Below are positions 1 through 64,000 of a stretch of 64,000 bases of DNA, piece after piece; position 1 is the first letter of the stretch; the number at the start of each line of letters is the position of its first letter. The translations under genes and the position numbers were made by a program. This DNA is from Ostrea edulis (taxonomy: Eukaryota). The stretch lies in NCBI RefSeq assembly GCF_947568905.1, contig NC_079164.1, positions 26,288,001 to 26,352,000 of the forward strand, given 5' to 3'. The notes below the pieces were generated by a model. It ran no database searches, was not told where the DNA came from, and saw only the letters and a program-made list of their open reading frames with translations.

Positions 1-44
1 GATATATTGATACACGCACCAGAGTGATATACTGCTTGTTTAAA

Positions 45-177
45 TCACTCTTTGGTTTTGGGCATTTTGATTGGTCGCAGTGCATCCGAGTGCCAGGTCC
101 TGATGTTAGCGAGTGCCCGGTTGATCTTGTTACACCAGTTTATTCTCTCCTCTTTAGTGTCAGCAGAAATCATGTGC
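45..177 (-). CDS. ANLN: ANLN last coding exon 19
   Basis: tttag|[28 protein letters not shown]...KTKE* (TGA at 45-47). Confidence 0.95.
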
Positions 178-3100
178 CTAAAACAAAAACAAGGCATTGC
201 TATACATACATCACAGACCAATAAACTATACATACAAGTAGTTTTGTACCACTGAACACAGGTCAAGTTTGACACAACTTATTTTCATCTATTTTAAAAC
301 CACATCCCAAGTGGGTGAATTTTTAAACTTTAACTGAATGAATTTGAATTTACTCTTTATTGTAAAATGGAGGATACACAAAACAAAAACACAGAAACAA
401 ACCACTTTGACCATTTTCAAAATGGGACAAGCTGTTTTTCTATGCATGAAGTGAACATTTTCCTGCATGCTTTATTACTTTCCTATATGTCTGGAGCTCA
501 TTTTACAAAAGCTTTAATATCTGAAATTTAATAGAACCCTTTCAACATGTTTTATATTTCAATATATTTCTTCACAATAAGTGGGTCATCGCAATAAACA
601 ATTAGTTTTCAAACAAAACAGGTCCTACTGAACCCGACAGTGGTGTCTCCTTGTACATATGCATAGGTGTGCTTATTTCCTATGTGATTCTAACATCCAA
701 GTCAAAATATGGGTAGACCAGTAGTAAATGAATATTTCTGAACATTCCAATGACTGGATTACAAGACAAATGTTGGCAGAATCTACTGGTGGATGTCGTG
801 ACAACACAAATGTTGGCAGAATCTACTGGCGGATGTCGTGACAACACCAATGTTGGCAGAATCTACTGGCGGATGTCGTGACAACACAAATGTTGGCAGA
901 ATCTACTGGTGGATGTCATGACAACACAAATGTTGACAGAATCTACTGGTGAATGTCGTGACAACACCAATGTTGGCAGAATCTACTGGTGGATGTCGTG
1001 ACAACACCAATGTTGGCAGAATCTACTGGTGGATGTCATGACAACACAAATGTTGACAGAATCTACTGGTGGATGTTGTGACAACACCAATGTTGGCAGA
1101 ATCTACTGGTGGATGTCGTGACAACACCAATGTTGGCAGAATCTACTGGTGGATGTCATGACAACACCAATATTGACAGAATCTACTGGTGGATGTCGTG
1201 ACAACACAAATACTGACAGAATCTACTGGTGGATGTCATGACAACACACATGTTGGCAGAATCTACTGGTGGATGTCATGACAACACAAATGTTGGTAGA
1301 ATCTACTGGTGGATGTCATGACAACACAAATGTTGGTAGAATCTACTGGTGGATGTCATGACAACACAAATGTTGGTAGAATCTACTGGTGGATGTCATG
1401 ACAACACAAATGTTGGTAGAATCTACTGGTGGATGTCATGACAACACAAATGTTGGTAGAATCTACTGGTGGATGTCATGACAACACAAATGTTGGTAGA
1501 ATCTATTGGTGGATGTCATGACAACACCAATATTGACAGAATCTACTGGTGGATGTCATGACAACACAAATGTTGGTAGAATTTACTGGTGGATGTCATG
1601 ACAACACCAATATTGACAGAATCTACTGGTGGATGTCATGACAACACAAATGTTAGTAGAATCTACTGGTGGATGTCATGACAACACAAATGTTGGTAGA
1701 ATCTACTGGTGGATGTCATGACAACACAAATGTTGGTAGAATCTACTGGTGGATGTCATGACAACACAAATGTTGGTAGAATCTACTGGTGGATGTCATG
1801 ACAACACAAATGTTAGTAGAATCACCTGGTGGATGTCATGGTGTTGTAGGTCTTGCTGATCAGCGTGTCCTCCTCTCCTCGTCTGGGCTGGCGGACTGTA
1901 ACCATTTCAAATGTGTTGGGTCTGGCACAGATGTCTCGAGGGATCAGGCCCACTTTCTCCGTCACACATCTTTTTAAATCAACAACTCCCATTGGCTCCT
2001 ACAGAAAAATAAACTTCTACTTTTAAATTCTATTACTTATATATATAACAAGAGTACCGTGAACAGTACATAATACGCCCGTGAGAAGGTTATATAGGGT
2101 GTTTTTATTATAAGATGTTTGTTTTGTGACATTGATTAGCAAACATGGTATAAATGTCAGGAGTTGTAGAACTTTACTTAAGGTAGTATCAGACATCAAG
2201 CTGTACGTGATATGCTTTGTTTTGTATTATATGAATAAATGAAGGTCTTTACTAAATTACCTGGTCTTTTAAATTTTCAAATCTTATCAAGGTAGCTTTA
2301 TAGTCGATATACAATGTATGAGTAATAACTTATAAATCTGTGGATCATAGGTTTGAATCTTTACAGTCGATATACAATGTATGGGTTAACCTATAAATCT
2401 GTGGATCATAGGTTTGAATCTTGCAAAATTAGAAATTTTTCATGCAACAATAAAATGTACTTTTGCAAGAGTTTATGCAAAATCTATTACATCAGCTCAA
2501 TATTAAAAATATATCAACTAAATTAATAAATTACATTTGAACTAGTTCCAAGTCTCAACTACTTGTATCATTAATTATAAAACTGAAATACACGTATAGA
2601 AGTATAAAAATCAGTTCATGAATAGAAATGGCCTGGTTGCTTTAAATATGTTATCTATCATAGAGACAGCAGTACAAAACATCGAAAAAATTACATTAAA
2701 TGTAGAATTAAAAAAACCCAACAACAACAACACAGAAGCATAGGCGCCTGGGTCAAGGATATTGCACTATAACCTATATGTAAACAATGAAGGAAATTCC
2801 AACCACGAATAAATATTTCTCTCTGATCTATGGTGTCTCTTTATACATTTTTTCATGTTCCAGGAAGCTTAAATACACGTGTCATTATCACAGAACACTA
2901 ATTTATCCACGTTTTAAAAAGTGTCTTATCCCACTGATTCATAATATATAACAAGGCTTGCAACTCAATCTACCCCTTTCCGTACCCCATGACAGATATT
3001 TGTCGATTAAAAGTTATTTACACTGCTTACCAGCCAGTTTCTGGGCCCCATTCACTCCCAGTAATTCTTCTTTAATAATTAAAATCCTCTAATAACAGCT

Positions 3101-6100
3101 GTCTATCCGTTGTATATTTTTAATAATTTTTTTCTGTCCAGAGTCATCTCATTCAAATCTCTAATCACGGAAGTGCGTAAACAGTACAAAATTCGAAACG
3201 GAATAAGGGATATCCGAATTAATCTCGAGTTCCGAAAGATACTATGGCTATGTAACCCCCAGAGGATATCGATACACTGTAGCATTGGCGCTATTTGTTA
3301 TTTGGTAATGCAGACGCGAGTGCCCCCCCCCCCCCCCCCATTTTCAACAGTAGTAGTGAGTAGTATATTGTGAATTTAATGAGAGGAATGTATGCTTTAA
3401 TGTCATGAAATAGCAGTAAAATCTCCACAGAAGATTGTTGGTTTTTCTGTTTTACTTCCCGTCGAGAATGTTATACTCACATTGAGACATCGCCATTTGT
3501 AGGGGAGTTAAACTGAAAAACCCGTGATTCTTACTCCTAAATACCGAGTGTTTGACAAAACGATCGGAGCTCGAACTCACAACCTCCCGGTTACAAAGCT
3601 CAACCACTGAACTCTCGCGACCGGTAGCAGCAGAAAGAATAAAAATCTTCACAAGCAAAGACAATAACAAAAGGGAAAAAAAAAAAGAAAGAAAAAAATT
3701 ACATCAACAAAATTCCTAATTTGTGCGGGGGAAGAGATGTCTTATAATGCCTCAAATAAAAAAGAAATTCCCTAGTTTTTAATTTCTTATACTCCATGGG
3801 GAGGAGGTGAGTAAAGGGTTTTACTACTATTTCAGGACTTGATTCTTCTTTCACTACTACTGTTAAAAATGGGGGGGGGGGGGGGCTCGGCTCGGCTCAC
3901 ACAATATATTTGATTGTATTACAAACCACAAATAATGGTCATTATAAAAAAAGGGGGGAGGCAACACCCACCCACCCCGATTCTACGTGCCTGGTTTTTT
4001 GTTTAATCATCTCACCTAAACAACAATTGAGGGGAGGGAATGTATAAGACAGGTAGTGAAACTAATCTAAGCTGAAAGAAAAAGATCCTAGTGGGGGGAA
4101 AGTGGTAGGAACCGGCCCTTTACCCCCTCGTTCACTTCTGGGTACCTATTTTATTTTGTTCTCATTTCTTTTTATGTCGCATTGTTTTGGAATTCATAAA
4201 ACCTTGATAGTTTAGGCTGTTGTTAGATAGAGTGCCAATACTCTCAATATTCTTTGGGGTTTACATAGCCTTTCAGAACTCGAGATTAATTCGGATATCC
4301 CTTATTCCGTTTCGAGTTTTGTACTGTTTACGCACTTCCGTGATTAGAGATTTGAATGAGATGACTCTGGACAGAAAAAAATTATTAAAAATATACAACG
4401 GATAGACAGCTGTTATTAGAGGATTTTAATTATTAAAGAAGAATTACTGGGAGTGAATGGGGCCCAGAAACTGGCTGGTAAGCAGTGTAAATAACTTTTA
4501 ATCGACAAATATCTGTCATGGGGTACGGAAAGGGGTAGATTGAGTTGCAAGCCTTGTTATATATTATGAATCAGTGGGATAAGACACTTTTTAAAACGTG
4601 GATAAATTAGTGTTCTGTGATAATGACACGTGTATTTAAGCTTCCTGGAACATGAAAAAATGTATAAAGAGACACCATAGATCAGAGAGAAATATTTATT
4701 CGTGGTTGGAATTTCCTTCATTGTTTACATATAGGTTATAGTGCAATATCCTTGACCCAGGCGCCTATGCACAGAAGCAATTTTAAAATGTCACATGTAT
4801 ATCTTCAATGTTTTTATAACATCTATAATGTACAAGGTCTGAAAAATGTCAAGTAAAAGCTATGAGGAGTTGGTTAAACAAAGTAGGTACCATGATGCTT
4901 AAAAAATGACAAAGTTCAACTACATCAGGTACATGTAAATTTTTCGAAGAATGTTAGATCACTTCCAAAAAGACAAATGCACATCTTCAATGTGTCCATA
5001 GCAATTGTACAATGTTTGAGGTATGTCAAGTTAAAAGTGTAAGAGGAGTTGATTACAGAAAGTACATATCCTATTACAGGGAAGCCCGCCCGCCCGCCAT
5101 TCACCATTTTATAAGCTGTTTGCATGTTGTACAACCCATCCAAAAATAGAAGGAAAATTGGATGAAAAAGAAACTGTATTATCATGCAGATTTAGGACTT
5201 TTTGATTAATCAATCCTTCCGCCACAAAATATAACCCCTGTCAAACCCTTTCAAAATTTGAATTGACACAAAATGTTAAAACTGGATAGGGTTCAGTAAT
5301 AGATGTGTAATATGTTTGCACCAATGGGATCAGTATTGAACCAGTAAATACTTAGTTGTAACATCCTGCTCAGTTGTGCTCAAAAGCTCAGGTGCTAACT
5401 TCCTTAATCCTTCAATCATTTAATATATATATGTACATATTGTAACCTATAGTAATAAATCACTCTCCTGTATAAACCCAATATCTGCAACTGTTCTTGT
5501 AATTAATCCCTGAAGCTTTCTTTATGCATAAAGAATGATGAAATTCTAATACAGTTACATGTAAAATTTCTGTCTATTTCTATAGAATCTGGATAATTTA
5601 TGATGTGTTCACAAACAGTGTACAGCACCAACTCCAATATAGCTGCAATAATGTAGCCCTCTTCGATTTTCTTGGGGGGGGGGGGGGTGTAAAAAAAATA
5701 TTGGATAGGGCTACATTATTGCAGCTAACCCCAATAGTGTATTACCCATTTACCAACAGTCTGATACATACTGACAGCATACAAGTTTTATACACATGTA
5801 ATAACAGTTAGACAGCCTCATTCTCAAAAGTCCTGGTTCATATTGGGTGAATGTGGTTCTAATATTTTAGAGACAGATCAGATTCTATGATTTACACTCA
5901 ATTACTTCCCAACACACCCAAACAATTCCAGGATCACCGCAAACTGGTTGAATTTGCAAATTTTGAAGTGGTTGAAATGTAGTGTAAATTACATTGAAAA
6001 TGCAAAGGAGTACAGGAATTATTGCAGTTATATAACACACGGCTATTGTTCTAGATTAATATAACACTGACTGCAGGGATGTGACTGAATTCCTCAGAAA

Positions 6101-9100
6101 TAAGAGGAAAATTGGTCAAAAAGGGAGGAAAACACCTCACTCTACCTGGAAAAATATCATTTTCTGTCACTTTAGATCAAACCCAGCATCTATCATTTTA
6201 TAAAAAATTGACCAAATCTGAGGATTTCCTCAAAAAAGAGAAAAAATCACACCCCCATGACATTATTCCAGATTTATCTTGCCATGAATTTATTAAATAC
6301 CTTTCTGGTTTCTTCATCAGGGTATTTCCAGAAGCAGAGTTTGTTCCCTTTTAGAGCACTCCATCGTCTGTGCCATGCACCAAATCCACTGACATCCTCA
6401 AACATTGTCTACAAAAATGAACAGATTTTATTGATGAAACAAGAAAAAATTTCAAAGGAATTACTAAAGGAAAAGGGATATAACTCTGAATATTTACAAG
6501 AAAATATTGATATTTCCAATGTTCTTCACAAATTGTAATTATAACCATTTCCCCATGAATGCACTACAGAACTTTGTAAACAATACACATATTAATGAAT
6601 CTTGATAAAATGTAACACTTATATTTTAATGGCTGGGAATTCCGACAAATGAAAGTAGTCTAGGATGTAAATATATGAAATAAATTACATTTCTGAATAT
6701 ACACGAGCATATGAACTGTGACACTGTACTATTTATAAGTCCAAACTCACAGAGGCCAGCATGAAGTGTCACAGTTCATACCCTATCAAAGGTATTTTAA
6801 CAAATGAAACCCATTTCTTGAATATGCCCTTGATCTGTAAAAAAGCATAATAAAAAACATATCATAAATCTACTTTATAGCTCATTATGTCAATAAAAAT
6901 TAAATATAGGCAAACTTAAGTATGGTGACTTTAAACACACAAATAGACAGACACACATAAATGTGAATTTAGAGTTTAAACACACAAATAGACAGACACA
7001 CATACATGTGAATTTAGACTTTAAACACACAAATAGACAGACACACATACATGTGAATTTAGAGTTTGTGAATTGGAATTGTATACTGTCCGTGTCTGTG
7101 AATAATGAGGCCTACTGAACACACACAAATATTCTGTTTGTAATTAGTTTTAATATCATATAGACTGTTGTAAATGACTTGAGTATCTCGTGGCATGGTT
7201 TTCTGTTTGTGATGCGTTTTAGGTTTAATATTATAAAGACTGTTGTAAATGACTTGAGTATCTAGTGGCATGGTTTTAGGTTTTGCAGCAGTGAAGTTAT
7301 TCACCTAGGAATCATACAATATTGAAATAAGTGATTTATCCTTGAAGAGAATACAGACAAAATATCTTTTAAATATTTCATAGAACTGCAGGTTTACATC
7401 ACCACAATAATGATAATAATTTTTCAACAACACTCGCACATAATAGATGACAGGACATGTATTGGAAAATACAAATATAAAATGAATGCAATTTTAAAGA
7501 ATATTAACTTGCATATATGCATAAGGGTCATATTACAAACCTAACCATGAAGTATCAAAATTTGTGTTATCAACCCTGGGCTTGAAGCTAACTTTTTATG
7601 TCACTAGTCCAGCCGGACTGATAGGGTATAATTTCAACCAGTCTGCAGAAAAAATTACCAGAGTTTTCCAGAAATAGTTAATCATATTTCGTTAATGTTA
7701 TCAAAATGAAATTTAATTCAATATGCCTCAGACAATATTGCAATACATTTATATTTACGAATCAGATTCATCTGATATCTAGATATCAAAGAAATTTCAT
7801 AAGTATATTTTCCAAAATGATGCTTTAGAAAATTAACCAGTCATATCGGACTGACTAAAACAAATATCAATCAGTCTGCCAGACTTTTAACCCAGAGATT
7901 TTTTAAGGGTCTGTAGAGGGCCGAAATTCAGCCCCATTCCCAATGCTAAAGAGCAGGTGTTTTTCCCAAAATGATGCATTAAAATTCCCAAATGATGGAT
8001 GCTTTGATGAGAATATGCCATGGGGCACCATCCAACCTTCAAGTTGGTGCCACTCTGTTGCAAAACATTTTTGACAGTTTTTTCTCTGCCAAAGACCGGA
8101 AATTAAAGCTTGTTTAAGCCACATTGATAATGAAATATCAAATGGTTAACTTTTTACTTGTTTTTCTTATTTATTTGTATGAAACAAATTTCCCAATTTC
8201 AATCAAATATCATTATTTTCCCCAAACTTGAAGGCCCTGGCCCCTGGATTCAAGGGGTAAAAAAATCCCTGTAACCAGTCACAGACTGACAGGCATATGT
8301 TAATTTCGAGTCCTGCAACAACCCCCCAACCCCCCCCCATGATTTTTCCATAGACCATTAACTTGATCTGATAGCCAGATAAGTGGTTTTTTTGGGGTCA
8401 CTCTGATCTACTTAAGGTACATGTAATACTGCAATCATATACATGTATATTATTTTTTAATAATTTTTATAATCATTTCAACCATATGAATATTAGTTTT
8501 GCAGCAATAACATTTCCTACAGAAAAAAAAGAATAACAACAACAAAAAAGCCTGCACAATAAAGGGACAAAATGCATTTCTATTATTGGTCACTGGAGTA
8601 CCTTAACCCTACATCTGTGCGTCACTTTGGAGTTAGATGTTTCATTGTACAATTTTAACAGCAAACAGATATCTGCATGATGCCATATAATATTGAAATT
8701 TTTTGTTTTGACCTAATTATGAGACAGATTTTGAGAAAATAATTTAGTAAAAGACATGCTAATGAATGGAAAATAGGAAGGAAATCATGTTATGTCCACT
8801 GAAATAATCCCAGGATGATGTGAATATACACCTCCAGTTAGTACAAAATCTGAATCAGGATGGTCGGACCTTTAATTTCCAGATTTAAAGCAAACTTTTA
8901 TCAAGGTCGTCCAAGTTATTGAGGGTCACCCCTATATATCATTTGTAATTGATGTCATTACAACCTTCAAGTCACAACACACCTTCCCTATACGACACAT
9001 CAACTGAAAAGGTTTGATGATTCAAAGACTCCAAAATTAGGAACCAGAAATAGTTTTTCTTCATTTCATCTTTCTTTAAGGCTGAAATACACCTTATTTC

Positions 9101-12100
9101 TAAGATGCATCAACTGATAAGGTCCGACGCTTCAAGGCCCCAAGTTTCATAGTAATAAGCTGGGCATAGAAAGGCTAACAGACGGACAACATTGTCAATT
9201 TGTAATACTATCAATCTGATTAAAATACAGATCTCTCAAATAGCGCACAGCTCTCAGCTTTGTGTGTTGAGAGATCTATATTTTAATTAGATTGCCATAC
9301 TATTATACAGCCTGTCATGGATGTGCATATAAGAAGTTATTTAGAACATTTTTAAATTGGAATAGTGTTGGGCAACAGAGAAAAAGGTGTCTTGTGTTGC
9401 AATAAAATCTAATTTGAATTTGTAAACATGAAATCAAGACTCACCAAGAATCCTCTTTCTTCTACATTTTGTTCCATTAAACATTTCAGTCTCATGTAAA
9501 TTGTACCATGTAGAGGTGACAAATAGGGAATCTAAAACAGAGGGCACAATTAGTGAAAGGATCACAAATGTGAACAGTTTTCTACTCTGAATGTTTAATA
9601 TCATTTTTAAGACATGAAAAGTTCTATCATCAAATGCTGTCAATTCCAATGTACCTTGGAATGATGTTATATTATTCAACTAAAGGAAGACTTACTCTCT
9701 CCAGCGTGAAGCAGGTCTTGTCCAGGGCCCTCATAGTGATGGGGAGTGAGGTAATCAGAGTGAAGCTGGTCGTCCTCACAGCCATAGGACCACCAGGACT
9801 GGGAGCTAGATAATGATCTACACAATGTCAATAACTCACACACAGCACCACCAGGACTGGGAGCTAAATAATGATCTACACAATGTCAATAACTCACACA
9901 CAGCACCACCAGGACTGGGAGCTAAATAATGATCTACACAATGTCAATAACTCACACACAGCACCACCAGGACTGGGAGCTAAATAATGATCTACACAAT
10001 GTCAATAACTCACACATAGCACCACCAAGACTGGGAACTAAATAATGATCTACACAATGTCAATAACACACACATAGCACCACCAAGACTGGGAACTAGA
10101 TAATGATCTACACACAATGTCAATAACTCACACATAGCACCACCAAGACTGGGAACTAGATAATGATCTACACAATGTCAATAACACACACATAGCACCA
10201 CCAAGACTGGGAACTAGATAATGATCTACAATGTCAATAACTCACACATAGCACCACCAAGACTGGGAACTAGATAATGATCTACAATGTCAATAACTCA
10301 GGACATGCACATGTTCTGAGGACCAGTTGTCAGTTCTTTTTGTATATTAGAAAGAGAGAAGTAAGCATATATACTTGTTACTACTGTTAGTGATATATAC
10401 ATGTATACTTATAAATTACACGAGCCTATGAGTATCAGATTCTGACAGAATTGCATATTTCTCAGTACCTGGTGCCAGGTGTCCTCTGGCTGTCTTTTTC
10501 GGAGTCTTTCTTTTCTTGTCCTTGATTGCCTCTCTAGAAATGGACTGGAATTCAAAGTTAAATTTTTTGTTTTATATACATTAGCTACAGGGTTGCAATG
10601 ACACTTTTTAACCAGTGGTTGTAAGAGAAAGGACACAGAACGGGTAGAGAGCATCGATTTACTGAATAAAATGCAGACTATTTTTGTTAACATTCATTGT
10701 AATTCCATCCATTCAAGTGTACATAAAAAACATTTCAAAAAGTTATCCTTACGTATTCACCATGCTTAAGTGGCAACAAGGAAATGTATACATAAAGAAC
10801 GTAAATTGACCTGTACTTTGTTCCTTACCATGCTGTAGATTTCTAGGTTAAGTTTAAAGCTGCCAGAGATGCCATGGATTTTGATGAGGTTGGGAAAGTC
10901 CAAACTGCCCCTCATCATTGGGTCGTGAGTGGACAACATTTGGGTCATTATCACCTGGGCGTGATTCCGGATCAGTAACAGGAAGTAGTGAACTGTGTTA
11001 TCTACAAACACCAAAATAAACTCAAAAGTTTAAAATCTTCAATACATATACTGACATTTTGATAAAATCAGTTAGTATGCATATATGTACATTTTAAGAA
11101 AAAAATTTATCCCAAGAGTCTCATCCTGTCAGATATTTTAGCATTGAAAACATTCATACTGAGTTTTAATACTGTGTAAAACAACACATCATATCAATGA
11201 CTAGAACTTAGAAACACAGAAAACTACATATGGAAAAAAATTTCAATGTTCAATGCATGATTCTCTGATTGTCAAATCCTTCAAACAGTGTCAAAAATCA
11301 TATATCGTATTTTGCCGAATATACGCAGTTGTGTTTAATACGCAACCCCCACTTTGGGCTTGTAAATTTGGGGGGGAAAAAAGAAAGCATTTCGTGTGTG
11401 TAATACACAGCAAAGATTTTGATCAAGCAGGAAATCTTAACGTTATACTTTGGATTTTTACTGAACATTTTTGCGGAAATAATGAATTATAAAACAAAGA
11501 ATAAGAATTTGCAAACCACGCAGCTATATTTTTGAGATAAGTCATCTCGAATTTCAACATCATGGTAATCTTCACTGAATATCTCGTGTAAACGTCATGT
11601 TAATTGTTAATTTCAGCAAAGCACGAGATTTTGTAGCATTAAAGTTTGAAGAGATTGGATATTTCTTTGTTGAAACTTAAAATCATCTAAACAGTTGATG
11701 TTGTAAAACTAAAATCAAAATATTAAACTAGTTTTTAATTTGTTGTAATGAACATGCCACCAGTGATGGACATTAGGTGCGATATATTAAACCTCTCGTT
11801 AACTTTTAAAAATGATCATAATCTAGGGCAATAGTGCTGTAAATAATCAGTGCTCTGTCTGTAAATAATCAGTGCTTACAGTGCTCTGTCTAAAAATAAT
11901 CAGTGCTCTGTCTGTAAATAATCAGTGCTTACAGTGCTCTGTCTGTAAATAATCAGTGCTCTGTCTGTAAATAATCAGTGCTTACAGTGCTCTGTCTAAA
12001 CATAATCAGTGCTCTGTCTGTAAATAATCAGTGCTTACAGTATTCTGTCTAAATAATCAGTGCTCTGTCTGTAAATAATCAGTGCTCTGTCTGTAAATAA

Positions 12101-12503
12101 TCAGTGCTTACAGTGCTCTGTCTAAAAATAATCAGTGCTCTGTCTGTAAATAATCAGTGCTTACAGTGCTCTGTCTAAATAATCAGTGCTCTGTCTGTAA
12201 ATAATCAGTGCTCTGTCTGTAAATAATCAGTGTTTACAGTACTCTGTAAATAATCAGTGCTCTGTCTGTAAATAATCAGTGCTTACAGTACTCTGTAAAT
12301 AATCAGTGCTCTGTCTGTAAATAATCAGTGCTTACAGTGCTCTGTCTGTAAATAATCAGTGCTCTGTCAGTAAAAACAATGCTTTGGATATGGTAGAGCA
12401 ATGAATAATTCAAGCACAACAATCAACATTTCTTTCAAGCGCAATTGTGAAGTTTTTACTTCACATAAAAATTAAATATGGTGAACAGCACGGACAAGTA
12501 AAA

Positions 12504-12536
<33 letters not shown>

Positions 12537-15500
12537 ATAAAAGAATACGACTCGGTGGGCTTTTCCCCCCAAGTTGGTTGTGTTTGGGCAAACATACAAT
12601 ATTTTAATTTTGACCTCATAAATTTTTCTTTTACCTGAACCAGTGCCAATCTTGGTAACAAACTCTTTCTTCAGTGGCAGCCTAATGTCACTGATGGTCA
12701 GTGAACCACGAGGACCAGAGCCGGGGGGATCTAAACATCCTGTCTCTTTTAGTCGCTGTGTTTCAGTCAGATAGGCTTGTCGCTTTTGACCTAATAATGA
12801 AGCAATGAAAGAAATTCACGACACACCATATCAGAATAATGCATGCAATTAAGAATGCAATTAAGATACTGTAAAACAACTTTTATTTGCATGTGAGAAA
12901 TTGTCATGCGGTTCACGAGAGCCTCGTTGTTGTGAATATTTCTCACTGTGAACCAGTCCTATATTGTCCCTCCTAGTATTTGTTCAAGATTATATTGGCA
13001 CAAAAATTACTTGCGTGAACCAGTTTATCTCTGGTAAATCATGGAATAAGGTCAAGTATAATGATATTCATACAAGAGATTAGAATGTGTAGTTGTGTAC
13101 TCACATGCAATGAGCAGAAGTCTGTGACACTCCACTTGTTCGGGTGAGCCCTGGAAATACGAGTTACTTGAGCAGCACTGGTTGAGGGCGTTACTGGTCT
13201 GCATGATGACACTCTGTTCCTGACTGACTAATTCCTGAAGCTCCTATAGCAAACAGTTCATTATTAAATCAAGATACAAGTTAATTCTCAAATTATGCTG
13301 GACATCTCTTAATTCATCATCACTTTCCCGATACTGCCAGGGTTTGTCAACAATGATTTTCCCCAATATGTAAATCTCCCATTATGATGGCTAATTTGCA
13401 CACCACTACCCTGTTTATAAAACAGACATCCACATTGTCAAACTTCTCAACATACTGCCACAGGATAGAGATTAGTGGAGCTGTTCGCAGTATAAAACTT
13501 ACTTTTCTGTAAAACAATGTGTTAACATTTGGTCAACCACAATTTCAAATTCTACAGACCTGATTGATTTACTATAGACTAACAACAAAGTAACAAATAC
13601 CCTTGCTTTTTATTGTACTCTTCATTTAAACACAAAGGGGCAAAACCAGGGATTGACATTAACGGCTGTCCGATTGCCCGAGGCAAGTGAAAACTCAGTT
13701 CAGACAAGTGAAACTCTATACACACTTGCCCGATGGGGCAAGTGATTTTTTCCAGTAGGAAATGTCATTATCATAATAATTGTGTTAAACTTGATGAATA
13801 TCAAATATTAGAAAGTAAAGCCCAACTTCACATATTGTTGTTTTCTTTACCAACCCATCACATTATAGTGAATTAAGGTCCATTCTAGTAGATCGTACTG
13901 TATCACCAATTGACAGAGAGAAATAATTAGTTACTGGTTGACACTAGGCTTATTGTAGTCTAAAATATTTTGGACAACCAAGTTTTTCATTTGGACAAGT
14001 AAAACTTCGAGTTTACTTGCCCGAAGGGCAAGTAAGAAGAAAAGTTATTGTCTATCCCTGAAAACTCCTCCAAGAGAAATCTAGAGTGACCCACAAAGCT
14101 ACATAGCAAGTTTCAGCTTGATCTGTGATAGAGAAATGAATTCAAAATAGAAACAGAAAATCCTGTATGGATCGACAGACATTGCTGTACCATAATATGT
14201 CCCATCTAAAGACGAGCATAAAAAAATATCAATCTTATGAAGTTTCTCAGGACAAAAATTTAGTATTTGATTTCATGAAACATTTCTGTGTAAAATGGTT
14301 GAAAGATAAAATTGAGATATTCCCAATGGTGATGAAAATGATTAATGCTGTGGTGTCTGAGACACTTCATTTTGGCCTTACAAAAATTTCAGTTTTATGC
14401 ACAAATTCAAGAAGGAATTTTGATGCAGTTTACAACATGTGATGAAACATGAACTGACCTGAATTCTCTCCTGAACACTCTTGCGTTCCACTTCTGGTGG
14501 TAGCTGGGTAGGCATCTCAATGTTCTCCTCGTGTATTGTGTCCTCAAACGCTCGATTACGAACTATTTTCTGTTTTGAAGAATTCGGCTCATGCAAGTAT
14601 CTGCAAATGACCAGATTAAATGTCAAAACTTTCCATTTTCACCCATACCCACTTAAGACATGTCATGTTGAATAATATCCATATTTCATCAATCTTAGTG
14701 GGCAAACCCAATCCACCCAAAACCAAATTTCTTGTAGAAATAAACAAACCTGCGTGATCGGTACATGCTGACACTATAAGCCAAATTCCCAGCATCCTCT
14801 TCACTTGTTGCCATCATGTGACTCCGTCTTTTACGCTTCAGAGGCAAATATTGACAATATCACATTAAACGATACTGATGATTTACTAGTTTATAAAGAA
14901 ATAAATCCAAGACAGATAAAAATCGATAAAAGTCTCAATAAAACTTACTGGAGCAGCTCTTGGTCGGCTGTCCTCCTCCTCCTCTTCCTCACTCAAAGCT
15001 TCATCTAATAAGTCATTAATCTCAGCAGAGTCTTTGGTTTCGTCGTCTTCGGACTCCGAGTAATTCCTGGAGTCAGATGAATAAGAACTCTGCTCACTGG
15101 AGGTACTCTCCAGACTGCTGGAGCTAGACTGCTGTTGACAACCCATGAGATTGGAGCCACTTCTGTAACTGGAGGGTACAGAAGCCACAGGATTTACAGT
15201 CGGTCTGGGCCGACTTTCCAACTCTTCTCTTTCCTTCTGGGGACCACTTGGTATCACGCTCTGTCGCCGAACAGAGGCAGGGACGAAAGCACTAAGACTG
15301 ACATCATCAAGATCAGATTCATCCTCCATCATTGGAGGAGGAGCTTGACGACCAACATCACTCTCAGAGTCACTTGACAATCTCTGCATCCCCTCATCAG
15401 TTGAAGAAGCCTCCTCCTCTTGTGTTGAGGACAAGGGTCTCCTTGTGTAAAGTTCGTCATCCTCAGTACTGTCAAAACTGTCATCGGACCTCTTGTCTTT

Positions 15501-18500
15501 CTTTCCAGGCATGTTGGGCTTGTCCTTTTTTTTCTGTGATATAAGGCGGTATATGCTGGGTGATGGCTGGCTTTTTGAGTGAGAGCCTGGAGCCAGTGGA
15601 GGTTTGGTCTGGACAAGGTGTGCTTCTCTCCCTTGCTTCTCTTTAAAGTCATACGATGCGTCATTGTCATCTGAAAGTTCAAATCCCATTGCTGCTAACT
15701 TTCTCTCAAACTCTAAAGGCCAAGGTCAGAAAAAGAACAATACCACTGTTAGCATAAAAAGCAGGCAGCGTGCAAATGCAAGTCTTCTCATTCTAGATAT
15801 CTGGCAGAATTACATGTACATTCTACAAATAAGTACAAGATCTGCAACTTGTACAACTTTTTGTGTCTACAATGAGAATCCTTCCAAAATCCAGAGTTTC
15901 TGAAATCTTTGTAAATACATATGGACAATTTTAATAATTTTTACCTGTCAGAACATAGAAATTTGTTGTTAACTTTAATTGGCATGAAGGAATTTTTGGT
16001 GGACAAAACCTTTGGACCAGAAGATTTTAGAAACTCTGCGATTGACTAGAATACTGTTAATCATGAATACAAGATATGAATTCAACTAGTAATGTATTTC
16101 ATGCAGAATGCTCTAATATTTCTTTAACATGTTTAAAATGACATGACCGACAGTGCAAATGTAGTCAGACTTATTATGTAAACAGTAATAATTGCTGAAT
16201 GAACAAGATGTGTTTGCGAAACACTATATGCCCCTAAAAACAATAAACAGGGTCAAAAACTTTGGTACCAGAGGAAAAAAAAAAAAAAAAAAAAAAAGGT
16301 CTTGCCACGAGGAAAGCACATATGCTAATATGAGGGCCCTTTCACTTAGGCCAAAAAAAATAATATGTTTGTTTCAGGTCGCCTACGATTTAAAAAAAGG
16401 GTTGGTAGGTAGGTTTTTTTTTTTAATATATATTTTTTTTCAAATAAATATGTGCCTTCAATGACAATTTTATAGTTAAAGTTGTTTAATAGATAAAAAT
16501 TTGGTTCAGAACACAATGTTTAATTGACAAAATGCACAGTATGTGATTGAGTTTTGATATACATTTACAATAAATGTCTTAGCATGTTAAAATTGTCAGA
16601 CATCATATATGGAGCAGAAACGTATTCATTTTTAAAGGTGGTACAGATTATGCTAAACAGTTGTACACACTTTCCTACATGTATTTATTCATAAACCTTG
16701 TCATTTGTTTGTAATCAACGTGTCAGCTACTTCTACCCAAAACACAATATTCAACCACATATACAATACATTTGACAAAAAGCATTGCATAGTATATAGT
16801 TCATACAAATTGATGTTTATTAGGCTAAAGACTACCCTTGCACTTGGTTTGAGTGACTTTGTACATGTACATATTCTCGTAGGAGTCCTATTCTTCCATG
16901 AATAGTTCTTTATAATTACTTACATGCTTTGACATACTACAAGCAGGGCTCGAAATTAACATATGCCCGTCACTCTGTGACTGGTTAAAAGTCTGGTGGA
17001 CTGACATACATTTGTTTTAGTCAGTCCGATGGGACTGGTTAATTTTGTAAAGCAGCATTTTGGAAAATATACTTGTAAAATTTTATACGCACATTTGGCA
17101 TTCTTCGATCTGTAAATATTAAACGAATCTGGTTCGTAAATATAAATCCCTTAAGTGTTACAATATTGTCTGAGGCATATTGAGTTAAATTTCATTTTAA
17201 TAACATTAACGGACTATGTTTAATTATTTCTGGAAAACTGTTGGACTGGTAAATTTTTCTGCGGACTGGTTGAAATTATACCCCATCAGTCCGTCTGGAC
17301 TGGTGACATAAAAAGTTAGCTTCAAGCCCTGACAAGTAATATATAAACATATAGTTTAGGCGTTCAGTTAATTTCGTTTTTGAATAAATGATTCGTGGCT
17401 TTGAACACTCTGTACAAGTTACCAGTGAAGGTTTTTTTTTACCCCTTGAATCCAGGGGCCAGGGCCTTCAAGTTTGGGGAAAATGGCGATATTTGATTGA
17501 AATTGGGAAATTTGTTTTATACAAATAAAAAAAACAAGCAAAAAGTTAACCATTTGATATTTTATTATCAATGTGGCTGGCTTAAACAAGCTTTCATTTC
17601 CGGTCTTTAGCAAAGAAAAAAACTGTCACAAATGTTTTGCACCAGAGTGGCACTGAGGTTGGATGGCCCCTCATGGTATATTCTCATCAAACCATCCATC
17701 ATTTGGGAATTTTTTGGCATCATTTTGGGAAAAACATCTACTTTTCAGCATTGCCCATGATTGGGAATGCGGCCGAATTTCGGCCCTCTACAGACCCTTA
17801 AAAAATCCCTGCAGTGCACGGGCGTTTTGGGTTGAAAAGAGTGATGGGTCATTATATTTTCTTCGTATGTCGCAGGAACTGCTACTGGATCAAGTGCGAG
17901 ATAAAAATAAAAATAAAAACATTCGACTACAAACGGGGTCTCGTTTGGTGCTAGCCCTCACTTCACATCCGCACGGAAACTGTCCACCTTAATATCTGCG
18001 GATGATGCGCCTTGAATAGGTTGCTTAATATCGATTTGTGCAAGACAGTTGTCATAATATTTATGGGGTTCTGATGCTGACATTTAGGTAACTTTATTGC
18101 CGACACCGAAGCAGCTTCTAATAGATGTGCCGCCATTGTTGTTGTCGGTATTGTTAACTCGTACCAAAATGATTTCGGGCACTAGTTCGTACATCGATAA
18201 ATTAAAATCAGAAAATTGAAAAAAAATATATAGGGTCGGTGGATACATTTAGGGTCGGTCGGGCGACCGGAAACAAACATATTTTTTATTTTGGCCTTAT
18301 CATTCAAAAGTTATAAGCATATCAGGCATAAAAATATAAAATACACGTTATATTTACATCTCAATTTGATGCGTCATTTCTGAGAAAATCAAAATCGGAA
18401 GGAACCAATTTTTGATGACATTGATCCAAATGGGAAACATTTCTAACATATCAACAAGTCTCATTAAGGCCTAGGTTAGACACCGTTTACTCAAAAGTAT

Positions 18501-21500
18501 ATATATGCACCAGCATGCAAGAAATAGCCTGAAGATTAGAAACAGATTTAATTCACTTTTACAATAGGCTTCATTCTACAGAATGTTATTTGTTCCAACC
18601 TGTAAAGAATAGCACCAAAAGCTGATTATACTCTCGAAATAATATATGATAATCGTTTAAGGCTCACCATTGTATATCGTATCAGTACTTATTTCAATGG
18701 AATTCATATGTTCACACCTATAGAAACTAGAATGCTAATTGATGATTTTACTGAAATCTGTATTTATCTGATAAACTTATGAAATCATACAGCAATAATA
18801 ATAAAACTCACAATATTTTCATTTTGATTTCTTGGTTAATTGCAAAACATCCACATGTATATGTGTGCAAATTATGAATCTGATTGCAATATGCTAAATG
18901 CATTAGCTGTTTATTTTCTATGTTTTTTATCAAATACATGCACTTTTATGATCATGTCACTTTCAGTAAAAATACAAGATCATGCATCAAACATCCAACA
19001 CCAAAATATGAATACAAAATACTGGTAATCCTTTATACTCTCCTCACTATACATATCAAATGTATAATAATTTTTACAAGCAGGAAGCATAATCTCTACA
19101 TTTTCCATTTCATTTTCTATTTTAAGATAGCTAGCAAACAAAACCATAAGATCATCAATCAATATATGATATCATAAGCTTCAAAGTTTTGATTTTTAAG
19201 AGGTAATCAATAGTAAACTTATCATTTCAGAATTAATACAGCATGATACTTCAGTAAAGAAATGTACTATATTGAAAGTGAAAAGTTTATTCACACACAC
19301 AGCCTAACAAAATGAAGCACTTGCCAGTGTGAATGATATGGAATGGTTTTTAAACATACCAGCCCTGGCCTTTGCTCTGATTGCCTCTCGTCTTGTGTTT
19401 CCAATGTCTTCGGTCAATTCCTGATCCTCCATGTTGCTGGGACCCTTTAAAATTTCCGAACATTAAGAATAGCTCAGACATTCACATGACAGTATCAAAA
19501 ACCAGTGTTGATTGTCAGAGATACGTGAACTACCTCTCCATTATGTGTCAATAATTACCCTCTCACTGCCGGGCCTTTCCTCCTTCAAAATGCCATTCTG
19601 ATGTCGATTCTGGAGTCGCTGGACCTCCTCCATTCTCTCACGCCTCAACTTCTCTGCAGTGTCTGCTGTTTTACCATGAGTGACTTGCTCTATTAGTTTC
19701 TGCTGCATCATTTTGGTGGCACTTCCAACCTTCCCTGGAGTGCCTTCAGCCTTGTACGGACTATCCATGGCTGCTTTGATGTGATCAACTCTCTGCAGAA
19801 TATTCTCTTTCACTCCTTTTGTTGGAGTGACTGTTTTGTTTCCTGTGGTTTGTCCAATAGCTTTAACCGGAGTTGTTTTTTTAGCACTACCGAATGCCGG
19901 CGCCTTCACTGGAGATTTCTTGCCAGGAGACACACTGCTGGGGTCCACCTTTTTGATGTAAGAGACCTTGTTGCTGGAGGACATTTCTTCCCAAGCTGAC
20001 ATCCTTGCATTGACTGAATAAGATGTTGGTTCCTCTTCCTTTCTTGGAGTTGACTCAGACAGTTTTTGCTGCCATGATGCCATCCTGGCTGACACTGGCT
20101 GAGCTGCAGGGTCATCTTTCTCCACTCTAGACTCTGGCTGTGCTGCTGGGACATTAGGATTCTGTGATTCAGAAAACTGTGGCTTTGGGAACGATGGCTT
20201 GTCTGACACTGGAGTGGCCATCTGCCTGACTGGGTGCTGCACCTTACTAACCATCGCTGTTGGCGTTGTTATCTTCTGCTCCCAAACAGCTTTCTTGGCA
20301 GAAACTGGTTGCTCTGAGGGATCCACCTGTTTTTCCTAATTACAGAGTATATTGGACATAAAATTTAATAAAATTCAATGATTATTTGATAATCTTTACG
20401 ATTAAGTACCTGGGTACTTGATCGGTACAGCATTATCTTGTTTTATATATAATCCAGTATACTGTGATCGTCAGAGCAATTAACATTCTATCTTCACTTT
20501 TGTTGTTCATTTATTAAATTAAAATTATTTATTTTTGACTTTAATTTAAAATAGTAGTACAAGTCTTTTCCTAAGACTGTATTGACCTTTTTGGGTGTTT
20601 CAGTGGTCTTCCAGCTATTCAGTCTCTCAGCAACAGTTTTGGTGGTTGGTTCCTCAAATCTTCCTTTCTGTTCCTTAGATTTGTCCACTACACCAGCAGG
20701 GCCTGATTCAGCAGACTTACTACCAGAGTTACTCAATACTTTGCTGGCTACAGTATTTGGTGGTTGAGGTGCATATTTTTTCTTTGGGGAGGAAATGGCT
20801 GGGGCTGGGGGTGCTGGTGGGGGCCTTACTGTCTGCTGAGGGGGGATGGGGTTGGTCTCTGCTCGAGCTGGCTTTGGTGGACCTGGAACAGATTCTGGTT
20901 TAGGTGGCTGCCATTTAGGTTTAGGCTCCTCTGGTTTCCTAAATAAGAAAACATATAGTGCATCACAATCAACATCTTTAGTTTTCTTCCAAAAATGAGT
21001 GGTAAACAATCTCTCAAACAGTAAAATTAAAATTTGGATTCTTAGACAAATGTTTTCAAAATCCAATCTGATATGCAGGATTAAATGTATTCAATGTTTA
21101 ACAATCATATTTCATATATCTAATGAATGGATGATGTGATTTATGTAATCATGGTATACTCATTTTGAAGGGTTTATCAAAAATAAATAAAATTAATCCA
21201 CAGAAAGAATTTATAGAATTTTGATTACTGCTTGGTTTGTATACATGCATTTCACCTTGAATTTTACATTTCTACATTGAGGTCTGTAAGGAGGGCATGC
21301 TTTATCAAAACATTTTTGAAAAAAAATCGCATTTTCATACAAATCTCTTTAATAGAAAAAGATTATATAAATATTTCTTAATAAAAATGTAACATAGAAT
21401 TAACTATTTACCAGATATGCTTTGAAAATCGACTTTTTCTTATTTTTATCAAAGGCAGTTAGCTCTTCTACTAAGTTTCAAGTGGCCAAAAGATCACCTT

Positions 21501-24500
21501 CTGATCATTTACCAGTCATGTGAATTTGATTAACTTATTAGGAAGTTAGCGCCTCAGCTTTGAGTACAACTTTAACTGTTAAGATATTGATAATGGTCCA
21601 ATATTTATTTCATTGGACTAAACATATAATATCTATAACTTAAACATAAGTTGAAAAATTTCATACCGATTCAAATTTACAAGGGTTTGGAAAAGACTAT
21701 ATAGTCTTTTGTGATGGAAAGATTGTTTATTCAAAAAGTCCAAAACATGTATCATTTTACGATTTCTGCTTTATCCAATATATTGTCGATATATGTATTT
21801 TTGTAAAGTTGATACATTTTTCAAAACTGAACATTGATTCTTAAAAACATCAATATTAATTTACCTAAAATAGTATTTTTGCCAATAATGAATATTTAAT
21901 AAATCTTATGTATTTAACCCCAACTTTTTAAAGTTCCATTTTCAATTCTAAGGCAAGACTTGGGTGTAATTTTAAACAAGAGGTCCATGGGCCACATTGC
22001 TCATTTGAGTCACCATGGCCCATATTTACAGATTTTCCTTATATATTCATATGTAAACTTTGATCTCTATTGTGGCCCCAACCTACCTCCCAGGGCTATG
22101 ATTTTTACAAACTTGAATAGATCTGCACTGTGTCAGGAAGCCTTCATGTAAATCTCAGCTCCTCTGGCCCAGTGGTTCTTAAGAGAAAGATTTTAAAAGA
22201 TTTTCCCTATAAATTTGTACATAAAACCTTGATTCCCTATTGTGGCCCCATCCTTAATTTTAACAAACTTGAGTCTGCACTTTGTCAGGAAGCTTTCAAG
22301 TAAATTTGTTCTTTCCTGGCCTAACATTTCTTGAAAAGATTTTCAAAGATTTTACGTATATACTCGCATGGTCTGATACCCTATTGTGGCCCCAACATAC
22401 CCCGGGGGTCATGGTTTTAAGAAACTTGAATCTGCACTATGTCAGGAAGCTTTCATGTATAAATAAATAAATATATTTATATATATAAACAGTCCAAGGC
22501 AACCCATAGCTCTTCAATGAACAGTGAGTTCACCATAACATCTAGGTAAGGGTACAGATTCCAACAAAAATAAAGTTAATTGTTGTTGTTCATGCATATT
22601 CAAATTTTTTTGTATCCTGGCTTTAATCTTAATTTGAAATTTTGACTAGCCTAAAAACAGGAGATTAATACATGCCCTAAAGTCTGAATCAAATAAAGAT
22701 AAAACAGCCATCTCGTGGCATTTCAGAATGCTTAAATCCGTTTTTGACAGAGCTTTGCCCCCCTACCAAGATCCTGCTGAGGACCTTAAGGGGTCCCTAG
22801 ACCCCTTACTGCTTGGCGCATACACTTCCATTTCATAGTAATTTTGGTACAATTATCTTAACTCAAAAATATTATTTGAAATAGACATTACCTACTATTG
22901 AGCATGTAGTATATAACTATACAAAAAGTAAATTGAGCAAGTTTTCTGTCAGATTCAATCATGCCTATAAATCAAAAGAAAATTTTACACCAGAAACATC
23001 TAATTAATGTTATCTAGGGCTGCAACGGGTACCAGAAAAGTGGTTTGTGTTGTTCGGGTCGGCTTTGGTTCCAGAGGGGTGAAACGATACAGTCGATTCG
23101 ATTTTCGATACTTTAGTCTCGATTCGATACAATAGCATGTACCAAATTCTTTATAATGCTAAGATTTTTTATGTTTCGTTGTATTTATTGCTCTCTGCAA
23201 ATAAATCTACATAATGTAAAACTGTTTAACATACAGCAACACTCTTATCACTTGTCCTAAAGCCGAAATGTTGCCATACCCAGGATTTATACATTTGGGG
23301 TGCATTTTTCAACTCGACTGCGTCCATTTTGATACAGCAAAGTTCACTCGTATGTTGATTGGGCAATTTTCAATTCCATTGGCTAATCAGAAACTGTTAT
23401 CAAGACCCCGAATAAATCGAACATCGAATCGTGACCACTACATCGCGATTCGGCCGCATCGCAATGCATCGTTTCACCCCTAATTTTTCATACTTCGGTT
23501 CAGGTCCAGTTTTTATGATAGAATCAATTTCAGAAATTTATCTGTTTAAAAAACAAAATAGCATCAAAATTCAAATGAGGCTGTGTTTTGTTAAATGATG
23601 GCATTGTTCACAAAACAATGACAGTATGAAAGATATATCAGACATATTTCAAATATGCAACAGATCAATATCGTCAATGAAAAAACATTGAATTTATCAT
23701 GGAATGGAAACAAGTAGAAGAGACAAATGTTGTTGCTATTACCATGGATATCGGGCCTAAAACAGCATCCACATCCGCGAGTAATTATTGTAACAAAATA
23801 CAAATAAAGCTTTTTGATTGTAACTTCGTATATTCAGGGATTTTTCAAGGTCCAGAAATTCGATAGCATTCCCCAAATTTTCCCCTTTAGGAGAACAATG
23901 TTCCCCTTTTGTAAACAAAAAGGTCCCCTTTGATTCGCATGCAATTTATGCATGTAATGTATCTGGGTCATTTTGATTTCCATGGTACCCCACTACTGAC
24001 TCACTGGATTATTGGGTGGCTCAGGTCATCCTCCCAGTTACTCATGGTCTGAGCCAGATGAGCAAATCGTCCTCTTCTACCAATTGGTGCAGCAGCCTCT
24101 GCAATATTTTCCTTCACGCCTACTGTATCTTTCCTCTGAGATGTGGTGAAGTCCTGGACAGGATCTTTTTCAGTACTGTCAATCATCTCTGAATCTTTTT
24201 CTAATATTAAAAGAAAAACAAGATGGGTTTGTAAAACACAGTTACACTGATGCCCCCGCATGGCCAAACCCCAAGATCAAGAAGTCAAAGATTTTTATTA
24301 AAAAGAAAGGTATAGTCACAATATGAAAGCCCTAATTCTTAAAAAGTTATAACTAGTGTTGCAAAATTGGACCATAGTTACAATCGATTATCGAATTGAA
24401 TCGGCATCATACAATCATTTAAATAATCAATAGTTTGAACTTCCATTTACGGTTGCATTAAATAAAGTACATGTACACTATATAATATCCATTCTGATTA

Positions 24501-27500
24501 AATGATATCCTACTGAATAGATAAAAATTAAATATCTTTACCGGCCATTATGTTTTATAAATTTATTGAGGCAATGAACTTTGGACAAATACAGAATTAT
24601 ACACAATAAACAACTCCTGATGAATGTTTTATCAAAGCTAATTGATACACTCATTTCAATACTGATCCATTATCATAAAATATATATAATGAATGAACAT
24701 GTGCTTGTTTTAGTCTGGGCCTTTTAACATTATTATACGTCATTATGAGAATTCTATGCAACGCGTAATCTGATTGGTCTAGACGGTCACGTGCCAGGGA
24801 TAACAAAACTTCATATCTCCCTATCATATTCACCTTGCATATTATTTACCCCTTTGGGTAGCCTCGTGCAATTTCCATAAATTTAACCTCAAGGTAGACG
24901 AAGTGTATTGTGACGTCACAATAAGTCCGAGTCATTCTACTTTCATAGTTTGTAAAAGGCAGAAAATATGTGGGTCTCTGATACACAGTTGAATCGCATG
25001 GTTTTGGTTGATACAAAAACAAGCAAGTAAATCAGCACTCAAGGAGAATGGAAATACAAAAACTGGTTATCATATCACTGTATTTCGTTGTTTGTACCTT
25101 CTACCGTAATACGTTGACGGCGCGGTGTTACCGTTCAGACGATCCCAGCTACATACAATGTAGATGAGCGGACACCAATTTCAAATGCACTTTTGTAGTC
25201 TTGCTTTGTTTCGGTATAATAAACAATTTATTGCATGAATGTTCGGGAAATATGAAGATTTATTCACCCAAGAAAAATCATATTCCCCTCAGGTGTTGCC
25301 CTCGGGGAATATGATTTTTCTTGGGTGATTAAATCTTCATATGTCTCTCACTATCATGCAATAAATGTATAATGTTTCCAGCCAGACTAAAACTCGCTCA
25401 CTACAAACACAGAAGAGACAAGAATTCCAAGATACCTCCATGCTAAAATTGATACTGTACAGAAGAAACATCGATTTTTTTCACCACTGTAGCAAACTCA
25501 AAAGGAAATCTTCGTTTGATTTTTGTAGCCCTCAGATACATTGGCACATTTTCTTTCAGGCCACTATTAAAAAAGTGTTTGCCTACCCTACCCCTTTGAT
25601 GATGGGTAGGTAGGTAGGCTTTTTTTTTTGTTGGTCAGGATTAATTTTTTTTCGTGCATTAAATATTGTTCTCCCACATATGTCAGTGCTGCTGGAATTT
25701 TTTGTACATCATCTACATATATCTGTATATTTTGTTTGCTATATCATATCTCTTCATTAGCCAAGTTCTTTGTCATTAATTAAATATGCTTTTAAATGTA
25801 CATATGTGCCAGCCTTATCATATTCAGCTCTATCATATTTATATATCTGCTTTTGTATATAACATCACTATTCATCAGTACACCACTTTGCACCACTTTA
25901 TAAATAAGAATTAGTTTTCCTTTGCACTTTTGTATTGTTCTGTGTATGTACCCTTTAGTTCTTAGTCATCCTCTGCTTTATGCTAGTAGGCATGCAGTGT
26001 TATATATTCCATTGAACATGTCTGTCACATGGAACTAGGGTGACAACTGTTTTATGTAGATTTGAAATTTCTAAATGAAATATATAAGTACTGCTCAATG
26101 ACATAAAAGCATTAAGAGTGGATTTTATTTCAAAGTTTTTCTTGGGTATAAAATGTAAAGTAGCAGTCGAAAACATTTAAAACAATATGGATTTTGTATC
26201 TTTTTTCAAATTCTAAGAAAAGCTTTGAAATAAATGTTAGATGCATTTCTGCATGAACTATTAACCAGGCACTGCAAGCATCGTGTAACCTGGGGGTTCC
26301 AACTAGCATAGAATCTGTTATAATGGCTTGGTTTGAGAAAATAAATTTAACAGATATGTACTTCGACATGTGCTCTATGTTGTGTCTACGTTCGTCAGCC
26401 GCAGTTGAATCCGTGTCAAACTCAAGCAGTCTATTGGCTTTGCTTCGTTCCTTTGAGTTTTTAAACTCTATATTTACGCATAAAGTTGCGTACGATTTTG
26501 TCCTCTTCTGGTCAGACATTTTGAAACAAACCATCAAGGAAGCGCTTGAAGCGAAGCAAGGTGACTGTCAAGCGCTTTACTGACTCGAACGGCTAAAATC
26601 CCGACTCGAGCTCGGTTCTGCACCGGACAATAACCAAAACAAAAAACATCGCTGTTGGACCAATAATTTTTTTGGGGTCGGTGACCTTTTGAGAGGGTCG
26701 GGCGGCTAACGCCCAACAAACAATTTTTTTAATAGTGGCCTCATAAACATTATGTACATCAGTGAACAAATTTTCAAAAATGGAACATTTGATCCTTTAT
26801 TGTCTTCGGAACTGCAGTTTGATATTTTTCATCATGTAATTGAAGGTTAGTATTTCCAACACAAAATAAAGTTAAACGTAGTTAAATTGTTGGAAAGACT
26901 TTATTCAGTGATTAAATTGTACCTTAATAATACTAAAACTTCTACGGGTTCTGTTTACTAAATTATTTCCAGAATAGCCAGCGACTATCGATGTCAAGAA
27001 TTTATAATCGATTGTTGCTTTGTGTGATCTTCAGAGATGATTTTTCTATAGTTGGTAACTATCGTAACAACACTAGTTATAACCAAGGTTAAGTTTTACA
27101 AAAGTAGGTCAAAATCCAGGGTGAAGGTGATGAAGTCAAATATTTTCGTAGCTTTAAGGAAAGGTCTTATTGCCAACCATTCAAGTTATGGTCAATGTTA
27201 ATGTTTTTGAAAGAATTTTTTTATTTAAATTCCAAGGTAACAAATATTGCTACTCAAAGAAAGGCCTAATGTCACAAGGAATACACATGTGAAATATGAA
27301 AGACTTATCACCATCCTTTCAAAAGTTATGGCCACGGTTAAAGTTTTTGCAGACAGACCAAAAACTATATGCCCCCAAATCTCCAATTCCGGGACATAAA
27401 AATATAGTGTCATGTCTTGAAAATTGATTTCCACAAACTCCAGTAATAAAAGCATTCAGAATGTCTACATTCAGCAGCTGACCAGACGATGGATCTGATG

Positions 27501-30198
27501 ATATTGCTGGTTTTTAGCTTTCTTATTTTCTTTTGACAAAATCCTCTTCAATTGAATATGACATTGCTTAGTTAATAACAATTAATGATTTGTTGAAATT
27601 GTCAGATATCATCTTATATAGATCTATAGTTTAATTTTGGTCTAGTATCCAACATGTAAAAAAAATCAAGCATTTATATTTTTTAAATATAACGCATTAT
27701 CATAAATATATTTTTTCGACCTTACTTAGTTATAAATTGATTTTGTCTGAAATCTTTTGGTTTTTGTATTCCCCACCAATTTATATAACATTGTGGGATT
27801 CCAGGATATATAAAAGAAAATTTAGTGAGCAGACTCCAATCGACAATTGTTGATGGTGGCATGAAGCAGACAGAACTTAGTAGAATTTTATTCATTATTA
27901 TGAAGCGTTTAGTGAATTTTTGATTGACAAATTAACAATTCCTCCCCACTTTTCCAAAGATTTTGAATACTTTTCCTGGATTAAACAAGGTTTTAAATAA
28001 AACAAACATTTGTTTTTGCAATAATTTGACAATCTGCTATTACCTGAGAATTGTTCCCTCCTTCTGGCCAATGCTTGCATTCTGGATTTGACACCGCCTA
28101 TGGCTGGCGTGTCTGGATGAACAAGTTGTTCATCATCTCGTACACACTGTCTTTTTCCTGGTGAACCTACAAACAAAATATTCCTTAGGATTTCAAACAA
28201 AACTTCTCCCAGACAACTAAGTGTCCATGGTGTAATTTTTCTAATGAAAAAATCAGATATCCTGAACCAAAAAAAAAAAAAAGAAAAGATAAAGAGAAAA
28301 AGTGGAATATCTTAATAATGGGGAATTTTTAAATAAATAAATAAATAAAAATCCCATAATATTCACATATTTCTTAAAACAGAGATGAGTGAATTATTCT
28401 CCTTTCATACAAACTTTTGGACAGTTATGAGGGAAACTTTTAAGAAATCCTTTTCAGAGTGAAGTAGTATTGGCGTGTACAGTAGAGTTGAAAAATTGGG
28501 AAAATTTCATAATCGATCATAATTGGAAGAACTGTTACGATCAATGATCGATATAATCGGTATTTACACATAGTTAATAATTATGTTTATTATTTTTGGA
28601 GTTATTTCTATTTAGTTTTATGATATGTGCAGTATACACACTAGCTGGTGTCACTGAATTCCCAATTTTCAATGTGGAGTCCACTGACTCTCCCCCCGCA
28701 CATGTCTCGATATAAAAGCTGGAGTAACAGTCAGATGAATCTCGGATTAGATATCAGTTAGTGTACAGGCGACTATCGATTATGAAAAATAGAATCAATA
28801 ATTGGAATCGAAGAGCCAAAAACGCTCGACAATCAATTGTCGGTGACAATTGTTTCATCACTAGTGTACAATATTCTAGCCAAAATATCTACCATCCTTT
28901 GAAGTTAGTGTTGCTGTGGGTGCATTTTCCCGAGCAAGATTCTGCTCTAGAATACGTTTTCTAGGAGTGACATCTGGGGTTTTTCCAAGCTTCTGATTCA
29001 GAACTTCTCTTCGCTGTCTTGTTTTCTCCAACAGTCTCTACAAATTATATAACAACTTTTACATAATCTGAATATGAATTACCTAGAGGTACAAGGATGG
29101 ATACAATATTACAAGTTTTTAAAGACAGCATCAGTTAGATGTACACTTCAGACTTCACTATATCACATTCCTGTGCAGTCCAAAGTATCTGACGTTTTCC
29201 TGGCTTTTTTATGAATTTGATATTTTCCGTTAATTTTCCTGGCACGGTAAATATCAAAATCATGAGAAAGCCAAGAAAACATAAGATATTTCGGACTAAT
29301 TCTTGAAATACCATGTATTAAAGTAAAGTTGGTAAGTATTTTATATAGGCAGCAATCAGCAAAATTGGTCATGTAGCAATATGAAAAGTATACTAGGATG
29401 ACCATTACACATGCTTGGACATTGTGATTTTATTCACTTACCACCCAAATTATTATTTCTTACAGTACACCCATCTGTGAACTTGTGATTTTGACCCCCA
29501 GACTGCCCAGGTTCACTCCTCCAATTTCCAATATTAAACCAGTGACTAAATACTAACATCTAGTACAGCATAACAATTTCTAAGATTTAAACATTTTCAG
29601 TCAAAAATAACAAACAATCAAACAGAAACCTGTAAATCGCCTGACGAGAGCCTCTCTTCGTTGTATTTTTCAAGTTCATGAAAAGATTCCACGGCGATTT
29701 CTTCAAAAGATCCTAACTTAGATTTATCGATTTCCTCTATTGTTTTGTTCGCAAGTTCCTCAAATGAACTATCAGACATCTCTTGTACATTTTCCGACAT
29801 CATTTTAAAATGCACTGCTGAGCGCCCGATCTTGTATTTTTGAATTTTGCGTTATCTCATCCCACGTGATCACAATAACTTTAACCTTTGCAGTACGTCA
29901 GAAAATTCAAAATGTGTATTCCACACAGAATGATTTATCTAATTAACATAAGATGATTAACTTTAAATTGGTGAAAAGTGTACACAACTTTAGGAATGTT
30001 ACATTAGTCTCGATTACAAATGTTTTCCAAAGAAAATCAATATTACAAATCATATTCATATTGTTTGAAAAGTCTAAAGTTCATATATAGCAAAAAATCC
30101 TAAACCTTTGACATCAGAAAAGAAATGTGTTGCAAGCTCTTGGTGGCGACAAATTCACCGTGAAACTGATTAGTACTCACTTCTGTGTAAGCATCCAT
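45..30198 (-). CDS. ANLN: Anillin, complete spliced CDS (19 exons, 1280 aa)
   Basis: Exons (minus): 30181-30198, 28893-29037, 28044-28166, 24005-24200, 20587-20938, 19559-20335, 19360-19444, 14949-15712, 14750-14835, 14459-14600, 13105-13243, 12635-12790, 10829-11001, 10469-10544, 9696-9805, 9445-9531, 6301-6408, 1826-1998, 45-177. All GT-AG, phases close, total 3843 nt. Anillin motifs recalled from the human protein: [59 protein letters not shown] domain [20 protein letters not shown]...SADTKEER. Confidence 0.95.
767..1840. repeat. 40-bp minisatellite (26 copies) seeded from the ANLN exon 18 donor junction
   Basis: Unit AATGTTGG(C/T)AGAATCTACTGGTGGATGTC(G/A)TGACAACAC(A/C); the last unit overlaps exon 18. 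Confidence 0.95.
1826..1998 (-). CDS. ANLN: ANLN exon 18 (PH domain)
   Basis: tgtag|[11 protein letters not shown]...[14 protein letters not shown]...TMTST|gtgatt. Confidence 0.95.
2739..4769. mobile_element. 2-kb non-autonomous foldback DNA transposon, ~530-bp TIRs, 8-bp TSD
   Basis: 2739-~3270 is the reverse complement of ~4240-4769; termini CATAGGCGCC/GGCGCCTATG; TSD CACAGAAG at 2731-2738 and 4770-4777; no transposase. Confidence 0.92.
3461..3625 (-). mobile_element. Internally deleted, decayed copy of the tRNA-derived SINE at 32741-33065
   Basis: Shares the tail (gtcgagaat...attgagac) and head (ctcgaactcac..cc..ccggttac..accactga..accggt) segments with that copy. Confidence 0.6.
6301..6408 (-). 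CDS. ANLN: ANLN exon 17 (PH domain)
   Basis: tgtag|[16 protein letters not shown]...[11 protein letters not shown]|gtattt. Confidence 0.96.
6935..7065. repeat. 3 x ~44-bp tandem repeat
   Basis: TTTAAACACACAAATAGACAGACACACATA(C)ATGTGAATTTAGA repeated. Confidence 0.85.
7577..8315. mobile_element. MITE family A (CAGGGCT termini) containing a nested family-B MITE (7893-8270)
   Basis: Reverse complement of 16944-17331, interrupted by a ~380-bp insert flanked by TAACC (single TAACC in the uninterrupted copy); outer flanks CAACC/CAACA. Confidence 0.8.
9445..9531 (-). CDS. ANLN: ANLN exon 16
   Basis: tttag|[17 protein letters not shown]...VEERGFL|gtgagt. Confidence 0.95.
9696..9805 (-). CDS. ANLN: ANLN exon 15
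   Basis: tctag|[17 protein letters not shown]...CFTLER|gtaagt. Confidence 0.93.
9790..10301. repeat. 58-bp minisatellite (8 copies plus source) seeded from the ANLN exon 15 acceptor
   Basis: Unit (+) CACCACCA(G/A)GACTGGGA(G/A)CTA(A/G)ATAATGATCTACACAATGTCAATAACTCACACA(C/T)AG. Confidence 0.95.
10469..10544 (-). CDS. ANLN: ANLN exon 14 (polybasic stretch)
   Basis: tccag|[25 protein letters not shown]|gtactg; the donor is weak but is the only nearby phase-1 option I found. Confidence 0.78.
10829..11001 (-). CDS. ANLN: ANLN exon 13 (C2-like part of AH domain)
   Basis: tgtag|[11 protein letters not shown]...[10 protein letters not shown]|gtaagg. Confidence 0.93.
11835..12372. repeat. Composite minisatellite: 22-bp AATAATCAGTGCTCTGTCTGTA interspersed with 9-bp CAGTGCTTA
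   Basis: Read directly; ANLN intron 12. Confidence 0.9.
12635..12790 (-). CDS. ANLN: ANLN exon 12
   Basis: attag|[14 protein letters not shown]...[19 protein letters not shown]|gtaaaa. Confidence 0.95.
13105..13243 (-). CDS. ANLN: ANLN exon 11 (Rho-binding part of AH domain)
   Basis: tatag|[24 protein letters not shown]...[10 protein letters not shown]|gtgagt. Confidence 0.95.
13647..14060. mobile_element. MITE family C (CAGGGAT termini, 5-bp TSD)
   Basis: CAGGGATTGACATTAAC...GTTATTGTCTATCCCTG; AAAAC duplicated at 13642-13646 and 14061-14065. Confidence 0.85.
14459..14600 (-). CDS. ANLN: ANLN exon 10
   Basis: tgcag|[14 protein letters not shown]...KSVQERIQ|gtcagt. Confidence 0.9.
14750..14835 (-). 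CDS. ANLN: ANLN exon 9
   Basis: tgaag|RKRRSH...[11 protein letters not shown]|gtttgt; resembles human LLYSIDAYRSQR. Confidence 0.88.
14949..15712 (-). CDS. ANLN: ANLN exon 8 (acidic/Ser-rich, low complexity)
   Basis: tttag|[11 protein letters not shown]...[14 protein letters not shown]...RAAP|gtaagt; ORF 14886..15689. Confidence 0.9.
16944..17331. mobile_element. MITE family A copy
   Basis: CAGGGCTCGAAATTAAC...GTTAGCTTCAAGCCCTG; ACAAG on both flanks. Confidence 0.82.
17428..17811. mobile_element. MITE family B copy
   Basis: Reverse complement of 7893-8270; CAGTG duplicated at 17423-17427 and 17812-17816. Confidence 0.82.
19360..19444 (-). CDS. ANLN: ANLN exon 7
   Basis: taaag|[28 protein letters not shown]|gtatgt; phase 0 in, phase 1 out, fits neighbours. 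Confidence 0.82.
19559..20335 (-). CDS. ANLN: ANLN exon 6 (putative actin-binding region)
   Basis: attag|EKQVDPSEQ...[12 protein letters not shown]...[18 protein letters not shown]...|gtaatt; resembles human TKAIQERLF...AQQLKQERQKEL. Confidence 0.92.
20587..20938 (-). CDS. ANLN: ANLN exon 5 (Pro-rich)
   Basis: tttag|KPEEPKPKW...[14 protein letters not shown]|gtcaat; lies in ORF 20494..21066. Confidence 0.88.
21972..22470 (+). mobile_element. Helentron/HINE-type non-autonomous element with ~157-bp internal repeats
   Basis: Starts AAACAAGAGGTCCATGGGCCACATTGCTCA; TGAATCTGCACTATGTCAGGAAGC recurs three times. Family recognised from memory of oyster repeats; boundaries approximate. Confidence 0.6.
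23075..23481. mobile_element. MITE with AGGGGTGAAACGAT TIRs
   Basis: 14-bp inverted termini; no TSD seen. Confidence 0.55.
24005..24200 (-). CDS. ANLN: ANLN exon 4 (myosin-binding region motif)
   Basis: attag|...[25 protein letters not shown]|gtgagt. Confidence 0.95.
24732..25373. mobile_element. Non-autonomous element with ATTATAC/GTATAAT ends and a subterminal ~93-bp hairpin (possibly Crypton-type)
   Basis: Near-perfect hairpin at 25250-25342; family assignment is inference. Confidence 0.45.
25559..26740. mobile_element. Second GGCC-ended Harbinger-like element, 3-bp TSD TCA
   Basis: GGCCACTATTAAAAAA...TTTTTTAATAGTGGCC; TCA at 25556-25558 and 26741-26743. Confidence 0.7.
27060..27400 (-). 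mobile_element. Helentron/HINE-like fragment
   Basis: Shares CACAAGGAATACACATGTGAAATATGAAAG and GACAGAC..AAAACTATATGCCCCC with copies at ~33160-33460, ~42030-43330 and ~59168-59500. Confidence 0.55.
28044..28166 (-). CDS. ANLN: ANLN exon 3
   Basis: tgtag|SPGKRQC...[18 protein letters not shown]|gtaata. Confidence 0.92.
28483..28863. mobile_element. hAT-like MITE, 8-bp TSD
   Basis: TAGAGTTGAAAAATTG...CAATTGTTTCATCACTA; GTGTACAG/GTGTACAA flanks; 30 bp from the ANLN exon 2 donor. Confidence 0.72.
28893..29037 (-). CDS. ANLN: ANLN exon 2
   Basis: tgtag|[17 protein letters not shown]...TSKD G|gtagat. Confidence 0.93.
29630..29803 (-). CDS. ANLN: Candidate alternative first coding exon of ANLN (58 aa, acidic)
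   Basis: aaaATGATG start; open frame [20 protein letters not shown]...RLSSGDLQ ends CAG|gtttct in phase 0, matching exon 2; in-frame TAA lies upstream. No transcript evidence available. Confidence 0.5.
30181..30198 (-). CDS. ANLN: ANLN coding exon 1 (MDAYTE)
   Basis: ATG GAT GCT TAC ACA GAA|gtgagt; matches human MDPFTE start; phase 0. Confidence 0.85.
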
Positions 30199-30757
30199 TG
30201 CAGATTTTGTAATCAGAACTCAAACATTTGAATACTAATCTCGGCCCCGACACTTGTTTACAAAATTCAAAATTGGCGGTTGGAAGTATCGCGCTTTCTC
30301 GCGAAGTCTCGTGAACTAAGGATAACACTAATAGACCGGGAGGATAATCTAAGCCTGGAATACATGTATCGAGATGCAGGAAAATACATAATGAAAATAT
30401 TTGAAAATTAATCATCAAATTATGCAGATTATAGCATTAAAAAATCATAACGTCCGAGCAATATTCATAGTATGTCCTATTCTTATTCTTTACTTAAAAC
30501 TTGATGAAAAAATTTAAATGTTGGATTACATAAATCGTATCTATTGATACATTAAAAATTCTGGTCAGTGTTTCTTATCATAATATTTCTACGTCAAAAT
30601 TTCGAGAAACTATTACATTTCATTTGATGTTTTTGTAGAGCAGTTAATATACCTCTAGGGAACCAAGCACGCAAATAGTACAACCATACATTTTACCATC
30701 GTGATAGTCATGTGATAGTTAAAGTACACGTGGTTTTTGTTTTGGTGAAAGAGGAAG
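30199..30757. promoter_or_regulatory. Putative bidirectional promoter/5'UTR region shared by ANLN and AOAH
   Basis: 559 bp between divergent ATGs; CpG-enriched patch; TTCAAA (CHR, reverse) at 30266-30271 next to E2F-like TTGGCGG at 30273-30279; TTTCTCGCGAA at 30295-30305. TSSs not observed. Confidence 0.6.
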
Positions 30758-30878
30758 ATGTATGTGTTACGGATTCTGAGTTTGGTTATAGCTTTCGGCT
30801 TTATTTACATGAATAAAACACCTGTTGGGGTATATGAATTTACAAGATTGGGCACTAATGGAGGTACCAACTGTGCAG
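30758..30878 (+). CDS. AOAH: AOAH exon 1 (signal peptide-like N-terminus)
   Basis: MYVLRILSLVIAFGFIY...TNGGTNCA G|gtaagt. Confidence 0.88.
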
Positions 30879-32764
30879 GTAAGTTTCCTTGTGTAGACAA
30901 CAGATCTTATAAATTTCAATTCCATTGGGGGCGGATTGACAACGGGACGGATCATCTGGGGACGGATCAACCGTGGGGTGGATCGATATCATTTTATATC
31001 TCATATTGTGTATGCCCCCCCCCCCCCCAATTAAAGATATTATAAATGATTACTTAAGAAAAAGGGCAGTTTTTTATTTAGTAGAGATATCATAAAACGA
31101 TATTATAAAGTTCTGTCAGATTTATAGGTATATATCTAAAATTGTTTATACAACCATTATGATTTATAATTTTTGTTTGAAGTGCGAAAATCAGGTCAAT
31201 TGTTTATGAAAAGGTGTACTCATTAATTAGCGTACAAACACCGCGCGTTATTTAAGTTATATGTGCTGTAGAGCATTAAGTCAGCTCAATCAAAAATGTG
31301 TCCATTAATCATTGTGAAAACACCTTTGTTTAAACTTTTAGAGTTTTACTTTGTTTTACAATCTTTGATCATTAATTGCAAGAATAACACCTTTTACTGA
31401 ACAGCACAAAAATGAACTCAGCATCCAAGTTTAACATAACTATTGATATTCAAAACGACGGCCCGTCATTAAAATGTAAACACTTGGAAAAATGGTTAAA
31501 AAACGTGGTAATATAATTTTGAGGGCCGGATCGACTAAGGGACGGATTGATAATGGGACGGGTCTTCTAGAATTGAAGGAAGAGTCTAAAACGTAACCAA
31601 GAAAATGATGCTGCAAATGGACTCGGGGTCATCAAATTACCCGAGATATAAAATTTGGTTGAAATCCGACAACCTTTATCTCTTTTTTGGTTACATTTTT
31701 GGCAGCTTGAATGTAGAAGTATGATATTGTATAAAAAGTAAATGCATGCTGAGGAAAAGCAGAAAGGGATGTACCAAAATTGTGAATTTCGCAACCCCAG
31801 GGTTCTGACTCGAGGGCGGATCCAAGGCGGCCATTTTGAAAAGTGATTGCAACCCTCCTCGTGACCCCCTATCAGACTTTGAACAAATTTGAATTGAATT
31901 TGTAGAAGCACTTTTAAAAATTCGCTCGGACAACTGAGTTCAGCACTATAGAAGAGGAATGATAAGAAGAAAAGAATATAACAAGAAATGGAGGCAAAAG
32001 CAATATATACATATTCGGGGACAAAACATTGGCTGACACGCCAAGAAAGAGCATTAAACGCGAGTAACTGTTTTCCCGACGTGCACTATATTTTAGTTGA
32101 CAATACTTTTTTTTTGTTCCGTTTAATGAAAAATTTACAATGTACAATAATAAAAATTGTTTGTATTCCATAAATCATACTATGCAGACTACAACACAAC
32201 CATGGTAGCAGTATTCAATCGGTGAAATATCGAATTAAAATATTTTTTTCCTGAATGTGAATGAATGGCTGACAATAATTAAGCTTACTGGTCGGAGTGT
32301 TTGCGGTTCATGGAAATAATCAATTTAGTGATACTTAGGCGAACATACAGCTACCTGGTGAGAGAGAGAGAGAGAGAGATCAAGAGAGAGAGAGAGAGAA
32401 TTCTTATTTGGTAGTAATTTTACAGCAGAAAATAGTCCATTATTTTTTAAAGTATAAAGCTTACCAGCATTCATAAGCTAGAGTGTCTTGCTGTAGTATT
32501 TATATTATAAAGAAGAAATATGGGTCCATTGCAATATTTCAAAAACGTCACAATTGTTACACCGATATCAGTGGGGGATTTAGAGCCCCCCCCCCCCCCC
32601 CCCTCTTTCGCCACAAATTTATAAATGACATGAAAACCGGAACAATCCAATTAATTAGATCGAAATAAGAAAATAATGTCAATAAAAATTTGGCACCCGA
32701 AATGGCTGAGTTGGAACCGCCAGTGGATATGGAAAAAATATTGATTGATTGTTTATACGTCATG

Positions 32765-32796
<32 letters not shown>

Positions 32797-35700
32797 TATT
32801 TGTAGGTGAAGTGTCACAAATTTAGGCTCAACGCCGTAACAGTAAGGGTTCTTAAAGACTTTATCGTGTCAACACCTGCATGCCGCGACACGGGGCCCCC
32901 GTTTTTAAGGTCATATACGAACGTTTGGCCGAGCGTTTGGTGAAGGAGCAATCACTACCTATATTAACGTCTTAGGTTTGACGCGGCCATGGCACCCGCG
33001 GGGCTCAAATTCACGACCATCCGGTTACGAAGCGAACGTTCTACCACTGAGCTACCGTGACCGGTAAAACATTACGTAGGAAATGTCCTTTTTGTATAAT
33101 TATGGAGTTCCTTTTATCACTTAAACATAGAAATTCAATGGCATGGCTATTGAAAATAAGGTTTATTTGTGAAACACTGATGCTCCCGTATGACAGCGAA
33201 GTTGATAATTACCAGGGTTAAAGTTTTTCAAAAAATAGGTCAAAGGTCAAGGTCATGAGGTCACAAACTTTGGTTCCTAAAGAAAGGTCTTCTCAAATGG
33301 AAAGTACATGTGAAATATGAAAGCCATATATATCACCTTCCATTCAAATGCTACTGTCAGGGTTAACGTTCTTGCCGACAGACAGATGGACAGACCAACA
33401 AAAAACAAAACAAAAAAAACAACTACATGCCCCAGAATCTTCGATTAAGGGATATAAAAAGGGGGGAAATATCAACAACGACGGAAGGAAAGGTCCAAAA
33501 GTATAACCCTACAAACCGAAAAACTCCAACTGAACAGTCGTTAATTACAAAATGTAACGAAATAAATATTTAAAGATTCATGAAATAGTTGAGTTTTCGA
33601 GTTTCTGTCTGATGCCTTAACATGTATCAGTGTGCATGTGAATGGAAGAACTGACAAGTATGGTGGTATATTTCTACCATCACTTGTCAGGTAATTATGT
33701 CGACTTGTCGGATAATTATGTCGACTTGTCGGGTAATTATGTCGACCTGTCAGGTAATTATGTCGACTTGTCGGGTAATTGTGTCGACTTGTCAGGTAAT
33801 TATGTCGACTTGTCAAGTAATTATGTCGACTTGTCAGGTAATTATTTATACATGTCAGCTACTGTTGTCCACTTGTCAAATAAAAGTTTTAAAAGGTTTA
33901 ACCGTAAAAATACTTTCACGCTCAAAATGTTCTGACAAGTCGACATAATCTAGCAAGCTTAACCCTAAACCAAGATCATTTTGACAACATTTCCTACCTT
34001 TTTGTCGACTTGTCTGATGATCTTGTCAGATCGTGATGTTGACTTGTCAGATTGTGATGTTGACTTGTCAGATCGTGATGTTGACTTGTCAGATCGTGAT
34101 GTTGACTTGTCAGATTGTGATGCTGACTTGTCTGATATTGAAACGAAAAGTAGATGTCAGCAAATGGCTTTAGCATATCAAAATAAAAAAAAAAAATTGG
34201 AAATGACAGGTCAACATAATCATCTGACAAGTCGACATAATTAACTGACAAATCGACATAAATATCTGAAAAGGAATTATGGAAGAAATTGCATCACTTT
34301 TGAAGAACCACAACATCATGGAATTTAGAACTGCGTTTTGTATGACTATATCGGTTGAGTATGATCGAGTCAATACTGGCTGTAACTCATATAATATTCC
34401 CTTTCTTGTTCGTAGAAAGTGACTCCTCTGTAATCGATCTACTCCAAATTAAGATCATTCGCAGTGTTTAGTGTACGTGCCTTCTTTTCCAGTATGTACA
34501 GTGGTGTTGGGATTAGCGGAACAGCTGTCCGTAATACACAATGAGACGGTGGTTAGAGGTCTGGAGAGGCTGTGTAACTTTCTACCTCCGCCTTATCAAG
34601 GAGCTTGTAAAGAGTTTACAGATTTCATTGCAGATGACATTATCAGATCGTTAGTTACAATACATGCCATATACAATGTATACACAGGGGGGGGGGGGGG
34701 GGGGGGATATCGCAACACCGGCTTCTTTCTTAGCCTGAGTATAATGATTAATTTCACATTACAAGATGAATAGTAGACTTGCTCAAGTCTCTATGTTTAA
34801 TAATCAGTGCTCTCTTTAATACTTTTAATAATGCCAAACTATATGTTTGGTGACATTTAAGAATGGTAGAGAGCAGATATTTAGATTTTGTTTTGTATTA
34901 CTTATAGGAGTTATGCGATTGATCACTGTTCGTTATCTTCACCTTTCATACAACATAGACTTGAGCAGGTCTAGATGAATAGCTTTTCATAGTTGACATC
35001 ATTTTTTAAATAGCATCACTTGATCTTAAAAAATGTAAAAACGCCATCTGTAAATATATTTACTGTCATTCTCTTTCAAAGGTGAGAAATTTTACAGTAA
35101 ATAACTATACCCCTATCTATTAATTCAAATGTCTATTATGAATAAAACAAAGTTAAATAAGGTTGACATGTAGAAATCAAACTAAACAGGTTTTTTCATT
35201 ATCTAGTGTGTAACTTCCGTTCACACGAATGACGGACTTCATGCGTCTTCTTAAATCTCTGCTCATATTATATACAAACAATGGAGGAAATTCGAACCAT
35301 GAATAATATTTCTCTCAGATCTATTTTGTCACATTTTACTTTTTTTTTATGTTTCAGAAAGCTTACATGTGTCATTGCCACAATACTAATTTATCCACGT
35401 TTAAATGTTATATATCGTTAGATCGATCGATCGATTGATCTAGATCGATTTTTGCCCACTGATTTATTTTTTACACATGGGTAGGTTATCTCTCCAAAAT
35501 GAAAAAAAAATCTAATAGTTGTAATTTCCATTGACCTGGTATAATATCACGTGCTATAAAATCAATGAAAATGTAGGATATTCTTGATTCATGTAAGTGT
35601 AAGTGAAAAGGGTTTCTTTCTTGCACCTCTAAGTGAAAAATAGCATTACAAATATGCAAAATACGGGATCTTGATAGAATATGTTTTTGAATTGACACAT

Positions 35701-38700
35701 CATCCATACACTAGCAGCTTGTACAGGCATGTATTTTCAAAATAAGTCGTACAGGTAGTTAGCTACATGTAACAGTTCAATGTAGATGAAATGCGTATAT
35801 ACTTTGTTTGATTTTAGCCCACTTTTGTACTTTGCACAATTGTATTATGCATATTATGTACAAGAAAGAAATTAAAATGAAAATTATCTATTTGTACCAT
35901 TTTGTTTTACAATTTCAAATTGTACTAAATGACAATATACATCATGATATTTTTAACTAATTCCAATCCCTTTATCACAAGATTCTCCCAGGACGACACG
36001 GCAGATACAGCGTGTCACAAGCTATCGTTCTGTTTCACGGATCCCAGTACAGACACCTGTCATATCTTCCCTAGGAAACCCAGCCATAGAGATAGGTTGC
36101 TGAAATTTGTCCAGGTATGGAAGTACAATATATCAATTGTCAACATACATAGAGTATTAAATCACTCTCCTAAGTTATAGTAACACTAAATGCCCTCGCT
36201 TTAAGTCAGGAAAAGCAGATATTTATTAGTGTCTTTCCGTTCTTCTGTGTCTGTCTTTCGGTGGATCGGTCTTTCTTGAAATTTTACTTTATACAATTGA
36301 ATATATGTTTTAAAATATAGTAACACATGACATTTTTCCTAAAGTTTCATTGAAAGAGTTTTGTCAATTTATTGATGTATCCAAGTCTCGGCTACACTTT
36401 AAAACACATAGAATATGCATTTCCTTGAACTAAATTAAAAAATAATAATAATGAAGAAACGACCCAGAAATCACGAAACTTATACTTGAACTTTAAAAGT
36501 ATGCATATCCTTATATTTACATGAACATTTCCAATGTTTTTTCATTCGATGTCTTTAAACCAGTTGAAATGATAGCCATTTCCAATGTGCCTATCAATCT
36601 TGATAAATATATAGTACGACTGTTCTTACGGCTGGGAATATTCAGAAATGAAAGTAAAATGTAAATGTAAAAAAATAAATAAATTTCCAAAACTATTCCA
36701 TTTTGATTTACTAGGTCTCGAATAACTGGATAGAACGGTAGCTTAAACAGTACATGTTCATCAAATTAAACAGCACACGCTCATCAAATTAAACAGCACA
36801 CGCTCATCAAATTAAACAGTACATGTTCATCAAATCAAACAGTACATGTTCATCAAATTAAACAGTACATGTTCATCAAATTAAACAGCACACGCTCATC
36901 AAATTAAACAGCACACGCTCATCAAATTAAACAGTACATGTTCATCAAATCAAACAGTACACGCTCATCAAATTAAACAGTACATGTTCATCAAATCAAA
37001 CAGTACACGCTCATCAAATTAAACAGTACATGTTCATCAAATTAAACAGTACATGTTCATCAAATCAAACAGTACATGTTCATCAAATCAAACAGTACAT
37101 GTTCATCAAATTAAACAGTACATGTTCATCAAATCAAACAGTACATGTTCATCAAATTAAACAGTACATGTTCATCAAATTAAACAGCACACGCTCATCA
37201 AATTAAACAGCACACGCTCATCAAATTAAACAGTACATGTTCATCAAATCAAACAGCACATGTTCATCAAATTAAACAGCACACGCTCATCAAATCAAAC
37301 AGTACATGCTCATCAAATCAAACAGTACATGCTCATCAAATTAAACAGTACATGTTCATCAAATTAAACAGTACATGTTCATCAAATTAAACATTACATG
37401 TTCATCAAATTAAACATTACATGTTCATCAAATTAAACAGCACACGCTCATCAGATTAAACAGTACACGCTCATCAGATTAAACAGCACACGCTCATCAG
37501 ATTAAACAGTACATGTTCATCAAATTAAACAGTACATGTTCATCAAATTAAACATTACATGTTCATCAAATTAAACATTACATGTTCATCAAATTAAACA
37601 GCACACACTCATCAAATTAAACAGCACACGCTCATCAAATTAAACAGTACATGTTCCTCAAATTAAACAGTACATGTTCATCAAATTAAACAGCACATGC
37701 TCATCAAATTAAACAGCACACGCTCATCAGATTAAACAGTACATGTTCATCAAATTAAACAGCACACGCTCATCAAATTAAACAGTACATGTTCATCAAA
37801 TTAAACAGCACACGCTCATCAGATTAAACAGTACATGTTCATCAAATTAAACAGTACATGTTCATCAAATTAAACAGCACATGCTCATCAAATTAAACAG
37901 CACACGCTCATCAGATTAAACAGTACATGTTCATCAAATTAAACAGCACACGCTCATCAGATTAAACAGTACATGTTCATCAAATTAAACAGCACACGCT
38001 CGATCATCAGATTAAACAGTACATGTTCATCAAATTAAACAGCACATGTTCATCAAATTAAACAGCACACGCTCATCAGATTAAACAGCACACGCTCATC
38101 AGATTAAACAGTACATGTTCATTAAATTAAACAGTACATGTTCATCAAATTAAACATTACATGTTCATCAAATTAAACAGTACACGCTCATCAGATTAAA
38201 CAGTACATGTTCATCAAATTAAACATTACATGTTCATCAAATTAAACAGTACATGTTCATTAAATTAAACAGTACATGTTTATCAAATTAAACAGTACAC
38301 GCTTATCAGATTAAACATTACATGTTCATCAAATTAAACAGTACATGTTCATCAAAATAAACAGTACTTGTTCATTAAATTGTATTATGGACAGATTTAT
38401 TCATTGCGTGTTCAATTTTTGTGCGGAGAGTTAGCGTATTTGAAATTGCTTTTTACTTTAAAAATATTGAGGACAATGTTAAAGCTATCATGGTTTTATG
38501 ACTTGTCCCATTGCTTTGCTCTGATTTGACGCCACCACATGAAAAGCTCCATTCGATTTCTGCAATTTTTCACATGTCTTCCTCTCTGAATAATCGATGA
38601 CCTATATTGCTTTTGAAGACAAAGGTCATGTTGTCCTGCTCACATAAGTTAACAAGATGGTCTCTGGACGATATCTCCGATGTTCTTCTTTTGTAAAATC

Positions 38701-41700
38701 TCAAATACCAGCCGTAAGATAAACTGAGGCACACAGATTTTTTTTTTTTTTAGACCAACAGACGTCATCGGACCGGGGCGAATATTTGCGATTTACCAGG
38801 AATAAAAAGGATCTGCGCCTGGATTAATGAGTAAATATCTAAAATTTCTTCACAGTTTCTTTTAGAATACACTGAAAAGATAGATATTGCTTTTGTTGTT
38901 CCGCACCACGTTTGGGGCGGTAATTTCTTCACAGATATGTGGTACTTCAACCGGCATGATACTCTGACTGCTTTGTGGTATAAAAGGAGTGAAGGATTAC
39001 ACACGAACCACATACCGGTATCAGCAAGAAAACTTGCTAGTTGTGTCTATCTAGGCAACTAGGTATAATTTTAGTGTAACAATCAAGATAACTGGTAGTT
39101 TTAGAGTGTCTATCAAGATAACTGGTAGTTTTAGTGTGTCTATCAAGATAACTGGTAGTTTTAGTGTCTATCTAGATAACTGGTAGTTTTAGTGTGTCTA
39201 TCAAGATAACTGGTAGTTTTAGTGTGTCTATCAAGATAACTGGTAGTTTTAGTGTCTATCTAGACAACTGGTAGTTTAATGTGTCTATCAAGATAACTGG
39301 TAGTTTTAGTATGTCTATCAAGATAACTGATAGTTTTAGAGTGTCTATCAAGATAACTGGTAGTTTTAGTGTGTCTAACTAGATAACTGGTGGTTTTATT
39401 GTGTCTATCAAGATAACTGGTAGTTTTAGTGCGTCTATCAAGATAACTGGTAGTTTTAGTGCGTCTATCAAGATAACTGGTAGTTTTAGTGTGTCTATCA
39501 ATATAGCTGGTAGTTTTAGTGTGTCTATCAAGATAACTGGTAGTTTTAGTGTTTATCAAGATAACTGGTAGTCCTAGAGTGTCTATCAAGATAACAGGTA
39601 ATTTTAGTGTGTCTATCAAGATAACCGGTAGTTTTAGTGTGCCTATTAAGATAACCGGTAGTTTTAGTGTCTATCTAGATAACTGGTAGTTTTAGTGTGT
39701 CTATTAAGATAACTGATAGTTTTAGTGTTTATCAAGATAACTGGTAGTTTTAGAGTGTCTATCAAGATAACTGGTAGTTTTAGTATGTCTATCAAGATAA
39801 CTGATAGTTTTAGAGTGTCTATCAAGATAACTAGTAGTTTTAGAATGTCTATCAAGATAACTGGTAGTTTTAATGTGTCTATCAAGATAACCGGTAGTTT
39901 TAGTGTGTCTATCAAGATAACTGGTAGTTTTAGTGTGTCTATTAAGATAACCGGTAGTTTTAGTGTCTATCTAGATAACCGGTAGTTTTAGTGTGTCTAT
40001 CAAGATAACTGGTAGTTTTAGTGTGTCTATCAAGATAACCGGTAGTTTTAGTGTGCCTATTAAGATAACTGGTAGTTTTAGAGTGTCTATCAAGATAACT
40101 AGTAGTTTTAGTGTGCCTATTAAGATAACCGATAGTTTTAGTGTTTATCAAGATAACTGGTAGTTTTAGAGTGTCTATCAAGATACCAGGTAGTTTTAGT
40201 GTGTCTATCAAGATAACTGGTAGTTTTAGTGTGCCTATTAAGATAACTGATAGTTTTAGTGTTTATCAAGATAACTGGTAGTTTTAGAGTGTCTATCAAG
40301 ATAACAGGTAGTTTTAGTGTGTCTATCAAGATAACCGGTAGTTTTAGTGTGTCTATCAAGATAACTGGTAGTTTTAGTGTGCCTATTAAGATAACCGGTA
40401 GTTTTAGAGTGTCTATAAATATAACTGGTAGTTTTAGTGTGTATATCGAGATAACTGGTAGTTTTAGTGTATCTATCAAGATAACCGGTAGTTTTAGTGT
40501 GCCTATTAAAATAACCGGTAGTTTTAGTGTCTATCTAGATAACTGGTAGTTTTAGTGTGTCTAATAAGATAACTGATAGTTTTAGTGTTTATCAAGATAA
40601 CTGGTAGTTTTAGAGTGTCTATCAAGATAACTAGTAGTTTTAGTGTGTCTATTAAGATAACTGATAGTTTTAGTGTTTATCAAGATAACAGGTAGTTTTA
40701 GTGTGTCTATCAAGATAACCGGTAGTTTTAATGTGTCTATCAAGATAACCGGTAGTTTTAGTGTGTCTATTAAGATAACCGGTAGTTTTAGAGTGTCTAT
40801 AAATATAACTGGTAGTTTTAGTGTGTATATCGAGATAACTGGTAGTTTCAGTGTGTCTATTAAGATAACTGGTAGTTTTAGTCTCTGGATAGCTATGTAT
40901 ACTTTTAGTTGGTAGCTTAAATTTCTAACTTCTGTAGAAATACATGTATATGTTAATTGATTTCTATGTGTCATCTCTACGTTGTATTTAAACCAAGACT
41001 GATGTACAGTGAACAGTATTTCTGTCTTGTATACCAATCGTATCATCTATGATTTCACTTTTTTCTTGCAGTATATTTAGTAAACACGATCCCGCCATAG
41101 ACCTGGACGGCGACTTCCACAGCGTGTACCAGGTAAGTGTAATAAACTGTCCATCTAACAATATGTCATATATCCCATCGGGTCAACATCAGAATTATTG
41201 AACCACCAAGGGGTAATATATTTATGCAACAGTATTTTTATTTTGCATGTTTTGTTGACTGTAAGACAACTAATTTTTGTTAAAGAGTAAATATCGTGAA
41301 TATTGTGCATCAGCACACCGACGAATTAATATCATTCATGGAATGAGAAAGTGAATTCCACCATGCCTGGGTGCCACTTCAGAGAGGACACCATGAACCA
41401 CAGTGTATTTGACCTGGTGAAAATAAGCGGTGTTATACAGTATGCAATAAACCGAATTCTAAATATATTTCTTTTGATCGCAGACTTTAAGAGGGTCATC
41501 TTGGCGAGGAAAAGATTGTGATGACGAAAGGGAATTATTTCATCCGGGTGCAAAGTAAGTTTACAGTCTTGACAGTTGTTTCTGGACCATCAAGAGCGGT
41601 CTTCATACGACGTGTTTAAAAACCAAATTAAGATCAAATAATGGAACTAATGATTAAAGCTATATATGTTGTATTTAGTTGTATTTTTTCTATGTTGGAA

Positions 41701-42421
41701 ACCAGACCAAAATTTTGTCAGTATAACTATTTAGAATGCTTAATTTCTTTGACAACTCTTTTACTGGTATAAACCAAGTACTGATCGTGATTTATGAGGG
41801 ATTGACGATTATATCGAATGTGCGCTTGCATAGGAAAAATATTATAAGACATAATGAAGATAAGTGGTCGTAGTGCAGTTTAAAGTTTGTTCAAATCATG
41901 ACCCCGGGGATAGGATGGGGCCACAATAGGGTTCAAAATTTTAAAAGGGGATAGGATAAATCTTTGAAAATCTTCTCAAGAACAACAAGGTCATGATTAA
42001 TCTTAGTAATATTTTATTTTGCCCCTGTGACTAAAGACTGTTGGGGGTGTTGTTTTTGTCTGTCTGAAACTTGAACCTTGCTCATAACTTTTGAATGTTG
42101 GGTGATAAGGCTCTCATATTTCACATGTGTATTCCTTGTGACAAAACCTTTTAAAGTTTTTTACTTGTGGCCTTGACCTTTGCGTTTGACCTAGTTTTAA
42201 GAAAATCTAACCTAGGCAATATCTCCTGAACTACGTAAAATAGGGTTTCATATTTTATTTTATATAAAGATTCCTTTTGTCAAAAGACTTTTTTTTCTTA
42301 ATGTTTTATTTTTGTATTTTGAATAAACACATTTATACATAACGTACAACTGTAATCTACACTCACTCATTCACACTTGCAATTACTCTGTGCACCTTCT
42401 GCATTCACAACAATAACAATG

Positions 42422-42474
<53 letters not shown>

Positions 42475-45400
42475 CTCGTATATACATACACATTCAAAGA
42501 TAAAGGTAATTAATTGCATCCGACAATTTGGGTTTTGAGCCCTGTGATATGGAGTAATAAATGTGCTTTTTTGCTAACTACAAAAAAGTTTCCAAACAAC
42601 TTCCGTCAATATTACCTAGTAACACAATTCTTGTGATTTTATAATTTTTTTCAAATGCATTGTACTATTTCACAAAATCTCTCCAGAACGCAGATACATA
42701 TACACAGTCATAAAAAATATGAGTGACTGTTCTCTTTCGCTTTTGCAAAATGAACGCAAATCATTATCTACAAGTTTATGTTTATGAGGGAAAGGGTTTG
42801 TAGCTATACAACACATAAGCATACGGTATTGAAAATAAATAAATTTTGTTTCTTTTGTGCATAATGATGCGTTCATACAGTAAAATTCCTAACATTTTCC
42901 TGAAATAGTTTCACTGAGATAAGTTTCCCACTTCTCTCTTTTGAGTTATGGGGCTATGAACTTCTTTTCCTTCAAAACTTGATATAAAAATTGAACATTT
43001 TTGAACTAGACTTTGTCAAGAAACTTATTTGATACCTGATGCTTGACCTTGTGACCTTGAAGTTTGACCGAAATTTTAAAACTTTAATCCTATGTTTTAC
43101 TTGTGGTGCATCTTTCATTTCTATACATTCCTTGTGACAAGACCTTTCGTTTTGGTACCAAAGATTTTGACGTTGTAATCTTGATCTTGGATTTTGACTG
43201 ACTTTGATGAAAAGTTAACTTAATAGGCAATATCCTGTGAGCTGCTTAAGGTTGGGATTTCTTATATAGATTCCTCATGGAAAGACCTTACATTTCACAC
43301 CATGTTTTATTTTTTTTAACCTTGTGACCTTGTATCATGGTTGTGATGTGACTCTATTGGGCTAGACTGGAACCACAATATGGGGTCAGTTTTCTTTATG
43401 GGAATATCTTTTAAAAATCAGAGTAGCTGGAGAACAGCAGGGCCAATGTTATTCATGTGAGCAATGTGGCACATAGGCCTCTTTGTTTGACGATGCTCAC
43501 GTGGCTGTGAATGGTTATGGGCCTATTGTTTTAGTTGTTTTTGACACATGTATGGCGCTCATGAACTGCGCTTGCATGATTTCTATTTTCTTCTCTTTTC
43601 AGACCAATAAATGGCGACAAAACCATGGATTCTAACTGCAATGGCATCTATGCAAGTTAACATATAATGTTTAAATCTTGAGAAAATTAAAGAAAATCTT
43701 AGTAAAGTAGAATACATGTACACTGTGTATTAAAGACTTCAGTTATTTCTTTATATTCACATTTTCAACTGTTTTCTCTGTGATAAAACTTTGAAGTTAC
43801 AATTTGTTAATCTCCCCACGACCTACGTATCAGTTAAATGTTCAGTTAAATGTTAATCTCCCCACGACCTACGTATCAGTTAATGCGAAATGGAAGGTCA
43901 GTGGGCGGTAACTCTGGAAATTAACATATAATGCCATGTGTATTTCAATTTATATTGGGCAATATTTTGATCTATCGGGTTTTTTTAATTGCAGTTGGCC
44001 TTAGGCCGTCCTTGTTTTACGTCGCTCGTTAACAATTTTACATTTTTAATTTCTTCTTGAAAACTACAGGGTCAATTCTTACCATATTTTAGTGTAAAGC
44101 ATCTCTAGGATAAGAGGAATATAAATTGTGAAATTTATTACCTTACCACCCCTGGGACCTCATGGGCGGGGCCAAATATGCTTTAAAGGACTATATTTTC
44201 AAAAATCTTCTTCTCTACTCTCACACATGTGGTAGAAAAACTAAATGCATGGTTATTATGTCCATGAAACCTTCTATCAAACTTGTGAAATTCATGGCCC
44301 ATAGGTCAGGAGTTAAAGTCCTAGGACAGGGCCAATATGACCTTATAGTGAACATGTATTGAATCTTAGAAAATCTTCATCTCTAATCCCATATATATTT
44401 GAGAAAAATCCAAATGCATGTTTATGATGTCCATAAGCTCTCTACCTAAATCATGAAATTCATGGCTCCTTGGTCAGACCCTAGGGCGGGGTCAATATGG
44501 CCATAAAGTGAAAATGTATTAAATTTTAGAAATTCTTCTTCTGTACCTTCATATATATTTGAGAAAAACTAAATGCATGATTATGATATCGATAAATTGT
44601 GAATTCATGGTTCCTGGGTCAGGGGTTCAGACTCTTGGGTAGGGTCTACTGTGTATATGGCCACATAATGAAATGTAACAAAATCTTATTTTTTCTTTTC
44701 TACTTTCACAGTTATGGGAAATAAATGCATGGTTCCGATATTCGTAATGTCTTCTTTTTAAATTGTGAAAGAAATTCACGGCCCATGGGTCAGGGGTTTA
44801 GGCTTTCGGGGTGGTGGTGGTGGAGGTGGTGGAAGACAGTAGAGAGATTGGTAATGTCAAAATGATGTAAATTTAGGCTTCATATTTCCATTTTCCTTCT
44901 TCTGTAATTGAATGGGAATTGTAAGCATATTTTGAAAGATCATAAACATGTGTACACAAGACCCTATATTGAGGCTCTGTATGGGCTATGATACTTAAGT
45001 GACCGTTAAGCTCGTGGACCTCTTGTTATTTCAAATACATGTATAAGTACGAGGAAGCCGTTATGCAAATAATCATGTTTTCCATTCACATACGCGACAA
45101 ACTAGACAGTGATTCCTTATGTCTTGTTTAGGGCATAAACCCTACGAGTGGGCGTGGTTATGAGGATGAGTTGTGCGGCACTAGCCAATCACGAGGAGTA
45201 GCGGTTCTGGGCGATTCCATTAGTGCTCACTTCCACCTTCCCAGAGAATGGCTGAATACCACAGAGATGTCCCTGGTATAGTATAGGGTTCATGACATGC
45301 CCGATCTTTGGCTACATCAACTGCTTTTCTTTGAGAATAAAACTAAAAATATTTTCATTTGTTTGTTTAATAGAAAGTATTCGAGCCACTTCCATTTATC

Positions 45401-48400
45401 TTGGAGAATGAAATCGACTGGCCTGAGTTTTCGTCTGTGACAGGTAGCGTAGGATCAATATGTACTGGACTATATTATATGTCACCACAAAAAGCCGTTT
45501 TCTTTGTATTGTAAGAATGAACTGAGGGAATATTGACATTGAACGGTATTTTTTCTCTGACAGCTTTCAGGAACAACACAGATCCATTCCATGAAGTTCT
45601 GCATGGACCAGTGGATTCCGTGTACAAGAGACTGTTTGAAAGGAACCATTGCAATCACAGGGACTACCAAAACATCGGCGTCAATGGTAGTTATCCAAGA
45701 CTGATGAGTCAAAATGAATTCCTGTTTTAGTTATGGAAAACGATGTAGATGTGATGCATCTAGAAGGAAATCAGACAAGCATAACAACCATCACATACCA
45801 GTCCGAAATACTAAGATATAATGCAACAGGAACAAAGTTAGGCAGATGAAAACAAATAACAAATTTTATGTCTCACATTACACTGCAGTTTGCAAGAATG
45901 AACAAGGTTATTATACCCGCTCATCGAAGTACAGGTGTAGTTACAGGAATCACGCTGTCAGTCTGTCCATCCTCCCATGTGTCTGTGTAATCTTGTCTAA
46001 AAATACAAAAGCATTCGTATCCAGATCATGAATGTGTAACAAAGCAACGTTAGATGTTCATACTGTACGCATGCTTGCTTAACCTTTGCAGTTTTGAGGT
46101 AAATGGCATCCAGGGTTATTTGGATAAAATGAAAGTTACTGGGAGAAAACGAAAATCGGTCCTTTCAATATACTGTAAATGTATAACATTTGGCTGTGTA
46201 TTCTATTTAGCGCCTTTAGCGGAACGCATCAGTACATCGCTAAATGCCATCCGTAAATCTAGATGTTTAAAGTAATTCAGGAATGCGCTAAATCAAATCT
46301 ACGCTAACTTGTTGAAAAAACGATTTCCGCCAAATATCGTACACGCCAAATATAATACGTTTACAGTATATAAATGGTCACAACTGATATTCGGTTGCTT
46401 ACAACAGAGAGGGATATCATTCTTTTGGATCAAGGGCATGTGCAAAAGGTCATCTGAAGGTCATTTAGAGAAAAACAACAAATTCATTTTCGTGTCATGT
46501 TTTATTTTTAAACCATCACACTAACGAATGTTCCTTAGAGCTTGTGTACGTATCACATTATTAGACCAAAGTCATTTTCAGAACGTCAAGGTCACTGAAG
46601 AATGCTTGTGCAAGTCATTTTGTCCAGGCCATGTATCTGTAATGATATTTATACTTAACCAAAAGGTGCCTTTTTACTAATTCTGAATCTTGACCCTGCA
46701 CCAGGGCCCTTTCTGACAGGAACTCAATCGAGTTTGTTAAATGAATGCATGATAGAGAGATTGCACAAAGGCACCTGAATTATGGATACCACTACCCCCT
46801 CCCCCCTTTCTGATTTTCTTGCGGCGATAATTTCCATACCTTTCTAAGAAATTATCGCCGCAAAAAAATCAGAAGTGGGGATAGTAGTATCCATACTTCA
46901 GGTACCTGTGAGATTACAGATGTGCGTACGAGAGCTGTTCGATATGTAATGTGTATTGTACCACAGCGTGATAACGCTTTGCACGATTTTGTGGATGATG
47001 GTACTTTTGAATAGCTCTATTCAATACCTTTCCAACGGTATAAACACGAGCCTTCAGCTCTACATAGTTTTAAACTTATAGTAATTTCAATAGAACCAGT
47101 CGTTAACCAATGTTGTAAAAATTATTGGGAAACGGGTTGAGAATATTGAAGAAATTAGAGCTTATATAAAAGTTCGCACAAAACCCAGTCACTGGGTAAT
47201 GCAGATTTTTACTGAATTGGGGGAAGTTTATGGGTCTGATAAGGTATCTTATGAGACAGTTCGTAGGTGGAGAAAGAATTTCTGACTGGCAGAGTCCATC
47301 AAAGATGCAGCAAAATCTGGCCAACCTGTGACTGTAACAGGCAAAGCAAAAGTCAGAGAAATAATTGAAAGTGGTGGCAGATACACGATTCGTGATATTG
47401 CCAAAGCTGTTGGCATGTCGCTATCGCATGGGTTTACTATTTCGAACCAGTAAGAAAAATTGGAAACAAAATATGGCTAACTAAACACGGTAGAAGGCCT
47501 GTAGTTGCCAAAAGAACCATAAGCACAAAGAATGTTCTTTATTGCATATTCTTCTCATGTGATGGTATAACCGTACAAATTCCGGTGCCGAAGGGCAAAA
47601 GTGTTACAGGTCGGTATTACCGAGATGTTATACTAAAATATCTCAAGAAATATTATCATAAATGACGCCCTGTGTCAGGATTTAGGCATGTTCGTCTATT
47701 TCATGATAATGCTCCATCACATACATCTGAGCTTGTAAAGCAATTTTTGAACTCGGAGAAGGTTACCGTCTTGCCACACCCACCATACTCTCTAGATCTA
47801 GTCCCATGCGACTTTTTCCTTTTTCCAAAACTAAAAAGTTCTTATCTGGTTGTTGTTACAAGTCCCGACAAACCCTTGGCTCAGCCATCAGTCAGTGCCC
47901 CAGAGGTCTACCTAAATGAGCATACCGTGACGCATTTCAGAAATGGATTCAGAGATTGAAATTATGTATTTCCAACCGCGGAGAATACTTTGAAGGGATG
48001 TAATGTTCATTTCAATATTTGAGTCGAATGCTTTTGAGATATCGTACAATACACACTACATATCGAACAGCCCTCGCACTACAATTAGACTCCGGTCTGA
48101 ATGAGCCCCTTCGAGGTATTACTCCTGCTATTTTTAAGACCGGGATAGCAAACACGTTTTTATATCAATTGTATAAGGTATACCTGAAATTATTGTGCAT
48201 AAAATGAGTAACTTGTACGGTTAAAAAAAACCAAAAAGATTTTTTTTAAAAACGTCAACTAAAGCTAAGGAATTGCTTTGACAGTAAGCATCAGAATATG
48301 AATAGAAAAAATACAGTTGACGGTGTTTACAATTTAATTCATACGCGTTAGATTAATCAATTGATGAATAATTATACTTCTTGATATAAATGCTACTTTC

Positions 48401-51400
48401 AAGTGCAAACAGTTTACAAATTAATCAGATAATTAAAAATACATTGAATGCCGACAAAGGTCAGTGATCTATATAACAATGTTGTATGCCTATCTTCCAA
48501 TTAATGCTTTAGTATTCCACCCATCGCATCACCTATCTAAATCACCACCCAACACATCACAACCTAGCACATCACCTACCTACATCACCACCCAACACAT
48601 CACCTACCTACATCACCACACAACACACCACCTACCTACATCACCACCCAACACATCACCTACCTACAACTCTACACAACACATCACCACCCATCGCATC
48701 ACCTATCTAAATCACCACCCAACACATCACAACCTAGCACATCACCTACCTACATCACCACCCAACACATCACCTACCTACATCACCACCCAACACATCA
48801 CCACCCAACACATCACCTACCTACATCACCACCCAACACATCACCACCCAACACATCACCTACCTACATCACCACCCAACACATCATCACACAACACATC
48901 ACCACCCAACACATCACCTACCTACATCATCACCCAACACACCACCTACCTACATCACCACCCAACACACCACCTACCTACATCACCACCCAACACATCA
49001 CCTACCTACATCACCACCCAACACATCACCTACCTACAACACCACCCAACATATCACCTACCTACATCACCACCCAACACACCACCTACCTACATCACCA
49101 CCCAACATATCACCTACCTACATCACCACCCAACACACCACCTACCTACATCACCACCCAACACATCACCTACCTACATCATCACCCAACACACCACCTA
49201 CCTACATCACCACCCAACACATCACCTACCTACATCACCACCCAACACATCACCTACCTACATCACCACCCAACACATCACCTACCTACATCATCACCCA
49301 ACACATCACCACCCAACACATCACCTACCTACATCACCACCCAACACATCACCTACCTACATCACCACCCAACACATCACCTACCTACATCATCACCCAA
49401 CACATCACCACCCAACACATCACCTACCTACATCACCACCCAACACATCACCTACCTACATCATCACCCAACACATCACCACCCAACACATCACCTACCT
49501 ACATCACCACCCAACACATCACCACCCAACACATCACCTACCTACATCACCACCCAACACATCACCTACCTACATCACCACCCAACACATCACCTACCTA
49601 CATCACCACCCAACACATCACCACCCAACACATCACTTACCTACATCACCACCCAACACATCACCTACCTACATCATCACCCAACACATCACCACCCAAC
49701 ACATCACCTACCTACATCACCACCCAACACATCACTTACCTACATCACCACCCAACACACCACCTACCTACATCACCACCCAACACATCACCTACCTACA
49801 TCACCACCCAACACACCACCTACCTACATCACCACCCAACACATCACCTACCTACATCACCACACAACACATCACCACGCAACACATCACCTACCTACAT
49901 CATCACCCAACACATCACCTACCTACATCACCACCCAACACACCACCTACCTACATCACCACCCAACACACCACCTACCTACATCACCACCCAACACATC
50001 ACCTACCTACATCACCACCCAACACATCACCTACCTACATCATCACCCAACACATCACCACCCAACACATCACCTACCTACATCACCACCCAACACATCA
50101 CCTACCTACATCATCACCCAACACATCACCACCCAACACATCACCTACCTACATCACCACCCAACACATCACCACCCAACACATCACCTACCTACATCAC
50201 CACCCAACACATCACCTACCTACATCACCACCCAACACATCACCTACCTACATCACCACCCAACACATCACCACCCAACACATCACTTACCTACATCACC
50301 ACCCAACACATCACCTACCTACATCATCACCCAACACATCACCACCCAACACATCACCTACCTACATCACCACCCAACACATCACTTACCTACATCACCA
50401 CCCAACACACCACCTACCTACATCACCACCCAACACATCACCTACCTACATCACCACCCAACACACCACCTACCTACATCACCACCCAACACATCACCTA
50501 CCTACATCACCACACAACACATCACCACCCAACACATCACCTACCTACATCATCACCCAACACATCACCTACCTACATCACCACCCAACACATCACCTAC
50601 CTACATCACCACCCAACACACCACCTACCTACATCACCACCCAACACACCACCTACCTACATCACCACCCAACACATCACCTACCTACATCACCACCCAA
50701 CATATCACCTACCTACATCACCACCCAACACATCACCTACCTACATCACCACCCAACACATCACCTACCTACATCACCACCCAACATATCACCTACCTAC
50801 ATCACCACCCAACACATCACCTACCTACATCACCACCCAACACACCACCTACCTACATCACCATCCAACACATCACCTACCTACATCACCACCCAACACA
50901 TCACCTACCTACATCACCACCCAACACACCACCTACCTACATCACCACCCAACACATCACCACCCAACACATCACAACCTAGCACATCACCTACCTACAT
51001 CATCACCCAACACATCACCACCCAACACATCACCTACCTACATCACCACCCAACACACCACCTACCTACATCACCACCCAACACATCACCACCCAACACA
51101 TCACCTACCTACATCATCACCCAACACATCACCACCCAACACACCACCTACCTACATCACCACCCAACACATCACCTACCCAAATCACCACCCAACACAT
51201 CACCTACCCAAATCACCACCAAACACATCACCTACCTACATCACCCAACACATCACCTACCTACATCACCACCCAACACACCACCTACCTACATCACCAC
51301 CCAACACATCACCTACCTACATCACCACCCAACACATCACCTACCCAAATCACCACCCAACACATCACCACCCAGCACATCATCACACAACACATCACCT

Positions 51401-54400
51401 ACCTACATCACCCAACACATCACCTACTTACATCACCACCCAACACACCACCTACCTACATCACCACCCAACACATCACCTACCTACATCACCATCCAAC
51501 ACATCACCTACCTACATCACCATCCAACACATCACCTACCTACATCACCACCCAACACACCACCTACCTACATCACCACCCAACACATCACCACGCAACA
51601 CAACACCTACCTACAACACCACACAACACATCACCTACCTACATCACCACCCAACACATCACCTACCCACATCACCACCCAACATATCACCCATCAATTC
51701 ACCACCCAACACATTACCTACCCACATCACCACCCAACACATCACCTACCTACATCATCACCCAACACATCACCACGCAACACAACACCTACCTACATCA
51801 CCACCCAACACACCACCTACCTACATCACCACCCAACACATCACCTACCCACATCACCACCCAACACATCACCTACCCACATCACCACCCAACACATCAC
51901 CTACCCACATCACCACCCAACACATCACCTACCCACATCACCACCCAACACATCACCTACCCACATCACCACCCAACACATCACCTATCCACATCACCAC
52001 CCAACACATCACCTACCCACATCACCACCCAACATATCACCTACCTACATCATCACCCAACACATCACCACGCAACACAACACCTACCTACATCACCACC
52101 CAACACACCACCTACCTACATCACCACCCACACATCACCTACCTACATCACCACCCAACACATCACCTACGTAGAACACCACCCAACACAACACCTACCT
52201 ACATCACCACACAACACATCACCTACCTACATCATCACCCAACACATCACCTACCTACAACACTACACAACACATCACCTACCTACATCATCACCCAACA
52301 CATCACCTACCTACAACACTACACAACACATCACCTACCTACATCATCACCCAACACATCACCTACCTACAACACTACACAACACATCACCTACCTACAT
52401 CACCACCCAACACACCACCTACCTACATCATCACCCAACACATCACCTACCTACAACACTACACAACACATCACCTACCTACAACACTACACAACACATC
52501 ACCTACCTATATTACCACCCAACACATCACCTACAATACCTGCCGTGAATAACTGACCTGCTCTATGCATGATAAATACTTACAAAATTGTATACTTCTC
52601 AGGAGCAAAAGCATCCTCAATGGCCGACACCATTCAGTTGAGGTATGTGCTTTCAACCCATGCATTATTAGTCCACTACCGACTAAGTCGAAGGGGACTT
52701 TAGGTTTGCGCTCCGTCTGTCTGTCTGTCCGTCAGTCTTGCAAATCAGTTTTCCGGATTTTGTTTATGTGCTTGCAGATATTCATTTGATATTTGGTACA
52801 TTGCCTTACCATAACAAGTTACAGATCAAGTTCTAATTTCATCTCGGTCCATTGATTTTTCACTAAGTTATGACCCTTGGACTTAGAAAAATAGCATGAA
52901 TTATTCGTTTTTTGGACTTGTTTTTGATGTGCTTGCAGATATTCATTTGATATTTGGTACATTGCTCTGCCATAACAAGTTACAGATCAAGTTCGAGTTT
53001 CGTCTCAGTCCGTTGATTTTGCACTAGGATATGGCCCTTGGATTTCCAAAATTAGCATGAATAATGTCAGTTTTCCTAACTGTTTTGTTGTGCTTACATA
53101 AATTCATTTGATATTCATTGCTTTGCCATAACAGGTTACAAATCGATTTTGAAGTTTTCCTGGTGTAGTCTTTGTACCTGAATAGTAGTTGATTTCCAAC
53201 CATTCGTATCCTGGTTTCCCAATCTTCCCTTTTACCATAACCTTGGTCTCATAATGAACTTCGAATATTGTTGCGGTCCAATAATTTTTGCCTCGGGTAG
53301 GGGACTATGTATTGCTATGCAATACTCCCAGAATGCTTGTTATAAATGTTTTGCAACTATTGATCCACAAAGTATCCTACACTGTGCTTCTGATCGTAAG
53401 TAGGCGTAAAACTCACTGTTTGTACCAACCGGAAGTCATACGTCACACTTAATGGAACCTGACTTTGATATCAATTCTGCACATGTATCTTGAAATAACT
53501 TGCTTGCTTCACTCTTCCTTTAGCTGCTGTCGATCGTTTGATTTTTTTTTTTGATTTTTTTTTTTTTAGCTCTTTATACTATATAGTGATATAAACAATG
53601 TAATATAAATCAGACTTCTTAGACCCGCGACGTATACTCTGCGTAGCGATTGTGAGCGTATCTTAGGATCTGATTTTAATTAGATTGTGATATAAACCAC
53701 GACACATTCTGTGCGGGCTTTAATGTTCCGAGTTTCAGAAGTTGGGGCTTGGGGTCATTCTGCATTCTATTGCTATCATTTTGCCAAACATATTATTTTG
53801 AACTGTTTGCGCATTATTTGTATATCTGTGTATGGTTTTAACACAGTATACATATTTTGACTTTTACTGCGAGCTTTCGTGGATTGCATTATACATGCAC
53901 TAGTAAATTAATCAGCTTTATCACATAGAAAATGTACAATTGTGGAGAATGTTCTACATTTCCTGGAAGTTTCTAAGTAACATAGTTGTATTCGTAGGTT
54001 TTTGAAGTTTCTAAGTAAGATTGTTGTATTCGTTGGTTTTTAGAAGTTTCTAAGTAAGATTGTTGTATCCATTGGTTTACTGGAAGTTTCTAAGTAAGAT
54101 ATTTGTATTCATTGGTTTTTGAAGCTTCAAGAGAAACATCACACACGACCAACCAATGATTGTCTTCTATGCTCTTGTGGGAAACGATGTCTGTAATAGG
54201 TAAGTGAAAATACACAAAACATGGCATCTTCAAGGTGCTAGTATACCCCAATTTAGTAAAGATATCAATGCTACAGTAATCTATGAATAGAATGAAACAA
54301 GAATATCTATTAGACAAATGAAATAATTTCAAATATTAAAGCTTGTCCATTTACATTTTTTCCAAAAAGAGCCGAATGCTGACCACGTGACTGTCTTATT

Positions 54401-56889
54401 AACTTATCACGTGCTATTTCCCCACCAATTCTTGGATATGTGCTCATCTAACTACCCTTTAGTGTTCCTAGCATGATCTAGTTTGACAGGTCTTAAAACT
54501 TACCGACGCCATTGTTTTCTTTCTGACGACGTGTGGAGAATGCGCTCACAGCGCATATCCGTATATATATTATGCAAAAAAGGGCACCCAAAGATATAAG
54601 TCAAGCATAAACATTAATTTCAACCCACTCCTTTCATCTAGGATGAAATCAAATAGTTTATGTTGCATATATATATATATACATGCATGCATAACACCAT
54701 ATAGATACCTTAATTATGTTAGTTTTGGAAAGAAAAAAGCTTGAACATTTTACTTCATATTTTTCAGACACCCTGATATTTTTAATCATATGACAACTGT
54801 GGAGGAAATGAAGAATAAATCTATCAACACATTGAATTATCTAGTAAGTGTGATAATAATCATAAAAATTATTAGCACTCTATATTTATGATGTTGTACA
54901 GAAATATATTTGATAATTTCTTTGTCTGTGTGTGTTTCTGTTTTGTAGATTGTGGTTTGTGTTGGTTTGTGTGTGTGGGGGTGGGGGTGGGGGGTTATCA
55001 GGTCGGCATATCCCTTTTCTTTCAAATTTTAAGAAAAAATGCTCCCCGAGGTTCCAGGGAATTTAGAAACGCACAATGAACACGATCTTGAAAAAGTCAT
55101 AAAGAAATTTTGCCCAGTTTCTGTTTTATTTCAATATTCCGATACGGTTTTCTTGAATTTCATGTAGGTCTATTTTACCACAGGAAATATGTGTATTTTG
55201 TATATTCTGTTGAGGGTTATTCTTGTTGTAAAATCACTTTCGAAGTCAATGATGACTTGATATATACATGTACCATCGGAATTGTGGAGTCGAATTTACC
55301 AACCGGCATTACCATTGGGCAGATTATCCGTGAAATAGAATTAAATGCAAATCTCATATTTTTTATTCTTCAGGGAAAGGTTCTTCCAAAAGGAAGCCAT
55401 GTATTTTACGTAGGATTAGCTGATGGGGCCATTTTGTATGAAGCACTTCGTGATAGAGTTCATCCGATTGGATCATTGCGGAATGACGTCACATACTCTG
55501 AGTTCTATGACTATTTCAACTGTTTAGAGGTAGATACGTTAGAGAGAGTTATAAATACGTGTGACATCTGTCTATTCATTTGTGTTGAAAACTCTTTTGT
55601 TTAATGATCCTGTCAATCTGAAGTGTCTTACAGTACAATTGTTCCCATATGAAACTCTTGTATACGGTGATTTCACGTACAAAATGCCAAGCAATTTTTA
55701 TATTATGCTTTTTAATGCGGATATAAGGAATTCCGATTTAAAGGGAATTTGAAATTTTCATGAATTACATTTACATGTATATACAAGATTCACTGCATTG
55801 AATTAAGGGTTTCTTACACGTGTTGTTTCCCCTATTTGTAAAGCCTAAACACTGCTAAATATGAAGGATTACTGTACTGTCTACAAAAATGCTTCACACA
55901 CTGTACATTCACTTTAGATGGTTCTGTATTGCAGATATCTCCTTGCCTGGGATGGATGAATACTAATGCAACAGTACGAGAAATTACAACTAAGGTGACT
56001 ATTGCAGTGTCTTTTAACTGTGTTCACAAATTAGTACATCTACTGATGTATTTTACAATGTTTTGTCTTAGACATCTTTACAAATTGTAGCGATTGTCAT
56101 TTTTTTCATGAACGCTCTGCAGTTGTAAACAATGTGTGTTTGAATCTTGACGAGTGATAGGAGAAATGAAAGTAGAATGTAAATAGCAGAAATAAATACT
56201 AGTATCATTTTTGAAAATACAGGAGAGCATGAACTGCCACAGTCCCGTGGGGATTCGGGTTAGAATCGGCCCTTAGAACCCCTTGCTTGTCGTAAGAGGC
56301 GACTAAATGGGGCGGTCCTTCGAATGAGACCGCAAAAATCGAGGTCCTGTGTCACAGCAGGTGTGGCATGATATATAAAGATCTCTCCCTGTTCAAAGGC
56401 TGTAAGCGCCGAGCATAGGCTTAAATTTTGCAGCCCTTCACTGGCAATGGTGACGTCTTCATATGAGTGAAACATTCTCGAGAGGGACGTTAAACAATAT
56501 CAAATCAATCAATCAATCAATCAATCAAATGAACTGCAACACTTCACAACAGCATACATTTCATAATTTACTTCTTAAAATAACAGCCTAATTTATGTTT
56601 TCAGAGGGCTCGTGAATTGAGTGAGGCTTTAAAAGAAGTCGTGGCTGTTCACCAAAGTTCTTTTTCAAACTTCAAATTGTATTATGTGGATAACCCCATA
56701 GACCAAGGTAACGTGATGGATGTTTCTAAAGCTGTAAAGACAATTGTTCATTCGTTCATTTTATTCGCTCAAACCACAGTGAAAGTAGTACATGAGGTAC
56801 AATACAAAAAATCCAAATATTGATTAATACAATTTATGTCAGAGGAATGTATATACACTGTACATGTAGGTATGCAAATAAAGATAGTG

Positions 56890-56926
<37 letters not shown>

Positions 56927-58129
56927 CACTAAAGTTCCAACAACACACGATACCTCAAAGTGTCGGATCCACAACATGGATACAAGGTCAAATACAAAAA
57001 ATCATACAAAGCACTAAAATGACCAACGACACGAACAACCAGATTGTCAAATTTTCGGGAAGACCCGTCCCTTCTTCAGGACAAACGAAAAGAATCATAT
57101 AATGTGGCCAATATCAACAGAGAACAATAACAAAAACTACATATAAATACATCTAGCACTACAACTACACTAATCTACAAACGTATTTACAACGCAGACT
57201 ACATGTTTTTTGGTCTTTAGGCTTGCCAATCAATTTTAAAAGTGGAGCGAATTAGGACATGCCTTATTCGTCCAAAGAGCTGATCCAAAATGTACGAAGT
57301 GATAAAAATAGATTTAATTAATCTCAATCTTAATTAAACTCGTTCCACATGAGATTAATTAAGTGTATTTTTATCACTTCGTACATTTTGTATTATATAG
57401 TCAAAAACCGATCCACCAACGATTGAGATGAAACTTCTTTCATATAGGCATTATGCAAGTGTCTCTTCGAAAGTGTTTGAAAGCAACGGTAATTGACTAG
57501 TCTTTTTTCTCACTTTAGGTTAAATCATATATATATAAACAGTGTTTCAACGTGTAACTCAGTTTACTTCGTGTCGGCCTTGGGTATCGACCTAGTGTTT
57601 CTAAATCGTACTATTGTGGAATATTTTCACGTATTTTTGTCTTTTAAAAACAGCAATTCAAGATCAACTCATGTAACTTCGTTTGGGTCTTGAGCTTTCA
57701 AATCATATCATTATTGTATTGTTCCGGATTTCTGTATTCCTAAATATTGATTCAATCAAACTTAAATAGTGGTAAATTTAATTCAACGTACGACTTATCT
57801 TATCGGGCTCATGCCGGGTGTGACCCAATCTGATTAAAATCAGATCCTCGATCCGCTCCTCTTTTTGTTTCTTGTCGCTACACGACAAGAAAAAAAAAAA
57901 AAGAAAAAAAAGAGGAGCGGATCGAGGATCTGATTTTAATCAGATTTGGTGTGACCGGTCGGCAGGGAATGCTCACTCCTCCTAGACACCTGATACCACC
58001 TCTGGTGCGTCCAGGGGTTTGTGTTCGCCCGGCCCTTCATTTAGATAGTTTGATTAGTAAACCTTTTTCGTTGTCGTTAGAACTTATCATCGAATTGGTC
58101 ATATCGGTGTTTTAATAATAATGATATAT

Positions 58130-58192
<63 letters not shown>

Positions 58193-58330
58193 CTAAATAG
58201 AAAGAGTTGATATCACACAGTCAAAATAATTCAATAAAAAAAGCAGGAAAATATACAGTTCCAAAATATATTTAAATCACTTTAAATATATTTTGGAACT
58301 GTATATTTTCCTGCTTTTTTTTTTTTATTG

Positions 58331-58374
<44 letters not shown>

Positions 58375-58678
58375 CACTAAATAATCACAACTAGGTACTG
58401 AAAATTTTCACCCCTGCCCGGGGTCGAACCAGCGACCTACGGCACCCACCGCTTAGCAAGACTGTCAAACCAGTTACCACTTACGCACTGGTTTGACAAT
58501 CTTGCTAGGCGGTGGGTGCCGTAGGTCGCTGGTTCGACCCCGGGCTGGGGTGAAAATTTTCAGTACCTAGTTGTGATTATTTAGTGTTTTATATATTAAT
58601 TGATTGATTATCACATGTATCGTTTAGATCCTAGGGTTAATGCAAGGTTGGGTGTTATAATTGTGTGTTTGTGTTTTC

Positions 58679-58710
<32 letters not shown>

Positions 58711-59120
58711 TGTAAAATATTTGATGCAGTGTTGGACGAGTGGACTAAACAAGGTGGACAGGATTGGGAACTGCTAGAGCCCGTGGACGGATTTCATTCT
58801 AATCAGGTACATTGTATATCTGTACACAGTGTTCCACGCTACATTGGAGATGTTTCTGTTGTAAATTGGTACCTTATTGCGTTTGTGATTAAGAAAGATA
58901 TATTCTAGTCTACACAGTCCTTATACGTAGTCACGTGCAGTGGATCGTTTTTATCGCGCAAGTTTTGAGAATCTTCTTTTGTTTTTAGCTTGGACAAGCA
59001 CTAACAGCGAAGGCAATTTGGGAAAATTTGGAGAAGATGTACCCAGAAGCCATTGGGCCCGTGAATCCGAATAATGCTAAGATTAAATCTTTGTTTGGAA
59101 ATCAAGGCGGTTACCTGTAA
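30758..59120 (+). CDS. AOAH: Acyloxyacyl hydrolase (LPS-deacylating; saposin-B + GDSL/SGNH lipase), complete spliced CDS, 18 exons, 574 aa
   Basis: Exons: 30758-30878, 34493-34649, 35982-36114, 38754-38830, 41072-41132, 41484-41554, 43603-43651, 45132-45275, 45374-45443, 45564-45686, 52603-52642, 54125-54199, 54768-54843, 55374-55529, 55935-55994, 56605-56707, 58730-58806, 58989-59120; total 1725 nt. AOAH motifs: TLRGSSWRGKDC, DSNCNGIY, LGDSISAHFH, NHCNHRDYQN, GNDVC, EPVDGFH, FGNQGG. Confidence 0.96.
32741..33065 (-). mobile_element. tRNA-derived SINE
   Basis: Minus-strand head ACCGGTCACGGTAGCTCAGTGGTAGAAC (A box) with a degenerate B box; 3' end ...TGAAAAATTCTCGA...ACGT..AAACAATCAATCAAT tail, shared with the 56242 and 61786 copies. 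Confidence 0.8.
33160..33462 (-). mobile_element. Helentron/HINE-like element
   Basis: Same family motifs as 27060-27400; approximate ends. Confidence 0.5.
33650..34262. repeat. 21-bp GTCGACTTGTCAG-containing minisatellite arrays in both orientations
   Basis: GTCGACTTGTC(A/G)GGTAATTAT x~9 (33655-33845); GTTGACTTGTCAGAT(C/T)GTGAT x~6 (34000-34135); inverted CTGACAAGTCGACATAAT units at 33933 and 34200-34260. Confidence 0.85.
34493..34649 (+). CDS. AOAH: AOAH exon 2 (saposin-like)
   Basis: tccag|CTVVLGLAEQLSVIHNETV...LERLCNFLP...DDIIR|gttagt. Confidence 0.9.
35982..36114 (+). CDS. AOAH: AOAH exon 3
   Basis: acaag|FSQDDTADTACHKLSFC...CHIFP...KFVQ|gtatgg. Confidence 0.9.
36743..38380. repeat. 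23-bp minisatellite (~70 copies)
   Basis: AAATTAAACAG(T/C)ACA(T/C)G(T/C)TCATC; AOAH intron 3. Confidence 0.95.
38754..38830 (+). CDS. AOAH: AOAH exon 4
   Basis: tttag|TNRRHRTGANICDLPGIKRICAWIN|gtaaat. Confidence 0.9.
39075..40882. repeat. 30-bp minisatellite (~60 copies, with shorter variants)
   Basis: TCAAGATAACTGGTAGTTTTAGTGTGTCTA; AOAH intron 4. Confidence 0.95.
41072..41132 (+). CDS. AOAH: AOAH exon 5
   Basis: tgcag|IFSKHDPAIDLDGDFHSVYQ|gtaagt. Confidence 0.92.
41484..41554 (+). CDS. AOAH: AOAH exon 6
   Basis: cgcag|TLRGSSWRGKDCDDERELFHPGA|gtaagt. Confidence 0.95.
41880..43490. mobile_element. Nested, decayed Helentron/HINE-like fragments plus a (TA)n tract at 42426-42470
   Basis: GAGCAATGTGGCACATAGGCCTCTTTGTT at ~43460-43487 is the inverse of the 21972 terminus; CCTTGTGACAAGACCTTT/TTGACCTTG motifs inside. 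Confidence 0.5.
43603..43651 (+). CDS. AOAH: AOAH exon 7 (followed by GC donor)
   Basis: ttcag|PINGDKTMDSNCNGIY|gcaagt. Confidence 0.9.
44000..45028 (+). mobile_element. Helentron-associated element carrying 4 Cg170-like (~150-170 bp) satellite units
   Basis: AAATGCATG recurs at ~44243, 44412, 44572 and 44723; ends AAGTGACCGTTAAGCTCGTGGACCTCTTGTT; Cg170 likeness recalled, not aligned. Confidence 0.65.
45132..45275 (+). CDS. AOAH: AOAH exon 8 (catalytic Ser, GDS motif)
   Basis: tttag|GINPTSGRGYEDELCG...VAVLGDSISAHFHLPREW...MSL|gtatag; Ser codon at 45216-45218. Confidence 0.96.
45374..45443 (+). CDS. AOAH: AOAH exon 9
   Basis: aatag|KVFEPLPFILENEIDWPEFSSVT|gtagcg. Confidence 0.9.
45564..45686 (+). 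CDS. AOAH: AOAH exon 10
   Basis: gacag|FRNN...SVYKRLFERNHCNHRDYQNIGVN|gtagtt. Confidence 0.95.
46771..46905. repeat. ~135-bp imperfect hairpin (probable MITE)
   Basis: GCACCTGAATTATGGATAC..TTCTGATTTTCTTGCGGCGATAATTTC / GAAATTATCGCCGCAAAAAAATCAGAA..GTATCCATACTTCAGGTAC. Confidence 0.75.
46929..48076 (+). mobile_element. Defective mariner (DD34D) transposon
   Basis: ~33-bp TIRs CGAG(A/G)GCTGTTCGATATGTA(A/G)TGTGTATTGTAC; TA on the left flank, CA on the right; transposase remnants VSYETVRRW, WVYYFEP, HDNAPSH, PHPPYSLDLVPCDFFLFPKLK with 34 residues between D2 and D3; stops, frameshifts and an internal deletion. Confidence 0.93.
48510..52540. repeat. 4-kb C/A-rich minisatellite (28-nt ACATCACCTACCTACATCACCACCCAAC and 15-nt ACATCACCACCCAAC units)
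   Basis: Read directly; almost no G on the + strand; AOAH intron 10. Confidence 0.96.
52603..52642 (+). CDS. AOAH: AOAH exon 11
   Basis: ctcag|GAKASSMADTIQL|gtatgt; phases fit both neighbours. Confidence 0.85.
52660..53342 (+). mobile_element. HINE-like element with (GTCT)n and internal ~135-bp repeats
   Basis: TTATTAGTCC..CCGTCTGTCTGTCTGTCCGTC start; GTGCTTGCAGATATTCATTTGATATTTGGTACATTGC repeated; ends GGGGACTATGTATTGCTATGCAATACT..GCTTGTT. Confidence 0.6.
53596..53687. mobile_element. Small MITE with CAAT..AGATTG termini, 9-bp TSD TGATATAAA
   Basis: Termini resemble the 57826-57947 element; TSD at 53587-53595 and 53688-53696. Confidence 0.65.
53960..54135. repeat. ~39-bp tandem repeat (4 copies plus source) seeded from the AOAH exon 12 acceptor
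   Basis: TTGGTTTTTGAAG|TTTCTAAGTAAGATTGTTGTATTC units end at the true acceptor gaag|CTTCAAG. Confidence 0.85.
54125..54199 (+). CDS. AOAH: AOAH exon 12
   Basis: tgaag|FKRNITHDQPMIVFYALVGNDVCN|gtaagt. Confidence 0.93.
54768..54843 (+). CDS. AOAH: AOAH exon 13
   Basis: ttcag|HPDIFNHMTTVEEMKNKSINTLNYL|gtaagt. Confidence 0.92.
55374..55529 (+). CDS. AOAH: AOAH exon 14
   Basis: ttcag|GKVLPKGSHVFYVGLADG...HPIG...FNCLE|gtagat. Confidence 0.95.
55935..55994 (+). CDS. AOAH: AOAH exon 15
   Basis: tgcag|ISPCLGWMNTNATVREITTK|gtgact. Confidence 0.94.
56242..56528 (+). mobile_element. SINE lacking a tRNA head, with TSD
   Basis: CGTGGGGATTCGGGTTAGAAT..TTGCTTGTCGTAAGAGGCGACT core, (CAAT)n tail; TSD ATGAACTGC(C/A)ACA at 56229-56241 and 56529-56541. 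Confidence 0.85.
56605..56707 (+). CDS. AOAH: AOAH exon 16
   Basis: ttcag|RARELSEALKEV...FSNFKLYYVDNPIDQ|gtaacg. Confidence 0.94.
56924..57200 (-). mobile_element. Penelope-like element terminal fragment abutting (TA)n
   Basis: Carries a CCTGAAGAAGGG...CCCGAAA hammerhead-type motif, as known for Penelope-like termini; family is inference. Confidence 0.5.
57044..57084 (-). ncRNA. Minimal type-I hammerhead ribozyme candidate
   Basis: UUGUC-CUGAAGA-A-GGGA(cgggucu)UCCC-GAAA-AUU-U-GACAA: stem I 5 bp, stem II 4 bp, palindromic AAUU stem III. Confidence 0.55.
57286..57390. repeat. Hairpin with 25-bp perfect outer arms
   Basis: CAAAATGTACGAAGTGATAAAAATA / TATTTTTATCACTTCGTACATTTTG plus an inner TTAATTAATCTCA/TGAGATTAATTAA pair. 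Confidence 0.8.
57803..58030 (+). mobile_element. LINE-like (possibly RTE-type) 3' fragment; related pieces at ~34895-34950 and 61337-61450
   Basis: GGGCTC..GCGGGTGTGACC.GTCG.CAGGG..AGGCACCTGAT.CCA.CTCTGGT shared between the 57.8 kb and 61.3 kb copies; clade and the link to the 34.9 kb piece are recalled, not verified. Confidence 0.5.
57826..57947. mobile_element. 122-bp hairpin MITE with 9-bp TSD, inserted into a LINE-like fragment
   Basis: GGTGTGACC duplicated at 57817-57825 and 57948-57956; the uninterrupted host sequence is seen at 61337-61450. Confidence 0.88.
58226..58336. repeat. AT-rich palindrome between (TA)n tracts
   Basis: ATAATTCAATAAAAAAAGCAGGAAAATATACAGTTCCAAAATATATTTAAA-tcac-inverse copy. 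Confidence 0.85.
58371..58590. mobile_element. 220-bp palindromic element (104-bp arms, 12-nt loop) inserted at (TA)n
   Basis: Arms 58371-58474 and 58487-58590 differ at ~4 positions; contains GGTTCGACCCC (B-box-like). Confidence 0.8.
58730..58806 (+). CDS. AOAH: AOAH exon 17 (catalytic Asp/His)
   Basis: tgcag|LDEWTKQGGQDWELLEPVDGFHSNQ|gtacat. Confidence 0.95.
58989..59120 (+). CDS. AOAH: AOAH last exon 18
   Basis: tttag|LGQALTAKAIWENLEKMYPEAIGPVNPNN...FGNQGGYL* (TAA at 59118-59120). Confidence 0.95.
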   Translation, partial: LGQALTAKAIWENLEKMYPEAIGPVNPNNAKIKSLFGNQGGYL

Positions 59121-59167
59121 CTGTGTCACCATTAACAAGTTGGATATTATATCATGGGGTTGTGCAA

Positions 59168-59505
59168 TTTTTATGCCCCCGTAATCCGAGTGTCGGGGGC
59201 ATTTAGTTTTTGGTCTGTCCGTTTGTTTGCAAAAACTTTAAATTGGGCCATCTGTTCATTGGATTGTGATATGTCTTCCATATTTCACATGTGTATTCCT
59301 TGCGACAAGACATTTCATTTGGTACCAAAATGATTGACATTTTAACCTTGACCTTGGAGTTTGACCAACCTTTGAAAAAAAAATTAACCTTGGTTATAAC
59401 GTTTGAATGGTTAGTGATAGGGCGCTCATATTCTTGTGACAAGACCTATCTTTGGGTGCAGCCATACGGGGGCATCACTGTTTCGCAAACTCATCTTGTT
59501 TATAT
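59168..59505 (+). mobile_element. HINE-like element ~50 bp downstream of the AOAH stop
   Basis: TTTTATGCCCCCG..TCGGGGGCATTTAGTTTTTGGTCTGTCCGT start; same family as 27060-27400. Confidence 0.65.
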
Positions 59506-60125
59506 TTGTTGTTTTTATTAATTTAAAAACCCGAGATTCATGATTATCTAGGACTTTATAATTTAGAAAATTTTTCAACTAGATGTGGATGTTTGTTTTG
59601 GGTGTTGTTGTTGCCCCCCCCCCCCTTAATTTTTAACATCCCCTTCTTTGCATGGTAAACATGGGATAGAAATTGAAAGCATCTTAAAAAAAATTATAGT
59701 TGCACCTTTTCCCCCCTATAATTAAAATTATTATGCAATTTTTCTTTTAAAAAAAAAGTAGCCTATGTACTCTGTAATACTACTACATGTACCTCTATTC
59801 TTCGTAAACACAAATTATAGTCATTTAATGTATTGATTTGTGTATGATGTAGATTAAACATATTGTATGACAATCATATAAATTATTGTATTGCGAGAGG
59901 GTTATCTAAATTTTTGAACTTGTGCCTAATCTTTTTGATGTTTTGTCAATAAAATATGTTCAATTCAATGCGTCTAGTATTTCACTTGTATAGAATCCTT
60001 ACGCTAGTGAATATCGATTATTGCATGAAACGGGCTATAACGTACGAGTACGAAAATTCTTCGTAAAATTCAGACTAGAATACGGCATAGTCTCGTTATA
60101 ATAATTAGGTTTATTACTGACTATC

Positions 60126-61188
60126 CATCGTCGGAAACCCACGGTCGGTCGCTCTATTCGTTTACCTACCGTGGGTCACAAGGCCAGTATTTTCGCTGGA
60201 AGGTGTGTCTCGGCTTCTATATGCGATTGGTCGCTTTACCATTTCTTATTGCGATATTCAAACCAATGAAAAAGCCCTTTATTTCCAGTCCTCGGGTAGC
60301 ATAGAAAAAGCCAAAATTTTGACTACATTTAAGTTGAACAAGTTACAAAACTTTCAGCGAGATGCTTTATCTGCATTATTGAAGCGGAGGGTGTATTTGT
60401 GTCTATAAAGACGGAGGAGGAAAAAGCCTGTGTTGCCAAGCGTTTGATATCTTAAGTTGCGTACGAGTCTATGTACAGGTCTACATGTTCAACACGAGTT
60501 CGTAGTTCCATCATACGGGAGCAATTTTTTTAACACGTGCCATGAAGCAGTGATGATAATAAACATACCAGAGGCGGATCCAGGATTTCCGAGGGGGGGG
60601 GGGGTCACATGTGAAAGAGAAGTATGGGGGGTCCGCCATTACAGCTGACATTTTGAGTACCGGGAATGATTACGGCGATTTCCATTGGTACTCGATAGGT
60701 CACGTAAGATCACGCATTTTTTAAAATGAGTTAGATTTATAGGTTATAGACTTTGTATGGGAAAATATGACGACCGAGTTTTTTGGCGCGTAGACGGACC
60801 GAGCTTGCGAGGTCCGTCCGCGACAAAAAACGAGGTCGTCATATTTTCCCACACAAAGTCTATAACCTTTTTATTATATACTTTCAATTTCATTTAGAAA
60901 CTATCAATAATTTATTTTTAACAATTTCTTTATTGATTTAACTGAGTAAAAGATGAAAAACACGAAAACTTTGAAAATTAACGACGTAGTAATTTGCTTG
61001 TGTATTGATTGTGACGTAATGTTTGCGGGCCGGAATGTTTCCGGGCATATATCACACGATATATGCCCGCAAACTTTTAAAGAAAAAAGAAGAGATGAAA
61101 TTGAAAGTATATAATAAGCGAAAATATCGGCCTTGTGACCAACGGTTGGTAAACGAATAGAACGACCGACCGTGGGTTTTCGACGATG
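60126..61188. mobile_element. Non-autonomous TIR element, ~75-bp TIRs, 9-bp TSD (Mutator-like), with an internal hairpin at 60741-60868
   Basis: CATCGTCG(G/A)AAACCCACGGTCGGTCG termini; CTGACTATC duplicated at 60117-60125 and 61189-61197. Confidence 0.82.
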
Positions 61189-61785
61189 CTGACTATCTAG
61201 AGAAATAAAACAAATTGTAATAAGATTCAAGAAATTCTTTACATTTTGTGTTTTATGTGTCAATGTTTTTGAACAGCCAGTATTTGTTTTATTTCACTGT
61301 CACTCTTTGTTTCTCGTAATATTTTTTTGCTTTCTAGGGCTCGCGGCGGGTGTGACCTGTCGACAGGGGGTGTTTTCTTCCCTTAGGCACCTGATCCCAT
61401 CTCTGGTATATTCAGGGGTCCGTATTTGCCCAACTCTTAAATTTTGTATGTTGACAAATTATATTTTAAGAAAATAATAAATGATATAAAATCATATACC
61501 GATATGAACAATGTAGCCAACATTGATAGGATTATATATATGCATTTATCTTTAATATACCTATAAATAAGAAACAAGCTGCACATAAATTACAAAATAT
61601 GATTCGTAGGATTGTCTGCATCGTGTGCAAGAAGTGATATATTAATGTTATCGATACCTGATTTTATGTGACGATCACCCCCAGCGGATTCCAACTGAGA
61701 ATACATGTACATGTATCATCTAATGTTGATTTAATTTGTGCCCAGCGAAGTTGCTTCCGTTCTTTAGGTCCATTGTGTGATATGA

Positions 61786-62053
61786 TTAATTGATTGAATA
61801 TTGTTTAACGTCCCTCTCGAGAATATTTCACCTATATGGAGATCTCACCACTGCCGGTGAAGGGCTGCGAAATTTAGGCCTATGCTCGGCGCTTATGGCC
61901 ATTGAGCAGGGAGGGATCTTTATCGCGCCACACCTGCTGTGACATGGTACCTCGGTGTTTGCGGTCTCGATCCGAAGGACCGCCCCACTGAGTCGCCTCT
62001 TACGACAAGCAAGGGGGTACTGAGGACCTATTCTAACCCGGATCCCCACGTAA
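61786..62053 (-). mobile_element. Second copy of the head-less SINE, 14-bp TSD
   Basis: Reverse complement of 56242-56528; ATTGTGTGATATGA at 61772-61785 and 62054-62067. Confidence 0.88.
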
Positions 62054-64000
62054 ATTGTGTGATATGACCATCATGGAAACACATTTACGGCAAATTCTCC
62101 AAAATATAGTTGAGTTAGAATACTGAAGTGTGATACAATAGTCTGTGTAGCACCAACCTCCACAGAAATGTTGACATTTGTAGCATCATATAACCAGGAT
62201 CTAGATATACATCAGAAATGTTATAGGTATTCCTGGTTGTCTGAACTCGGAGCCGGTGTATCGACCCTACCCCAACACACACAGTGACAAACACACACAC
62301 TTCCCCGATAGATGGTTTGTATCATTGTGGTAGTGGATAAAGTATTACTCACTTGTTAGTAAACGTTCCTTGAATTTGAATGTGTTGTGCATGATAAATA
62401 AGCACAAGACTGTGTCTGCCAGGTGTCATTTCCGTTATTTGAATCATCGAATGAACGTTAAATTCAGGAGTTTTGGGGTATCATCAATAAACGACAACAC
62501 TATCTCTTGGCTAAACAAACTTTTTTGTTGTTGTTGAAAAAGAGCCATTTTTGTGTAATATTAATAGTTATTCACTAGATTGCCAAATTTACAACCATTA
62601 AACTCATTGGACATCAACATACATGTACCCTTCTCTGTCTCTAATCACTATGACATATTACAATATATATCTTTACTTTTATGAATAATAATATATACAT
62701 GTACTAGAAAACAGAAGCTTTCTCTCCATGGACTATAACCTCAAAAGGTCATGGATTTTTCAAATTTGAAACTGTAACGTATCTTGGCCAAATAAAGAAA
62801 AATGCCATGCAAAAATTCAGCGGGCATGTTCACGAAAGTTTTAAGATTTATCCTAGATACAACTTCAGATGCATCTAAGGACAAATGGTACAATATTGCT
62901 GACACACAGCCTTTGACTCGACATGACTGCAATACATACATTGGGAGAAAAGGGGAACAATGTTGACCCAAATTTACACAGGGCCGATCTGATTGCAAGA
63001 AATCACCTTGCAGCCAATGTAAAAACGGTGGTAATTAAGTCCTATTTTGCAAACTTTTTATGTCGTGCGAGTCAATGTAGTTCAAGTCGCCCACCAGAAA
63101 AGGACAAAATTCGCACAATGAATTCAATTTCGAAGTTTCCCAGCATGGAGAACGTAAACTGTAGATGCCACATGCACAGAAACATATATAACAGAGATAA
63201 GAAACTTTCTCGAGTATCACATAATGAATATACGATACAGTAATTTTTTTCTGCAAATGTTTGCGAACTTCATCTCAAGTTTAACAAACCAAAGACATTT
63301 CATTATTCATATTTTTCTGTATTTTTATATCATAAATACTTTAAGTAAAATATAGATATCGATTATTGACCTTAAGTTTAAAAAGACATTACAACTCATT
63401 TTTTGCGCAAAATGAGGTTAGTGTCTCTTTTATCTAAACGTACATGTAACAGCTGAAAATCACCTGCCCTTGTCTCCATATTTGGTAATGATTTCCATAT
63501 TTGAACAATGGTAAAGGGAATTATTCCAAGAAGGACAAACTCTGAACTCATAAAATAAACCATCATAAAATATATGTATATGTTATTTATTATTTTAAAT
63601 TCAAATAAATGGTAAAAATTAAACCAGAAAACATATTTTACAAAAGTTTCAACTATGCTGCGAAATACTTGTATATATTCAAAAGCAGACAGACGGCACT
63701 ACCGGATCTAACTAGACTGAAACAAATTGTGTCTTCATAGATGCAAATGACAAGCAATGAACTTCAGTAGAAACATTGACAATTCCAAAGGTTTGCGTTC
63801 GATATCTTTACCAATTGAAATGACAGTCATTTCCTCATGAATGTGAGTGATGTGTGCATGAATCGACGACCATTTTAACGGCTGGGAACTCCGGTAGAAA
63901 TGAATGTAAATGTAATAAAAAATAAATAAATATCATTTTTGAAAATACAGTGTATGAATAACATTTTACACTAGCACACTTTTTCATGAAGCGCTAAGGC

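What the first reader, a model, noticed from the sequence alone, without database searches (positions are those of the whole stretch)
9790..10301. A minisatellite forming an array of eight frame-preserving 24-nt pseudo-microexons upstream of anillin exon 15
Seen in sequence (sense strand): each 58-bp unit reads ttat(t/c)tag|24 nt|gt. The eight 24-mers are 10246-10269, 10190-10213, 10132-10155, 10072-10095, 10014-10037, 9956-9979, 9898-9921 and 9840-9863. Six have a consensus GTGAGT donor and two have GTGTGT. They are phase 1-1 like the host intron and stop-free, encoding APSPGGAV(S) (proximal) or VPSLGGAM(S) (distal). The unit is the real exon-15 acceptor plus exon start, joined through a TGAG microhomology, which created GTGAGT from exonic GTGAGG. 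The raw exon piece is 26 nt (frameshifting); a 2-nt deletion shared by all copies makes it 24 nt. Spacers are only 32-36 nt, so adjacent units should be sterically mutually exclusive. Inference: a VNTR-built, copy-number-variable alternative-splicing cassette that could insert an extra SP-containing peptide next to the polybasic loop ([10 protein letters not shown]). Frame preservation could also be chance (about 1 in 3).
Basis: partly seen in the sequence, partly recalled or inferred. Interest (0 to 1): 0.85.

Follow-up and report, generated by a model that had tools for sequence, protein, structure and literature searches.

The report
Splice-site decoy repeat in oyster anillin
An intron of the flat oyster's anillin gene holds eight tandem copies of the next exon's splice acceptor region, but the available RNA and annotation evidence shows the cell skipping all of them, so this looks like a young, tolerated repeat and not a new splicing cassette.

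Summary
The window is Ostrea edulis anillin.

One premise needs correcting. Assembled RNA from two runs joins exon 14 (last base 10469) to 9817, not to 9805. RefSeq isoforms show that both AGs are used. They form a 12-nt tandem alternative acceptor (+/-DHYL) that is also present in two Saccostrea species. Each unit therefore copies a candidate branch site, both AGs and the exon start, followed by a junction-made GTGAGT. This gives eight pseudo-exons of 36 nt (or 24 nt), separated by only 20-24 nt (or 32-36 nt).

The array is absent from both Saccostrea genomes. The exon peptide SPGGPxAVRTTSF is conserved across molluscs, so the exon is the source and the array is a young copy specific to the Ostrea lineage.

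No RNA contig, RefSeq isoform or protein-cluster member contains a repeat-derived insertion. Contigs cannot exclude rare isoforms, however: they also missed the annotated -12 isoform. Unit variants in other individuals break the frame, the donor or an AG, which argues against selection on the pseudo-exons.

Most likely reading: a tolerated intronic minisatellite of skipped splice-site decoys. The human ABCA7 donor repeat is the closest precedent. Interest is modest.

The parts
10469..10544 (-). It encodes [25 protein letters not shown] and ends in phase 1. Its donor is GTACTG.
   Evidence: RNA contig joints 10829|10544 and 10469|9817 in X15 and X1; translation
9818..10468 (-). Intron 14, 651 nt, GT..AG. 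The 5' ~170 nt are unique and the rest is the array.
   Evidence: Joint 'skips 651, CT..AC' in two runs; ends read
9783..10300 (-). 58-bp minisatellite, 9.0 copies, 96% matches. The ninth copy is the real intron end plus the start of exon 15.
   Evidence: Tandem Repeats Finder
10297..10300 (-). Intron-side TGAG at the start of the array (one side of the founder junction)
   Evidence: Direct reading
9775..9778 (-). Exon-side TGAG inside exon 15 (GTG AGG, Val-Arg). It is the other side of the founder junction, and fusing the two gives GTGAGT.
   Evidence: Direct reading; GTGAGG is conserved in Saccostrea exons
10246..10281 (-). Decoy 1: 36-nt copy of the exon start (both AGs are kept; the 24-nt version is 10246-10269), distal type ([12 protein letters not shown]), followed by GTGAGT
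10190..10225 (-). Decoy 2, distal type, followed by GTGTGT; the spacer before it is 20 nt
10132..10167 (-). Decoy 3, distal type, followed by GTGAGT
10072..10107 (-). Decoy 4, distal type, followed by GTGTGT; the spacer before it is 24 nt
10014..10049 (-). Decoy 5, hybrid (TTATTTAG with a distal-type body), followed by GTGAGT
9956..9991 (-). Decoy 6, proximal type ([12 protein letters not shown]), followed by GTGAGT
9898..9933 (-). Decoy 7, proximal type, followed by GTGAGT. It is the last decoy whose donor is far enough (80 nt) from the real acceptor to be spliceable.
9840..9875 (-). Decoy 8, proximal type. Its GTGAGT (9839-9834) lies only 22 nt upstream of the real acceptor.
9827..9831 (-). 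TTGAC, the only good branch-site-like motif of the unit. Its A at 9828 is 10 nt from the first AG and 22 nt from the second, and it is repeated in every unit. This is a candidate only.
   Evidence: Direct reading. CTGAT sits at the same place in Saccostrea. The branch-site assignment is an inference and was not tested.
9696..9817 (-). Real exon 15 as used in the dominant mRNA: 122 nt, [17 protein letters not shown]...TLER, donor GTAAGT
   Evidence: RNA contigs X15 (3501 nt, depth 62) and X1; identical to O. edulis isoforms X1/X3/X4/X6
9806..9817 (-). 12-nt alternative segment (DHYL) between the two tandem acceptors.
   Evidence: Isoform comparison; the same +/-4 aa pair occurs in two Saccostrea species
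9445..9531 (-). Exon 16, 87 nt ([29 protein letters not shown])
   Evidence: Joint 9696|9531; translation

Best explanation
This is a young intronic minisatellite specific to the Ostrea lineage. It began when a ~58-60-bp segment spanning the 3' end of intron 14 and the first ~43 nt of exon 15 of anillin was duplicated in tandem through a 4-nt TGAG microhomology. The founder copy acquired a 2-nt deletion and a C>G change, and was then amplified to eight copies that fall into two block-wise subtypes.

Each copy carries a full 3' splice-site module: a branch-site-like TTGAC and both AGs of a conserved 12-nt alternative acceptor pair. A GTGAGT made at the junction follows it. The spliceosome nevertheless uses the ninth, genuine copy.

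What is shown: the dominant mRNA joins exon 14 to 9817 and skips all decoys.

What is inferred: the decoys fail because an AG with a 5' splice site only 24-36 nt downstream makes an exon too short for exon definition. In addition, donor-to-next-acceptor distances of 20-36 nt are shorter than any validated spliceosomal intron, and each GTGAGT lies 7 nt from the next unit's candidate branch site. Only the last acceptor is followed by a normal 122-nt exon with a GTAAGT donor. On this reading the array is tolerated, probably near-neutral and variable in copy number, and it is not a functional cassette.
For: Array and unit anatomy.

The dominant junction 10469|9817 appears in two independent RNA contig sets, with no joint into or out of any unit.

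Six RefSeq isoforms differ here only by +/-DHYL, and none has a repeat-derived insertion.

The acceptor pair is single-copy in S. echinata (intron ~140 nt) and S. cucullata, so the array is recent.

SPGGPxAVRTTSF is conserved across molluscs, so the exon is ancestral.

The four substitutions among units give 3 amino-acid changes and 1 silent change if read as coding, which shows no sign of coding constraint.

Unit variants in other samples remove the second AG, shorten the (TG) run by 2 nt or insert 1 nt in the donor.

The array RNA has no stable structure (z = +2.4).

Exons under 51 nt are spliced poorly and are often skipped (PMC8378409). The shortest validated human introns are 43 nt (PMC4463651).

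The companion array in the same gene copies the exon-18 donor, and all 22 exact-motif copies have TA instead of GT. This is consistent with boundary-derived arrays expanding only when they are harmless to splicing.
Against: Only assembled contigs were available, not reads. Contigs drop minor isoforms, and they did not show the annotated -12 isoform either.

The decoys are identical to the real site from -22 to +29 and their donors match the consensus, so some use would not be surprising.

In run X1, RNA contigs run unspliced from array units into exon 15 at about a third of the junction depth, while the unique part of the intron has none. This is unexplained.

Frame preservation of both pseudo-exon versions (24 and 36 nt) fits the cassette idea, although it is expected by chance about 1 time in 3.

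The reasons given for why the decoys fail rest on vertebrate and nematode data, not on oyster data.
Confidence: 0.7

Rival explanations
1. The reader's idea, adjusted for the corrected acceptor. Non-adjacent units are spliced in at low level or in particular tissues as 36-nt (or 24-nt) in-frame microexons. This would add one or more 12-aa (or 8-aa) DHYL(A/V)PS(P/L)GGA(V/M) peptides to the variable loop after the polybasic stretch, with the repertoire set by copy number.
For: Both pseudo-exon versions are in frame and stop-free, and six of eight donors are GTGAGT. The decoy acceptors are exact copies of a working acceptor. The linker they would extend is the most length-variable part of this region across molluscs, at 8-14 aa. 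Contigs are insensitive to rare isoforms.
Against: There is no such junction in the RNA contigs of X15 or X1. There is no such RefSeq isoform or cluster member. The array is absent from Saccostrea. Unit differences show no coding constraint. Variants in other individuals break the frame, the donor or an AG. Microexons generally need dedicated enhancers or factors (PMC8378409).
Confidence: 0.12
2. The array acts as a block of decoy exons. Its splice sites engage U2AF/U2 and U1 non-productively, slow the removal of intron 14, and so tune anillin mRNA output (intron detention or NMD of +58n read-through products), with an effect that depends on array length.
For: In X1, RNA contigs are contiguous from array units across the unspliced real acceptor into exon 15, at depth 8.7 against 18.7 for the spliced junction. 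Decoy exons with functional but rarely used sites promote intron retention in human cells (PMC6097662, PMC7373989). ABCA7 VNTR length alters the splicing of flanking exons (PMC5954066). Use of any decoy AG without its donor gives a frameshift or an early stop.
Against: X15 (the same species as the window, exon depth 62) shows no array or unspliced contig at all. X1 shows no contig on the unique part of the intron, so full retention is not shown. Array k-mers are multiplied by copy number, which inflates their depth. The array is lineage-specific and variable. There is no functional test.
Confidence: 0.1
3. The array is an assembly artefact, for example a collapsed or expanded repeat in the reference.
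For: Only one assembly could be inspected; L003 is the same assembly as the window. Copy number cannot be read from k=31 contigs.
Against: Independent DNA contigs (X16) and RNA contigs (X1) contain unit-to-unit sequence longer than or equal to one period, with their own variants. Array contigs reach 28-30x against flanks of 3-6x. The internal subtype structure and spacer-length variants are typical of a real minisatellite.
Confidence: 0.03

Closest known systems
ABCA7 intron-18 VNTR (human; PMC5954066)
   Same: It is an intronic minisatellite that directly abuts an exon and whose unit contains a copy of that exon's splice site. Repeated cryptic sites therefore line the intron, and copy number varies.
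   Different: ABCA7 copies the donor (25-bp unit), and use of one cryptic donor (one-unit retention, out of frame) and length-dependent exon skipping were demonstrated. The oyster array copies the acceptor side (branch-site-like motif plus two AGs plus exon start) together with a new donor. The units form closed in-frame pseudo-exons, and no use has been detected.
Decoy exons in retained introns (SF3B1, OGT; PMC6097662, PMC7373989)
   Same: They are intronic pseudo-exons with good splice sites that are almost never included in mRNA.
   Different: Known decoys are single, conserved and of normal exon size, and their effect on intron retention was shown by mutation or antisense. Here there are eight tandem copies of 24-36 nt, specific to one lineage, with no demonstrated effect.
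Tandem alternative acceptors (NAGNAG-type and longer; my own knowledge, not looked up here)
   Same: The genuine exon-15 boundary has two AGs 12 nt apart, both used and in frame (+/-DHYL), and the pair is conserved in Ostreidae.
   Different: This describes the template that was copied and not the array. The spacing is 12 nt instead of 3.
Intron change by tandem duplication across splice signals (for example in Drosophila, PMC2891723)
   Same: A short tandem duplication spans a splice signal. Using the outer copy restores the original mRNA, so the duplication is tolerated and lengthens the intron.
   Different: Those cases involve a single duplication that creates or shifts an intron. Here the duplicate was further amplified into a minisatellite inside an existing intron.
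Ordinary intronic pseudoexons (review PMC8819188)
   Same: They are AG...GT pairs in introns that the spliceosome ignores unless a mutation activates them.
   Different: Typical pseudoexons arise by chance and have defects. These are exact copies of a working acceptor, which makes their skipping more informative.

Membership tests
Intronic minisatellite / VNTR | Head-to-tail copies with a period of roughly 10-100 bp | tested here: met
   Period 58, 9.0 copies, 96% matches
Intronic minisatellite / VNTR | Lies within an intron | tested here: met
   RNA joint 10469|9817 skips 651 nt that contain the whole array
Intronic minisatellite / VNTR | Copy number or unit composition varies between individuals | tested here: inconclusive
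   X16 and X1 contigs carry unit variants absent from the assembly. X16 array contigs reach 28-30x each (bins sum to 101-126) against flanks of 3-6x. The tool warns that depth is not a copy number, and no spanning reads were available.
Alternative cassette microexon | Transcripts or junctions that contain the exon | tested here: not met
   No such joint in the RNA contigs of X15 or X1. None in the 6 RefSeq isoforms or the cluster members. Sensitivity is low because contigs drop rare forms.
Alternative cassette microexon | Flanking introns long enough to be spliced | tested here: not met
   Adjacent units are 20-24 nt (or 32-36 nt) apart, while the shortest validated human introns are 43 nt (PMC4463651). 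The feature is met only for non-adjacent units (80 nt or more).
Alternative cassette microexon | Conservation of the exon and its frame across related species or individuals | tested here: not met
   Absent from S. echinata and S. cucullata. Frame- or site-breaking unit variants occur in X1 and X16.
Decoy exon that promotes intron retention | Pseudo-exon with consensus-like sites inside the intron, rarely included | tested here: met
Decoy exon that promotes intron retention | The host intron is measurably retained or detained | tested here: inconclusive
   X1 has unspliced contigs at the 3' end of the intron only, and X15 has none
Decoy exon that promotes intron retention | Retention depends on the decoy's splice sites | not testable with these tools
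   Needs a minigene or antisense experiment
Splice-site-bearing VNTR (ABCA7 type) | The unit includes a copy of the flanking exon's splice site | tested here: met
   Every unit has both acceptor AGs with identical -22/+29 context
Splice-site-bearing VNTR (ABCA7 type) | The repeated site is used, or repeat length alters the splicing of flanking exons | tested here: inconclusive
   Not seen in contigs; the length effect is not testable here
Tandem alternative acceptor pair (the genuine exon-15 boundary) | Two nearby in-frame AGs, both used in mRNA | tested here: met
   9817 in RNA contigs; 9805 in RefSeq isoforms X2/X5
Anillin | Anillin homology region followed by a C-terminal PH domain; orthology to annotated anillins | tested here: met
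   Pfam Anillin and PH hits on single exons, just below the curated cut-off. The exon 14-16 region is 100% identical to O. edulis anillin-like XP_056008629.1, which has PF16018+PF08174+PF00169. The window stretch 9300-10900 is an exact substring of that gene's locus.

The most novel reading that the evidence does not exclude
The units are used. In some tissue, stage or array allele, exon 14 splices to a decoy acceptor. This would either insert one or more in-frame 12-aa repeats into anillin's C2-domain loop next to the polybasic stretch, or (without the decoy donor) yield +58n-nt NMD substrates. A hypervariable minisatellite would then set anillin isoform content or dosage in an allele-specific way. 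The unspliced array-to-exon-15 RNA contigs in run X1 would be its trace.
Probability: 0.15. Interest if true: 0.6.

Novelty: new member of a known kind. Interest (0 to 1): 0.3.

Why it matters
As a functional cassette it would have been a rare case of a repeat-length polymorphism writing protein variants, but the evidence does not support that.

What remains is a clean natural experiment. Eight exact copies of a working 3' splice-site module, each with a consensus donor, sit directly upstream of the genuine one and are ignored. In the same gene, a sister array of donor copies has every GT disabled. Together they illustrate which boundary duplications can expand without harming a gene, and they offer a ready-made minigene substrate for studying exon definition in a mollusc.

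A practical by-product is a corrected exon-15 boundary and a conserved +/-D(H/Y/F)YL alternative acceptor in oyster anillin.

Tried and rejected
1. Run X17 gave no laid contig.

2. The look-up of encoding contigs with the X2 isoforms of Saccostrea found nothing, because only the longest product per gene is indexed. It was repeated with X1 isoforms and succeeded.

3. I searched fragment-sized proteins with P0170 to catch Logan transcript ORFs with repeat-derived insertions. Only distant taxa were returned, because oyster fragments sit inside full-length clusters.

4. A word search of the scan's notes for other boundary-derived arrays returned nothing.

5. I considered RNA structure masking the decoys and rejected it. 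The array folds worse than shuffles (z = +2.4) and the centroid is unpaired.

6. I considered that the exon start derives from a pre-existing repeat and rejected it. The peptide is conserved across molluscs, and the acceptor is single-copy in Saccostrea.

7. I considered that the 2-nt deletion was selected to restore the frame. This can be neither shown nor excluded. It lies in a TG run that is prone to slippage, and other individuals carry +1 and -2 variants at the same spot.

8. Copy number from contig depth is not used as a measurement, because the tool states that depth is not a copy number.

9. A tblastn count of exons was incomplete.

Full report
**Observation.** The array exists as described. 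Tandem Repeats Finder reports a single array at 9783-10300 with period 58, 9.0 copies and 96% matches. A 26-nt spacer motif occurs six times against zero expected. Six are followed by GTGAGT and two by GTGTGT, the spacers are 32-36 nt, and the two peptide types are as stated. It also confirmed that exon 14 ends in phase 1 after the polybasic [10 protein letters not shown]. TGAG is present on both sides of the founder junction (10300-10297 in the intron, 9778-9775 in the exon). All units share a 2-nt deletion and one C>G change relative to the real exon.

**Gene and organism.** The gene lies on the minus strand from about 29.8 kb to about 50. Single exons give Pfam Anillin and PH hits just below the curated cut-off. 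A search with the long central exon found full-length mollusc anillins. A second search found Ostrea edulis anillin-like proteins that are identical to the window across exons 14-16. The window stretch 9300-10900 is an exact substring of the O. edulis locus L003 (GCA_947568905.1, OX387704.1). The window therefore comes from that assembly.

**RNA evidence and the corrected boundary.** Only Logan contigs were available. A 3501-nt mRNA contig in X15 (depth 62) and two contigs in X1 show three joints in this stretch: 10829|10544, 10469|9817 (skips 651 nt, GT..AG on the minus strand) and 9696|9531.
- The dominant exon 15 is therefore 9817-9696 (122 nt).
- The six RefSeq isoforms of O. edulis fall into two sets that differ exactly by DHYL at this point: X1/X3/X4/X6 have it and X2/X5 lack it.
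- The same +/-4-residue pair occurs in Saccostrea cucullata (DYYL) and S. echinata (DFYL).
- The genomic motif, with two AGs 12 nt apart followed by CTCCCAG, is present in all three species.
- Non-oyster molluscs lack the four residues.

The template that was copied is a conserved 12-nt tandem alternative acceptor.

**Revised anatomy.** Each of the eight decoy units contains a TTGAC branch-site-like motif and both AGs. It also holds 36 nt (from the first AG) or 24 nt (from the second) of exon-derived sequence, followed by GTGAGT or GTGTGT.
- Both pseudo-exon lengths keep the frame and are stop-free.
- The distance from a decoy donor to the next unit's AGs is 20-24 nt or 32-36 nt.
- The donor lies 7 nt from the next TTGAC.
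- The last decoy donor (9839-9834) is 22 nt from the real acceptor, so only decoys two or more units upstream could be joined to exon 15, with an intron of at least 80 nt.
- Using a decoy AG without its donor extends exon 15 by 58n nt and gives a frameshift or an early stop.

**Origin and age.** SPGGPxAVRTTSF is conserved across bivalves, gastropods and cephalopods. The boundary is single-copy in both Saccostrea genomes. There, intron 14 is about 140 nt in one species, and about 1.7 kb with an unrelated 147-bp repeat in the other. The exon is therefore the source, and the array arose in the Ostrea lineage.
- The real copy keeps the ancestral state at all variable sites.
- The units form two blocks (five distal, three proximal) that differ at four transitions, all within the exon-derived part.
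- Read as coding, these make three amino-acid changes and one silent change, which shows no sign of coding constraint.
- Length variation is confined to the TG run.

**Is any unit spliced?** No evidence was found. There is no joint into or out of a unit in X15 or X1. No isoform or cluster member has a second D.YL[AV]PS. The limitation is serious, because contigs drop minor forms and did not show the annotated -12 isoform either.

Run X1 (about 2% diverged from the window) carries short RNA contigs that run from array units across the unspliced real acceptor into exon 15. Their depths are 5-16, against 18.7 for the spliced junction. The unique part of intron 14 has none, and X15 has none at all. 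Pre-mRNA signal multiplied by copy number, decoy-acceptor read-through and shared k-mers could each explain this. I leave it unexplained.

**Variation.** X16 behaves as low-coverage DNA, with flanks at 3-6x. Its array contigs are at 28-30x each, and it carries a unit variant with a 1-nt insertion in the donor. X1 units include a variant that changes the second AG to AC, and one with a 2-nt shorter TG run.

The array is therefore real in independent samples and variable. The features needed for an in-frame cassette are not kept in all copies. Depth is not treated as a copy number.

**Mechanism.**
- Shown: the ninth acceptor is chosen.
- Inferred: the decoys fail because a 5' splice site 24-36 nt downstream of an AG makes an exon below the ~51-nt size at which exon definition works (PMC8378409). 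In addition, 20-36-nt gaps are below the shortest validated introns, 43 nt in human (PMC4463651). Only the last acceptor is followed by a normal exon with a GTAAGT donor.
- RNA structure does not mask the decoys (z = +2.4).

A companion array in the same gene (761-1840, 40 bp x 27) copies the exon-18 donor region. All 22 exact-motif copies have TA in place of GT, and the array is also absent from Saccostrea (scan note s1-292229). This fits the idea that boundary-derived arrays expand only when harmless to splicing. Donor copies had to be disabled. Acceptor copies may be neutralised by their own junction-made donor.

**Comparison with known systems.** The closest precedent is the human ABCA7 intron-18 VNTR. 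Its 25-bp unit starts with the exon-18 donor, and both one-unit retention and length-dependent exon skipping were shown for it (PMC5954066). The decoy-exon model of intron retention (PMC6097662, PMC7373989) is a functional analogy that could not be tested here. Tandem duplication across splice signals is a known route of intron change (PMC2891723).

**Verdict.** The sequence observation is right apart from the 12-nt acceptor correction. The origin story is right. The cassette function is unsupported but not excluded. I read this as a new member of a known kind, a splice-site-bearing intronic minisatellite, and of modest interest as a natural test of exon definition.

Noticed in passing
window 9806-9817 (minus strand); L001 19687-19698; L002 16987-16998: There is a conserved 12-nt tandem alternative acceptor at the start of anillin exon 15. 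It gives +/-DHYL (O. edulis), DYYL (S. cucullata) and DFYL (S. echinata) in RefSeq isoform pairs. It is absent from non-oyster molluscs. It sits in the variable linker after the polybasic [10 protein letters not shown].
   Followed up: yes
window 761-1840 (minus strand): A second boundary-derived minisatellite lies in the same gene: 40 bp x 27, copying the last 15 nt of exon 18 plus the first 25 nt of its intron. The donor GT is replaced by TA in all 22 exact-motif copies. It is absent from both Saccostrea loci.
   Followed up: partly
window 9790-9894, run X1: RNA contigs run unspliced from array units into exon 15 at depths of 5-16, while the unique part of intron 14 and all of intron 15 have none. 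Another RNA run (X15) shows no such contigs. This is unexplained.
   Followed up: partly
L002 15628-16614 (Saccostrea cucullata intron 14): An unrelated 147-bp x 6.8 tandem repeat occupies the orthologous intron, so this intron has acquired different minisatellites in different oyster lineages.
   Followed up: no
window 11840-12374, 6930-7067, 33682-34273, 36743-38381, 39069-40882, 48517-52531: The window is very rich in minisatellites (periods 21-53 bp, up to ~140 copies). Tandem arrays in introns are therefore commonplace in this genome, which lowers the prior that any one of them is functional.
   Followed up: no
window 1-31000 versus L003: The window is from Ostrea edulis assembly GCA_947568905.1, record OX387704.1. 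A gene with saposin and GDSL-lipase domains lies just beyond the anillin 5' end on the opposite strand.
   Followed up: partly
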